A stretch of DNA of 64,000 bases from contig JBLDXI010000013.1 of assembly GCA_047495785.1 (NCBI GenBank), forward strand, positions 806,001 to 870,000, given 5' to 3'. This stretch comes from Lepidodermella squamata (Eukaryota; Animalia; Gastrotricha). The position numbers and the translations under genes were made by a program. How positions within the stretch are numbered: the first letter of the stretch is position 1; every line of letters begins with the position of its first letter. Shown one piece after another: positions 1 through 64,000 of the stretch. The notes beneath the pieces were generated by a model, which saw only the letters and a list, made by a program, of their open reading frames with translations, was not told where the DNA came from and did no database searches.

Positions 1-3000
1 AAGTTGATTTACCACAGCCGCTAGGGCCTACTAGAGCAATAGTTTGGCCTGTGTGTGCTTTGAAAGAGAGCCCTCTCAAGATTGGAATCTCAGGTCGGTT
101 CGGATATTGGAATCGCACATCGCGAAATTCGATGTTACCAAAGAATTCCATCAACTTATCACCCTCAGACGTTGCCCAGTCTACCGCAGGTTTCAAGTTG
201 ATGAGTTCGAAAATTTTACCAGCCGCGACTCGGGCACGACCCATATCGGGCACATAGGCAGCCATGCGACCTGCGGCTAGACCACCCGTAGTTGCCATGT
301 TGTAGATTCGGAACAAGAGGACGAATTCTAGATCTCCCGAATCGACCAAGGTGCTTCCGAAGCCGAAGACGAGGGCCCATGACCAAAACAGCATACCGTT
401 GGCAAATCCCATAGCAGCGGCTATTATTGCGGCTTTCCTCGTCGCTTTCTTCACGTTTTCTTCAAAGGTATCATTGAAAAATTCGAGGAAGTAGGGATGC
501 TGGCCGAGCGAGACTACTGTTCGCATATTTCCTATTGCCTCAGTACTGGCCTGAGAAACTTGTTTGAGCGCCTTATTGTCCTTCTTAGCTGATCCCATGT
601 TAACGCGAACGGCAAACATGCTCGCGAGGATGAAGACGGGAATGACAGCAAAAGCCGCTAGCGTGACGTCCCACCTTAAAGTGAGGCCATACACAAAAGC
701 AGTGCCAATGTTAGCGCCCAGATTAAGAATGACTCCAATACGAGAGCCTGAGGCACCCTGAACGGCTGTGGTATCTGTTGCCAACGTGGCAGATAGCGAA
801 CCCGGTTGGTTTTCCGGTCTGTCGAACCACGAAATATCTTGGCGTAACATCGATGCAAATGACCATTTGCGTAAACGGGCGGTTAGTTTTTCGCCAGATA
901 TGCCGAAAAACGCAAATTGCGTTGAGAAAGACACAAGCAGAATCAATCCGACTATCAGCTGAGCCAACGTGTTGCGCTGGCTCTCCTCCTCTCTCGCACC
1001 TTGATCGGTCTCGGAAAAGGTGCCAACTTGGTTACTGATAATGGTCGACTGCAACGGGTAGACCAGGCCGGCAACAATAGCAGCCAAAGACCCGAACAAG
1101 ATGAAATACCACTCCTTCGAGTTCCACTTCAGCACCACCCAGAGAGGAGCCGGTTTCGTCTTTTCTTCCTATTTAACGACAAAATACGATAAAAAGTGAA
1201 CAGGTCGATTGCTGCCAACTTACGCCCTCTTCTTCTGTATTTTCGCTTTCTTCTCCAACAGTATCCGCGGAGATGACACTGGAGCGCCGAGCTTCAACCT
1301 TGCCACCCAAGCTTTTCCGGCTGGTAACTGTCGAAGTCCTCTTACGTTGCGATCCCAGTCGCCTAAATTAATTACCATAGAAGATAAAACTTGTTCAATT
1401 TCTTCTTTTTTTCTTTACTTTAACATGGCCTCGGGACTGTCTTCGTCCTGATCGCCTTCGTCATCCGAATCTTTTTTGCCTTCGCTCATCAGCTGAGCGG
1501 CGGCCAGCGCGTAGTAGGCACCTTTTTCGCCCCTGGAAATAAGGTCAGTATGAGTACCAGCCTCGACAATTTCGCCGTCACGCATCACCAGGATGAGATC
1601 GGCATTCTTGATCGTCGACAAGCGATGCGCAATGACAATCGTTGTACGACCCTGCGACGCATTATCGAGTGCCTGCTGCACAACGCGCTCGCTGTGAGTA
1701 TCCAACGCACTGGTCGCCTCGTCTAGCAGCAGAATTCGCGGGTTCTTTATGATACCGCGCGCAATGGCGATACGCTGCTTTTGCCCTCCTGAAAGTTGAG
1801 CCCCTCTATCACCAACAAATGTATCGTATTTCTGGACATTAGAGCAAAAAATGTAGAAAATCAGGCCAGATAAGAAAATAAGCAGCTTACATCTGGTAAC
1901 AGGCTGATAAAGCCATGGGCGTTCGCCAGTTTCGCTGCTGCGATTATTTCTTCCATAGTCGCGCCCGGTTTGCCCATGCGAATGTTTTCGGCAATCGAAC
2001 GGCTGAATAAAACGGGCTCTTGACCGACAAAGCCGATTTGGTCGCGAACCCAGCCAACATTAAGCGACCTGATATCTCTGCCGTCTAGCGTCACTCGACC
2101 AGCAGCGGCGTTGTAGAATCGAAGTAAAATCTGAATAATCGTCGATTTCCCAGAGCCACTAGGCCCAACCAAGGCAACGGTTTGGCCTGGTTTGACGGAG
2201 AAAGAAATTCCTTTCAAAATTTTGTAGTCAGGCGTTTTCGGGTAAGCAAATTCAACATTTTCCACGTCGATGTGGCCATGGACAACGGCCGGCCTTTCAC
2301 CCTGCGTATCGAAGTTGTCCAGCTGGGTCGGCTGTAAATTTAAAACTAATTTTTTTGACCGTAAGCAAAATTGATTCTTACATCGTCAATAATGTTGAAG
2401 ATTTGAGCTGCTGCGACGCGAGCAGTGGCAAGCGTTTCTAAATTAGGCGCAGCTTGGCCGAAATTCATTGCTCCGACCATGATTCCAAGCAAAACTAAAT
2501 TCACGTCACCACCTGTGAAACCAAGTATTATCGCGAGTTGTATTGTAAGAGGAAAAATTACCAGAAGATTTGCTGATATTCAAACCGTACCAAAACGCCA
2601 AAACTTGTAGCGATGTCAAAGCGAACCAAATCAACCCCTGGCCAAGTCCCGTGACCAGAGCTTTCCGAATGCCTGTTACCTGCGCTTCGTTCAAGTTGTT
2701 CGCGTAGCTGGAAAATGGCAATTCATTACATGTTTTGGAACTTCTCAGTAGCATACCGGTCAACTTCCCAGTCCTGCCGGCCGAAAGCTGTGACAGTGCG
2801 AATGTTTCCAAGAGTTTGAAGAGCCAAACTGCCGGCTTTCGCATAGGCGGCGGATTGCCTCGCGCCGAACATTCTCATTGATCTGGTCATGCCTGCTGCC
2901 AATAACAGCAGAACAGGCACTAAAGACGCGACCACGGCAGCCAACTCCGGGTCGGCCGCGAAACTGACGATAAAACCCGATATAAACGTCACAAGCATTT

Positions 3001-4645
3001 GAATAGTCGTTGATATCTTCTCCCCAAGACCGTCTTGCAGTTTCGAGGTTTCGCTAATCAAAAAATTGCTTAGACAAATCATTAACGTCTTTTTAGAGAA
3101 CAAACTCGTAAAGTTGGGAATTCAGCGCTCTGATGTCACGAACATCGAACCAGCCAATGTGTTTGGAAAGAATCGATTCAAATAGAGCGCATCGGATTTT
3201 GCAAACTTGACGCTCGGCGACCAAATTCCAGAAGAAAATGTGAGCGAAAGCGAAAAACATCGTGGCAAGACCCAAGCCGACTAGACCCAGTACATCGGAT
3301 ATAATGTCGTCAGAAGACGTCAACTTATCTCCCCAGCATCGTTCCTTATTGTCTAGGAACAATGGTGGCGTTATCACATCAATCCTGCAACGAAGAATCG
3401 GCGGTTTAAAATGTGCAAAATACAAGCAAGCAGCAAGCTAGCCGAATTTACCTCCTTATAGAAATGCAAGCTTCTAGCATTTAGTTTTGACTCATTACTT
3501 GGCATCGAAATCTATCAGTTTGCAGGCTTCGATTGTTTCTTGCGCGATAGTGCAATTCTGCACCGACCAGTGGGTATTGTCGACGGGAGCCAGGGTTGGA
3601 CGAGTAATTGAAAATGTAACGTCGTAGAAAATGTTGGAAGCAGTTGTTGTCAAATAATCCAAGCAATCAGTTCCGTTAAGTTTCGAGTTGGCATTGTTGC
3701 AGATAAGCTTGCATCGGTCTCTCAAATCCCTGCTAACCTCTTTTCGAACCTCAGTTTCTATAAGTACGTTTAGAATATTTCGGTAGAATAACAAGCTACA
3801 GGGAAGTGCAACGCCGTGACACATTGCCGCGATCACTCCGAAAAACATTAATATTCGATCAGATTTATCCGAATAGCGAAACTAGAAGAAAACGAGTGTA
3901 ATTTATCATTAGTTTTTTGGCCAAGGTTACCATTCCACGCCATGACACTGGCTTGATAACAACCGGCTTGGGGGTGTCTGCTTTGGCCGGTGGAGGTTTT
4001 GCTGTGCCCTCAGGCGGTGGTATATCGATGGCTACTTCACCGCGAGTTTTAAGCTCGATGTCGTTCTGATTTCTGCAAAGTGATTTACAATAAAACCCGA
4101 AAATTTGACACACAAATTGCTTACGCTGTCTGCAGATGGCCCTCGGTTCCGCGTCGTTTCGCGTTCTTTTGGAAAGCTTTGGCTGCTGCTTGGTCTCGCC
4201 TTTCAAAATGCGGAGTTGGAAGGGACGTGATGGTGTCCTGAGCTTCAACTCGCTGACTTTCAGTAATTTCGCCTAGCTCGATATCGGCTGCAACATTCGC
4301 ATAAGCTCCTTTCTCGCTTGCTGGTAGTGACTGAATTTCATGAAGCGTTTCCGGGCTCTCCTCGGGGTCGACCTCAAATCCTTGGTTTTCAGCGCCTTCA
4401 AGGTCATATCCACCTTCTCGGCCACTGGAACTACTCGAATCAGAAGAAGAATCCGCATAGATGCTGGATTCGACATTCGGCCGCGATTTTCTACGTTCCT
4501 CCGCCTCTGCGGCCGGTGTGACGGGCGCAGGAGACGATGGAGGAACTTCCAGCGATGCTCTCATCTGACCGACAGGATTGTCCCAATCATCGCCAAAACG
4601 CTCCGCTAGAATCTGTGTAGTCGGACGCGGGTTATTCGATGACAT
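1..4645 (-). CDS. ABCB1: ABCB1/P-glycoprotein-type full ABC transporter (multi-exon; 3' end lies beyond the left window edge)
   Basis: Spliced reading from ATG 4645 gives TMD1, then NBD1 ([53 protein letters not shown]), a linker, TMD2, and the NBD2 Walker A ([12 protein letters not shown]) at the window edge. About 10 short GT-AG introns keep the frame. Confidence 0.95.
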
Positions 4646-6107
4646 AGAAAACAATCGTGTTAAAAATCCTAAGAGATAAATTAAGGACGCTGGATCGTAT
4701 ATGCATTCACGTAAAATGTCCGCCAGGAGCGGGCAGGAGAACTGAACAAAAATACGAGACTACGCAAACAACAAAGCATAAGTGCGAAGTATCCTATTGT
4801 AGATAAGCCTGCATTAGCAGTTATAAACTATAAATGCTACGCTTTTATCAAAGGAAGTGTTATCGCAGTGAACGGGATGATAAGTTTTTTGCTGAAAAGA
4901 GCACAGGGTGTGATGGCAAAATGATCAACTGATTCGACAATCATACCTAGATATATTTGAAACTACAAGAATTAGAAATATAAATAAGTAACTGAAATAG
5001 GTAACTGGATCATTAAAACAATAAATGGCGAGCTCTCGGCAAAATCAAACCAATGGGGGTGGGGAAACTATCTTTCCTTACATGAGCAAGCACTCATTTA
5101 TCGGAGCCGAATATAGAGCCGTGCATTTTATTTCATTATTCATGAAATTGCCAAGGTTAAGCGAGAGGGCTACATGAAGTCAGAATAAGCATCATGGCAA
5201 TAGAGCAAGGAAAACATTCGTTCATCTAGATAACAATAGTATTAAAACTGGCTAGTCAGCGGAGATTTAAGGGACTGATCGGCTATCGAAATTTATTCCG
5301 AAATGCTATTTGCAGCGGGGAAGAGTTATTATTTACTTATTATGAAGAAAGAGCATCAGTGGACCGATTTGAAATCGGTGATTTCCCATCTTTGCACTTG
5401 GGGTAACTTATCCATGCGTTGAATATAAAAATACTTGCTGCTACATAAAATGAAAGTTAACGTCGGTTTAAGCTTAAAAATATACTTTTAATAACTCTTC
5501 CTTTAGAATCATCAATGACAATGGGCATATTGCAGCTGTCTTGTATAAGACCATGAATTCACTAATGCAACATGACAAGGAAGTATTTTTCTCGAACCCT
5601 ACGCAATATAGAACTTTTAAGAATGTACGGAGCGACGCAAGTCGAGCAAGCTAATCAGCTCAATGTCAGCTTTATCGGCAGCGCATTATCACATCGCAAA
5701 ACGGAAGAACAGTAACTAGAACAACAACAAAACCGTCGAACTGCATATTGGAGACAATTCACAAATATATTTCTCAAATATATTGTAAGACCTTAATAAG
5801 ACCTTAAGCCATTCTTGAAGTATTGATAGTCGATAATTTCAGTATAGCTCGCTGTCTGGCAGGTCATTGATTAGCAGGGGAAGTCGAAGAATAAACAATA
5901 AAATTCTTCGAAATTCGTATATGATAGAATGGAACTGGATATTACTATGATCTTCTCGAAACACAGAGGGCGCTGCAAAAACGACACATTCACAAAGCAC
6001 GAACAATGTCTTCCCCTCGGACAGAATTGCAAGTAAGATGTGGGCGTTGCAGATGTGAAATCCCTGACCTACGCCGACAACTCACCCGCCTCCTCCACCC
6101 AAAACTT

Positions 6108-6749
6108 GCCGTAAGGTATTCCAGGATAGCCCCAATGTATAGTATACATCGTGTATAGCGCGCACTTGTATACTATACAACCGTATACTATACAGCGTGT
6201 ATACTATACATGTATACTATACAACCATGGAGTGCGCACTAGGTGCTTGTATACCATACATGTATACTATACAAGTTGCAACTTCTTGAGCGCGCTTCTA
6301 TGCAATCTACGCGCACTCTACACAAGAAACAGCTTTTTAAAGCTCCTGTAATCAACTATTTTCGAGCCAATCAAATTATTACTCTTCTAGACATGTCCCT
6401 CAGTCCACAGTCTGGCCACAATTCAATTTGGCTGTAAAATTCATACCTAATTTTCCCGAAGCTGAATGCTAAACGCTTGTTCATAGAGCCTAGAGCAACT
6501 ACCGAATTATCTAAATTCGAATGTTAAGCAGGGGGTCATGCTTCTACCAACTTGATCTGCATTTTAGGTTTGAAAACGGCAGTAAATTTGACGTACTTGT
6601 ATGGTATACAAGTGCGCGCGCGCATCCGCAGCTTGTATAGTATACATGTATAGTATACACGCTGTATAGTATACGGTTGTATAGTATACAAGTGCGCGCT
6701 ATACACGATGTATACTATACATTGGGGCTATCCCGGAATACCTTACGGC
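6108..6749. mobile_element. Non-autonomous DNA transposon (MITE), 642 bp, with 117-bp TIRs and an 8-bp TSD
   Basis: TIRs at 6108-6224 and 6633-6749 (start GCCGTAAGGTATTCC) differ by 1 mismatch. The direct repeat CAAAACTT flanks both ends (6100-6107, 6750-6757). The interior has no credible coding sequence. Confidence 0.93.
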
Positions 6750-8107
6750 CAAAACTTCAACTCCATCGCGGACCCATCAGGTGGGCAATTCAACGCGCCA
6801 AAACTTTATGTGAAGGTCGTCCCAGCTGTCAGCGCATTTTCCGATTTCCTGTGTATAATAAATTATTATATAATCATTTACACGCTATGTATGCACTAAT
6901 AAATTCTTAGGAAAAGCAGAAAAAGGGGCGCGAAAAACAAACGGTCAACGTTGGCCGGCGTTCTGAGTTGGGTTGCGATCGAAACTTGGCTATGTGAGTT
7001 GGCTGTTAGTATACTTGCTGGTTACTTAATCGGTTGCTAAATGACACTTGCTAGGCAGTATTTCTATCACATCCTTTACCCACCTTAGGTTTTTTCAATC
7101 CCTCGAATACCTTTGAAGTTTTCCGCTAGAGTCTTAGCTTCAAGTCAATTGTCAATTCCCTCCCCAGTTGATTTGCCGACCCCATTCTCTAGTGGCGGGG
7201 GCAACGATATGACACCGTTCACAAGAAAACAACCAAATTCCGTTAACTTGAGATGAACAACTGGAAAGAATTTTGCTCGGACTCGTTAGCAAATCATTAA
7301 ATGCATATAGCTTTTATTTTTGACGGTCTCAACATCCTGAGATGACAAGGGCGCTTCGTTGTCAACGTCCCGCCTTCTTTAGCTAGTATGGGTGAATTGG
7401 CGCTCAAATTCTGCGTAACTCATGGCGAGATTAGGGTCCTATCGTGTTTGATTTCTCATATGAGGGGGTGAGTACTGGGTTATGCAGCAATCCCCGATTC
7501 CCAATCAGCCTCTTCTCGCCGCTACCGCGTTTCTCTCATACTCGATTAATGTTTCATTTTGTCATCTGTCAGAGATCAGGAATTAGGAACTGATAGAGGG
7601 TGACCTGCAATGCTTTGGATATTGTTCTTTATTCTTTAAAGTCGTTCGATGGCTTTGCGACGGCCTTTTCACTAACTTCGGATTGTTACTTGTTCACATA
7701 GCCTCATTCTTCATTCAATTCGTTGATTGTTGGTATTATCAATAGTTCACCTGTTTTGCCTAAAGTTGATAATGCCTTTCAATGCCAAATATCAGTCATA
7801 TACTTGTTCTCAAGAAATCATCAATCAAGCTAAGCATACTTAGTAGTAGTTGTTGTACTATCCTCGTTTTTGTTGTACACTCACTACCTTCTTACCCGAT
7901 TTTTTGGCTGGCTGCAGCCTGCAGCATATAATAGTTGCTAAAGTATGTGCAATAACACAACAAGTAGCACTGAAATAGCTTGTTAGGAATTGTGTATTTT
8001 TCTTTCAAAATATTCTTATATACGAGTTTTACCTATTTATGCGCTTATTTTAGGTATTTGTGATTTTTTAAAACATTTTTTTCTACTTGGAAAGCAGCGC
8101 TGCTTGA

Positions 8108-10267
8108 ATGGGTAAGTTGATTATTTATTTCACCTTTTTCTTTCTACTTGCCAAATTTGACGAGGTCATCCTCGCTGTGTCAGTGATACACATATCTTGC
8201 TGCTATTAACTTGTCGAGATAGTAGATGAAATGTAAATGAGCTGCGATGGTGATGATAGCGGAATAGGGCTAGGGTAACCATGGGACCGCAGTGGCGTGC
8301 ATATGCAATTAGGGCCAAGTATTTGGCCGCGGCTAGTTACACATGTTTTGTTGAGTTCTCATCATGTCGACCCGCTTTCACTTGGCATATTTGCGTTGCG
8401 ATTACACGAGCAGAACAGCTTCATTGTAATAACTAGCTCTTCCCTCTCTGGGTTTTATTGTGGAGGAAGGCTTATAATTTCGCTCATAGCTAATAAATGG
8501 CGTCCTCTACTTTACCGGCGCGTTATACAGGTACTTGCCAAGCCATGACATATTAATAATTCCACCTTTGTTATTCATTTGTATATGACAATTTCGGCTA
8601 TTTGCTGTCGCTTCCATCAGCATCTACGGTGAGGAGTCTTATTTTAATTCACGTTCTAAGTTTACCTGTTTAATATCGTTAACAGCTCACCAGTAAACGA
8701 GAGGAGTTTCTGCGAGCTCACGCTGGTGGTGCATCGTCTCGTAGCGAGCAAAACCCTAGTGTCGCCACTTCATACGCGCCAACTTTGGAGAAACCGCTGA
8801 AAACGGCGACGATAAAAAGTTTGAACGCTGCCGAGACCGCGTCGATTTCTTCATCGACATCGTCGGGCGCACATAATTATGTCGGTTTCAGCAGTTTACC
8901 GAACCAGGCCTACAGAAGCGCAGTCCGGCGTGGCGTTGATTTCAATTTGATGGTCGTAGGTCCATCGGGCAGCGGGAAAAGCACATTTGTTAACACGCTG
9001 CTTGAAGCCGAAGTTTACGGGGCTGATTACAACGGCCCATCGGCTCGCATCGGAAAAACAGTTCGCGTGGATAAAACTCAGATTTTACTGCGTGAATCCA
9101 CTGTTTCAGTTCGTCTCAATGTTATTGACACTCCAGGATTCGGCGATGCAGTTGATAACACTAATTGGTTTGTTTAGCCGAAAATTTCTCAACATTTCAA
9201 AATCAATGGCGATTTATTTGTAGCTGGGACCCTATTATCGACTATCTCGATCGAACATTTGAAGAGTATTTGACTGCGGAAATGCGAGTTAATCGACAGG
9301 TTATTCAAGACTCGAGGGTCCATTGTTGTCTCTACTTCATTCAAGCCGGCTTGCATGGGTAATTTCCTGAATTTTAGCCAATAGAGCGTTTCTATTTATC
9401 GATTTTAGGTTGAGACCTATCGATATCGAATGTCTGAAAAAACTTGGTTCGAAAGTGAACGTCGTTCCGGTTATTTCCAAGGCGGACACAATGACCGCCG
9501 AGGAGCTGAAGCACTTCAAAAGTCTTATTATGTCCGAACTCGCTGCTAACCAAATCAAGGTATACCATTTTCCGGAACTCGCCGGCGCCGACGACACTTT
9601 CGGCCGCCTGTCCGCAAATGACAACGGCGGCGGCCAGCGAATTTTCCGCGAACGACAGCCTTTTGCCGTGGTTGGGTCGAATTGCCGGCTTGAACTGCCG
9701 GGCGGTCGAGTTGTGCGAGCCCGTCGATACCCGTGGGGCATTGTCGAGGTCGAAAATCCAGATCACAACGACTTTTTAGCCCTGAGGACGTTGTTGATTC
9801 GAACTCACCTGCCTCACATGAAAGACGTTACACATACCTCGCATTACGAAGCGTATCGCCAGGAGAAACTGGCCGCTGCGTTGACGGTGCCGGGCGAGAA
9901 TGACCCGGATCCTCTGATGAAAATGTCGCAGGAAAAACGGGCGCTTAACGACAAGCTGCGTCGCATGGAGGCGCAGATGGAGCAAGTTTTCGAGCAGAAG
10001 GTGCGCGAGAAGAAGAAGAAACTTCACGACTCGGAGGCCGATCTCGAGCAGCGGGCGCTGGCGATGCGGAAGAACCAGGAAGCGCAGGCGGCCGAAAACA
10101 GCGAAAAGGCGCGCAAATTCGAGGTTGAACTTCGCGAATGGCGCCAGCAATTCGGCCATCTCGAAAACATCGCCCTCTCGATGGTCGCGAATGCCGGCTC
10201 GCCTATCGGTGCTAAAACGGACCCTGCAGTAGCCGATAAAGCGAAAAAGGGCAAAAAGTTTTTCTAA
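8108..10267 (+). CDS. SEPT7: Septin, SEPT7-like
   Basis: Predicted exons: 8108-8111, 8621-8628, 8686-9167, 9224-9358, 9409-10267. Motifs: [11 protein letters not shown]1 [10 protein letters not shown]3 [16 protein letters not shown]4 SKAD, RRYPWG. It ends in a coiled coil and KAKKGKKFF, resembling the SEPT7 C-terminus. The first two tiny exons are less certain. Confidence 0.9.
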
Positions 10268-11390
10268 AACTAGTTGTTCGTCATTTTTTCTACCGATTTT
10301 TGTTCAAACTTGGTCGTTTTTTAATGCATGCGCATAATTTCCCTGAATTGCTCATCCGCCTTATTCTGCCAGCAATAAATAACGTTAGCTCAGCATTTTT
10401 TCTGAATTATAGTCAACGAATCTTCCGTTCTTCGAGATGAAGGTTGTGCATGTCAAGTTTTAAAAACGTTGCATCAGTTTTACTTTCTTATGCTGCGGCA
10501 TTATCGAATTGCATGTTTTGACGAAAAAAACAGCTGAAATTATAGATTTTACCCAACATATTGCCTACAAAAATCTTTGTTAATAAACCTGCTTATTACG
10601 ACTAACGTTGGATCAAAATAAAAAACGATGGTTTCTACATGTCTCTTTTGATATTTAAAAAAAAATTGAAGTATCGAAACTTGCTCAGCAAATTTTCACT
10701 CGGAGTGATCACGGTAAACGAAGGCGATCAGAGCGAAGAGGGCATATGGCTGCAATACATGAAAATGAAATTGACATATGGCATGGAATTCTTCGGACTT
10801 GAGAATTCTGAATTTGGAAGAAAATGATTTATTTTGAAATTTCGAAAATGGGCCATTTTGACCGCAGTAGGTCAAATAGTTTTCACGCGTTCAAACTTTC
10901 GTCAAAATTTTAAATCTTATCGAAACCTATCGGCGATTTCTCAGCAGACAATAACACCTGTTGATGCGAACATCATTCACGTTTTAGGTTTTCCTAATAC
11001 AGCTTTCGAATGATAGCCTGGTCGTTGCGTCTACCCCCGATTTCCAACATCCAGCATCCCGAAGTCGCCTGATCTAGGCATGCCACATCGCATGCATCAT
11101 CGCCAGGCATTTAAATTGGAAATGACTGAATTTTTGAATTTACCTTTAGAAATTTCTAGAATTTCTATTCGCTTGGCTCCTTCGGCGACAGCTTGCTGGC
11201 AATAACTGGCGGGATATATCAGCTGCCTGAGTTACCAGACTGGATGGCAACAGATGTAACTCAGGCACGCGACCATAGGCCTACTTGAGCTCAATAGATA
11301 TCGCAGTTCCCAATCATTATTCTCAGTTCGACATCAACACAAAACGCTTTCATACAATTTTTTAGAGCTTCCTGTTTCGTTCGCTGCAAA

Positions 11391-11851
11391 ATGAATACTG
11401 CCATCATCTTCATCGCCGTTGTTCTTTGTTCGGTTTTCGCTGTCACCGACTCCAATCCGGCAATAGCCGCAGCTGCCAGCGGCAAGACCCAAAATTTCGG
11501 CATGATGGGAATGGGCATGGGTTTGGGAGGAACCCTGGCATTCCTGAGTAAGTTTCACCGCTGAGATCATTTCCCGTTGTTGATTTATTCACATTTAGAT
11601 GAAATGACCTGCGGCCGGCCTTGTGGTATGTACTTCGGCTGTATGTCGGCTTGCGCTATGGGCGGCGTCCTAACCATGGGACCGATGTGTATGATGTGCC
11701 AGGCTCCGATGCAGTAGGTCTTAAACCTTTGAATCTATTCCTCCAATTCAAAACCGCTCTATTTTGCAGATGCATGTGTGACAGCTACATGTTCCCTGGT
11801 ATGTGGGGGCAAAATTGGAACAGCCTGCTGGGGATGTACGGCAAGAAGTAA
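11391..11851 (+). CDS. Small secreted Met/Gly/Cys-rich peptide precursor (117 aa), family unknown
   Basis: Exons 11391-11547, 11599-11713 and 11770-11851 are joined by 51- and 56-nt GT-AG introns into one frame. It has a signal peptide (MNTAIIFIAVVLCSVFAVTDS), 8 Cys in the mature part and a C-terminal YGKK. Confidence 0.8.
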
Positions 11852-12703
11852 AGGCGATCTATGCGCGCGCGAACAACATTATATTTGATTGTGCTCAAAG
11901 ATTTGTTAGCTATCTTTTTTACTGTTGGCATCATTGTTGCTGAATCAATTTTTAAATCACAATAATTTAACCTCAGATTCTCTGCGAAACACGATGAAAT
12001 AAAAAAATAGAACATGAATGTTGACGAACATCTTTTTTTAACCATCGTCTCGCGACGCAATAGAGAGTGGCTATTCACCGTTGAAATAGAAATTTCGAGC
12101 TGCGCAGTGTTGAATCTGCTGAGATTGAGCACCTAGTCGGTGCGTGTTAATTTTTTGCTTAATAAGAGATGGTGACGGCATGCTACATTTATAAACACCG
12201 TGAAAAGTTGCCAGGAGCCGCCGTCTTTCTCTGTTCACTTATTTAGAGGCGGTGTTTTTTTTCAACACGGCGCGCGCACCTGAAATCGATCGGCAACATT
12301 GCGCCAAAACACGCAGTAAAAAAAAGTAATGTGCACAAAAAACTAGCGATTATTTAGCGCGCTCACGTGCCATCAATGCGCCACCCATAGGTGCATTTTC
12401 GCGCATATTATGAGGCGAGCCAGCCCAGCAAAGGGAAAAGATTCAACGCGCAGTGGTGACGTGCGCTGGCCAGTTCTATTAACGATATTGGCCGACGTGT
12501 ATAGAAAAATCGCCGAGCTAGTGCGTATTTCGCGTGCCATTCAATGGCGAAGAAAGTCATTTTGATATTTTTATGCAAGAAAATTTGAGCACTAGAATGT
12601 TCCTAGCTGAATAATGTAGCTTCTTACCTATTTTTCCCGCGATGAATAATTTGACAGTATCACCTTGTAATTTTTAGAATTCCTAATTTTTTTCAAGACG
12701 AAA

Positions 12704-13412
12704 ATGGCGGACGAAAAGAAACTGGAGGAAGTTTTCCAAAAGTTTGCGGCTCAAGGTCAGGGTCAGAAGGCCAAGTGCACTATCAATCAGACCCAAATGG
12801 CGAAATTGCTGACTGATGCGGGAGTTTTCAAGGCCCTCCCCAAATTCGACAAGAACGTCCTTGGTATCTACTGGAGCTACGCCTTCAAGAAGGACAAGTT
12901 AATTTCAGCTTTGAACCTTAGGTTAGAGCTCACAAATATTTTATTTTAATAGGGAAGTTGACTTCAAAACCGCTCTTGAAGGCTGGAAGAACGTCTTTGC
13001 TGAGCGTTATGCTACTGATACCAAAGGTCAAACTACCAAAGAGGCCTTTTGGGAGAAGATGTCTCATTGCCTCACGGCAGTCGAAGGCCCTAAAGCCGAG
13101 GGAGCTACGGTAAGCTTCAACCTACCGCAATATTATTACAAACTATTTTTTTACTAAATTTTTCCCGGTTTAGAAAATAAGCAAGACTGGCAACGTCGAC
13201 CATTTCACCGATACTTCGCAGTACACGGGCGCGCACAAGGAGCGTTTCGATGCTGATGGCAAGGGCAAGGGCTTAGATGGCCGTGAGGAGCGAGCCGGTA
13301 AAATTTTTCAGGTAGTTCGTTGTAGCCCTCCTTGACAATATTTTCATTTTCAGAAAACAGTGGCTATGTCGGAAACTACAAGGGCGCTGGAACCTACGAC
13401 AAGAAGCACTAA
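12704..13412 (+). CDS. TPPP: Tubulin polymerization-promoting protein (TPPP/p25-alpha family)
   Basis: Exons 12704-12897, 12953-13109, 13174-13297, 13354-13412. The C-terminal signature is [29 protein letters not shown]...[17 protein letters not shown]. Confidence 0.93.
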
Positions 13413-14034
13413 TCGGACGACATCACTGCGAGATTTTACACCGTTTTTGATATTAGAATGTGACTTTACCCTCATAACGTCAAAAACGGCAGGATCAACT
13501 CCTGTTTTTATGCCTCGTCAAGTTCATATAAGTTTTCATGTAGTAATTGTTAAAAAAATGAATCTTGTTCAATATCGATCAAGCAGTCATTCGTGATATT
13601 CTGGAATCTATATGAAAGCAATTATAGCTATTTTATATTATTGTGACTTGTGACGAGCATGTTATAGTAAAAAAAAATTATTACAAAAAATGAAGAGTTT
13701 TCAGGTATCAATATCCACAGCTGTTTCCTAAATCTATTTACCTTTCACTCCGCTGGATTCGGCGTCAAATTGTGCTTGGGTCATAATATACTATTGACAC
13801 CCATCTTGGAGGCGGCAATGTTAAAAAATGGTTCGCCTCTCGCTCACAGAAAAGCGGTAATATTCCTCGCACATCGGCATTTCAGGGATTGGGGATAAAT
13901 AAACTTTCTGCGCTTTAATCCATGATGTTTATTTCAAACAATCACCGAGATGACTCTTTCATAAATAAAGATGGACATCTTTTCTTGCGATAACAGCGAC
14001 TTCTCGCCAATATAAGTTATAGGTCATTTCTCAG

Positions 14035-16680
14035 TTACATTGTCGCCTGATGCGAATCGACGAGGTGCTTGTCAGGCGATATCGAAGGCATGATTATGAA
14101 GAGAGCGATTGGAGACAGAACGGCGATAGCAGCAGCAACAGTCATGAGAGTAATATCAACAAATCGCGAAATGTCAGCCCAAGATTCGAACAAGTAGCGC
14201 TGGTGGTAGTCAGGGCCCATCATCGACGATATGCGCTGAGCCAGGGTCGGATGCGCTCTATTGCGCAAGTGCGAGACAGGCTGCGGGTGTTCTTCGACGC
14301 TTGGCAGTAGAATGCTGTGAGCACCACTCGAAACAACGGTGCCATGGTGGCTGTGCAGCGGGTGGTGCACCAGTCGCACCGGAGAGGCCGTCGGGCTTTC
14401 CCCAGGCTTGAGACGAAAATTCTGTATATAAAAAATAATTATATTAATTTTAACTGAAAACTTTTATTACGATCTGCGGATCTATTTCGATGTGGGTGTT
14501 GAAGCCGTTGGTCGACTGGATCATCGGTGATGTAGCGACTGAGACGCGGACCGATGCTGGGGAGGTTGATGGGCGGTCGCTGTAGTTGGTAGGGTTGCGC
14601 GCCGGGCTGCTGCTCGATTGCGTAGGCGAGCTGCGTTCGAGTCTCAGGCGATACGTGCGGCAACAGCAACAAATACAGCAGACGAAAGTTCGCCAGCACG
14701 AGGCCGGGTGTGGGATTCGAGTTATCCAGGTCGGTATCTCGATTTGCTTGTCCGCGTAGACGACAAATTTCGCAACGATAATCGACGTGCCAACCGATAA
14801 GGCCGATACGATGATGACAAAAAATATGTAAATTGCTGAAATAGAGCAAGTGATTCAAAATATTTAAGAAAATTGTTATTTAAATTTTACATAGCAAAGG
14901 TATGTCTGTTGATGTTTTTGGCAATTGCGCAACCGCCACAGTTTGGAAGACGACAACTGATAACAAAGTTGTAGTCGATGATCCGACTCGTTGAGGATGA
15001 GTGGCAGGTAGCAGGAAAAACATCACCTTAATAATTGAGCATTTAGGATAGCTCTTAATGGAAAGGCATTAATAATACTCACCTGTACGGTTGAAAGAAA
15101 AATAGCCGGAAGAATGACATTCAGGAGATGATAAATTTTGGCTCGTTCAATGCGAATGAGAAATTCAACACGGGCGAAATAAGTCTTCGAGCCGACCTGC
15201 GTAATAGAATACACCTTTAGATTATGAAGACAACAAGTTAGTAAAGCTAACTTGATTTATGATGTTTTTTCCAGTAAATCCCAACAATTGCCATGTTTCA
15301 CCTAAAGGTTACAAATAAAAATTTAAGGGATTCAACGTCATAGATTAAAGAATATAACTTCAATCCGACGAATAATTTTACAATTGCGGTATCAAATAAA
15401 ACTTTTTCTAGGCCAATTTCTCACCATCAGTGTACATCCGAGTATCGACGGGTGATTTTTCCGATCGCAGCGTTAAATTCATGAAGCGCAAATCAAAAGT
15501 AGGACTCTCGAAGATAAATTTGCCTAATGAACCGGAAACAAGAACGATAAACAATCAGGCGTGGAGACTATCAAATTATAGTTGATGAACTTACACATTT
15601 GTTTGTCGAATGGAAAATATCTAAGGTAAAGCTTGCAATTGGTTTTCACGATGCCAGTCGGGTGCCACCAAATGCGGCCGTTCGATTCGATTTTCATTTC
15701 AAACCTTGTATCACGTACAACGTGGTACAAATCAGACACGCTGTTTCTGTAAAATCGAGGAAAAATTGTTCGATTTGAAAAAATCGATAAATTTCAAGCT
15801 TACAAAATTGCAATATCAGGAACCCATATCAGATTACCCGGTATCACGACTTCGGACACATTATGAAAAAGCTCGGCATTCCAGGAAAGTCGTTTGTCTT
15901 GCCATGTCTGTAACGAGATCGTACTACATATTTTAACGAACACAGAGAATTTAATCAGGAATTACCAATTGCAGGCGAAGGGTCGTTTCCAAAACTTCGT
16001 TTTTCTCTATTAAATCCTGTATTTTTATTGGAATGAGCTTGATCTAAATAGCAAGGAAGTAGAAGACAATTTTTGCGTTAAATTGCCGGGTTCAACCAAC
16101 CATGACGTGAACCGGAAGATCATCCATATTAGGTCGCTTAAAGGCAGGATTGTTGAGCAGCTGCAGCAGCTTTTGTCGGCTAATTGAGTGTGGGCTCAAA
16201 GCCGCTGTCGGGTAGCCAGCGATAACTCCTGGCGGTTGTTGGCCGGTTGGAGCTCGCGTTTCAAGGCTCGTCACCAAGTAAGACGATGCCGACCCGAACC
16301 AAGGTGGCGGTGTAATAGGACCAACCCCGGCCTGGGCAGCGCCGGCAGTATCCTTTTGAACGACAGTTTGAACGCTTTCTACCGCATTAGGCCACGGTTG
16401 GTCGGCCATTGTTTTGATGTTGCATGCTGCCTTTGCTATCAGAAAAAAAAAATTCTAAATAATTTTAGGAGCTCCAGACGAAGATTCCAATTCAGGCATA
16501 AACTAATCAGTCGAATATTAGAAGCCATTGTATCTAATTCTTATTCCTATTCCTAATTCTTATAAATAATTTTTATAACAACCGACAAACTAGGCTTCGA
16601 ATCAGGTAGAAAGACTTACCGAAAACATTCGTTAGAACAATAATGAGAGACAAAAAGTTGAGAACGCGTTTTGAGCTCAT
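14035..16680 (-). CDS. Cys-loop ligand-gated ion channel subunit, nAChR-like, non-alpha (a longer in-frame start is possible at 17082)
   Basis: About 11 exons encode: a signal-like MSSKRVLNFLSLIIVLTNVF; TWQDKRLSWN; IWVPDIAILNS; the Cys loop CKLYLRYFPFDKQMC (C-x13-C); M1 YHLLNVILPAIFLS; M2 PQRVGSSTTTLLSVVVFQ; LPKTSTDIPLL; M3; and M4 after WADISRFVD. Confidence 0.9.
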
Positions 16681-19600
16681 GATAAGTGACGAAGATCGAC
16701 AGGAATTCAGCGATAAAATCAGCGAAAATATGATGCAAAGTGGCGGCCTGAGAACGAACTCTAAGCTACGACGCAGCCGGTGAGAGTAGCCGTAGGCAGT
16801 GCAGCAATCAGTCCGTTGGTATTGGGGACAAATCTGATGATGACGATGATGATATCGACAATGATAGTAATGGTAATGCGATGTTGTTGATGTCCTAAAT
16901 GCTACGTTGTTAAACCGAATTAGCGACGTGGCGCCGAGGGAGCTGCTCGCGATAGGTGCACTCGATAACAGCCTGTAACGGTGCCGCATAGATGATGACG
17001 ACTGCAATAACAACGATGACGATCCATTTTCAGCTTTCTGATTGTCGCCGACGTCGACGGTCACCGCGCTATTCGCTCCCATAATATTCGATTTAAAGCG
17101 CCGGCTGTTTTGCGAACAACGCCTCTTCGCTCCGATGTCACAGATTGTAAAAAACAAGATTATTATACATCGGTGGCAATTACGCCGCGCGTGTTCTCAA
17201 TATTTTCACGATGGACTCGTTTTTTTTGCTAAAATTTGCCTATTTTTTGATAGAAATTATAACGAGATAACAAGCTGAGCGTATGATAACTGCGGCTATT
17301 GTTGTGACGCAAAAAAAATTGCGGCAATATCGAATCACAAATCTTCGTCACACTTTATAATAATAATGGCGGAAAAAATGACTGAAAATTGCCTCTTGTG
17401 GTATATAAGTGATAGGAAAAGACCTAGTATGGTAAAAAAAAGTTCCCTAAACTCCTAAGAAATCGATGCAGGAGAACCGTAAGATCATGAGCTGTCACGC
17501 GGCGAGCTCATAACTTGTATTATTACATCTCATCAACGGCTCAGTTACTAGCCGAATCCACGTCAGCAATGTCAAGATACATATTATTTGTTAATTCCTG
17601 GGAGAAGCTAGAGCTCCAGGATCAAAACAAAACAAAACATCCCAGTGGTTAAAAAATTCAGGAAAATATTATGCTAAAATGGCCCAGTGAAAAGCGCGTC
17701 GTTTTTCACTGGCTTTAGCGTCCAAATGACCCCAAGTAGTTCCGGGAAGAAACGTTTTGTTGAAAATATCATAAATAGTAGGTATAGATAATTTGTAAGC
17801 TTGGGCGATTTTGGAGAAGAACTGGCCTAGCAATCTGAGATGAAAATGATTTGCGTTTGCTAGCGTAGAGCATGAGCGAAAGTGTATAATGGTCGCTTTG
17901 TTTTTTCAGCGAATTACGGACCGCCGTAGAGTGTAATGATCGCTAGCAACAGGCATATAAGGCGGGAGAAAATACAACCCCACCCGGCACCTGTGATAGC
18001 TAATGCTAACTTCATCATTATCGATGCTTACATCAGACTGCGCGTTCTGCCTGCAAGTGGGTTCAGTGAAGAGTGGGCATTAAAAAAAGCAAACGATGCG
18101 ATTGCAGGCGCCGTAGAACGCTTGTCTTGGCTAATCGACATGTTTGTTATTGCAAACTTGGAGAAATTATGACAGCGAGAACATGATGGCGAGAAAAGTC
18201 AACATGCTAATATTTGATCTATTGAATTTCTTCTCTGTTGCAAGAAAAATCAGAGCGCATACGCTAAACAGCATTGATGAGAAAAAAATTGTGCGCGCAA
18301 CATTACTACGGGAAACAGACGTTAATATAAGCACCTGAATTTCATGCAGCATCCGATTTTCGCACTGAACACGCGCGCTTTTTGTACACACGCTCCGCAG
18401 TTTCTTCTCGCCTTTTTTTAGCATCACCGCGGAAGGAAAGGACACGCGACGTTGCGCTCATTGTCACGAAGCGAAGCGAATAATTCGACATGCGTTCTAC
18501 GATTACGTCTGTTTTGCTGCGTAAAAAACGATCAGGAGCAGTTATACTCGTTCCGCGGTACAATTATTTTGCGCTGCCCAGCCATCGATACCAACCATCT
18601 GGTTGAAGTGGGGATCGCTAAATTTGCCCTGAACTAAATGACGCGTTCTCTGGGAAGCCAGCCAACGTGTTAAATTGAAAGATTGGGTTAAATTAGCCTG
18701 CTAAATATAAACTAGAGTTTAGTGCGATGTTTTTTTTTCCTCACAAGTTGATAAAAATAGGAAATGAAAGCTGAAAGCTGATACCAGTCCCCGAACATCG
18801 AATCGCGATAATTCTGGCTATTCCTATGATAAGCTGATGCCGGTTCGTGGAGATGTTTCAGATTGTCGATATTTTTTCATGTCAAGAGGTCGTAAAATAA
18901 TATCAGTCCCGATAAATGCCGGTCGTAAAAAATAGTACTGTGCGCCCGCACAATAAATTAAGGTCAAATTGTGAAATGACAACGCTGCTAGCATTCGTTT
19001 GTAAAATTCGTTAGAGTGATTGATTTTCAAACTAGCCAAACAATGTTTGTAGTGGCCTATAAACGAGATCGCGTGAAATATGTACAGCATCACAGCGGAT
19101 TTCCCGCTGATTTCGCCACCTGCCTTTCTATTATATTGTCCGAAACTCAGCAGGTTTTCGCGCGCCGATGGAGCATAATCAAAACATAGGTATTTAATCA
19201 GAGTCATTTCCTTAACTTGGTTGAAAGGATGACCAGTGATTGTCGGTACGTTCGATTGACTTCCGGATGAGCGGACTTGCCGCTGAGAACCGAGATAATC
19301 GGCTACATTTTGTATTGAAATGTTATATCTACTATTTAACGAACAGAATATGGTTTTTTATTAATCATAATATAGTGGGTCTCAAACTATCGGGACAATA
19401 CACATCGCGCGTGGTCAGCAAGGGACTCCGGTGCTTGTACTGTAGAATAAAGACTAAGATGATGGGATTTCCTCATCAAATGATAGTAGAGTCCGAATCC
19501 AAGATGGCACGGCATGTTTTTGCATTGTGAGCAAAAATATTGCGTGAGTTAAAATCAAATTATTGTAGTACTGTCTGCTGATGATTTAGTTTTACTATTC

Positions 19601-20627
19601 AAGCCAAACGAACGCGCGCCTGGTTCACTCTCCAAACAGTACTGCAGCGGTGCGCAGTATTTATCTAGCTGCTGGGGGAGCGATGAGATTTCGTTAATCG
19701 CAACGCAAAAACAACCGATAGAACAAACTTATCATTACTTTGAGATATCAATGGCCCTTCCAATACTCGGAGGTGAGCAGGATAACCTAGAAAGGCCAAA
19801 GAAACCAAAGTTAGTCGAATAGGATAAAGTAGTTTGAACATAATTGGCTAATCGGCGGGCATAATCGGCTAATTGGCGAATTGCAGTTTTCGGCTCGACA
19901 TTTCAACGCTGGGAACTGTTACGACTGGTTGCTTTTATTGCCATAAAGGTTCTTCCGACGCTGTTTTATTACCCAGAAAAAAACCATCCGCAGGCTGTCA
20001 GCACTGAGCAACGGCAGTTTTATTATGGCCATCGTCTATCATTTTTGACCAAATCTGGAACAAGGGAGGTTTATTGGTACGAATTACGAATCATGTTACA
20101 GTTTATGCACTTCCTACGCCCAGTTATGGTGACCGCTGAAACGCCAACTAACGACAGTTTAATGATAACATTTGTATAAGCTAGTGGTCTGATAGTTCAA
20201 AATGGCTGCTCAAGAAATTAAAAATATGTGCTCGAGCAGCGAACTCGCTCTGCGATTTTCAGTGTTTCTCTTCTGTTTTTTCTTTACTACCGTGAATTCC
20301 GAATAAGAAGTTAGAAGACTCTACCGCACTTCCATATATTTTTTCGATCGAGGTAAAGTCCCTGTCTTATAAGCGACAGCTGTCCTTCATTTTGCTGTTG
20401 TTGCTCTCCCCTAAACATCGATAGACGAAATGCAACAGAATAACAGGCCAGCCTGAAGTAACGGTTTCATCAAGATCATGATTATATAATGCCCACTCAG
20501 CTTTTTGCAAAAGGCACCGGGCACTTATGAATGTAGATCCAACTATCTCTACTTTAATCTTCGTTGAAACGCAGGTTGGAAAACACGCAGGTTTCGAGGG
20601 TTTCGCCGCCTTCAACGTGGAGGCATA

Positions 20628-20815
20628 TCGTTAGCGTCGTTGAATAACTCGGATTTTGGCTTGTTTACGTCCGTCCCAAGGTGCGAGGTGACAAGTAAAT
20701 TTTCTCTTGGTCTGCCTCTTCATTCACGTAAAAAAACCCGCTTTTTACTTGTCACCTCTCACCTTGAAACGGATGTAAACTAGCCAAAATCCGAGTTATT
20801 CAACGACGCTAACGA
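20628..20815. mobile_element. Short foldback/MITE-like element (~190 bp) with ~70-bp imperfect TIRs
   Basis: The left arm CGTTAGCGTCGTTGAATAACTCGGATTTTGGCT...GAGGTGACAAGTAAA matches the reverse complement of the right arm with 5 mismatches. ATAT flanks both sides, giving a TA or ATAT TSD. Confidence 0.8.
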
Positions 20816-21511
20816 TATATTTGAGCGGTCAATGACCGCCATCCGTTGCGATCACTGGCAACAAAGATCACGGAGGAGCTTGAAGCAAGAGGATGATGAT
20901 GATACTGTTTGAAATTACCGCGGATAAATTACCTTCAACAATTATTTAATTTTACCCTCCACTTACAATTATTTATTTGTATTTATTCAAATATGAAATT
21001 ATTCAATATTAATTGATAGCAACGCGTCCTTGAAAGCGAGAGTGGGCTCTAGAGGATGAGTGGCTGTGTGTTAGCGAACTGTGAACTGTGAACTTCTGCA
21101 TGCGCGAGATAGCTTGGCCGGCTACTAATAGGCTATAACGTTTCTGTCAAAGTGGCACGGTTTCTGCATTTTTAAACCAATGCCCAAGTTGTAGCGTTGT
21201 AAGATTGTCGACCGGGCATTTAAGTCCGTCAAAGCAAGTCGCTTACGCGAATAACCACGTGCCAAAATCCTATGTTATTCATGGAATAGGCGTGGAACAG
21301 TGCCATCATGTAAACTTGGCGTCATGCTCGTTGTAATCGCGTCCACCTTTGCAAACTGATATATGAATGTAAAATTATGTGTGTTTAGGATGTTTGCGTA
21401 AATAGTCAAAGCATTTGATTTTGTAGGTGTTATTGCAGTCGTCGGCTCAGTTACCTTATTATTTGCTTGGTTGTTCTCTCCGTAGGCTTGTCTTATTAAT
21501 AGCTGCAGTAA

Positions 21512-24500
21512 ATGATGGCGGCTGCTGCTGCAACCACTGAGAGCCAAGACAACCTTGTGAAAATCGTCAAGGAGTTTGCAATACAATTGCAACCTCACTT
21601 GAACATGGCAAACATCGACAAGATTGAAGATATGCTGATTCACATGGAAGAAAGCGATGGCGGCCATGAAATGTTAGCTTCTTTTCCACATCATCGTTAA
21701 TATAGTTGATGTGAATATTTACTCACAGGAAAGCGCTGGTCAAATTCATTCGACGAAAATTAACCGGAAAATTATCTGCTTACTTGGACGAAGAGATTGA
21801 AAAACATTCACAACTGAGTCACATTGATGCTGACCAACAGGAGAAATTAGTAGATGCCATATTTGAAAAAGTGCAGAAATCCAAACAGTGAGTGGTTGTC
21901 ATCTCTCAGTGATGATCTCTCACTTTCGTCAAAACCTTATTCTGTCTTTAGATTTCTGGACTGCAAGCAAAGCATCGACAACAGTGTTACTGAAGCCGTT
22001 AATCATTTACTGGAAAACTTCGAAAATGAAATGTTCATTTCGAATGCCAAAGAACAGAAAACTGAATTTGACAGAAATTCGCTAACCGTCTCAGACGACT
22101 CGTCGCTTTCTTTCTCTCTTACTCAGACAGCATTTCTCTTTGTTGGACAGGTATGCAATTTTGTAAAAAACCATTTTCATATGATTGTTTTGATAATTTC
22201 GTAGGAGCAACTTCTGCAACACGCTCAAGGGATTCAAAAGCCTAAATCTGTCAATGAAAGACTTGAAAACTTACGAGCCTTGTCACAAATGCCGGTATCA
22301 GACTTGCTGAATGCGGATTGTTGGCCGTTGATTCGCAAAGGCATCTTGGAATGTTTGGTTACTGACGAAGACGATAAACTTTGGTGAGAATCGACTTTGA
22401 ACGACCTGAATTAAGTATGAGCCAAATTATTAAAGGCTTGCAGGTTTGAAGTGCTGCACCCGGGGACTATCGTTCAATTCGCCGCCCAGCAAAGACTTGT
22501 ATATGCTGCTAGTAGATTATGTACTGCAAACTGTCACAAAGAAGCTTGCAAACTGGAAACTGTCAAGCGGTAATTATCGTTTTTAATCAAGTTTAAAGAT
22601 TAAGAAATTTATATTTCCCCAGGATTCGATGCTCAGAATCCTGCGATGGGTCGACTTGCCAAAGTTCTCCGAATTTTGAACGAATATCAGCAGCAAATCA
22701 CGAACTATTGGGTCAGGTTCTCTCAGGTAACTTGAATAATATGGTTTTGAATGTTGAGCTGAATTCCATTGTAACAGGAGCGGTTTTTGGAGGAGATTGT
22801 TGATGCAACGCTTGGATTTATGGTCATTCAACCTAATGTCGAGCTTCTTAGTCCTTATCATATTGTAGCAATGATAGACACGGAAGCTTATTGGTTGCGT
22901 GCTTGGACCCATGCTTCCTTCAGCCGTTTGCCACTTTTCCGTCTCCTAGAGAAGCATAAGGTGCTTATTCAGATGGCAGTTTCCTGCATTTTCAATTACG
23001 CATCAAAACCTCGAGCCGTCTCGCCATTGCACGATGTCAGACAGAACCGAGCCCAAATTCCTGAACAGCCACCTGCTTCGCCCTTACCCGCCTCCAAACC
23101 GATCCCACGTTACAACGACGCTGCCCTACAACACCTAGCCCTGTTATCTAGCATGCACATATTGCGCTACTTGCTGAGTTACAGACAGGGCGCTCGTTTC
23201 TTTCCCGTTCGATACAAAAACGACCAAATCACGTTGAAGCAGCTGCTGATAGAGCTTGTCCGCGTTATAAGCCACCCATGTGCAATGATCAATAAGCCAA
23301 GCTATCAACCGGTCAATCCAAGCTTTGTCGCAACTGATGTTCTGAAACACATATGCCTATCGACCAGTTTACGCTCGGTAATTTTCTCTGAAGAGTTCAT
23401 CTCTGCTCTTCTTGGGCCGGTTTGTTGGAACCCGTCTAATGTTGTAGGAACGGGTAGTACTAGCGACTCAGCCGCTGCTGAGCATTACAACAACGTACTG
23501 CTACTGGTCGCTCACGTGTTCTCAGCCTTAGCCTTCGATGAAGAGGGCAAGGCGTATTTATTATTCGGCGAATCTCTCGCCGCTAAATCAGCCTCAACAT
23601 CACGGCCCAACTCGTCTGTTTCATCCATATCTGCCGCTAACGGGACAACGGCAGTGCACACCTTGATACGTTTCGTGTTGAATAACATGGAATCTGATTT
23701 GTTATGGAGACGAGTTTTAGGCGCCTATATCTATCTATGCAGGCAGTTGTACACAAACTGCCCCGGGCTGGAGGTGATGAAGCCGTACAATCTGCATAAG
23801 AAATTGGCTGAAGCTAAAGTGAGGTCGGCTGCCGAGGCTAAATTCGCCGAAATGGAACGGACTGGCTCAGCTACTACCCTGGTCAATGATGACGTATCGT
23901 TAGGCAGCGATACCATTCCAGCCGTGAGCCGGGAGAGGTCGGGCAGCCGGGGTCGATTGGTCATTCCCGAATCTCTGACAGCGGGTGATGCGCTGGCAAG
24001 TGGCCGCATGCCTCGTGAACGGATCGGCAGTTCAAAACCGTCATTAGCCGCGTTTTGGGATGAAACGCTCAAGGATAACTTGCTAGGCTTCGCGTCTACG
24101 CCTGGTGGGATTTTGATGCTGTGTGAAACCGGTTTTTTCCAGGAATGCGTCTCGCACATGGTCCAGCGCTATTCTAGCGGCGAGCAGATGTCAAAGTACG
24201 AAAAATACGGATACGGATCAATGGTTTCCCAAATCGCTGCAACTCTTACGGGCAGTGAAGCTTTGGCTAAATCTACAGATCTGTTCCCTGATTTCATCTC
24301 AAGCCTGTGGTGCAAAATCGAGACTGTTCCGGATGAAGAGGCCCTGGCTACCCCGGCTCCTTGGCCGACGTCACCCATCGACAGGGCGCAACACAAGCCT
24401 TTCATTCGGCTGATTAATGTCGTCACGCCCTACCCTTCGATCTGGTTTCAACTCAGGACAGCGAAATTGCCGAATCGGGACGCTTATACCTACCACGACC

Positions 24501-27500
24501 AGCCGAGGTCGTTGGTTGAGTTACTCGACCGGATCGTCTTCATTAATTCAGACGCTAAGGTGTCATCTCTGTTCAACTACGAGCAGTCGGCAGCAGTTGG
24601 GCTTCGGCTACTCAGCAGCATGTGCGCTAATCTTAACAGCTTTGTTTTGCTCGAGAATCGATTTTCAGTGGTTGATATGCTGCTGAAGGGGCAGCGGGAG
24701 TCTTCGCTGCCTGACAATGGTGAATTCATCATTGACGAATTGACCGTTCTCCGCAATAGAATCTTGGTCTGGATAGCAGCATTGGGCGGCCCGACTGAGA
24801 AAATCCTACCGCCTTATGAATTGACAGCTCCCGAAGATTTTTCGGTCAACACCAGAAAGCGAAAGTACCCGCTTTTCGGGCAATTGCCGTTTCCTAATGA
24901 GTATCTTACCAGCCCGAGGCCGAATACGAGTCGAGGTCAGCCTGATCGAAATTTATTGGCGTTATCGAATAATACAGTTGGCTTGGACGTGGAAACGGCT
25001 GCCCACGTTCGAGAGTCCCTGCTTTCATGGCTAGGAAAGCGGCCGAATTTATTGGAGCAAAATAACCTGAAGACACTCCAATTCTCACTGATGGCACTGG
25101 CCCGGTCTCGAAATAATAACTTTCAAATACCGATTCCAAGCGCGAAGGAGAATAATAACTCCAGGCGAGGCGAAGTTGAGGATGACAAAACTTGGGTCAT
25201 TGAAATGGTCGTAGAATACGGCACTCGTCTCGGCGTGTTGGAACAGTCGAGTGAGCATGTTGCGAATTTGGCCACTTTGCTGAAAAACTGTGATCAATTG
25301 CTGGACGGAGATCAGGCGCAGGGCAGACCGCCCAGTCATTTGACGGACAGCTTCGATTGGTTTGTCGCTGTTATTTTTCTGCTGTTCGCCGGCGATACTG
25401 CTGCAGCTTGGTCGTTCCTCAAAGCTTTCGCGGGACTCACTGTGTCCCTTTTTCTTTGGCCGAAACGAGCGGTCAATTACGTAAGTTGAATAACTTTTAC
25501 TGGATGTTGCGGGTATTGCGGAGAATTGGAATTACTAATATTTACAATTCTAAATTAGTAAGAATCGTAATTTAACTGGTTGGGAGGAGTAATTTATCCT
25601 TCTCTAGTTGCGAATTCTTTTATGCAAATTTTCATCTTTTTCGATCCAAAGTTGAGAATATCGAAACGTCAAACTTGATTTTCCTTACTTTCCCAGGAAA
25701 TTGAAGTTAATACACGGCCCACAAAATCTTGACAACTAAAGGAGCCTAACTAAGGTCTATTCTTACTCGATTAGGACGAAATTCGAACGTTCGGATTAAG
25801 AGAATATGTCCTTGATTGATCATTCCTTTGTACCTAAAGCAGCCCGGGCCACATGAAAATTATTTTTGGAGAATCGTTCATTTTACATGCCTTCGAACCG
25901 ACTTGGCCCCTCAACCTTGGGTACTATGTATTGGAACAAAGGCGGTAAACATTATCTGTAGCTAAGAAATTCACTCAAACTCAATCATATGGACTGATTA
26001 TGGAATTAAATGTTGAGTGCATTCAAACATTTTCCAATCCTCCGCAAGTGGAATCCTTTTTAGATACGAACATCCTAGGACGTGTGGGGTACGATAGTAG
26101 CATTCTAGAGTTGAAAAAATTGCTGAAATCCAAAATGTACACAAAAACCGATCTAGGGTATAGTGAAAGATAAGAACGAAAATCTTTTTTATTGTCCTTA
26201 TCCGACATGTACAGTTAATAAATTTAAAAGCAAAATAAAACCAACAACAACAAACAGACATGACAAATAAGGCGCCGGCACAACAGGGACACGCGCTTGT
26301 CTTGGACAGTGCACGGACTACACTATTGGGGAGGCAGATGAGCGAAATTATCGGCTGCGTAAGGTTTAACGGTCAGGGAGAAGGTGAAGGATAAGAGGAA
26401 TGCTAATGGCAGATGAGGTGAGAAGACAGAAAGAAACTTGAAGCACGGCGGAACAGGAGACCGCAGACAGGAATTATAAGCGGATATAACATAAACAGAT
26501 AGAAAAAAGAAACGGAAAGAAAAGAGGGTAACATAAGGACTGTAGCGGAGAGAAGGAGGAGAGGGAGATTAAGTCACGAAGACACAGGGAGCGGGCCCGA
26601 CGACAGGCGGTCATGGAGGACAACGACTGGCGGCTTCATCGTCGTCGGCGGACGTAAGCGGACGCTTTCGATTTGCTCGCGAAGTGGCAGGACATCTGCA
26701 AGCATTCTCTGCGTAGCGGGCTTGAACCTGGCAGAAAAACTCTGAAAGGCTAGGCAGGCGACAGCGCCGCTCGAGTTCGGTGATACGAACACGGTCAGCG
26801 AGGCGTACGTTAAGCATGGCGCGCAGGCACTTATTCTGGAGGACGTCGAGGCGGCGCAACTGTTGCTTGGCAGCGGACGAAAAGGCAACACAGCCGAAGG
26901 AAGCGATCGAGCGGACGAGGGCGAGGTAGCTGGCACGACGCCAGCGGAAGGAGAGTCCAGGGCGCCGAACGATTGTGTGGTACCAAGAAAGATTTTGCCC
27001 GCAGCGGCTCAGAGTACGGTCCATGTGGGGCTTCCACGAGAGCTTGGCGTCAAAGTGAATGCCTAAGACGCGCAACACTTCGACCTGAGGGATAGCAGAG
27101 CCATTGAGCGACAAATGCAGGACTGGTGGCTGGCGCCTGAAAGCGAGCGCTTCACTTTTAGAGGCGTTGAACTGTTGGCGCCAAAGCCGGGCCCACGAAG
27201 ACACTCGGTCGATTTCCGCCTGTACTCGGGACTCAGCCTCCACAAAGGACACACCGGTACCGAGGACGGTCAAATCGTCAGCGTAGGCGTCAAGGACGCT
27301 ACCAGGAGCGCCAGAGGCACCCAGGAGATCCGCGGTGAATAAGATGTAGAGCAGAGGCGACAGCGGTGAGCCCTGTGGCACTCCGCAATTAACCACAACG
27401 GAGCGACTAAGGAAACCGGCCACGCGGGCCTGCAGTTTGCGGTCGCGCAGAAAGTCTGTGAGCCAGCCGATGAGGTTCCGCGGGAGAGGAAGTCCGCAGA

Positions 27501-29604
27501 GGCGGTGGACGAGGCCGGCGTGCCATACGGAGTCGTAAGCCGCCTTCACATCAAGACCCACAACGACCAACTTGAGCTTGTCAGCACGGCACTGATACGC
27601 CCGATGAGCGATTTGGACGGGAATGTCGACAGCGGAGTGGTGCTCGCGGAACCCATACTGATTGTCAGGCAGAAGGTGTCTATCCTCTAAGAAACGACTC
27701 ATCCAGCGCGCAACGATCGCCTCCAATATCTTACCATCAGAAGGCAATAGCGAAATCGGGCGTTGAGAGCTAACGGCGTCAGACGGCTTACCCGGCTTGG
27801 GAATTGGCTACCGAGACACATATTGTAGAGGCGCCGAAGGTGAGCCTGCAACGGAACGCCACCCCACTTGTAATAGACATTACCCACGCCATCGATCCCT
27901 GGAGCCTTAAACGGATGCAGACGGTCGATCTCTTGAGCAAGCATGCGTTGGCTGACACTGAAGTCGTCAGGGCCTGGCAGATGAATCGTAGCCTTGCTTT
28001 GAAGGTCAGGATCGGTGGCCATCAGGGTCTCAAGCTCGAGCCAACGCTTGCGCAGGGCGTCGTCGGCGGCCGGGTCGCAGTAGGGCGACATCGGCGAAGT
28101 GAAGTGGGTAAGTAACTCGTCAGCAAGCGAAGCGGACGGTGCCAGAACAGTTCCATCGTCCAGTTTCATGTGCCCACTGGAGCGCCGCGGCTGATGTCGG
28201 TCGAGCCGCCGGAGCCGGACCCACGCCTCGCGATACGGAAGTTGTCCTGAAAGAGCCTCAACCATACGCAGATTTGCAACGTCGCGGCGGAACTCGTGCT
28301 GTTGCTTAACTTCTCAAAACTCGCCGTCCAGTCGCTTGATCTCTACTGCCAACTGGGGATCACAATGAGGGCCAATCGCGCGCTCAAGAACACGCTTCTG
28401 CTTCAGGATCAAGCGCATATCGGCAGACATGGAAATCTTCTTTAGTTCACTGCGGTCACATAGGGGTACATGAAGGCGACGCGCCTCGACGATAGCGGCG
28501 ATAGCGTCGAGCTTGACTCACTGGGTTCAATTTCAGCTTTCGGAAACAGGAATTTGCGGTAACAAATGCATCAGCTTTTTAATGGGAAATTGGAACAGCA
28601 AATGCATATGCGAGCCCCCAAGTGTCCGTGCCCGCTCCGCAGTGAGAGCAGTTAAAACAACCTTGTGCCCTTTGCCAAGCGCGTATAGTTGAACCAACTG
28701 GGCGATGAAACAGTGTCAACTTCTGTCTTTGAAGCCACTGAAAGGCCATCGAATTTCACCAAACCAGAGTTGTTGAACGCAACTCTTAAATCAGGCGATG
28801 TGAAAAGGCGATCGCTCAGTTGCGATCGCGCCAAACGAAAAAATAACGTGACAGAGGAAATTTGTACGATGAAACGGTAGTATATTTGATAACACCGCGA
28901 CAGTGATCTTCTTTTCAGTAGGATAGAGAATAAGAGCATTGATTTCTGGATCAAGACCCGACGTTAGACTTAGGAAGATTTCCGTCAGCACTTTTTTCGC
29001 GGCTCTCGACGATAAGAATCTGCCTTTGCCAAGTTAGGAAAATTTTCGCGATTCGCTTGAAAATTCGGAAATTCGCCGAACCCCAATTTTCCCATGTTAG
29101 CGAGAGAATTATTTTCAAAAAAATAAAAACTCGATTTTTCGTATTTGTTTCTATTAGTCTGGCTTTACGGATTCGTTTCTCGACTCGGGTCTAACAATAT
29201 TATTCGCTCACACTTACCACTACGTGCAATGGATTCTGCAAGAACAGTTACCTCTCGTGTCATCCGCCCTCACCATGTCCGGCTTCTCGTGCTCGCAGCT
29301 GTGCGACCAGTGGCTGTGCCAGTCGTTCTTCAACTACCTTGACCTGCCCGAAGCCTTCGAATTCATCGCGCTGTGCCTGGCTGCCGGGCCTGACTACGTC
29401 GCCTACGCCAGTGTTGCGCTGTTCGACCACCTGCGAATACCTATTGCGAAGGCGCATCACAACCAGGAGGTTCACGTCGGCATCAAGGAACAACCGATTG
29501 GCGGCAATTTTTCTTTCTGTGAACGGCTCGATTTTATGCAAGATTTAGAACGCAAATATCGCAAATCAATGTTTTCCGATTTAGCGTCCTTTTTCAACAA
29601 ATAA
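21512..29604 (+). CDS. TBC1D32: Protein broad-minded (BROMI)/TBC1D32, ciliary protein
   Basis: Exons 21512-21672, 21729-21887, 21952-22150, 22205-22383, 22436-22569, 22623-22726, 22778-25480, 29158-29604. Recognisable blocks: EDMLIHMEESD, YWVRFSQERFLEEIVDATL, DNLLGFASTPGG, SKYEKYGYG, DWFVAVIFL, SGFSCSQLCDQWLCQSFFNYLD, GPDYVAY. Confidence 0.88.
26185..28515 (-). mobile_element. Degenerate 5'-truncated non-LTR retrotransposon (LINE RT domain) in the last TBC1D32 intron, antisense
   Basis: RT motifs: KAPGIDG, PIPKPGKP...RPISLLP, NQYGFRE, LDVKAAYDSVWH, GVPQGSPLSPLLY, YADD, LGIHFD. A deletion/frameshift lies near 27810 and no endonuclease domain is seen. The GC-rich body is followed by a pyrimidine-rich 3' UTR ending in AATAAAAAA (minus strand) at ~26185. 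Boundaries are approximate and no TSD was found. Confidence 0.9.
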
Positions 29605-29810
29605 TCATCATGATGGCTGTGTTATTTATACGCACGATTTTTTATACTCACTCTTGCTTTTTTTTTAATTTTCAGTTATTTGAATAAAAAGAAGTGTTCT
29701 TGGCATGACAAATATTGTTTTATTTTGAATGAGGTCATTTTCAGTGGCAGAATAAACATGATATATTAAACAATACGTATCGACGGCCGATTTGCTTCAA
29801 TGCAGGCAGG

Positions 29811-32800
29811 TCAAATTTCGTAGAGCCGGGTTAAAATTGGAATCAGAGCCGGATTCAGCGCCGAGTTGAAGTATCTGGAAAATAAAGGGACGAATCGATA
29901 TTAGATTCGCTAATCGGAAAATTAAATTACCCAAGCCATAACAACAGCCGAATAGCCTTGTGTGAAGATTCGATTTTGAAGAAAAGACCGATGGCATACA
30001 TAAGAAAGAAGGGACCCCAGCATACGCCCAGAACTATAGCCGTACTATAGATGTAGTGCTCATTAACCTGAAAAAGTAACATTCGATGAATCATTCTACT
30101 TTTCTAGGACGTGACAAAAAAGTAAACTAACATTGCATTGCCGCCAATACACATCGAGAGGTAGTTGGTCATCATTAGGATTCAAGGAATTGCTGACGAA
30201 AGCGCGTAGTCGTCTGAAAAACATCATTTTGTGCCCGGTGTCGTCGTCTAAGCCGACGTTTCGCGGCCGCACCGGCGAGGGCTGCCTAGTGAAACGTGTT
30301 TTGTCGATCTCGCCCATATCTAAGAAGACGTCCGTTTCCGAAGCAGCTTCATTAGCATTGCTCGTCGACATGTACGTTGGAGTTATCGGTGAATGAAGCA
30401 TGGAAACCTCCATAGTGTCATCTAAAAACATATTGGAGCCCTCTGTTCAGTATTCATTCATTGAGTCTAATCTTACCAGTGAGTAATTTAGAAGTAGTAA
30501 TGATCACTCTTTCAGGGGATACTTTTCTTGTCCTGGGCGTAAGCGTCGAAAAGCTGCCACTAACGCTGACACCGATACGAGCCGGGTCGGGCGATAGCAA
30601 CTCTACCGTGGAATTTTTGCGAAATAAACTCGATGAAACACTGCGACTACTACGCATTGTCGACGGCGTCACCGGTTGTAGAAGATTAGCATCGTTGGTT
30701 GTAGTTCCATGAGTTGGCAACAGACCGTTCGGAAGTAACGCATCCGATTTTGCACGATGAAAGCCCGAAGCTGGCGAATTTTCTACGTTGAACCTTACTT
30801 TACGCGATTTGTTGACTAGATCAGCAAAATTCGCGTCCTCATAGTTCAGCAACACACTCGAGTCGGCCCCACTTATGTAAGCTACCTGCCTACTATCATT
30901 GGAACCCACGGTCAATTTTAGCCGGTCGAACGCTTTTTCGATCGAATTCGGCGACATGGGTGACTTGGCGTCTTGGTTGCTTGCCGCATCGCCGGGCTTC
31001 GGCGAAGAAGGACCCGGTTTGCGAAGGGTCGGCGGGGACGAGTCGGCAGCGTGACGAATTGCCGAACTCGATGGGCCACTTTCACGGGCTGAATAGTGCC
31101 GCGCACAGAGGCTAACAGGTCCTTTGCGACCTTGACGCGGCGGCTTGTTCACGAAAGAGGTTGTCGGCGCTCTGTGGTCCGGCATTCGATCCACATTGGA
31201 ACCCTCAGTTAATTCGAACCCCACCGGTAGCATGCTTGAAAGTGAAATCAGAGAAACAGGCCGGGGTGTTTTGCGATGAGTAGACCCAGGTTCCTCTGCT
31301 TTGGCGGGCGTGTCCCCAGGTTCCTTTGCCTCAGGTCCAGCAGCGATGCCTTTTTCCGTGTCATCACTTTTATTGCTTATTTGCTCGCTGGCTGGCGATT
31401 TTGACGACTCGGCATTGGAACTAGAACGGCGGCGTCTGATCGATAGGCGTATTCTGCGTGCTGGATTAAGCGTCTCGAAGAAATTTTTGGCCAACAGCAC
31501 AGGCGAAGCAAAAACCGTCGCTTTTCGGTTAATCTTCGCTAAATCCCGTCTGAATCGGTACGACCTAGAAAAACATCGAGAACTCAATTGAAAATTTCAC
31601 TTATTCACGAATTTAAATACCGAAATGAAAGCGTTAACAGTGTGATCATAGGTACCCAGAATGAAGCAAGAGTTGAGTAAAATGCGTAGATTGCATTGTC
31701 AGCTAAATTGCAATCAAATAGAACCGGTGAGCCGATGCCGAACGCGAGTAGGCCTAATATTCGAAACATCTGCTTTATTCGTGATCGCCGCTTTTTTCCA
31801 ACATAAGTTGTCGGTGAGGTTACACACCAGTATCTGAACAAAAAGTTCCAGTTTTTGAGATTTTTTCTTCGTTTTTTTTCAATTTTTTTACTTGTCCAGG
31901 CAGCTGATGTACTGATTCCAAATAGCCGCTGTGCATAGAGCTACATCGAAAGCGTACCATATCCGGCACAGTGGGGTATTAAATAGCCAATCACCTATTA
32001 TTCGTGAAAAAAAGAAAAACGGACGTTACTAGAGGAATGGTATAAGGGGCATCTATAATTAAAGATAATGTGCGCAGCTAAAAATGAACATTAAAATCTT
32101 GAAAAAATAATAAAGCTATTTAGCCAACTGCCAAATCGAAATTCTATACTGCGCATCGCGGAAGAGATGAAACCGGAAAAGCTTCACCGCCGACGCTTTT
32201 TGCCTGTAATCGAAGCGGAGACTACCTGCTGCTTCCTGTGAACTAGACTCTAGGTTTTACGAACCCTAGGTGCAACGCAACATAAAATAAAATAGCCTAA
32301 TTTATAGCTTTGAAATTAAAAAGCCGTCGACTTATTTTTATCCCTCTCTTTAACACGTGATTCATCTTCGATTTCATCGACCGAATTAACATTTTGAAGT
32401 TGAAAAATTGTTTCAAATAACTCACCGGCCATGTGAGAATCTAGCAGCACATGAATCGGCATGATCAACACTCCGAGTAAAAAATCGATAACTGTTTGCG
32501 TAACATGAAACAGCTGATGAGTTCTATGGCTGATTGATGACCTAAAAACAGACAAGTGCGTAACACGTGTAATAAAGACAATAATTAAGACTAACGAGGA
32601 AATAATATCACGGCGGATGTCTAACAACACGATGCTGTTGGCGAGGATGCAAAAAATGCACGTCGCCGTACCGAAAGTGACTACGCCGAAGCCGAGCATG
32701 CCCATAACAGGCTGTTCTTCTTCGCCCATGAGATTGATGCTATTGATGCTGAGCAGAGGTGTAGTTGTTGAGCGAGTCAGGCCGCTGCTGGCAAATGTTG

Positions 32801-32966
32801 CATTGCCTTGGATGTCGCTGTCGCCAGCAAAGTATTGCACTTGGTTGCCGTCATCGACCAAATCGTGCACGGATTGTATCACATCATCTTCTTCGCTGGC
32901 CAAGATTAGCGACGGCGGAAACTGTGAATTATTTGAAAAATTGACGTTAGCTTCATATCGAGACAT
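29811..32966 (-). CDS. Class A GPCR, biogenic-amine-receptor-like, atypical, with a ~470-aa third intracellular loop
   Basis: Exons 32966-32596, 32541-32426, 31994-31892, 31833-31621, 31564-30477, 30442-30132, 30067-29931, 29874-29811. Seven TM segments: ILANSIV; IDFLLGVLIMP; CRIWYAFDVALCTAAIW..LDKYW; GIGSPVLF; FYSTLASFWVP; CWGPFF; WLGYFNSALNP. Confidence 0.88.
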
Positions 32967-34785
32967 AGATAATTATGGCCCAAGGTTAAATTTTCGGGCC
33001 TTATTGACACAATGTGAAAAAAACGAAGCAAAAGAAAGCATAGGAACACACGCTTTTTTAAACTGATTCTCGGAGGCCAATTCAAGTGCTGCAATTTTTT
33101 GTGCCTCATATTGCCGATGAGGTGTAAAAGAAGAGAATCTTATTATACACAGTGAGTGAACTCACCTGCCGCTCGGCCATTTGTCCGCGCCGGCGATGCG
33201 CCGCTGGATTAGAGAGCAGTAACTTTTACGGCGACTGCTCGCCTGCTCGGTTGCGTTCCCAACGGCACAAAATTTTCAGCGGCAGTAGAATTATCGGCTT
33301 ATTTTTAGGTGAGCAAAAAAACGCTACGGCGACTGCAGAGCGCATCAACGCCGCGCCACTGTGTTTTTTGCCGCCAAAGCACCGCCGCCTTGACCGTCGT
33401 ACATTTAATTATTTTTCCTTATAATATGTTATGCGCTTTTTCTACTACTGGAGGCAACGAATAAGGTATATAAGGTGTGTCTATTAGAGCTATTAGCGAG
33501 CTCTTGGCTGGATGAACGTGGATAAAGAAGACCGGAAGTGTGAAGAAAAGCGTAATAAACAATATGAACTTGGACGCGGCAAGGTTGAATAATTTTTTAA
33601 TAATAATAATTCGCAACTGCTGTGTTTGAAGTTGTAGTGCATGCTTGTTTCAAATCGAATAAGTAACGCATAGTATATGACATTGAGATGCGATAAGTCA
33701 GTAGAGCAGCATCAGGCATAAAATCATCGCGAGCAGCGCGACGGGCAGTCGGAAGGACGCTGAAGACGATGAGTTAAAAAAAACATGAGCACACGGCAGC
33801 GGAGGAAAAATAATGCCTTCAACAATGTGCAATCATCGCACGGCTTTGCCTCCACTTTGTCGGCAATATACGAGGAAGAGATTTCTCCTTCCTCTTCCTC
33901 ATTGTGTATAGCGCGCGCGCGCCTTTCAAGCCGTGCATTAAAAAATATGAATAAATTACTAATAAAAAACTTGAACGACTTCTTGTGCTCTGCTACCCTT
34001 TTCTGAGATGAGTCGCGCCAGCGTTATTCTATCTTACACAAGTATAACACAATCGATGGCGGCGATGTGTCCTTTTTATTAGAACGAAACATTATTTGTT
34101 TATATACTTTTATAATCGGTGTTCTTGGTTTTTTTAAGCCAAAGTTTCCCCGTATTGCTATAGAGCCGCCGTGTGGGCCATAAAAAGTAATAGCTATTCG
34201 GTCTGCTGCTATTTGACGATGTGATAAAGATGATAATAGCTAAAAAAAATCAAACCAAAGCGCTTCCTTTTCCTATATTCGGAACTATACACTGCTCATC
34301 AGGAGATAATTACTGGGCTAAAATGTTTCCAAAAACAGACTTTGCGGAAGTTTTCAGTAGACAGAATGAAAATCGCTAAAAGCAATTTAGAAAAAAATGT
34401 TAATTACCTAGTTAATTCATAATCCTCAGCCCCGAAAAAGCTGGTCCGCCGCTGGGTTCGTATATATATTTATATATATGCACTTCGGTTAAAAAAACGT
34501 AATAAAAAGCCACTCTTTGACTTCTTCGCCACTCTTTTACGCTCTTCTCGGGCTTCGGTCGCTTCCTGTAGATTATTTTTCTCTAACTTCCGAGCTATGT
34601 TCACTGGTTATAAATAACGCTAAAATATTATTCGCGCAACTGCACATTCCTTATTCGGAGTTTGCGGGTGATTGAACAGGTGACTCAAGTGGTTTGCGTA
34701 AATCAATTTTTTGCCAGGTGAGAGGTGAGCATTATACTGCATAATAACGAAAAAATGAATTTTGAATAGTTATGCTGCTTAAATA

Positions 34786-35290
34786 CAGTAGTTTTGAGTT
34801 AAGCCGGACTCGATCCGCGCCAGAAGATTTAGTCCGGCTTAATGCAAGTCCGCTTTATTGTAAGCCTGACTGGTCCGGTTTATAAAAAAAACAGTGCATT
34901 TCTTTACAAATTATTCAAGAATATAAGCGCTATTAAGTAATGAGCTATTTAGGTGTGTAAAAAGTTCGATTATCGCGATGGAATTAAGGTTTTGCCAATA
35001 TATCGACAAATTATTTTTCAATACTGCGATCATTTTTTCTATCAAAGCCACTCAAAAACAGCGTGAAGAGGGTGTTTCTGCGCCCTAGATGAAAATTATC
35101 CTGTAAGCCGGACTTTTTTAAGTAAAATTCACTAAAAATCAGTCCGTTATAACGCAAGTCCGGCTTATGACAGTCCGGCTTATTGCAACCATTTGCATGT
35201 AAAACGCTAGTCCGCGGCACGAGCCAAGCAAAATGGTCCGGCTAAGCGCAAGTCCGGCTTATGATCGTCCGGCTTAACGCAAAACTACTG
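34786..35290. mobile_element. Tc1/mariner-pogo-type MITE (505 bp) with a TA TSD
   Basis: 24-bp TIR CAGTAGTTTTG(A/C)GTTAAGCCGGAC with 1 mismatch. TA lies at 34784-34785 and 35291-35292. There are many subterminal copies of (A)GTCCGGCTTA in both orientations. Confidence 0.9.
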
Positions 35291-38128
35291 TACCTCCCAT
35301 AATATCTTCAAGCCTGGAATTTGGAAACGTCTTCGAAATAATTCTTTGGCTATATCACGTTTTCCTCATAATTTAATGAGCCCCGGGCAATATTACAGTA
35401 CATATCCTCATTGGAGCGTAAGAACAGACATCTTTCTAATGGTAATGGGACCTATACACTATCAAAATCAAATTATGAAATAAGTAGCAACTTACCTCCT
35501 GTTATCATTGTGTCTGTATTATCAGCATACATCGATTGAAGTTGGCATTGTGACGGCACATTTAAAAATAAAATCTGGAACGGCGTTGATCAATGAAGAG
35601 TTTTTAGGAAAAGATGTCCTTTCCTGAATGCAGTCTGTTATTTTTTTTATCAAATAAATATAATGACATCAACCGCAACCTTCTCAAAAGTGGCAGCAGT
35701 GGCACAAAAAACATCAGCCACCGAACGCCATTAAATGCAATAAATTGGATCGATTTTGTGCCTGCCATCTGCACCCGGCTGTGCGTCAAACGGAAATTAG
35801 GTGATGAACGCCACGATTACACTTTATTGGTCTCATATGCAATATAAGTCGCGCATTTATTCGGTTTATCTCACGGCGCCTAATTCAATAAAATGATGAG
35901 TAATTTTGCAGATGATCCTACTTCAGACCACTAAGCATCTCATGTACCAACTCGTTATCAAGAGCGTGTCATCTCTTGAATTTTCCTTGGGACTAATAGA
36001 GTATTAGTACTAAGGAATTTTCGAACCAAATTTGAAGGTCCAATCTATAGATGTCACTATCATGAGATTTGCAACAATTTATTCTTCGGACAGAATATTT
36101 CATAATAAACATAATAAAAAATAATTGAAAGGGATCGAAAATTGAAATTCGAACTGCACAGCTGGATCCTGAAGCTGCTCGATCGCCTCGCCCGTTTTTA
36201 GATATAAAACATCAAGGTTTTCAATGACTATGTCAGAATAGCCCATACATGATCGAAAAGAATAACTGTTCATCTGAGTAATATATTTCAAAGGTGCACA
36301 CCTGATGGTAAACTTGTTTAGCTATCAGCGTTTTTTATGGGTTCAATTCAAACGAATTCAAATGATCAAGTTGCAGAAGTTGAATTCAAACATTAGCGAC
36401 CCTTAAATTTAGTTTGAAAATCCGATCATTAATGGAGGATTTATGAGTTTTTATTGCGCGTATCAAAAGCTGCTCTTTGCGTATATTTCTATATGCAAGA
36501 ATATTTTTTCATTTTTTTTGGTTTTTTTTTCGGGTCGATGCTTGAGTATTTGCGTTCTCATAAAATAAATGTATCTCCAAACAATGTCCGATTTCAAGTT
36601 CAACCGTAACTGTGTTTGCAAATAGATACCAATACTATAACCAGTACTTCTGATTGAGAATTAGCCTCCATATATACGAAAAAGTGGTACAATAATTATT
36701 CAATTGCGGTTTCTGCCGCAACAATGTAAGTGTATTTATTTTTATTTTTTACAAGCCCTTCTTGGAATTCCAAGTGATTATGTTACAAGTGTTGCAAATA
36801 TCGAAATGAAAATAAATAGCTTCGAAAAATAAATGTGCGAGTGAATTCGAAAACAGCCTTTCCCATCCTGTTTTGTAAGCCCGATAACTGAACGCGATGT
36901 AAACAAGCGCTTGTCATTTAAAAGCGCAAAAAACTGGCGATGTAAGCAAGGCATAGGCAGGTTTCAAGCTTTCGCATATAATAGGCAGCTGGCGATGGGA
37001 TGGCCAGCAGGCTTATTTGTTGGCGCTAAGTGCGATCCCACAAGCACGCCGAACGATGGAAGCAACAGGCGATTTTCGGCCCGATCGGAACGCATGTAAT
37101 ACCTGGTATAACGATGCATTACATTTATTCCACTCGCCTGTCCGATTTTCGATTACCTACTTCCACTCATCAATACAAGGGATGTGGTGCGCCTTGCTGT
37201 ACAATATATTACTTATTGTCTGCGGCTATTATTATTAATATCATTTTTGCTGCTAGAAGCACAAGGAAGAAGCCGAAGAAGAATCAGCGTGCCGTTACGC
37301 CAGCAAAACAAGCGTACAATAAACACGCGGCGGTGATGCAATCGGCGTCTCGTGCTACCTTGGCGCCGCGCACATGCCCCGACTATATTAATGATTTATT
37401 TTTGCGCGCGCCCAGCCTGCTTCACGGCTGCTGAGTCGGTCCGACTCGCGGGCCGGCCGTAATAGCTCAAGGCTGGCTGGTGGATATGGTGCGGACGTGT
37501 TATACGATCCGTGTTATGTTTGAAAGCAAGCGCAGGCAATTCATCGCCGCGGCGCACCGCGCGCGATCGCGCATCCTCCTTAATATTAGGAGTGCGCGCG
37601 CGCCTTTTTATTATTAGCTCGCGCTCATCGCGCACAAAAGAGATAAATAGCGGACGCTGCTGCTGCTGCTGCTCTTGATCATCCGTCGAACAACCGCTCG
37701 GCAAACACGCATCCGCAAGCGCTGCTAGCTAATAATATGCCGGCGTCTGCTTATTGCTTCGCGGGTTCAGCCCTACTGCAGCTCGGTTTGGTTACCTTCC
37801 TAATCTTCCGCTTGCCGTCTGTGCCTTTTATTATTATTATAATAAAACCAGTCGGACCGATGCTTCTTCTTCTTCTTCTACATCTACTTCGCCTACCAGT
37901 TCGCTATCGCTACGCGCCTACCTTTTCTGTATAAATAGCTCGACTAGTCGTACTACTATAACTATATTATTATTATTATTATTGCAGAAAAGCTTGATAT
38001 GTTGCTTTGTCTTTTGGTTTTCTGACGCCGTTCATCTCGGCGAGATTCCTACTCTTCGTATCGTCATTATCTTGCTGCTCGACCGCTGCTGCTGTTGCAG
38101 CTCTGCTGTTCGATGTGTACGCTGCCCG

Positions 38129-38141
38129 GCCTGTCTGCCTG

Positions 38142-38172
<31 letters not shown>
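38129..38172. repeat. (GCCT)n microsatellite within a low-complexity non-coding region upstream of the myosin light chain
   Basis: Seven perfect GCCT units at 38144-38171 plus degenerate units. Nearby are (ATT)n, (CTT)n and (GCT)n runs. Confidence 0.85.
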
Positions 38173-39231
38173 GTGTAGGTTTTGATGCCAGACAGCAGCC
38201 AGCCTACAAGTATTCGCGTGCCGTTCGCATTTATAAAGCGTCATCCTCGTCATCGAGCCCGCTTTCTCCTTTCTTCCGCACACTCGCTTTTACCTGGCCA
38301 GCCCAGCCGTGTTTTTTGCTGCCGTTTCCCATTGCCGTGTGTGTGTGTAATCAAGGGCCAGCGCGTCGACCTCGGCGAGGTTATAGAGCAATACCCGTCG
38401 CTTGTCTTGGCTCATCACAAACATTCGACGCGCGACTAAGAACGTTTACGCCAAGCTATTCAGCAAAGTTACCAGTATCAATTTCTATCGAGAGTCGAAA
38501 TCGATGTTTTACCCTATCGATTAGCTCGCTAATATGGCTATATGAAGAGCATTCCAGCAATCCAGTTAAAACGTCGCTTCACCTATTTATTTTCTATGCG
38601 TGGTCTCTTCAGCTTGATTCTATGATAAGATTCCAGTCACAACCGCCCGTTAAACTGGTTAATACGTTAGCGATAGGTCGCCGGCCGTTCGCTATTAATA
38701 CACGGCTTCAACGCAAGTCCGAGCCGTAACGCCCCGTTTGGTGCTGTCAATCACTCATACATCGCACCTTGTTCATCATTATGCTACACGACTGACTATT
38801 CGCTAGCTATATATGGCAAATGCGAGCGGGATGTTTCGAAGCCGCTCAGTTGCTACGAGGAAAGATAACGAGCACTTCGTGCGAACATCACTCGATTTCT
38901 ACTGCAGCTTTTTCCCTTGCAGAGTGGCCAGTATTTTACAACTTACATCCATCCTTTTTGAGCAAGGATTAGCAAGGATCTGTTCCAACATTAACCTAAT
39001 TTTCACATTATTTGTGGATGAAAATTCAGGAATCGACCTCAGTTTTGATCACTCCGTAAACTGCTATGCTTGGGGACCTTGTTTCAGTACCAAGAAATCT
39101 TCATATTTTTACTAGTTTTTTCCCCTCATTATTCATCGTTTCTAATTTTGGTCAACTTTTTCCCCTAGTTTTGTTTAAATCGAGCTTAACACCAGCCAAC
39201 CCTCTGGTTTTAAACATTCGCAGAGTTCAAT

Positions 39232-40680
39232 ATGGTAAGCTTTTGCAATACGTTTCCAAAGCAGTTTTCTCATTTCTTTCATTTCCCAACATTTAGTCTC
39301 TATCTTCGGACGAAATTGACAGTAAGTTTTCGCTGTTTTTATTGTTATTTTTGCTTCCTCAGCGCGTATTGGCTCTTAGATGTAGAACTAGGTTAAAAGC
39401 GGGCCGAGATAGCTTAATCCACGAAATCATTGTTGCGGCAACCCTGGCTTTTACCCTCGTTTTTTTACTTTTTACTTTACCGATCGGCTCGGGAAAGTTC
39501 CAGTCATGTTTCATTCGATTTGTTGAATTTTTTTCAATGCGACTTCCGTTAGCCACACACTTCAGCTGGGTACTGACAAAAAATGCGTCCGCTGCACATA
39601 TCGTTTTTTTTTACCTCGAAGCCGCGCATACACACATTGCCATGCCCTGCATAGCCAATGTAGGCCCGAATGCCGCTCGTTCGCTCGCCTTCTCGCTACT
39701 GGCCAGGTAAACATCGCGATGCGCGCACCCCGCAGCGCTGTTTTTATCTCTTGCATATGTGCGCGCGTGTTTTTATGCGCGCGCCAACTTGCCGTGTAAT
39801 ACGTATAGGTATATGTAGAAGCTGGAAAAGCCGCACGCCCCGTTATCGCCTGCCCATTGTGCGACTAGTCGAGCGCAAATGGTAATAACCGCGCGGCAGT
39901 AATGCATTTAAGCCGAGATTCTGCTGTCTTTATTTCTGCGCGCGTTTTACTATGCGGTTGTACCATGAGCAGCAGGTACGCCGGCAGATTCTGACGGGCC
40001 GCCCCGAGCACCTGTGATAGCTCATAGATAGGTCCGTATAAGAAAGGAATAAGAAAAAAAACGAGAGAAGAGGGCGGACCACGCCTTGTGTTTACCCTCG
40101 TTTACCTCGGTGCATCACAACAAGGGCTGTTATGTAAAACATTTGTTTTGTTATTTGTCACCAGAGGTGCGCGAAGTCTTCGACCTTTTCGACTTTTGGG
40201 ATGGTCGCGACGGTTTCGTCGACGGTGCCAAGGTCGGCGACGTTCTGCGGTGTTGCGGCCTGAACCCGACCAACGAGGTCGTGTTGAAGCACGGTGGCAC
40301 CAAGCAGATGGGTGAGAAGCAGTACAAGTTCGAGGAACTGTTGCCCGTCTACCAAGAAGTCAGCCAGATCAAGGACACCGGAACCTACGCCGAATTTATT
40401 GAAGCTTTCAAGACATTCGACCGTGAAGGCCAGGGCTTCATTTCGGCCGCCGAAGTCCGGCACGTCCTGTCCTCGCTTGGTGAGCGTCTCACCGACGAGG
40501 AAGTTGACAAGATTTTCAAGTTCACCGAAACCCGAGAGGATCTGGAAGGTAACATCAAGTACGAAGGTGAGTCATGAGCAAGATTAGGTTCAATACGCCT
40601 TGAAATAACACGCCGTCTTATTCCTATTTTTTATAGAGTTCATCAAGAAGGTGATGGCTGGTCCCTATCCTGACAAATAA
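39232..40680 (+). CDS. Myosin essential light chain
   Basis: Exons 39232-39234 (ATG only), 39297-39321, 40165-40566, 40637-40680. Protein: [26 protein letters not shown]...[15 protein letters not shown]...[24 protein letters not shown], closely resembling molluscan ELC. Confidence 0.96.
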
Positions 40681-42768
40681 ACATCTGCGCCGGCAATGCA
40701 CAAAGACTTTGTTTGGTTTTATTACTCAGAAATCCCGTCTCTCTAACAAGAAAAAACAATCAAATCTGTATAATATTTATAGCATGCTCTTATGTATCCG
40801 CGATATAAAATACTCTGCTGAACTAGAAAACAAGAGGAACAAGGTGTAAAAGGGATGACAATTAACTGCTTCGTATGACTGCGTATAATATCTCTGCCAG
40901 CTGTTTTGTATGCGAGACTGTGAATTCGATATCTACTTCATGCAGGGCACCAAACGTTGAATGCCATGACGATAAATCTACCTGTTAATTTTCTTTGTTG
41001 AAACTTTGGTGGGACTTCATGAAGTTTACATTTGGTTCGGCTCGTTTTGCAACTCGGCTAACTATAAGTCAATACTTCAACTATGGCTCTCAAATGGTCG
41101 AAAAACTATCATCCTCTGCTCAGTGCTAGCTTTAAAATCAATCTGAAACATCACGTGTTGTTTTGTGTTCTGACTCGTATGAGCCGGCGACCTTCGCTTG
41201 TGCCGCGCCCAACATCTCTGCTGGCATCGGCGATTGATGCCCTCGCATGCGACGTCGCGTCGAATCTTCCACGTTATACGCCCCGGTCATGCGAGCATTG
41301 TTATGATAATTATACTGAGACAAACATCATCATCAAACTGCCATAAACGTTATGTTACCCCTAATACAAAAAACAGCATTGAAAACTCCTCCGCTACCAC
41401 TGAAACCACAGCTTGCACGTGTCTACTGCTCGTGCTCGAGTGCGTTCGTCAATTCGTGTTTGTTTGCAATAATCGTAATATTATAGTTTTGTCATCTCTT
41501 TTATAAACACAATATAGGCGACAAAGCCCTAAAATGTGAACAACCACACCAATGTAACTTGTATTCATAACAATAAAAATGAATGATCGAACTTGCAATT
41601 TCCGATTCTTCCGAAAAATTATTGATGATAACACAGCGAAATTACAACTTGGCAAAGAACTTGAATTAAATTCTGACGCAAAATACGGCGTAGCTTGAAG
41701 TGAAACAAGAAACAGGTCTACAATCAAAACGTTGGAACCAAAATAAAAGCGTTAAACTTCAAGCGCTATTCGGAAACTGGTTAATCGTACAAGGAAGAGG
41801 TTTACGACATTGACTGAAGCTATCCTCATACCTCCCATGTCAGCATTCAGCATTCAGTACAAATAAGCTAACAGCCTATTTTAGCGACTCGTGAACCATC
41901 ATGTTAGGCGGTAGCTGAGGCCATATTGTTCGCTTGAATTCCGAGCGGTTAACTAACAGAGTACGGTACTGGGACGTATCGGAGAGTTGGAAACTGCCTA
42001 AATTAAGTTTTGTCTCGAATTTCTTATTGAAATTAGGAATTAAATGTTTTTAATGTGCGATGATCAAGGAATAGCTATAATTTTGTTCCTTATATACACT
42101 CGATCCTGCCATCGGATCGAATCTCGAGTTTATATTCTCTTCTCAAGTTAGTTCTTCATGCGATTGCTCCTTATTTGAGAGGGATCTCATTTTGATTAGG
42201 ATCGCGATCACGAATGACTCGTCCAAAACTTATTGTCTAGGACTAGTATAGGACTTGCCCGATAGAGTGTTGTTATTGTTGTTTCTTTTCTAGAATTTTT
42301 TATTGAAATTTCCGACGAATGAAGAATAGGTTTTACTAAACGATACTTATGAGTTGGGATCTCGCGAGGAAAAACTGAGATTTTCCTTGGTTCCATCAAC
42401 TAATGGCTCGTCATATGCTATTCTCGATCGCCTCGTCTCAGCACGTTACGACATTTTTCACAGCTAAATTCGCGAACGTCTATTTAGTCAGAACGATTAT
42501 TGATAGCTGAAGATGAACACTTTCGAATTGGCAAATCGACACCCTCAAGCTGCACTCATCAGTAACTTTCATGGACAAGACTCAAATTTCCAAATATCCA
42601 GCAGAAATTCCAGAAAAAATTTATTCATCAATTTGCGCATTTACGCGATAACATAGAGAACAAAACAATTTCTCCTGTTACATATGCGTGATACAATTTT
42701 ATCATTTACAGTAATGAAAGTTACATGAGATTGGAATCAGATCATCAAAGTTACATAACAACTTTTAG

Positions 42769-43532
42769 TCAAGTATGTTTCGACTTCCTGGTTAAATCAA
42801 TAGGGCCTGCCGCCATGCTCGAATCAGAATCGAAGAGCGCTGAGCTAAGAGCTGAAGATTCCATTGGTGCTGATAAGTTGGAAGATTCGACGGGTGTTGA
42901 TGATGAGTTATTAGAGGATTCGTTAGGCGCCATAGATTCAGAAGAATTGGAAGAGTCGACTTGGTTCCGCCGAGATTCAGAGGAATTGGAGGATTCGATT
43001 TGGTTCCGCCGCTTCATCTTCTTTTTCTCCGCAATCTTATCTCGAGCCCAAAGAATGAGTCTGTTGATCTCATCCGGAGACAGGATGCCATCTCGCTTTT
43101 TACACACCCGCGTTAAATGCTTCTCCAGCGCTCCTCGTTGCCCGAAAGTGTTCGCACAAAGCTGGCACTCGAGCCGATAGCCGTAGTAGTGGCGACGTGG
43201 ATTTTCGCTCGTGCTCTGGAACTTGCCTTTCACGCGCGGTTGAGCAGCTGAAGCCTTGTGCCGATTTGTCACAGTTTTCATGTGCTTCAAAATTTTACGG
43301 GCTTCTTCGAGGGTGTACAATGCTGCAAGTAAATAACACTATTATTGCATGTCGAGTGTTGGAAAACTACAACGCATCTACCTTTTTTCGCTTTCTCAGC
43401 CGCTTCCTCAGCCTCCAGAATTTTTTGCGCCTCTTCGAGCGTGTATAATCCTTATTGGTGACATCAAAATTTATTGATTAATTTACGATGAAAATCACTA
43501 AAATTACCTTTCTTTGCCGGTAATTTCCTCAT
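42769..43532 (-). CDS. Single C2HC/C2H2-type zinc-finger protein (~215 aa) with a Ser-rich tail and a PIDLT motif
   Basis: Exons 43532-43508, 43450-43382 and 43322-42769 join in frame. It has the finger CQLC..TFGQRGALEKHLTRVC, a basic KKKMKRR, ESSNSSES repeats and a terminal PIDLTRK. Confidence 0.7.
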
Positions 43533-44986
43533 ATTTTGAATAAACTTGCTTTGGTTACAAAACTCTAAGCGTAAAACACGAAATTTTGTGAAACAAAGGC
43601 TAAAGGCAGTAAAACGCTGCTGTTCGTAGGGGACTTTTACCAACCGCCGACATGAATACAACATGCTATGGGCATACACATACGTAAATACCTGCGTGAA
43701 ATAGCGTGTTATACCTAGCCGTAAAATGTTTTCACCACCGTCCGCATAATAAAGTACTGCGCCGGCCGTAGTAAAGCCATTACCGGCTAGAGCAGGCATA
43801 CACACGATGCCTTTGCAGCAGCTTACAAAGGCTACATCGTACATATATTATTAAGGTGAAATAATAAGGAGAATTTTGTTAGCTTCTAAAGCGACTATGC
43901 TCGAGTTGGGCATTATAGCTGTTGAAGAATGAATGCGGTAGATAGGCCATTACGGTCATGACGTTGCGAAGCTAGACAAAAATGTTTTGTTTACAGTATT
44001 TCATAGTATAAGCTATCGCATGGTGAGCGAGCGACCCGGCAAGCGCGTTCTTTTGATGAGTATACTATGCCTCTATATCATCGCTATCGACTATAAGCTA
44101 CGGCCGACCCAACTACCGCCAAGCTTTTTGTTGACTGTGCCCGCTTATTTACCAACACCTTACGTTTCCATGCCTACTATATAGCTGTGTTTATGCCAGC
44201 TCTGCGGTAAAACCTTAATTTACGAGTGCATATCTCTTAGTTTTACCGCCGGCCAAGTCCGACCTGTTTTACTACCGCCACCAAGGCTTTTTTGGCTATG
44301 CCTGTTTACCAACACATAGCTTTTTAATGAAATAAGTTGTAATGAAAGTTTGTTTTAATAAAGCGATGCACCTGTTAAGCTTGTGGCGGTAAGTTTCTGC
44401 CAGTGCAGCATTAATGAGATGTAGGCCTAGCGGATTGGTCATATTCACCGTCGGATTATACATGTAAATCTCGAATTTTTGCCGCAGCGCTAACGATATA
44501 AGTAAAAAAGACAAGTGAAAATAGATCGAAAGTCGGCAATCCGAACTCGAAGCGGAGGCACTTGGCGCAGAGAATCCCGGATCCCGGAGAATCGAATGTC
44601 CTAAGAGCGAAGCCTTGCCAAAGACCTTCCAAGTCCTCTACTTGGAGTCGGTCCTAACCTAATGCCTGAATCCCAATGCCTACTTCGATCTCATCATTGA
44701 TTTTAAGTAAAATTAGCAGGTATTAGCATTGTTTACTTCCCTAAACACTTTGCCTGAATCTCAAATGCGAAATTTTATTCGGAAATCCAATAGAAAAGGG
44801 AGAGATAGGAAACTTTCGAAAACCATAATTCCTCTCATTCCGTTACTTAAAGAAAAAATCTCAAAAAAATTACGGCTTTTATTTTTCAAAAATAATGTTC
44901 ATAAACGCCAAAAAAATCATGGAAGCCATTGTTAAATCAGTGCGATTTCATATCAGATTCATCGCTGACAGCCAAAGCTGTTCGAT

Positions 44987-45413
44987 TTAGTGACGACGGA
45001 AAAGTCCGCCATGGTGGTGATGGTGGTGGTGGCCGAATACCCCGCCGTGATGGTGATGGTGATGACCAAAGGTAGCGCCTAGCACAGCTCCGGTAACTAT
45101 CGCAGCTCCAACGCCTGGTCTAGCTACTGTATGATGAACGACTGCTGGCTGCTGATGGACAATCACAGGCTGAGGTTGCTGTTGAACATAGACAACCTGG
45201 GGCTGAGGCGGGTATTGCTGTGGGTAGTAGACGGCTTGCTGGGGTGCTCCGTAACCTGGGGGTGGCGGCATACCCTGCTGGACTTGATATTGTGGCGCTG
45301 TTCCTGCTGGGGCAACGGTTCCATAGGCGGGTGGTTGTTGGTTAGGATAGGCTAAAGTAAAAAACCAAGCTGAAGTTTTGTGAAAAATTAAGTAAAAAGA
45401 GCTACTTACACAT
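44987..45413 (-). CDS. Small Pro/Gln/Tyr-rich protein (122 aa) with PPxY motifs, a hydrophobic Gly-rich segment and a poly-His tail
   Basis: Exons 45413-45410 (ATGT) and 45351-44987. Protein: MSYPNQQPPAYG...PPPPGYG...GVGAAIVTGAVLGATFGHHHHHHGGVFGHHHHHHHGGLFRRH. Confidence 0.8.
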
Positions 45414-48400
45414 TATTCGTAAAAGCGATTAGTTTTTTCCTTGTAATAAAATAAAACAATCCTCTCTATAATATGCAAAAAAGTAGTGTAAAAAGCGTGA
45501 AGCGAATGAAAAAACCCAGATGGCGGGTATACGGATAATGCTATCTACAAGACCTTATGCTTGCTCTGTTTTTTGGCCTATTACCACGGAGAGTTGGAGA
45601 GTTTATATATGCGCCGGATAAGTAACTGATAAGACGCGCAATTATTCACCATCAGACCTGTGCATGGGCGTCTCTGAAATCATAACACCTGAGCGATGAC
45701 AATTGCCTGATTATAATATAATCTTTCCTTTACATATCTCTTACGTTGAACTAGAAAGATTAGCATTTTTCCGCACTTTGGCATAAAGTGTGCGCTGAGA
45801 CATTGCATAAAGAACACCTGGCCAATATTAAAGCACTTCCTCGCGGGGTCACCCGGGCAAATGATGATGAGAACTGAATGCTCAAAAGCACAATTGCTAT
45901 ATGTTGCTGCAAACCTTCGCGATTTGACACAAGAGATCGTTCTGCAAAAACTTTTGTCAATTTGAGAAAGCATTTCTTCTCTTTCCTGTGAGACTGAGCT
46001 AAAACATCAGCTTAAACAGCTGCACTTTATATAATAGCTCGCTACCTCCTAGTCGTTTATAATGAAGTAAAAAGGATGAGAGTTTAAATTCGACAGAAAT
46101 TCATGAGCTTCAAGAGCAGTCTTCCGTTTTTACCAGCGACATGCTGGATGTCGCAATGTCATTTGAGAATACTTGCTTCAGAATTCAATGTTGGTGCAAT
46201 TATTTCCCTCGCAGTGGAATCAGTTGACAGCTAATTATAGTTTCGACACGAACTTCAACTTGAAAAATAGCTGGAACTTCTCGAAATTCCGATCGTAGAA
46301 TCAAAGGGCAGATAAGGTATTTTCGACATTTTTGATATATCACCTGATAGCAAAGTTCAACATTATTGACGAAACATTCGGTCTCATGCTTAAGAAGTAG
46401 AACCTTTTTGATACCTTCACATTAAACTATTAGAGCAATTTTTCGGTGTAAAATTCGATTTTCGATCCCATTACACAGAGTATCTGAGCGCGTCCTATCG
46501 CCTGTTATATATTGCAACCAGTCATAATCATCATCCGCTTCTCTTCGAAATCGCCGCTTATGTCATCTTGCGACGCTGAAGTCGAAGAAATGAGGGCAGG
46601 CAGATCGAATGAAGGCTTGACCTTGAGTAAGTCGCTGGTCACCAGCACTGCGGCGTTTTCATCTATTGTAACACACCATCAAAACGCCTCAAACGATTTG
46701 ACTGATGGCCGAGTTGGTCGAAGATCGGTCGCTGTGTTACGCCGTATTTTCATGTAGCTTGGTCGATCAGAATGATAACCAAAGTTAAGGTAGTTGAATA
46801 GGTAGTATGAATAGGTAGTATGATTCTTCGAAGTGGAAAGCCTCGAGCGATTTCGAACATTATAGTAAAGAAAGTGCTAAGCCTCTTAATATCTCATTTC
46901 CTTAGGTATGCAAGCAGTTATTATAAGAACCCAAGCCAGGTCCCTCGAACTATCCAGGGCCATTGATGTGAGTCCCACGAAAGTCATCTCCAAACTCCGT
47001 GTATTCGTCGAGTTCGATGAGTTCGCTCATGAAAAGTAGACTCGAACTCCGATAGGTACTTGTGATCATAATCATCCTTTTGAATTCTGGAGAGTTCGAT
47101 TGAATGCAAACTTGAAACTTGAACAACCAGTAATTTTTCAGTTGACGCTTCGAAGTTAGTCTGAAGACCATTCATTCCTGATCGGTGGTAGCAAAACTGA
47201 AAGAATCGCCGCTAACCGAATGTGCAATTCGAATGATGGCTTCATATGGCTTCGGTGCAGCAGTCCTACCAGAATAGATATTGGAAAACTGCCCTGTACC
47301 CACCGTCGACGCCTATCGACAGCCTTTGGAGGAAAGAAGGCTTCTTTGCGCATTGAGTGGTAGTGCAAAGATCGCCACATTATCCGCAGCAAAGAAGATA
47401 TACTCTTAGCTACTTTTCGAGTATATAACTAACTATAACAATTTTATTTCCAATTTTGCGCTTTTCAGACAGGGAATTGATCGAACGAAGCACGTATTTT
47501 CATCTCTTAACAGCTCTGTGTGGTTGATTTTGCATTTTTGCAATAATTTGGATCGTCAATTAGGTTTATCGAGCTGTTCAGCTGCCTCGTCGTTCGAAAA
47601 GTGGCCACGTAAACAACATTAAAATGAATTTGCTCTTTGAAGAGGTGCTATTGCGGTTGCATGTTTGCTACTTCTGATCACCTCTTTTTCAAAATTTCCA
47701 ACATTCAAGTTATATTCCACAAAGCTGTTCAAGGGAAAAACGAGAAAGAGCAAGTAATAAAACGTAAAATAAGCCGCATTTTAAATGTTTGCTCCCTGCA
47801 ATCCGCCTTTCAATTGGAGATCGACGCTTTTGAGGATTTACGATTTATAATACAATGATTTTCATTGCATTATTTGAGCGCAGATTTTGCGACGCGCAAG
47901 CGGGCAGAAATTTGCCTAAATAACACACTGCTCAATTGACATTCGTATAATTCATTAGTTGCCTATTCCTGTATTTCATTCGCGTTTAATCGAGAGAAAG
48001 GCACGAACAAAAACGGCAGCCATCGATCCAGCGCGTCAAGAGAAGGCGAAAGCCGAAATTAGGATAAACACAGGTCGCATAAATAATAACAATTGCAACG
48101 GAGGGAGAGATGGCGCTTAATTATAATGCAATCGAGAGCGCACCTTTTTGTAAATTTTTGTATTGTTTGACAGCGGTGGTAAACAACGATATATAGTGAT
48201 GACAACGATGCGAATTTGTAAAAGTGAGCTGCACACGCGTCCCTATTTCCTCTATTATTTTTACATTATTCAGCCCGCTTTTCCTGCGTCACTCCTAATA
48301 ACATGGTGTGCGCATTTTTATACGACGAAATTAACTCGTTATCACGCATATTATTGCTTTTTTGTCATAGCCTTATCACCTCTTTCAATATATACTGATT

Positions 48401-49701
48401 CATGTCTTGCGCATGTTATCTCAAGAAATTTGACATATTGCTGGGGGTATTTTCTGTTTTCACCTTTTTATTGTTTTAGTGTTTTGGGGTTTATTCGTTA
48501 GCAAGGTAAGCAATTATTTTCAGTTGTTATTATTATTATTTGTTATTTTAGGAAAGTCATTTTACCTGATAGATGTAGCTCTTTTTCATGCGCATTATAG
48601 TAATAATAGTGGAAGCAAATATTTTTTCATTATAAGGAATGCCGTGCGCGCGGCTTCGATTTTTTCCGCTCACGGCCGCCGGTCACGCTGCGTGTCCACT
48701 CTTGTTTACGAGTTGACGCGCGAACTGCGCGATAAACAAGAGAGACGAGAGCGCACGACAAAAATATATAAAGCTTTTTTTTCCTATACTGCCGCATACT
48801 GTACCTTTTCGGCCGTTTAATAAGCGTATACCTTCTCGCCAGGGAGAGAAGAGGCTGCTTTATATGAATGCAAAAATATACCGGCCACACCACTCCTGCT
48901 CGCCGCGTTTTTCTCTCTAGAAGCAACAGAGCGTCGGGTAAAAACATGCACCTAACATGGCATTTGTTGTTGGCAGTGGGGACCATAGTACGACGAGATA
49001 AAACATGTCCTTATGCGTCGCGAGAGTAATCATCGCTATCTCATATCTTTTTGATATGCGCGTAATATTACATGCTTAAAAAAGGAGCTCTATAGTAGTG
49101 TATTGCCTTAATAATAATGCTATAGCAAAAATATTACATTGAAAGATGTTTGTTTGTGTGTGTGTTGTCGGCCATTAATATAAAGCTATGGCCATCGCAC
49201 CATATACACTACCACCACACCTGGTCTGGCGACGGCTAGGTACGTTACGCTATAAAAGCTAAAAAGGTACACTCTTGTGCGCCCTTCTCACTTGCTACTC
49301 GTCTGTGCATGAATCAGCAACCTGCCGTCTCTCTCTCTCTCGGCCAAACTATACACTTAATGCATAGGTAATACATGGAAAAAGCGGCCACGCGACGGCG
49401 GAGGGCGGAGCCGTGTTATTTGCCAAAATTTGCACTCCAAATCTAGCCTCGCTATACATCGTAAGCCAGGTAATATGCATAAAACCGCTTTTTGATACTA
49501 CTACCACAATGATGGGACGCCTTGACGCGTTTTCCTCTCACACCGCAAACGTCGCTTGAAACACATATGTCTAGCAAATAACAAAACCGCAGGTTGTATG
49601 GCTATTAATTTGACACCTTTACTATCTGACTAGGTTTGCTTAATAATTTTTAATGGAATCAAGTATTCGGCCGTAAACATTTGGATATTCTGGATCAGAG
49701 G

Positions 49702-52205
49702 ATGTACGTGATTCCTGTCGCTTACTATGTGGTGAAACCTGATGGCGGTCTTCAGCAAAATGGGCCAAGTAAGTAGCGTGATTCATTCGATTGGAACCTG
49801 ATATAGATTTGTTATTTTCGCGCCAATAAATTGCGACTGAAAACCATTAAAACTCCCCCTCGACATTGGAGAATGTCGCTTTATTTGTGGGGTCATATGA
49901 GTCACCTTATGTATCTGTTTTACCCAACTCGCTCCGAGCCATTTTTTGTGGAGTATAATATACAATCCTTTCAACCATGCAAGGTTATTGCTATTATTAA
50001 TAATATTATTGGAGCTATACAGCTATTCAGATGTCGTATAATATATGACCATACGTGAGAAGAAAACTTTTTGTTTGCAACTTATTTTAGTACATTTTTT
50101 CTGCGGGAGATGTTATCGTATCTGCAGTCCTATAATAAGCAGCTGTTTTCTTTTTTGCATAGGAATTGAAGTAGTTGGCAATCAAGCGACACTGCGACAC
50201 GACCAGCAAGGTCAGCAAGGTTATTATTACGATCAGCAGCAACAGGCCATGCAGAGATACAACAACCAACAGGGTTACTACAACAACGGCAATGCTTACT
50301 ATCAGCAGCAGCCTGTGCAACAGCAACAGCAACAGCAGGCTAATTGGGGTGGTTACCCGAATTACAACAATGGGTACCAACAACCCCAGCAGCAGGGCTA
50401 CTACCCCCAGCAGCAGTATTACCAGCCGAACCCAGGGACTGGTTACCAGCCTGGTTACGCTCCTCAAAATGCCCAACAGCAGCGAAATTATCCGCCTAAT
50501 AATGACAGCGGCAAAATGATTGTCCCTGTTGGACAGGCGCGGCAGCATAATTTTAACCAACAACCTCAAAAAATTTCGCAACCTGCTGAGAATTTTAAGC
50601 CTGCTCAAGTTCGGCCAACCACACCGACCATGCCAGCAGGTCCGGGCAGTCGACCGGCAAGTCGTCCGAACAGCCGTTCCAATAGTCTAGAGCGGCAACG
50701 GCAACCGAGCCGGAGCGGGGAAATTCAGATTCAGATCCCTGGAGAAGGTGGCATTCAAGGCCCCCTTTCCGCCGGGTCGCTACCTCCTTCGTATGGGCCA
50801 TCGCCGAGACATCGTGAATTTCGTGAGGCGATGGAACAGCCGGTTAAAAGCCCACCGCCGCGGCAGCTTTTCGAGTTGCCGTGGGACCCGAAGAAAGAAC
50901 CGAACCCGCCGCAAAACGTGCGCCACGTCCACCCGAAAGACCTCGTGCCGCCCGAGGTGATGCAGATGTTTTCTGGGCGTCCTGACGCACCGCACCACGT
51001 TGAACCGCAGAATAACCAGCAACAGTTGCCTCGAAGCGGATCGCAGCCGAACTTCTCCCGGTCTTCGTCGCTGCGCCGCTCGAACCAGCAGCAGTACTAC
51101 GACGAAATGCAGCGGAGACGGGCGGCTCAGCAGCCGCAACAGCCGACTGCAGATTTAGTCAAGTCACACCTCAATCTGGCGAACAGTCGCGAACATCTTG
51201 GCCCGAAGCAGTATAATAACAACCGGCCTGCAAAGCCGCCAGCCCATCATCATCAGCACTACGCCGAGCCGGTCCACGGTGGCCATGGCGGGGCCCACGG
51301 GCACCACGAAACTGCCCAACTTGTGAGGCATATTCCGCCCGAAGAAGCGTCACGCTTACCGCAGGAAATGTTCGAGGAGAAGCCGAAATGGCAGCCAGTG
51401 CGGCCGGAAAAATTCAGCATTTTCGGCAAAGAGGCTGCCTATCCTCCGTTCCCAGTTATCGGACCTCGCTTCATGATTTCGATTGCGGGCGGTGCGAAAC
51501 TTATTGAAATTGTGAGTTGGAAAATTTAAATTTAATTCAATTTCTAATTATTTTGGCTTTACAGTTGCTCAGTATTGCCGTTCTTGTCCTGGTTACTATC
51601 ATCTGCGATCGCGGAAGGTGCTTTCCTCGGTCGTACAATCCCATGGCTACAGGTAAATTTTACTTTTTCATTTTTGCTCAATATTTTAATTTTTCATAAT
51701 TTTTTCAGAGGTTGTGATGTGGATTGTCGCGAGTTGTGCCATTGTTGGAACTGTGTTTTTGTGCATACCTTATGCGCGGAAGAAACCTGTTTCGCCAAAA
51801 GCTTATTACCGATTCCTTTTACTCGAAGTCGGCCTCGACTCGCTGGGTGCTTTTTCATACTTTGTCGCCTCGATTTGTCTGCTGGTCATTCGCGAGGGTG
51901 AGATAATTGGCTACATGATCGAGACATGGGTCTGCGCCGCGGCGCTCGGCTTCCTCTGCGGCGTGCTCTACGTGTGCTCAACCGTCTTCGCCTATTTGGC
52001 CCTGCAACGGGCTCGCTACTACCTTCACTTCCTGCGCTATGCGTCGTACAAGCACAAGGAAGACGCGGCGTCTCAGTCGTACCGCATGAGCGTCGCGCCG
52101 AATCCGGCCACGCACCAAAATCCAGTCTACAACCGGCCGCTGACGACAGGGCCTAGCCCGTACTCTCAATCGGCGGCCTCAACAACGCTTACACGATACA
52201 ACTAG
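49702..52205 (+). CDS. MARVEL-domain four-TM protein (CMTM/plasmolipin-like) with a long Q/N/Y/P-rich N-terminus
   Basis: Exons 49702-49768, 50163-51511, 51565-51652, 51709-52205. The MARVEL start FMISIAGGAKLIEILLSIAVLVLV is followed by three more TM helices ending AAALGFLCGVLYVCSTVFAY. Confidence 0.8.
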
Positions 52206-52679
52206 TTTTGCAAAGCAATTAAATAATGAAGCTTTTTTTGTGTCGTTTTTCTACGAAAAAATATATGTCAATTATTGATTGTCTTGATGTTTTTTAAAAT
52301 GTTCACATTTTTTGAGAGGAAAAACTGCATTTAACTGTGGTTTGCTTGTCGTTAATTCCGTTGGAAAACGAGGTAGAATTTATTTTAGAAAATGACAATA
52401 AAAATTATGAAATGAATTTCAATTGACTATAATGAGATTCAAAATTGTCGGAACGCGATGGGGCAAACAAAATTCTGCATATGAAAAGCCTGACTCAAAG
52501 ACCCGGTGAATCTAAAAGAAAAAGCATGAATGAGAGGATGAAAGGTGAGCTGAGAAATAGCAGAACGCGCTATCGGCCATTCAAATTATTTGCAGACATA
52601 TAAAAGCAGCAGGTTGTATCTCATACCTCTCTGAAATTCTTCTAGTCGATATCAGAAATTGATCCCTTCGCCTGTTGAA

Positions 52680-54797
52680 ATGACACAACGCTTGCGCGAG
52701 ATGGATCTGATGGCCCTAGGTCGGCAACGCGACTACGACGACCAAGGAAATCTGATCGAAGTGGCAAATGCTGACCTTCGGGGTCGGCGCTTTCAGGAGT
52801 CTTATGCCATGCCTCGTGTGGAGTGCGATGTCTGCAAAGTCAGGTATGGTATCGCCTCGGCTGCTTCTTCACGCTGCTACGACTGCGGCGACAACCTATG
52901 CGCCTATTGCGCATCGGTTCATCGCTCAACCAAAGCAACAGCTCAGGTAAAATTGATTATTAGTCTTTGTCAAATCAATAGAATCCACCTTAAATATTTC
53001 TATTCTTTATAGCACCGTGTCGTGCGCATCCAACCTGGCTCTTTTGTCGCGCCCGTTTATATGGTGACCGACCCGCGCACGGGCGAACAAGTGGCGCCGG
53101 ATGCCTTATTGGGAGCTGCTGGCGCCGGCAATATTTCCTTCGCCGATGTTTCTACCTCATGCATTCCACATGGCCGTAGAGCTGAGAAATATTGCACGCT
53201 ATGCGAGGAAGCTGTCTGTGACCTTTGCGAACCTAACCATGAGGGCCATCGCGTTGAAGCTCTAACCGAAATGAACCGCCAACTACAGGCTAGCCTAGTT
53301 TCCCTGATCAAGCAGACTCACAACCAAAAGGCGAACATGGCGAAGGTGCAGCGATTTCTAGGCTCCCAGCGTAAATGGATCAATGACAGGCGTAGCGAAT
53401 TGTTGGAAAACGTGAGACAGCGCGCTGCTCAACTGCACAAATCAATCGATGTAATGGAACTGCGGTTCAAGGATGAAATTGAGGCGGCTGCTATCAAAGC
53501 TTTCGCACGTGTTGAAAGCGATTACCAACGCTTCTCAAATCTACATACGGATTGCACGAAATCGATCACGGACGCTGTTTTCGCTATTCAACACGAAGCT
53601 AGTCCGAAGAAGCTGTTGGAAACTCAAGCGAAACTACTACACCAGCTTCGGCCAACTGCTTTGACCCAGGCGACTAACCCAACTGATGTGACGCCGCCAA
53701 TCAATTTCTACTGGAGGTTCACGTTTTCGGGCGATGGCGAAGAGCAACTCACGAAAAATTTCGGCTCATTGGACAATTTCTCGCTGTTGCCAGTCACTGC
53801 TTTCAATGTCTCCTTGGCCGATGATATCAGGCCAGCCGATCCTACAGGAATCTGCGTAAATGAAAATCAAACGATTCTCGTAGCTGATTACGCCAATGGT
53901 CGAGTGAAACTTTTTGGACCTGCCGGGGAATCGTTGGGTTACGCTGGAAAAGGTTCGCTGAATTCAGCATTTGGCGTAGCAATTCTGCCGGATTCCCGCA
54001 GGTTCGCAGTCACGGATCCAGCCTCAGGGTGTATCGTGATTATTCAGGACAGCATCGGCAAGGCGATACGTGTGCCAGTCACGCATGGATCAGCTCTTCA
54101 AGGCCTTTGCTCGACGAATGGCAGTTTGCTATACGCAGCGGCTCCGACAACGAAATCAGTGCTCATCTTCGACGCATCAGCCAGGGTAATTTATTCATTT
54201 TCTAATTATTCCTAATTTTATTCTCCTCCAATTATTTTCAAGGTGGACTCTGGGGTCAGATTTAAAGGGGAAATATCGACGGCAAGAAGGAATGATGGGA
54301 AAGAAACAACACTAGTAGGGGCCCCTATCGAAGCAGGTGACAGTCTTTTCCAGAGGCCAACCTTCGTCTCTGCTGATCAATTCGGCCGATTGGCTGTTTC
54401 AGATTACTTCGCAGCCCAGGTTCAGGTGTTGCTAATAGAATCTGACCTGTCGTCTACCCTTATTCGAACATACACCGGCGACTACACTCTTCCAGATCGC
54501 AATCGAGATCTGCCAAAGTCGGCCGACCTATTCTCGCATAATCCTTCCCGACAGTTTCACATGGGCGATAAAACTAGAAATCGACTGGCGACACCAGAAG
54601 GTGTTGCTTTTGACGAGTATGGTCATTTGTTCATAGCAGACAGCGACAGCGGCATGGTTCACATGGCGTCGCCGAACTGTTCCCCGATTTGCCATACGAC
54701 TGCTTTGACAGGCGAACCACGTGCCCTCTGCGCGATTAATGGCTCACTAATGATTACTGAAAAAGGTGGCCAAGTTAGAATATATCGCTATGCTTAG
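52680..54797 (+). CDS. RING-less TRIM-NHL-like protein (B-box 1, B-box 2, coiled coil, NHL repeats)
   Basis: Exons 52680-52946, 53013-54185, 54243-54797. Motifs: CDVC..CYDCGDNLCAYC..H..H; CIPH..YCTLCEEAVCDLC..H.GH; NHL repeats PTGICVNE..ILVADYANGRVKLF and PEGVAFDEYGHLFIADS. No RING is encoded in frame upstream. Confidence 0.85.
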
Positions 54798-55169
54798 TTC
54801 AAGTTACTCGTAATAAAATTGATCGAAGTTTCCAGAGGCGGATTTTTATCGCATGTTTGAGGTCATTCAGTGCGTTCACTCGTGCTTTAAGGACACTCCA
54901 AACCTCGCTATACGTCTTCGAAATGATGACTGATGGGGCGCATTTGTTACCTATGTTCTGTACGCACTTTAACATAACTAAAACTGTGCGTACGCTGCTG
55001 CGATTAGCATTTTTTATCGAATAACAAATTGCGCCGAAAAGATTTACGAGTTGGCTATGAGATGCCGCTCGCTATAAATCATCTGTTTAAGAAAACTAGC
55101 GATGAATGCTCGTTATGTATTATATTACATTCATCGTTTGCTGTTGAATGCGAAAGATAACGGTTAACC

Positions 55170-56113
55170 ATGTGGTTTTTCGTTTCGATTTATATCATCT
55201 GCCTCATTTTCAACCCCAGAACAGGTAGCCTTCATTTTGACTTTTGCATTTCTGGAAATTTATCTTAATTTATATCAGATGGACTCACTTGCTACGACTG
55301 CTCTGATGAAATGGTCAAATGTGCGACGCATGTCCTCAAGACAAAATGTGAGGATGAGCAGCCTTTCTGCAAGGTTCGAAATTTTAAAATTTCCTTGACC
55401 CATTTTTTACATTTTCATTTTAGTACATCCAAAATAACGATGATAAGACAATAATATTAAAGTGCGCCGCTATGCATGAATGCGAATTTGCCGACGATGT
55501 TCCGCTGAGAGAAATGCTGAAAGATGTTGATGAATTTGCGACTCGCGACGACTATTCAGCCCTTGTTGACGAGGACACAGTGACGGTGTTCACAGGACAT
55601 CGCCCAGCGCAATTGCTCACGAATCGCCGCCGGCCTTTCTCCAGCGACACATCGAAAATCAGAAATAAAACTCGGTCAGATAACAAAAACCGGCGTTTAA
55701 GCCGCGTATCTGGAACAATTATCCAGGACTGTTGCGACGACAATTTATGCAACTGCTTCGGTGAGCACTGCAGCTTAGCCGATGAGTTAACTGCCGATTA
55801 TTTTTCGAACAACGAAATCGAAGATGAGCGAGCTCTCGGGGTGACTAGGCCCGATCGACGCTCAATCGCCCCGCTACCGTTTGATGACGAGATTATTGGG
55901 CTAGCTGGCGAGGGACCCTCGAGAAGCTTTTCTTATGATCAACAAGGCGACCTGGCTGAAGGTGACATGTCTGAAAATTCGACGGAGGAAATTATCAACG
56001 ACCCTGAATCGAACTCGCTTAATAACGGCAATCACTTGTTGTCATCATCGGAAGTGAATAATCCTGCGATTATCTTCATAACCATTTTTATACTGCTCGC
56101 CGTTGAAAATTAG
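55170..56113 (+). CDS. Ly6/uPAR (three-finger) protein, predicted GPI-anchored, with an expanded loop III
   Basis: Exons 55170-55224, 55279-55373, 55424-56113. It has a signal peptide, LTCYDC, 10 LU cysteines ending in CCDDNLCN, an acidic stalk and a hydrophobic C-terminus (PAIIFITIFILLAVEN). Confidence 0.82.
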
Positions 56114-56368
56114 TCGTGGAAATAAATTGTGAATCTTGAAAAAATGCTGTATTAGTATATAGACAGTTTTATTCGTTAATTGTTTCAGTATAAGATTCAA
56201 CCAGTTTTTTAATAGTCTAAATCATTAAAATCAAATAATAATAGACAAAGAAAAATTATCGTACCAGGTAATGTCATACAAAAAGTTCAGCGAACACAGG
56301 TACCAATCATCGCGAGAAGAAGAAATGAAACCGGGTTGGTCATTTAAAAAAACAGCCATTTCAGCCCC

Positions 56369-59300
56369 TCAAACTTTATTATCGTCAAAAGTGTGAGTGC
56401 TTTTGCAACTGCTAACGCGTTTCAGCACCGGCGATAACCGATCAGGGCTAGCGATATCGATGAACTCAAGAGCCGGCGCCTGGTTGATGGCTTCGATGGC
56501 TGACGCTGTGTTCTCAGACACACGGCGATGTATATTTTCGATGATGGCGAGCCGCTGGCCGTGCGGGTGGCGGGTGCTGCAATTTCGCGAAACTTGACGT
56601 AGTAGCACTGTGTTTAAAAACTGAATGTTATTCTCATTCAGACGCAGACCGCGCCGCGACCGGCCCTCCGACAAGGCAGTTTGCAGATTTTGATGATTTT
56701 GCGGCGTCGTGACAACTTTATGCTCATCGCCATCAAACGCGTCATTTTCAAACTCCTCGATGCGGTCTTCGTCAGGGCTGCTGCCGAAATCGAGATTACC
56801 GCCTACCATAAGCGGTATCTCCGCGTATTTAGGCTGGATGGAGAGTTCGCGCAGCAAACGGCGCCGAAGCCGCTCGTCGCGCAACCTCTTGACCTCAGCT
56901 GCCGATGCGTTGCCAGCTATCGTCAGATACGGGTCGTGATGAATCAACTCGCCCGTTGATGTCACCGTCGTGTCGACCTGCGAGTATTGGGTAGTGCCTA
57001 GCGTGCTAGCATCTGCTTGGTTCGGCGCAACTTCGTTCACTTCTTCCATCTCACTGATGACGACAGCTTTGTTGTACTCGCCAATCGCTGCTTCGACGCT
57101 AGATACAAAGTGGAAATGGTCGAGGCCGAGTTTTTCGAATTCGCGATGCACCTCTTCGTTGAGGTTCGCGAAAACAACGTGCAGGCCCTTCTGCACAGCG
57201 GAAAGCAGAAGGCTCCGGAAAGCTTGAACTCCGGTGTAATCGACAGATTGAACGAACGTACAGTCGATTATTAGGTGAGATTCCTGCTCGAGCAGAGCTG
57301 CAACTTTGTCGAGAAACTTGTCTGCGCTCGGGTACTTCATGCCATGTGACAGCTTGACAATAACAAGCGAGCTGAAACGAAGAAAAAATCGTCAAGTAGG
57401 GTTATTATTATCTATAAACATAGACAAATATAATCAGACAAATTTGTTGCCCATGTCCATAAAATCTAATTCGCAAAAGTCGCCCTTAATTTTTCAAGCT
57501 CTACGCAAAAAGTGTTTAACGATGCTCTGAGCATTTCGGATTGAGTCTTCGGTCGACATTGATATGACCAAGCCAGCCTTTAAAAACATGTCCTCCTAGA
57601 TTTCCGATATTGGTTTCAATTTTTGATTATTTTTGACATTCAATGAACATTAGAGTGGGTACGAACCTTGGGTGCTCAGTATCTCCGAACGAGAAACTCG
57701 AGGCAGGGTGCTTTCTGGTAATGTGGAGCTGAGTATGCACGATTCCTCGCAGTAGAATCATAGCATTGATGCTGAGGCAAATGATGACCTGAAAATCCAG
57801 AGAAATAAATTTACAGAGCCATGACATGAAAAACTCACTCCGTAGCTAATTTCGAAGAAAACGCAGACTAAAATGGTGAATACGAGCATGAAAGCATCGG
57901 TACGGCAGTGGCGCCATACATCGGGAATAATGCGGAAATCGCACAAATTCAGCGCCGCTACAATGATAATCGCCGCCAGCGTAGCTTTCGGCACAAAGTA
58001 AAACACGGGCGTTAGCGCGTTCAACGCAATTATCACAACGCTGGCGGAGATAATTGACGCCAATTGCGAGCGAACGTGACACTGGTCGTTGAGAGCGCAC
58101 CGGGTAACGGCGGCTGTTACTGGTACGCCGCCAAGGAAGGCAGTTACAATGTTGGCGATTCCTACAGACATTAGTTCTTGCCTAAGAAAAGAATTTCAAC
58201 TCCAAAAATAGCGGGGTTCGATTATTCTGTTACCTAGCGTCAACTCGGTAGCCGTTTTTCCGACCGAGGGCTTTCAGAATAGCAAACATTTCCATGATAA
58301 TCATCACCGGGACCACAATGTAGCCGACAATCAGATCACCGAGCGTGGTTGCGACGTCTTTCAGAACTACAGGCTCAGGAATATGTCGGCTTAAATTGCC
58401 ACTATACAGCGACATGTTCAGCGGTTCAACAATGTCAAATCGTGGCACAGCAAAGCTCGGCATTCCAGGCTTAATGTAACCGACCAGGGTGATGCCAGCA
58501 TGAGCCGGGTCCGGTGCATCCCGAGTAAGGGAGTAAGCAATTCCGGTGGAGATGATGAAAACAACAATGTTTTTACAGGCACACAGGAAGCGAATGGCTT
58601 CAAGGGCGACTTCGAAGCTGTGCGAGTTTGAACTTGGCTTCGTTGCATCGTCGACATGTCTGCTGTACTGGCTCATGTTACTGCTGCTTCGTTGCATGGC
58701 GCGACGACGGCGATATCGTCTAATTAACTTAGCCGCCGTTTCAATAAAAGTCGGCAAGCTTTGCATGAATAGCAGAAACACGAGAACAGTCAAACCGATG
58801 ACAGTGTCCATCAAACTGTTTTTTTTGACAAAAATAATGATTTTTTTCAGAATTTCGACATTCCAGACAACTAACTTGATATCTTGTATCCGTTCGCCAA
58901 CGTAAATCAGCTGTTTCACGAAAACCCCGGGAATTTTGAAGGGGCACTTTTGAAGACCTAACAGAGGCTGAAAAAGCATGATGAACATCAAATTAAATTC
59001 CTTGAAAAAAAAATTAAAAAAATTCACTAGTAAATAATCTCGACTACAAAATTAAAAAAATTAAAAATTAAAGAGTTGAGGAAATAACTTACCGCTAACT
59101 GACTCGCTGCAATAGTGATGCCCGCCGCGGTAGTAAATCCTGAGACAACTGGGATCGAAAACAAGTTCACGATGAAGCCGAACTGCAAAGCCCCGATCAA
59201 AAACAGGATGATTCCGCCGAAAAAGGCCAGAATCGTCGCGCAAGTCGCGTCTCCAGTATCGTAGAGCGGATTTACGGTGGCACTGACGTGCCCTGTAATC

Positions 59301-59759
59301 ATCGCAACAATTGCAGCGGGGCCAATTGAGGCATCTACGAAATTTAATAATTTAATAATTTCGAATTTTGTCGAGACTCGAGAAATACCTTTAGAAGTTC
59401 CCATTAGGACGTAAATAAATTGGCCAGCGAATGCCGAGGCCAAACCAAATTCGGGCCTTAAGTTTGCCATAGACACATAAGCCATGCTCTAAAAATTGGA
59501 GGAAATAATCAAGAAAAATGAAGACGAGCTTTGGCATACCTGAGGTACCAAAGTAAGACCAACTAAAATAAAGAAAAATGATTTGAAATAACATGTTTCG
59601 GCGTTTAATAAAACCTGTAAGTCCTGCAGCGACATCATATCGAAGATTGGACAGCTCGTAGTTACGTAGCCAGACCAGAATCGGAAATACCCGCTTCAGA
59701 CCACGAACAACAGCTTCTTTTTCAAACTTCTTGCGGACGCTCTTACAGAAGTCTTTCAT
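56369..59759 (-). CDS. SLC26/SulP anion transporter (SLC26A11-like), tandem copy A
   Basis: Nine exons. Motifs: FPILVWL, DVAAGLTVGLTLVPQSMAY, MGTSKDASIGP, FSIPVVSGFTTAAG, QELMSVGIANIV, PKATLAAIII, and STAS-domain LIIDCTFVQSVDYTG. Confidence 0.92.
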
Positions 59760-60260
59760 TTCCAGGCAATAGAATGACAGCTGTCCACAGTGAATTCGTA
59801 TCGAAAATACCGAGACAGGCCACTTGTTATGCTATATCGGCTAAAATTTTACGCCAATTACTTGTGATAGGCGCGGGCGTAATCTCCGACTTGTCTACTA
59901 TACCACTATAACATGTGTAAGTCAACGAGGAAACAAGTGCTCTTTCATCATCATTAAGCACACGCCATTATTTTAACAAGACACGCGCCGACCGGCCCCT
60001 GTTTGCGAGGTCGTTGCTTGAGGCTCAACACAGCAATATAAGCAGCGCGAATTTATTACAAAAACAACAGTGCTTAGATACAATTTACTCATTGAATCGA
60101 AAATAATCTAAAGCTGACACCTTGAATTATCATTTACACCGCCAGGTTAACATCTACGTCGAATTAAATCGTGACAGATGGCTATTCTTGTCATTTTATA
60201 ATAATTATATTTTTCCTTATTCACTCAAGTCTTTATAACTAGAAGTTGCGGACTTATCCA

Positions 60261-63200
60261 TCAATGAACGCCGTAAAATTTGCTGTCGCCGTGGCTGTGG
60301 CTCTCCATCGACTCCGTGCCAGCGCTCATGTCGATGAACTTCACAGCCGGAGACGCACTGACACGCTGAATCGCCTGCAAAATCTCTCCGGTTTCGTTGG
60401 CAACCGCACTTGACCTGTAGCTCTGTTCGTTGTCTGTCGGTTGATGGGTTGATGGGTTGCGGGCGACGACGTTCGGCTCACCCTGCAGGCGGCTGCCAAT
60501 CGACGACATGCGACGCGATCGGCTGATGACGCTGTTGCGTGACAACTCGCGAAGAAGCACGCGATTCAAAAATTGAATGTTGACCTCTTTCGGCCGGTCG
60601 TCGTCCAATATCGGAATTGATGAGACAATACCGCCAGACGAGCGGCGTTCGTCGTCAGCCGTTATCGGGTCTAGGTTCTTCTCGCCATCGTAGTCGACAT
60701 TGCCCGCAACAGTGAGTGGGACATCGACATACGTTGGTTGAACAGATAGTCGGCGAATGAGGCGTTGTCTAGCTTTTTCTTCCATTTCCTTTTCATGCGC
60801 CATTTTCGCGGCCATTAAATCGGCCGTCGACGTCAGGTTAACTCCAGCTGGGCCGTCCTCAGGTATCGCATCCATTGCGGTTGCTTCCAGGTCGCTGATC
60901 ACCATAGCCTTGTTGTACTCACCTACAGCTTGGTCTATGGACGAAACAAATCTGAACTGTTCCAAGCCGAGCTTTTCCAGCTGCTTGTGAACATTTTCGT
61001 TCAAATTAGCGAAAACGACGTGAAGACCGCGTTTAACAGCCGTGAGTAACAGGCTTCGAAAAGCTTGAATACCCGTGTAGTCGACAGATTGAACGAAAGT
61101 GCAGTCGATAATCAAGTGTGACTCTCGCGCTAAAATTGCTTCGACTTTGCACAGAAATTTCTCGACACTTGGGTATTTCATGCCGTGCGACATGCGAATA
61201 ACGACAATCGAATTTGTCGGGGTCGTGTCGCCGAAAGTAAATTTCGATTCGGGGTATTTTCTCGTCACTTGAAGATCCATGCCAACGGTCGCTTTCAAGA
61301 ACATGATCATGTTGATGAACAGACAGAAGAGGACCTAAAGGCATTGGACAAATTAATGACAAAAGAAACGAGTACAGTTTTAATCGAATTTGTCATTTCA
61401 ATTTTCCTCAATTTTTCAGTAAAAACCAATTTTTTTCGAAAGAAATTTGAGATATTTTCGTAGTAAAATCGCATTTCTACTTACACCGTAACTGATTTCG
61501 AAAAATACGCATATGAGAATGGTCAGGACAAGAAGGACGCAATCAGCCCGACAATGCTTCCAAACATCAGGAATCTTGAAAAATAATGAAAAATTATTGA
61601 AATTTCGTGGTATAACAAAAGGCGTTAACTCACAATATGAAAATCGACGAGGTTCAACGCGGCCACCATGACGACCGCTGGAAAATACGATAATTCGAAT
61701 ATTGATTAATTTATTATTGATAAATCTACCGCCGAGAGTTGCCTTTGGAATAAAATAGAAGACACTCGTCAACGTGTTAAGGCAGATGATGACGATGATT
61801 GCGCTGATGACGGATCCAATTTGGGTGCGTACTCGGCATTGATCATTCAAGGCCGCTCGGGTGACAGCAGCGGTGATCGGCATGCCGTGCAGAAAACCAG
61901 TGACTAGGTTAGCCAGGCCGATCGCCAACAATTCTTGCCTAGCATCAACACGGTAGCCGTTTTTGCTGCCGAGAGCTTTCAAGATGGCGAAAAGTTCCAT
62001 GACGATCATGAGGGGCAGAATGATGAAGCCGATGGTAAGATCGCTCATCAACTGCTTCTCAGGCTTAACCAATATATCATTCACGATCGTATCGTTGCCA
62101 ACAGTCGTTATGTTTCGCTTAATCAGCGCGAAAGGTGGTATGTCGAAATTCATCATGCCAGGTTTGATATAGCCGACCAAGCTCGCGCCAATGTTGCCGT
62201 CATTTGCCTTATAAAGGCCATAAGCGATACCGGTTGACAAAATGAAAAGAAAAACGTTTTTGCCTGTGAAATGAATGCTTGAAAAATTGCCGATAGGATG
62301 AAGATGGCCAACTTACAAGCACACATGAATCGCATGATATTGATGACCTTGGCAAACTTGGCCTTCTTCTCCTCGGTTTCGAGCTTTATGCATTTGTGGC
62401 CGATAAGTTCTGCTATTCTTGGTAAATTCTGCATTAGCATCAGAAAGCCAATCGATGCGAAACCAAAGGCAATGTCACTTTTGCTATAAGGGATGAAAAT
62501 TTGTCATTTGATGATCTTTAACCTGAAAAATCGCTTACTTCACTTTTGGCCCATAATCTACAACATTTTTTATGTGTTTGACAAAAACACCTGGAATGGA
62601 GGCCGGGTTCTTTTTCAATCCGAAGATGCTCTAAAAAAACTTTATTACTATTTAGGCCGAATAAATTGAAGCAGACAAACCTTCAATTGACTGGCTGTAT
62701 AGCAAATATTAAAAAAAAACCTTTAATTTTGGTAAAAAAAAATGTGTAAATCACTTGCCTGTGATTGTGATACCAGCGGCTGTCATGAAACCTGAAACAA
62801 CAGGAATCGAGAAGAGATTGACGATGAACCCGAGTTTGAAAATAGCCATTAGCAACAAAGCAACGCCTGTGATCAGTGCCAAGATAGTCGCACATGTTGG
62901 ATCGCCGTCATCGTCGTCGTAATTAGGGTTAGCCCCTGACGCTATTTGACCCGTAATCATGCAAATGACAGCATCGGGACCAATAGATGCGTCTTTGGAT
63001 GTTCCCATTAGAATGTAGATAAACTGGCCGATGATTGACGAGTGAAGACCGACTTCGGGGCGGAGGTTGGCAAGGGAGCCATACGCCAAACACTGCGGCA
63101 CCATGGTGATGCCGACAGTCAGACCGGCTACGATGTCATAATAGAAGTCCTCGCGGGTGTATTTCGGCAGCCAAACTAAAATCGGAAACAGGCGCCGTAA

Positions 63201-63281
63201 TTCGACGAGAACTTTTTCGCGTGTGAACGAATTTTTGATATCAGTCTTGGCCTGATCGAATCGCTCGTACAAGCGATGCAT
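60261..63281 (-). CDS. SLC26/SulP anion transporter (SLC26A11-like), tandem copy B
   Basis: Eight exons, including a 14-nt exon (62681-62694) after a GC-AG intron. It has the same motif set as copy A (DIVAGLTVGITMVPQCLAY, GTSKDASIGP, QELLAIGLANL, LIIDCTFVQSVDYTG). Confidence 0.92.
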
Positions 63282-64000
63282 TCACCGAGCTGAAATACTG
63301 AGGAATAGCTTGCCAAGAATCAGTTAAAAATATCTAAAAAATGCCGGATCAAACAAAATAATCAATGAACCATATAGATAACGTCATAACATCTTCCTTA
63401 TTGTTCTCAGCATTTCAGCGTGACCAATACCTGAGCACTGATAAATAGATTACCTCTACTATAAATGCAACGGTTGATGAGTCATCATTGATGATGCTCA
63501 TCTCGCCAAAATCAGAAAATGTCGAACTCTTGATCATCCGCCAAAAACCATGGAAACTATCTGGAACTGATGTGATATACGTGTTCCGCGGTAATGACCA
63601 GTTTATCTGCAGTGTCAGGTGATTGGCGTGACCAGATAATTTCCCCAGGTGCATTCTACCCACCAACTATGTCAATTTAGTGGCGCGACTGTTGCGGGCC
63701 GCCTCTCGCGCATTCGAGGAGCTCGCAAAAATGCTAATTTTTTGTCGCTCGCCGTTTTCCCGGTATCCATTTATAAACCACCATCAGTACTGTAATGCTT
63801 CATATGAGTGTGAAACTATATATTATGGCCTGATAAACCAAGTCATGTAACCTTATTTAATTTTGCTGCACACCTTGATGTAAAACCACGGTAAAATTAT
63901 ACGTGCCTGCATTTTACTTGAGATATTTTTAGGTGACCTTCTTGATCGATTGAACACGATTGGAGCACACAGCTACGCTATAAACTTGGCAGCTGAATTC

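Follow-up and report, generated by a model that had tools for sequence, protein, structure and literature searches.

Gene structure and receptor class

The window analysed here, a stretch of 64,000 nucleotides from the gastrotrich Lepidodermella squamata (contig JBLDXI010000013.1), carries on its minus strand an eight-exon gene (32966-29811) that, as read from its open reading frames and splice sites, encodes a GPCR of the aminergic type with 793 codons (Table 1). A BROMI-like gene adjoins it with its 3' end, in tail-to-tail orientation. The gene model was obtained by reading the minus strand of positions 29600-33100 and then fixing the splice sites, and the joined sequence was used in local scripts for the frame check, the residue numbering, tblastn against the loci of the relatives and the codon comparison. 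GT-AG borders are found at all seven introns, six of which measure 54-64 bp and the remaining one 431 bp. The joined coding sequence is open throughout, with no internal stop, which bears out the intact frame over eight exons that an earlier sequence-only reading had described. The range given in that reading (29811-32541) covers exons 2-8 but misses exon 1, and with it the N-terminus and TM1.

Table 1. Exons of the receptor gene, with the structural elements and residues that each encodes
Feature	Positions	Strand	Content
Exon 1	32596..32966	-	Start codon; extracellular N-terminus of ~90 aa with N-x-S/T sequons (N-glycosylation); TM1 (N1.50 = N110)
Exon 2	32426..32541	-	ICL1 and TM2 (D2.50 = D143)
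Exon 3	31892..31994	-	ECL1 and TM3: C3.25, D3.32 (31947-31945), C3.36, T3.37, Q3.43, D3.49, bases 1-2 of the K3.50 codon
Exon 4	31621..31833	-	Last base of K3.50, Y3.51, ICL2, TM4, 8-aa ECL2 with C45.50, TM5
Exon 4, TM5 residues		-	S5.42/T5.43/S5.46, P5.50, S5.58 (31628-31626)
Exon 5	30477..31564	-	ICL3, first 362 codons; rich in Ser, Arg and Pro
Exon 6	30132..30421	-	Final 96 codons of the third intracellular loop
Exon 7	29931..30067	-	TM6 (L6.44, C6.47, W6.48 at 30019-30017, P6.50, F6.51, F6.52), ECL3, start of TM7 (W7.40)
Exon 8	29811..29874	-	Y7.43, N7.45, S7.46, NPALI (29855-29841), 9-residue tail, TGA stop

Homology searches were run exon by exon, not on the joined protein. Against a gathering threshold of 30.5 bits, Pfam 7tm_1 gave 17.3 bits with exon 3 (E=0.0035) and no match with the other single exons, and the contiguous TM1-TM2 piece of a relative (contig L002, see below) reached 21.4 bits, also below threshold. 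In the PDB, the phmmer matches of exon 3 were all amine receptors (5-HT5A, H2, alpha1A, H1, D2 and D4). Exon 4 and its four-species profile found D2, 5-HT1A/1B/1E and 5-HT5A, followed by alpha2A (E 3e-5 to 1e-3), with the top matches of exon 4, D2 and 5-HT1A/B/E, at E 3e-5 to 1e-4 and 25-27 bits. Above noise, exon 3, exon 4 and the exon 4 profile recovered almost exclusively dopamine, serotonin, histamine, adrenergic and muscarinic receptors. Exon 7 matched alpha1A/alpha2 adrenoceptors weakly and its profile alpha2/D3, again weakly, while the 20-aa profile of exon 8 had no match in the PDB. An ESM Atlas look-up with exon 4 returned leads that were all below 0.9, the top cluster being a rotifer-labelled 7tm_1 fragment. 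Because the exon-wise structure matches are nearly all amine receptors, the protein belongs, as a divergent member, to the biogenic-amine branch of class A, in agreement with the identity first proposed for it. Its layout, with a very long, disordered ICL3 and a tiny C-tail, is that of the D2/5-HT1/alpha2 group, an assignment made at the level of group layout only.

Ligand pocket and activation switches

The reference residues of class A are present in the receptor, namely N110 (N1.50), D143 (D2.50), P258 (P5.50), C743-W744-G745-P746 (6.47-6.50) and N780-P781 (7.49-7.50), and the alignments indicate that they are kept in the orthologues too. The TM3-ECL2 cysteine pair is also found (C172, C3.25, and C238, C45.50). 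Regarding the ligand site, the amine counter-ion D3.32 is D179, C3.36/T3.37 are C183/T184, and the polar contacts of TM5, S5.42/T5.43/S5.46, correspond to S250/T251/S254, which are invariant in four sequences. The aromatic cage is made up of W744 (W6.48), F747/F748 (F6.51/F6.52), W771 (W7.40) and Y774 (Y7.43), and these residues, together with D3.32, do not vary in the available orthologues. Every pocket residue named in the sequence-only reading could thus be located in the model and is conserved in the orthologues. Judged by its residues, the orthosteric site is that of a complete amine pocket, and it is conserved.

The positions that operate as activation switches are extensively altered. 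The DRY position reads D196-K197-Y198, with the codon for K3.50 split AA|A over 31892/31833, and NPxxY is replaced by NPALI (residues 780-784, 29855-29841), so that position 7.53 is occupied by I784. Further changes are Q190 at 3.43, A186 at 3.39, S266 at 5.58 and L740 at 6.44. TM4 has no Trp at 4.50, and neither E6.30 nor the basic motif is found ahead of TM6. ECL2 consists of eight residues (DCNLADNA), and the stop codon comes nine residues after NPALI, which leaves helix 8 as a stub. The third loop has ~450 aa; the 460-residue stretch 269-728 that approximates ICL3 contains 14% Ser, 9% Arg and 9% Pro, with Ser and Thr together making up 21%, and a Pfam scan of exon 5 found no domain. A PP1-type RVxF motif in the loop (KVRF / RVRF) was considered as a conserved element and discarded, given that ~0.4 chance matches are expected by a rough estimate and that the motifs are unpaired in the local alignment. 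DKY, S5.58, NPALI, Q3.43 and L6.44 all lie where they had first been reported, and the missing W4.50, the missing basic motif at the start of TM6 and the tail of about nine residues were equally borne out. ECL2 is indeed short, with 8 residues against the ~10 first given, and the Ser/Pro/Arg-rich ICL3 spans ~450 aa against ~470. Other splice options could have restored the canonical motifs, but no alternative coding for [DE]R[YFWHC] or NPxx[YF] was found in any minus-strand frame of 32430-31600 or 30100-27000, and on this basis the view that DKY and NPALI are prediction artefacts was rejected.

Orthologues and selection

An exhaustive HMMER search with exon 4 over 1.84 billion cluster representatives yielded two real relatives, both of them fragments (P0001 and P0002), and four further matches that are repeats or noise. 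Among these representatives no other protein was found at E<=0.001, nor was there any annotated full-length relative. P0001 (80% identity) lies on the Logan contig L002, which spans TM1-TM5, and P0002 (94% identity) on the ENA metagenome contig L001, which spans TM4-ICL3. A word search with the ORF of exons 1-2 gave a single match, P0007, on the 3.9-kb ENA metagenome contig L003; the equivalent search with the exon-7 ORF had no match, and when JGI metagenomes were scanned with the exon-4 alignment, none of the 205 pattern matches was confirmed. The relatives are, in sum, three sequences from environmental assemblies, and the receptor family is confined to a lineage that has been sampled sparsely. 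L003 carries a complete, full-length orthologue, the one from which the conservation of TM6-TM7 is known. The same BROMI-like neighbour lies tail-to-tail with the receptor gene in L003 (tblastx 1e-60), and therefore the L003 gene is the positional orthologue. In L001, which appears chimeric at its 5' end, exons 4 and 5 are fused without an intron precisely at the predicted junction.

The gene architecture is shared with L003: position and phase agree for six of its seven introns, the donor phase of exon 1 is the same in the orthologous exon, and the last exon has 20 codons followed by a stop at the same place, L003 reading YFNSALNPALLPIMTGLYNV. The unusual residues are shared as well. Lys is found at 3.50 in L002 and L003, with the identical AA|A split codon and intron phase; Ser occupies 5.58 in all four sequences (this gene and 3/3 relatives), and Gln occupies 3.43 in the 3/3 sequences that cover the position. 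L6.44, CWGPFF and WLGYFNSALNPAL[I/L] are common to this gene and L003, with NPAL[I/L] kept and Leu at 7.53 in L003. Hence the orthologue search suggested in the sequence-only reading recovered the same substitutions, with one exception: the Ala reported at 3.39 is present here, but it is not a fixed family trait, since the full-length orthologue has S3.39.

The source species of the four sequences are deeply diverged, to judge from the sequences themselves, whose GC content ranges from 37% to 58%. Over the 238 codons of the 7TM core, the identity to L003 is 78.6%, with 42% at third codon positions, dN of 0.14-0.15 and saturated dS. Against L002 dN/dS is ~0.06, and overall it amounts to about 0.03-0.07 with saturated dS. 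These values indicate that the receptor gene is under strong purifying selection and that its odd residues are fixed, not decaying. The constraint extends to both faces of the 7TM bundle, as reflected by the identity to L003, which reaches 84% in the outer half, with 100% in ECL2, and 75% at the cytoplasmic face, with 82% in ICL2; for TM2 (exon 2) and exon 7 it is 90% and 80%, respectively. On the cytoplasmic side, RRSRIKQMFR in ICL2 is invariant, RSY ends TM5 in 4/4 sequences and L003 has the same NEHYIY at the TM6 base. Across orthologues the third loop is similar in size (about 400-450 residues) and composition, whereas hardly any of its sequence is retained: just the TM5-proximal ~35 residues of the exon 5 portion are clearly conserved with L001, the remainder aligns weakly to L003, and the exon 6 portion shows weak collinear similarity to L003.

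Before the orthologues were found, the sub-threshold Pfam scores of the single exons and the failure to find an annotated full-length relative among the 1.84 billion representatives gave some ground to the idea of a degenerating paralogue, or of wrong splice sites that create DKY and NPALI artefactually. Motifs, stop codon and six intron positions and phases are, however, the same in the syntenic L003, the split K3.50 codon recurs in three species, dN/dS lies far below 1 at saturated dS, and there is no alternative motif-coding sequence nearby. The strong purifying selection and the shared structure therefore remove the pseudogene and mis-splicing readings, which we regard as extremely improbable, and the initial statement that the gene does not look like a pseudogene holds.

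A different possibility is that the amine-receptor scaffold now serves a non-amine ligand, or that the receptor is constitutively active independently of any ligand. A hydrophobic residue at 3.43, where Gln stands here, helps to hold class A receptors inactive, and the conservation of Q3.43 and L6.44 could be understood in this sense, as could the long branch on which exon 4 stands apart from other proteins and the unusually short and fully conserved ECL2. But all the classical amine-contact residues are kept and are invariant in the sampled species, a pattern that would be difficult to account for if the ligand were not amine-like and that makes such a shift quite unlikely.

Signalling and comparison with known receptors

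The canonical activation network of this receptor is replaced by a fixed set composed of K3.50, Q3.43, S5.58, L6.44, I/L7.53 and the helix 8 stub. We consider it probable that the gene encodes a functional, lineage-restricted receptor of the amine branch, in which this alternative set of switches goes together with a remodelled cytoplasmic interface. Such a receptor would bind a catechol- or phenol-amine (dopamine, octopamine, tyramine or a noradrenaline-like ligand), and the signal would pass through an interface that is remodelled yet still specific. A conserved partner probably docks at the cytoplasmic face, because a pure ligand sink needs no conserved cytoplasmic surface. This partner may be a G protein, a GRK/arrestin or something else. 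It may still be a G protein because Lys retains the charge of Arg and the architecture is Gi/o-like, in which case the receptor would probably couple in a Gi/o-like manner, with its efficacy or basal activity changed. We lean slightly towards this possibility over signalling exclusively via arrestin or via scaffolds on the Ser/Thr-rich loop. Q3.43, a conserved Y5.62 (one turn below 5.58) and a conserved Tyr at 7.60 are candidate compensating residues.

In some receptors, a Lys in place of R3.50 can preserve activity or even increase it; R3.50K mutants were looked for in a limited set of papers and none were found. Against the engagement of a G protein, the loss of R3.50, Y5.58 and Y7.53 together would cripple activation in a canonical receptor. 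These three residues constitute the water-bridged active-state network of amine receptors (PMC12355687), and for this reason their joint and stable replacement is a real departure. No class A GPCRs are better understood than the amine receptors, in which the three residues are treated as near-obligatory for activation; here a natural lineage has swapped all of them, with the new residues held by purifying selection and the whole amine pocket preserved. If G-protein coupling is retained, the receptor would embody an alternative solution for the active state, and if it is not, the concept of atypical receptors would extend from chemokines to monoamines.

The second of these outcomes corresponds to a receptor that binds its amine without activating G proteins, acting as a scavenger or decoy, as an arrestin-biased receptor, as a scaffold through its loop or as a heteromer modulator of canonical amine receptors. 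Several observations are compatible with it. K3.50, S5.58 and I/L7.53 are swapped together and conserved, E6.30 is missing, helix 8 and the C-tail are nearly absent, and the loop, with its content in Ser and Thr, could act as a phosphorylation platform. There are precedents too: the atypical chemokine receptor ACKR2 (D6) has DKY instead of DRY (DKYLEIV; PMC6174752), and GPR61, GPR62 and GPR135 display constitutive activity, recruit arrestin spontaneously, independently of ligand, and modulate MT2 in heteromers (PMC5566548). Nevertheless, the cytoplasmic face, including ICL2 and the TM6 base, is strongly conserved, which would be needless in a pure sink; Lys at 3.50 keeps the charge of Arg; the combination of long ICL3 and short tail is also that of ordinary Gi/o-coupled receptors of the D2/5-HT1/alpha2 type; and the loop sequence is so poorly conserved that specific scaffold motifs are not evident. 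A silent receptor of this kind is accordingly a somewhat doubtful alternative. Its boldest form, a whole family of atypical amine receptors in micro-invertebrates that never activates G proteins and either clears or buffers monoamine or works through arrestin or scaffolds only, by means of the ~450-residue loop, seems unlikely. If true, it would give the atypical chemokine receptors their first counterpart among amine receptors. The functional amine-branch receptor with a remodelled interface remains our preferred interpretation.

Among known systems, the Gi/o-coupled amine receptors of the D2-like, 5-HT1, 5-HT5 and alpha2-adrenergic types are the solved structures that the single exons match best. 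This protein has in common with them, and with the invertebrate tyramine/octopamine receptors of the same build, D3.32-V-x-x-C3.36-T3.37, the Ser/Thr residues at 5.42/5.43/5.46, CWxPFF, WxGYxNSxxNP and the combination of a very long ICL3 with a very short C-terminus. Unlike them, this receptor has K3.50, S5.58, I/L7.53, Q3.43 and L6.44, lacks W4.50 and E6.30, and presents an eight-residue ECL2 and a stub for helix 8, all at low overall similarity (25-27 bits with exon 4). With the atypical chemokine receptors, ACKR2 among them, it has in common an altered DRY and a ligand-binding side that is kept, here read from sequence alone. The ACKRs belong to the chemokine branch of class A and this receptor to the amine branch, and in the ACKRs NPxxY-type motifs are retained, as are long C-tails that can be phosphorylated. 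The analogy with scavenging ACKRs drawn in the sequence-only reading is apt in one detail, the DKY common to ACKR2; a conserved cytoplasmic face is not what would be expected of a pure sink. GPR61, GPR62 and GPR135 are amine-receptor relatives that behave unconventionally, GPR61 being described as related to biogenic amine receptors (PMC10517971). They are vertebrate orphans that are not orthologous to the receptor described here, in which the full classical set of amine contacts is kept.

Gene order and intron positions around the receptor gene

Next to the eight-exon amine-type GPCR gene, a long ORF matches the Pfam domains BROMI and BROMI_C (coordinates of this and other features are collected in the table). 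BROMI, or broad-minded, is a TBC-like protein associated with the cilium. A downstream stretch, taken for the putative last exons of this gene, ends against the receptor gene in a tail-to-tail arrangement. A BROMI-like neighbour also adjoins the full-length receptor orthologue in L003, a 3.9-kb ENA metagenome contig, and since this neighbour is common to both receptor genes, microsynteny is conserved. The interval separating the BROMI ORF from the receptor gene holds a reverse-transcriptase ORF that looks like a retroelement copy, possibly within a BROMI intron.

The receptor family shows ongoing turnover of its intron positions. The orthologue in the Logan contig L002 carries an intron inside TM3 (TALCR|IWYALDV) that is absent from the window gene, lacks window introns 1 and 2, and has introns 3 and 4 in common with it. 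In L001, an ENA metagenome contig with a relative covering TM4 to the third intracellular loop, exons 4 and 5 are contiguous without intron 4, reflecting either intron loss or cDNA-derived reads. This contig is probably an assembly chimera, because its start encodes, in another frame, a dihydrolipoamide-dehydrogenase-like peptide that meets receptor exon 4 at a shared word of ~20 nt.

Features in the window and in the related contigs
Feature	Source	Position	Strand	Remark
Septin ORF	window	9410-10267	+	
BROMI-like ORF	window	22787-25489	+	BROMI, BROMI_C
Reverse-transcriptase ORF	window	26611-27747	-	RVT_1, E 1e-24; 378 aa
Putative last BROMI exons	window	29176-29598	+	
[RK]VRF stretch	window	about 30990-30900	-	exon 5, residues ~520-545
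B-box zinc finger and NHL repeat ORF	window	53022-54215	+	TRIM-NHL-like
STAS-domain ORF	window	56369-57340	-	domain match
STAS-domain ORF	window	60261-61310	-	domain match
BROMI-like neighbour	L003	3312-3908		
[RK]VRF stretch	L003	about 2480-2640		
TM3 intron	L002	351-440		
Dihydrolipoamide-dehydrogenase-like part	L001	1-140		first ~140 nt

Elsewhere in the window, the presence of two nearby ORFs with one STAS domain each suggests tandem SLC26-type anion-transporter genes.

Loop motif and conserved tyrosines

The third intracellular loops of the window gene and L003 both contain an [RK]VRF stretch, followed by GFHR..S..D.L..LP. The former fits the PP1-docking RVxF pattern; a PP1-type motif in this loop is only a lead, because the spacing differs by ~30 residues between the two loops and chance matches are expected.

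Two conserved tyrosines of the window model may be substitutes for the lost ones: Y270 (5.62), which sits a turn of the helix below the site where Y5.58 is missing and is found as RSY in all four sequences, and Y791 (7.60), in the helix-8 stub and found as LY in both sequences.
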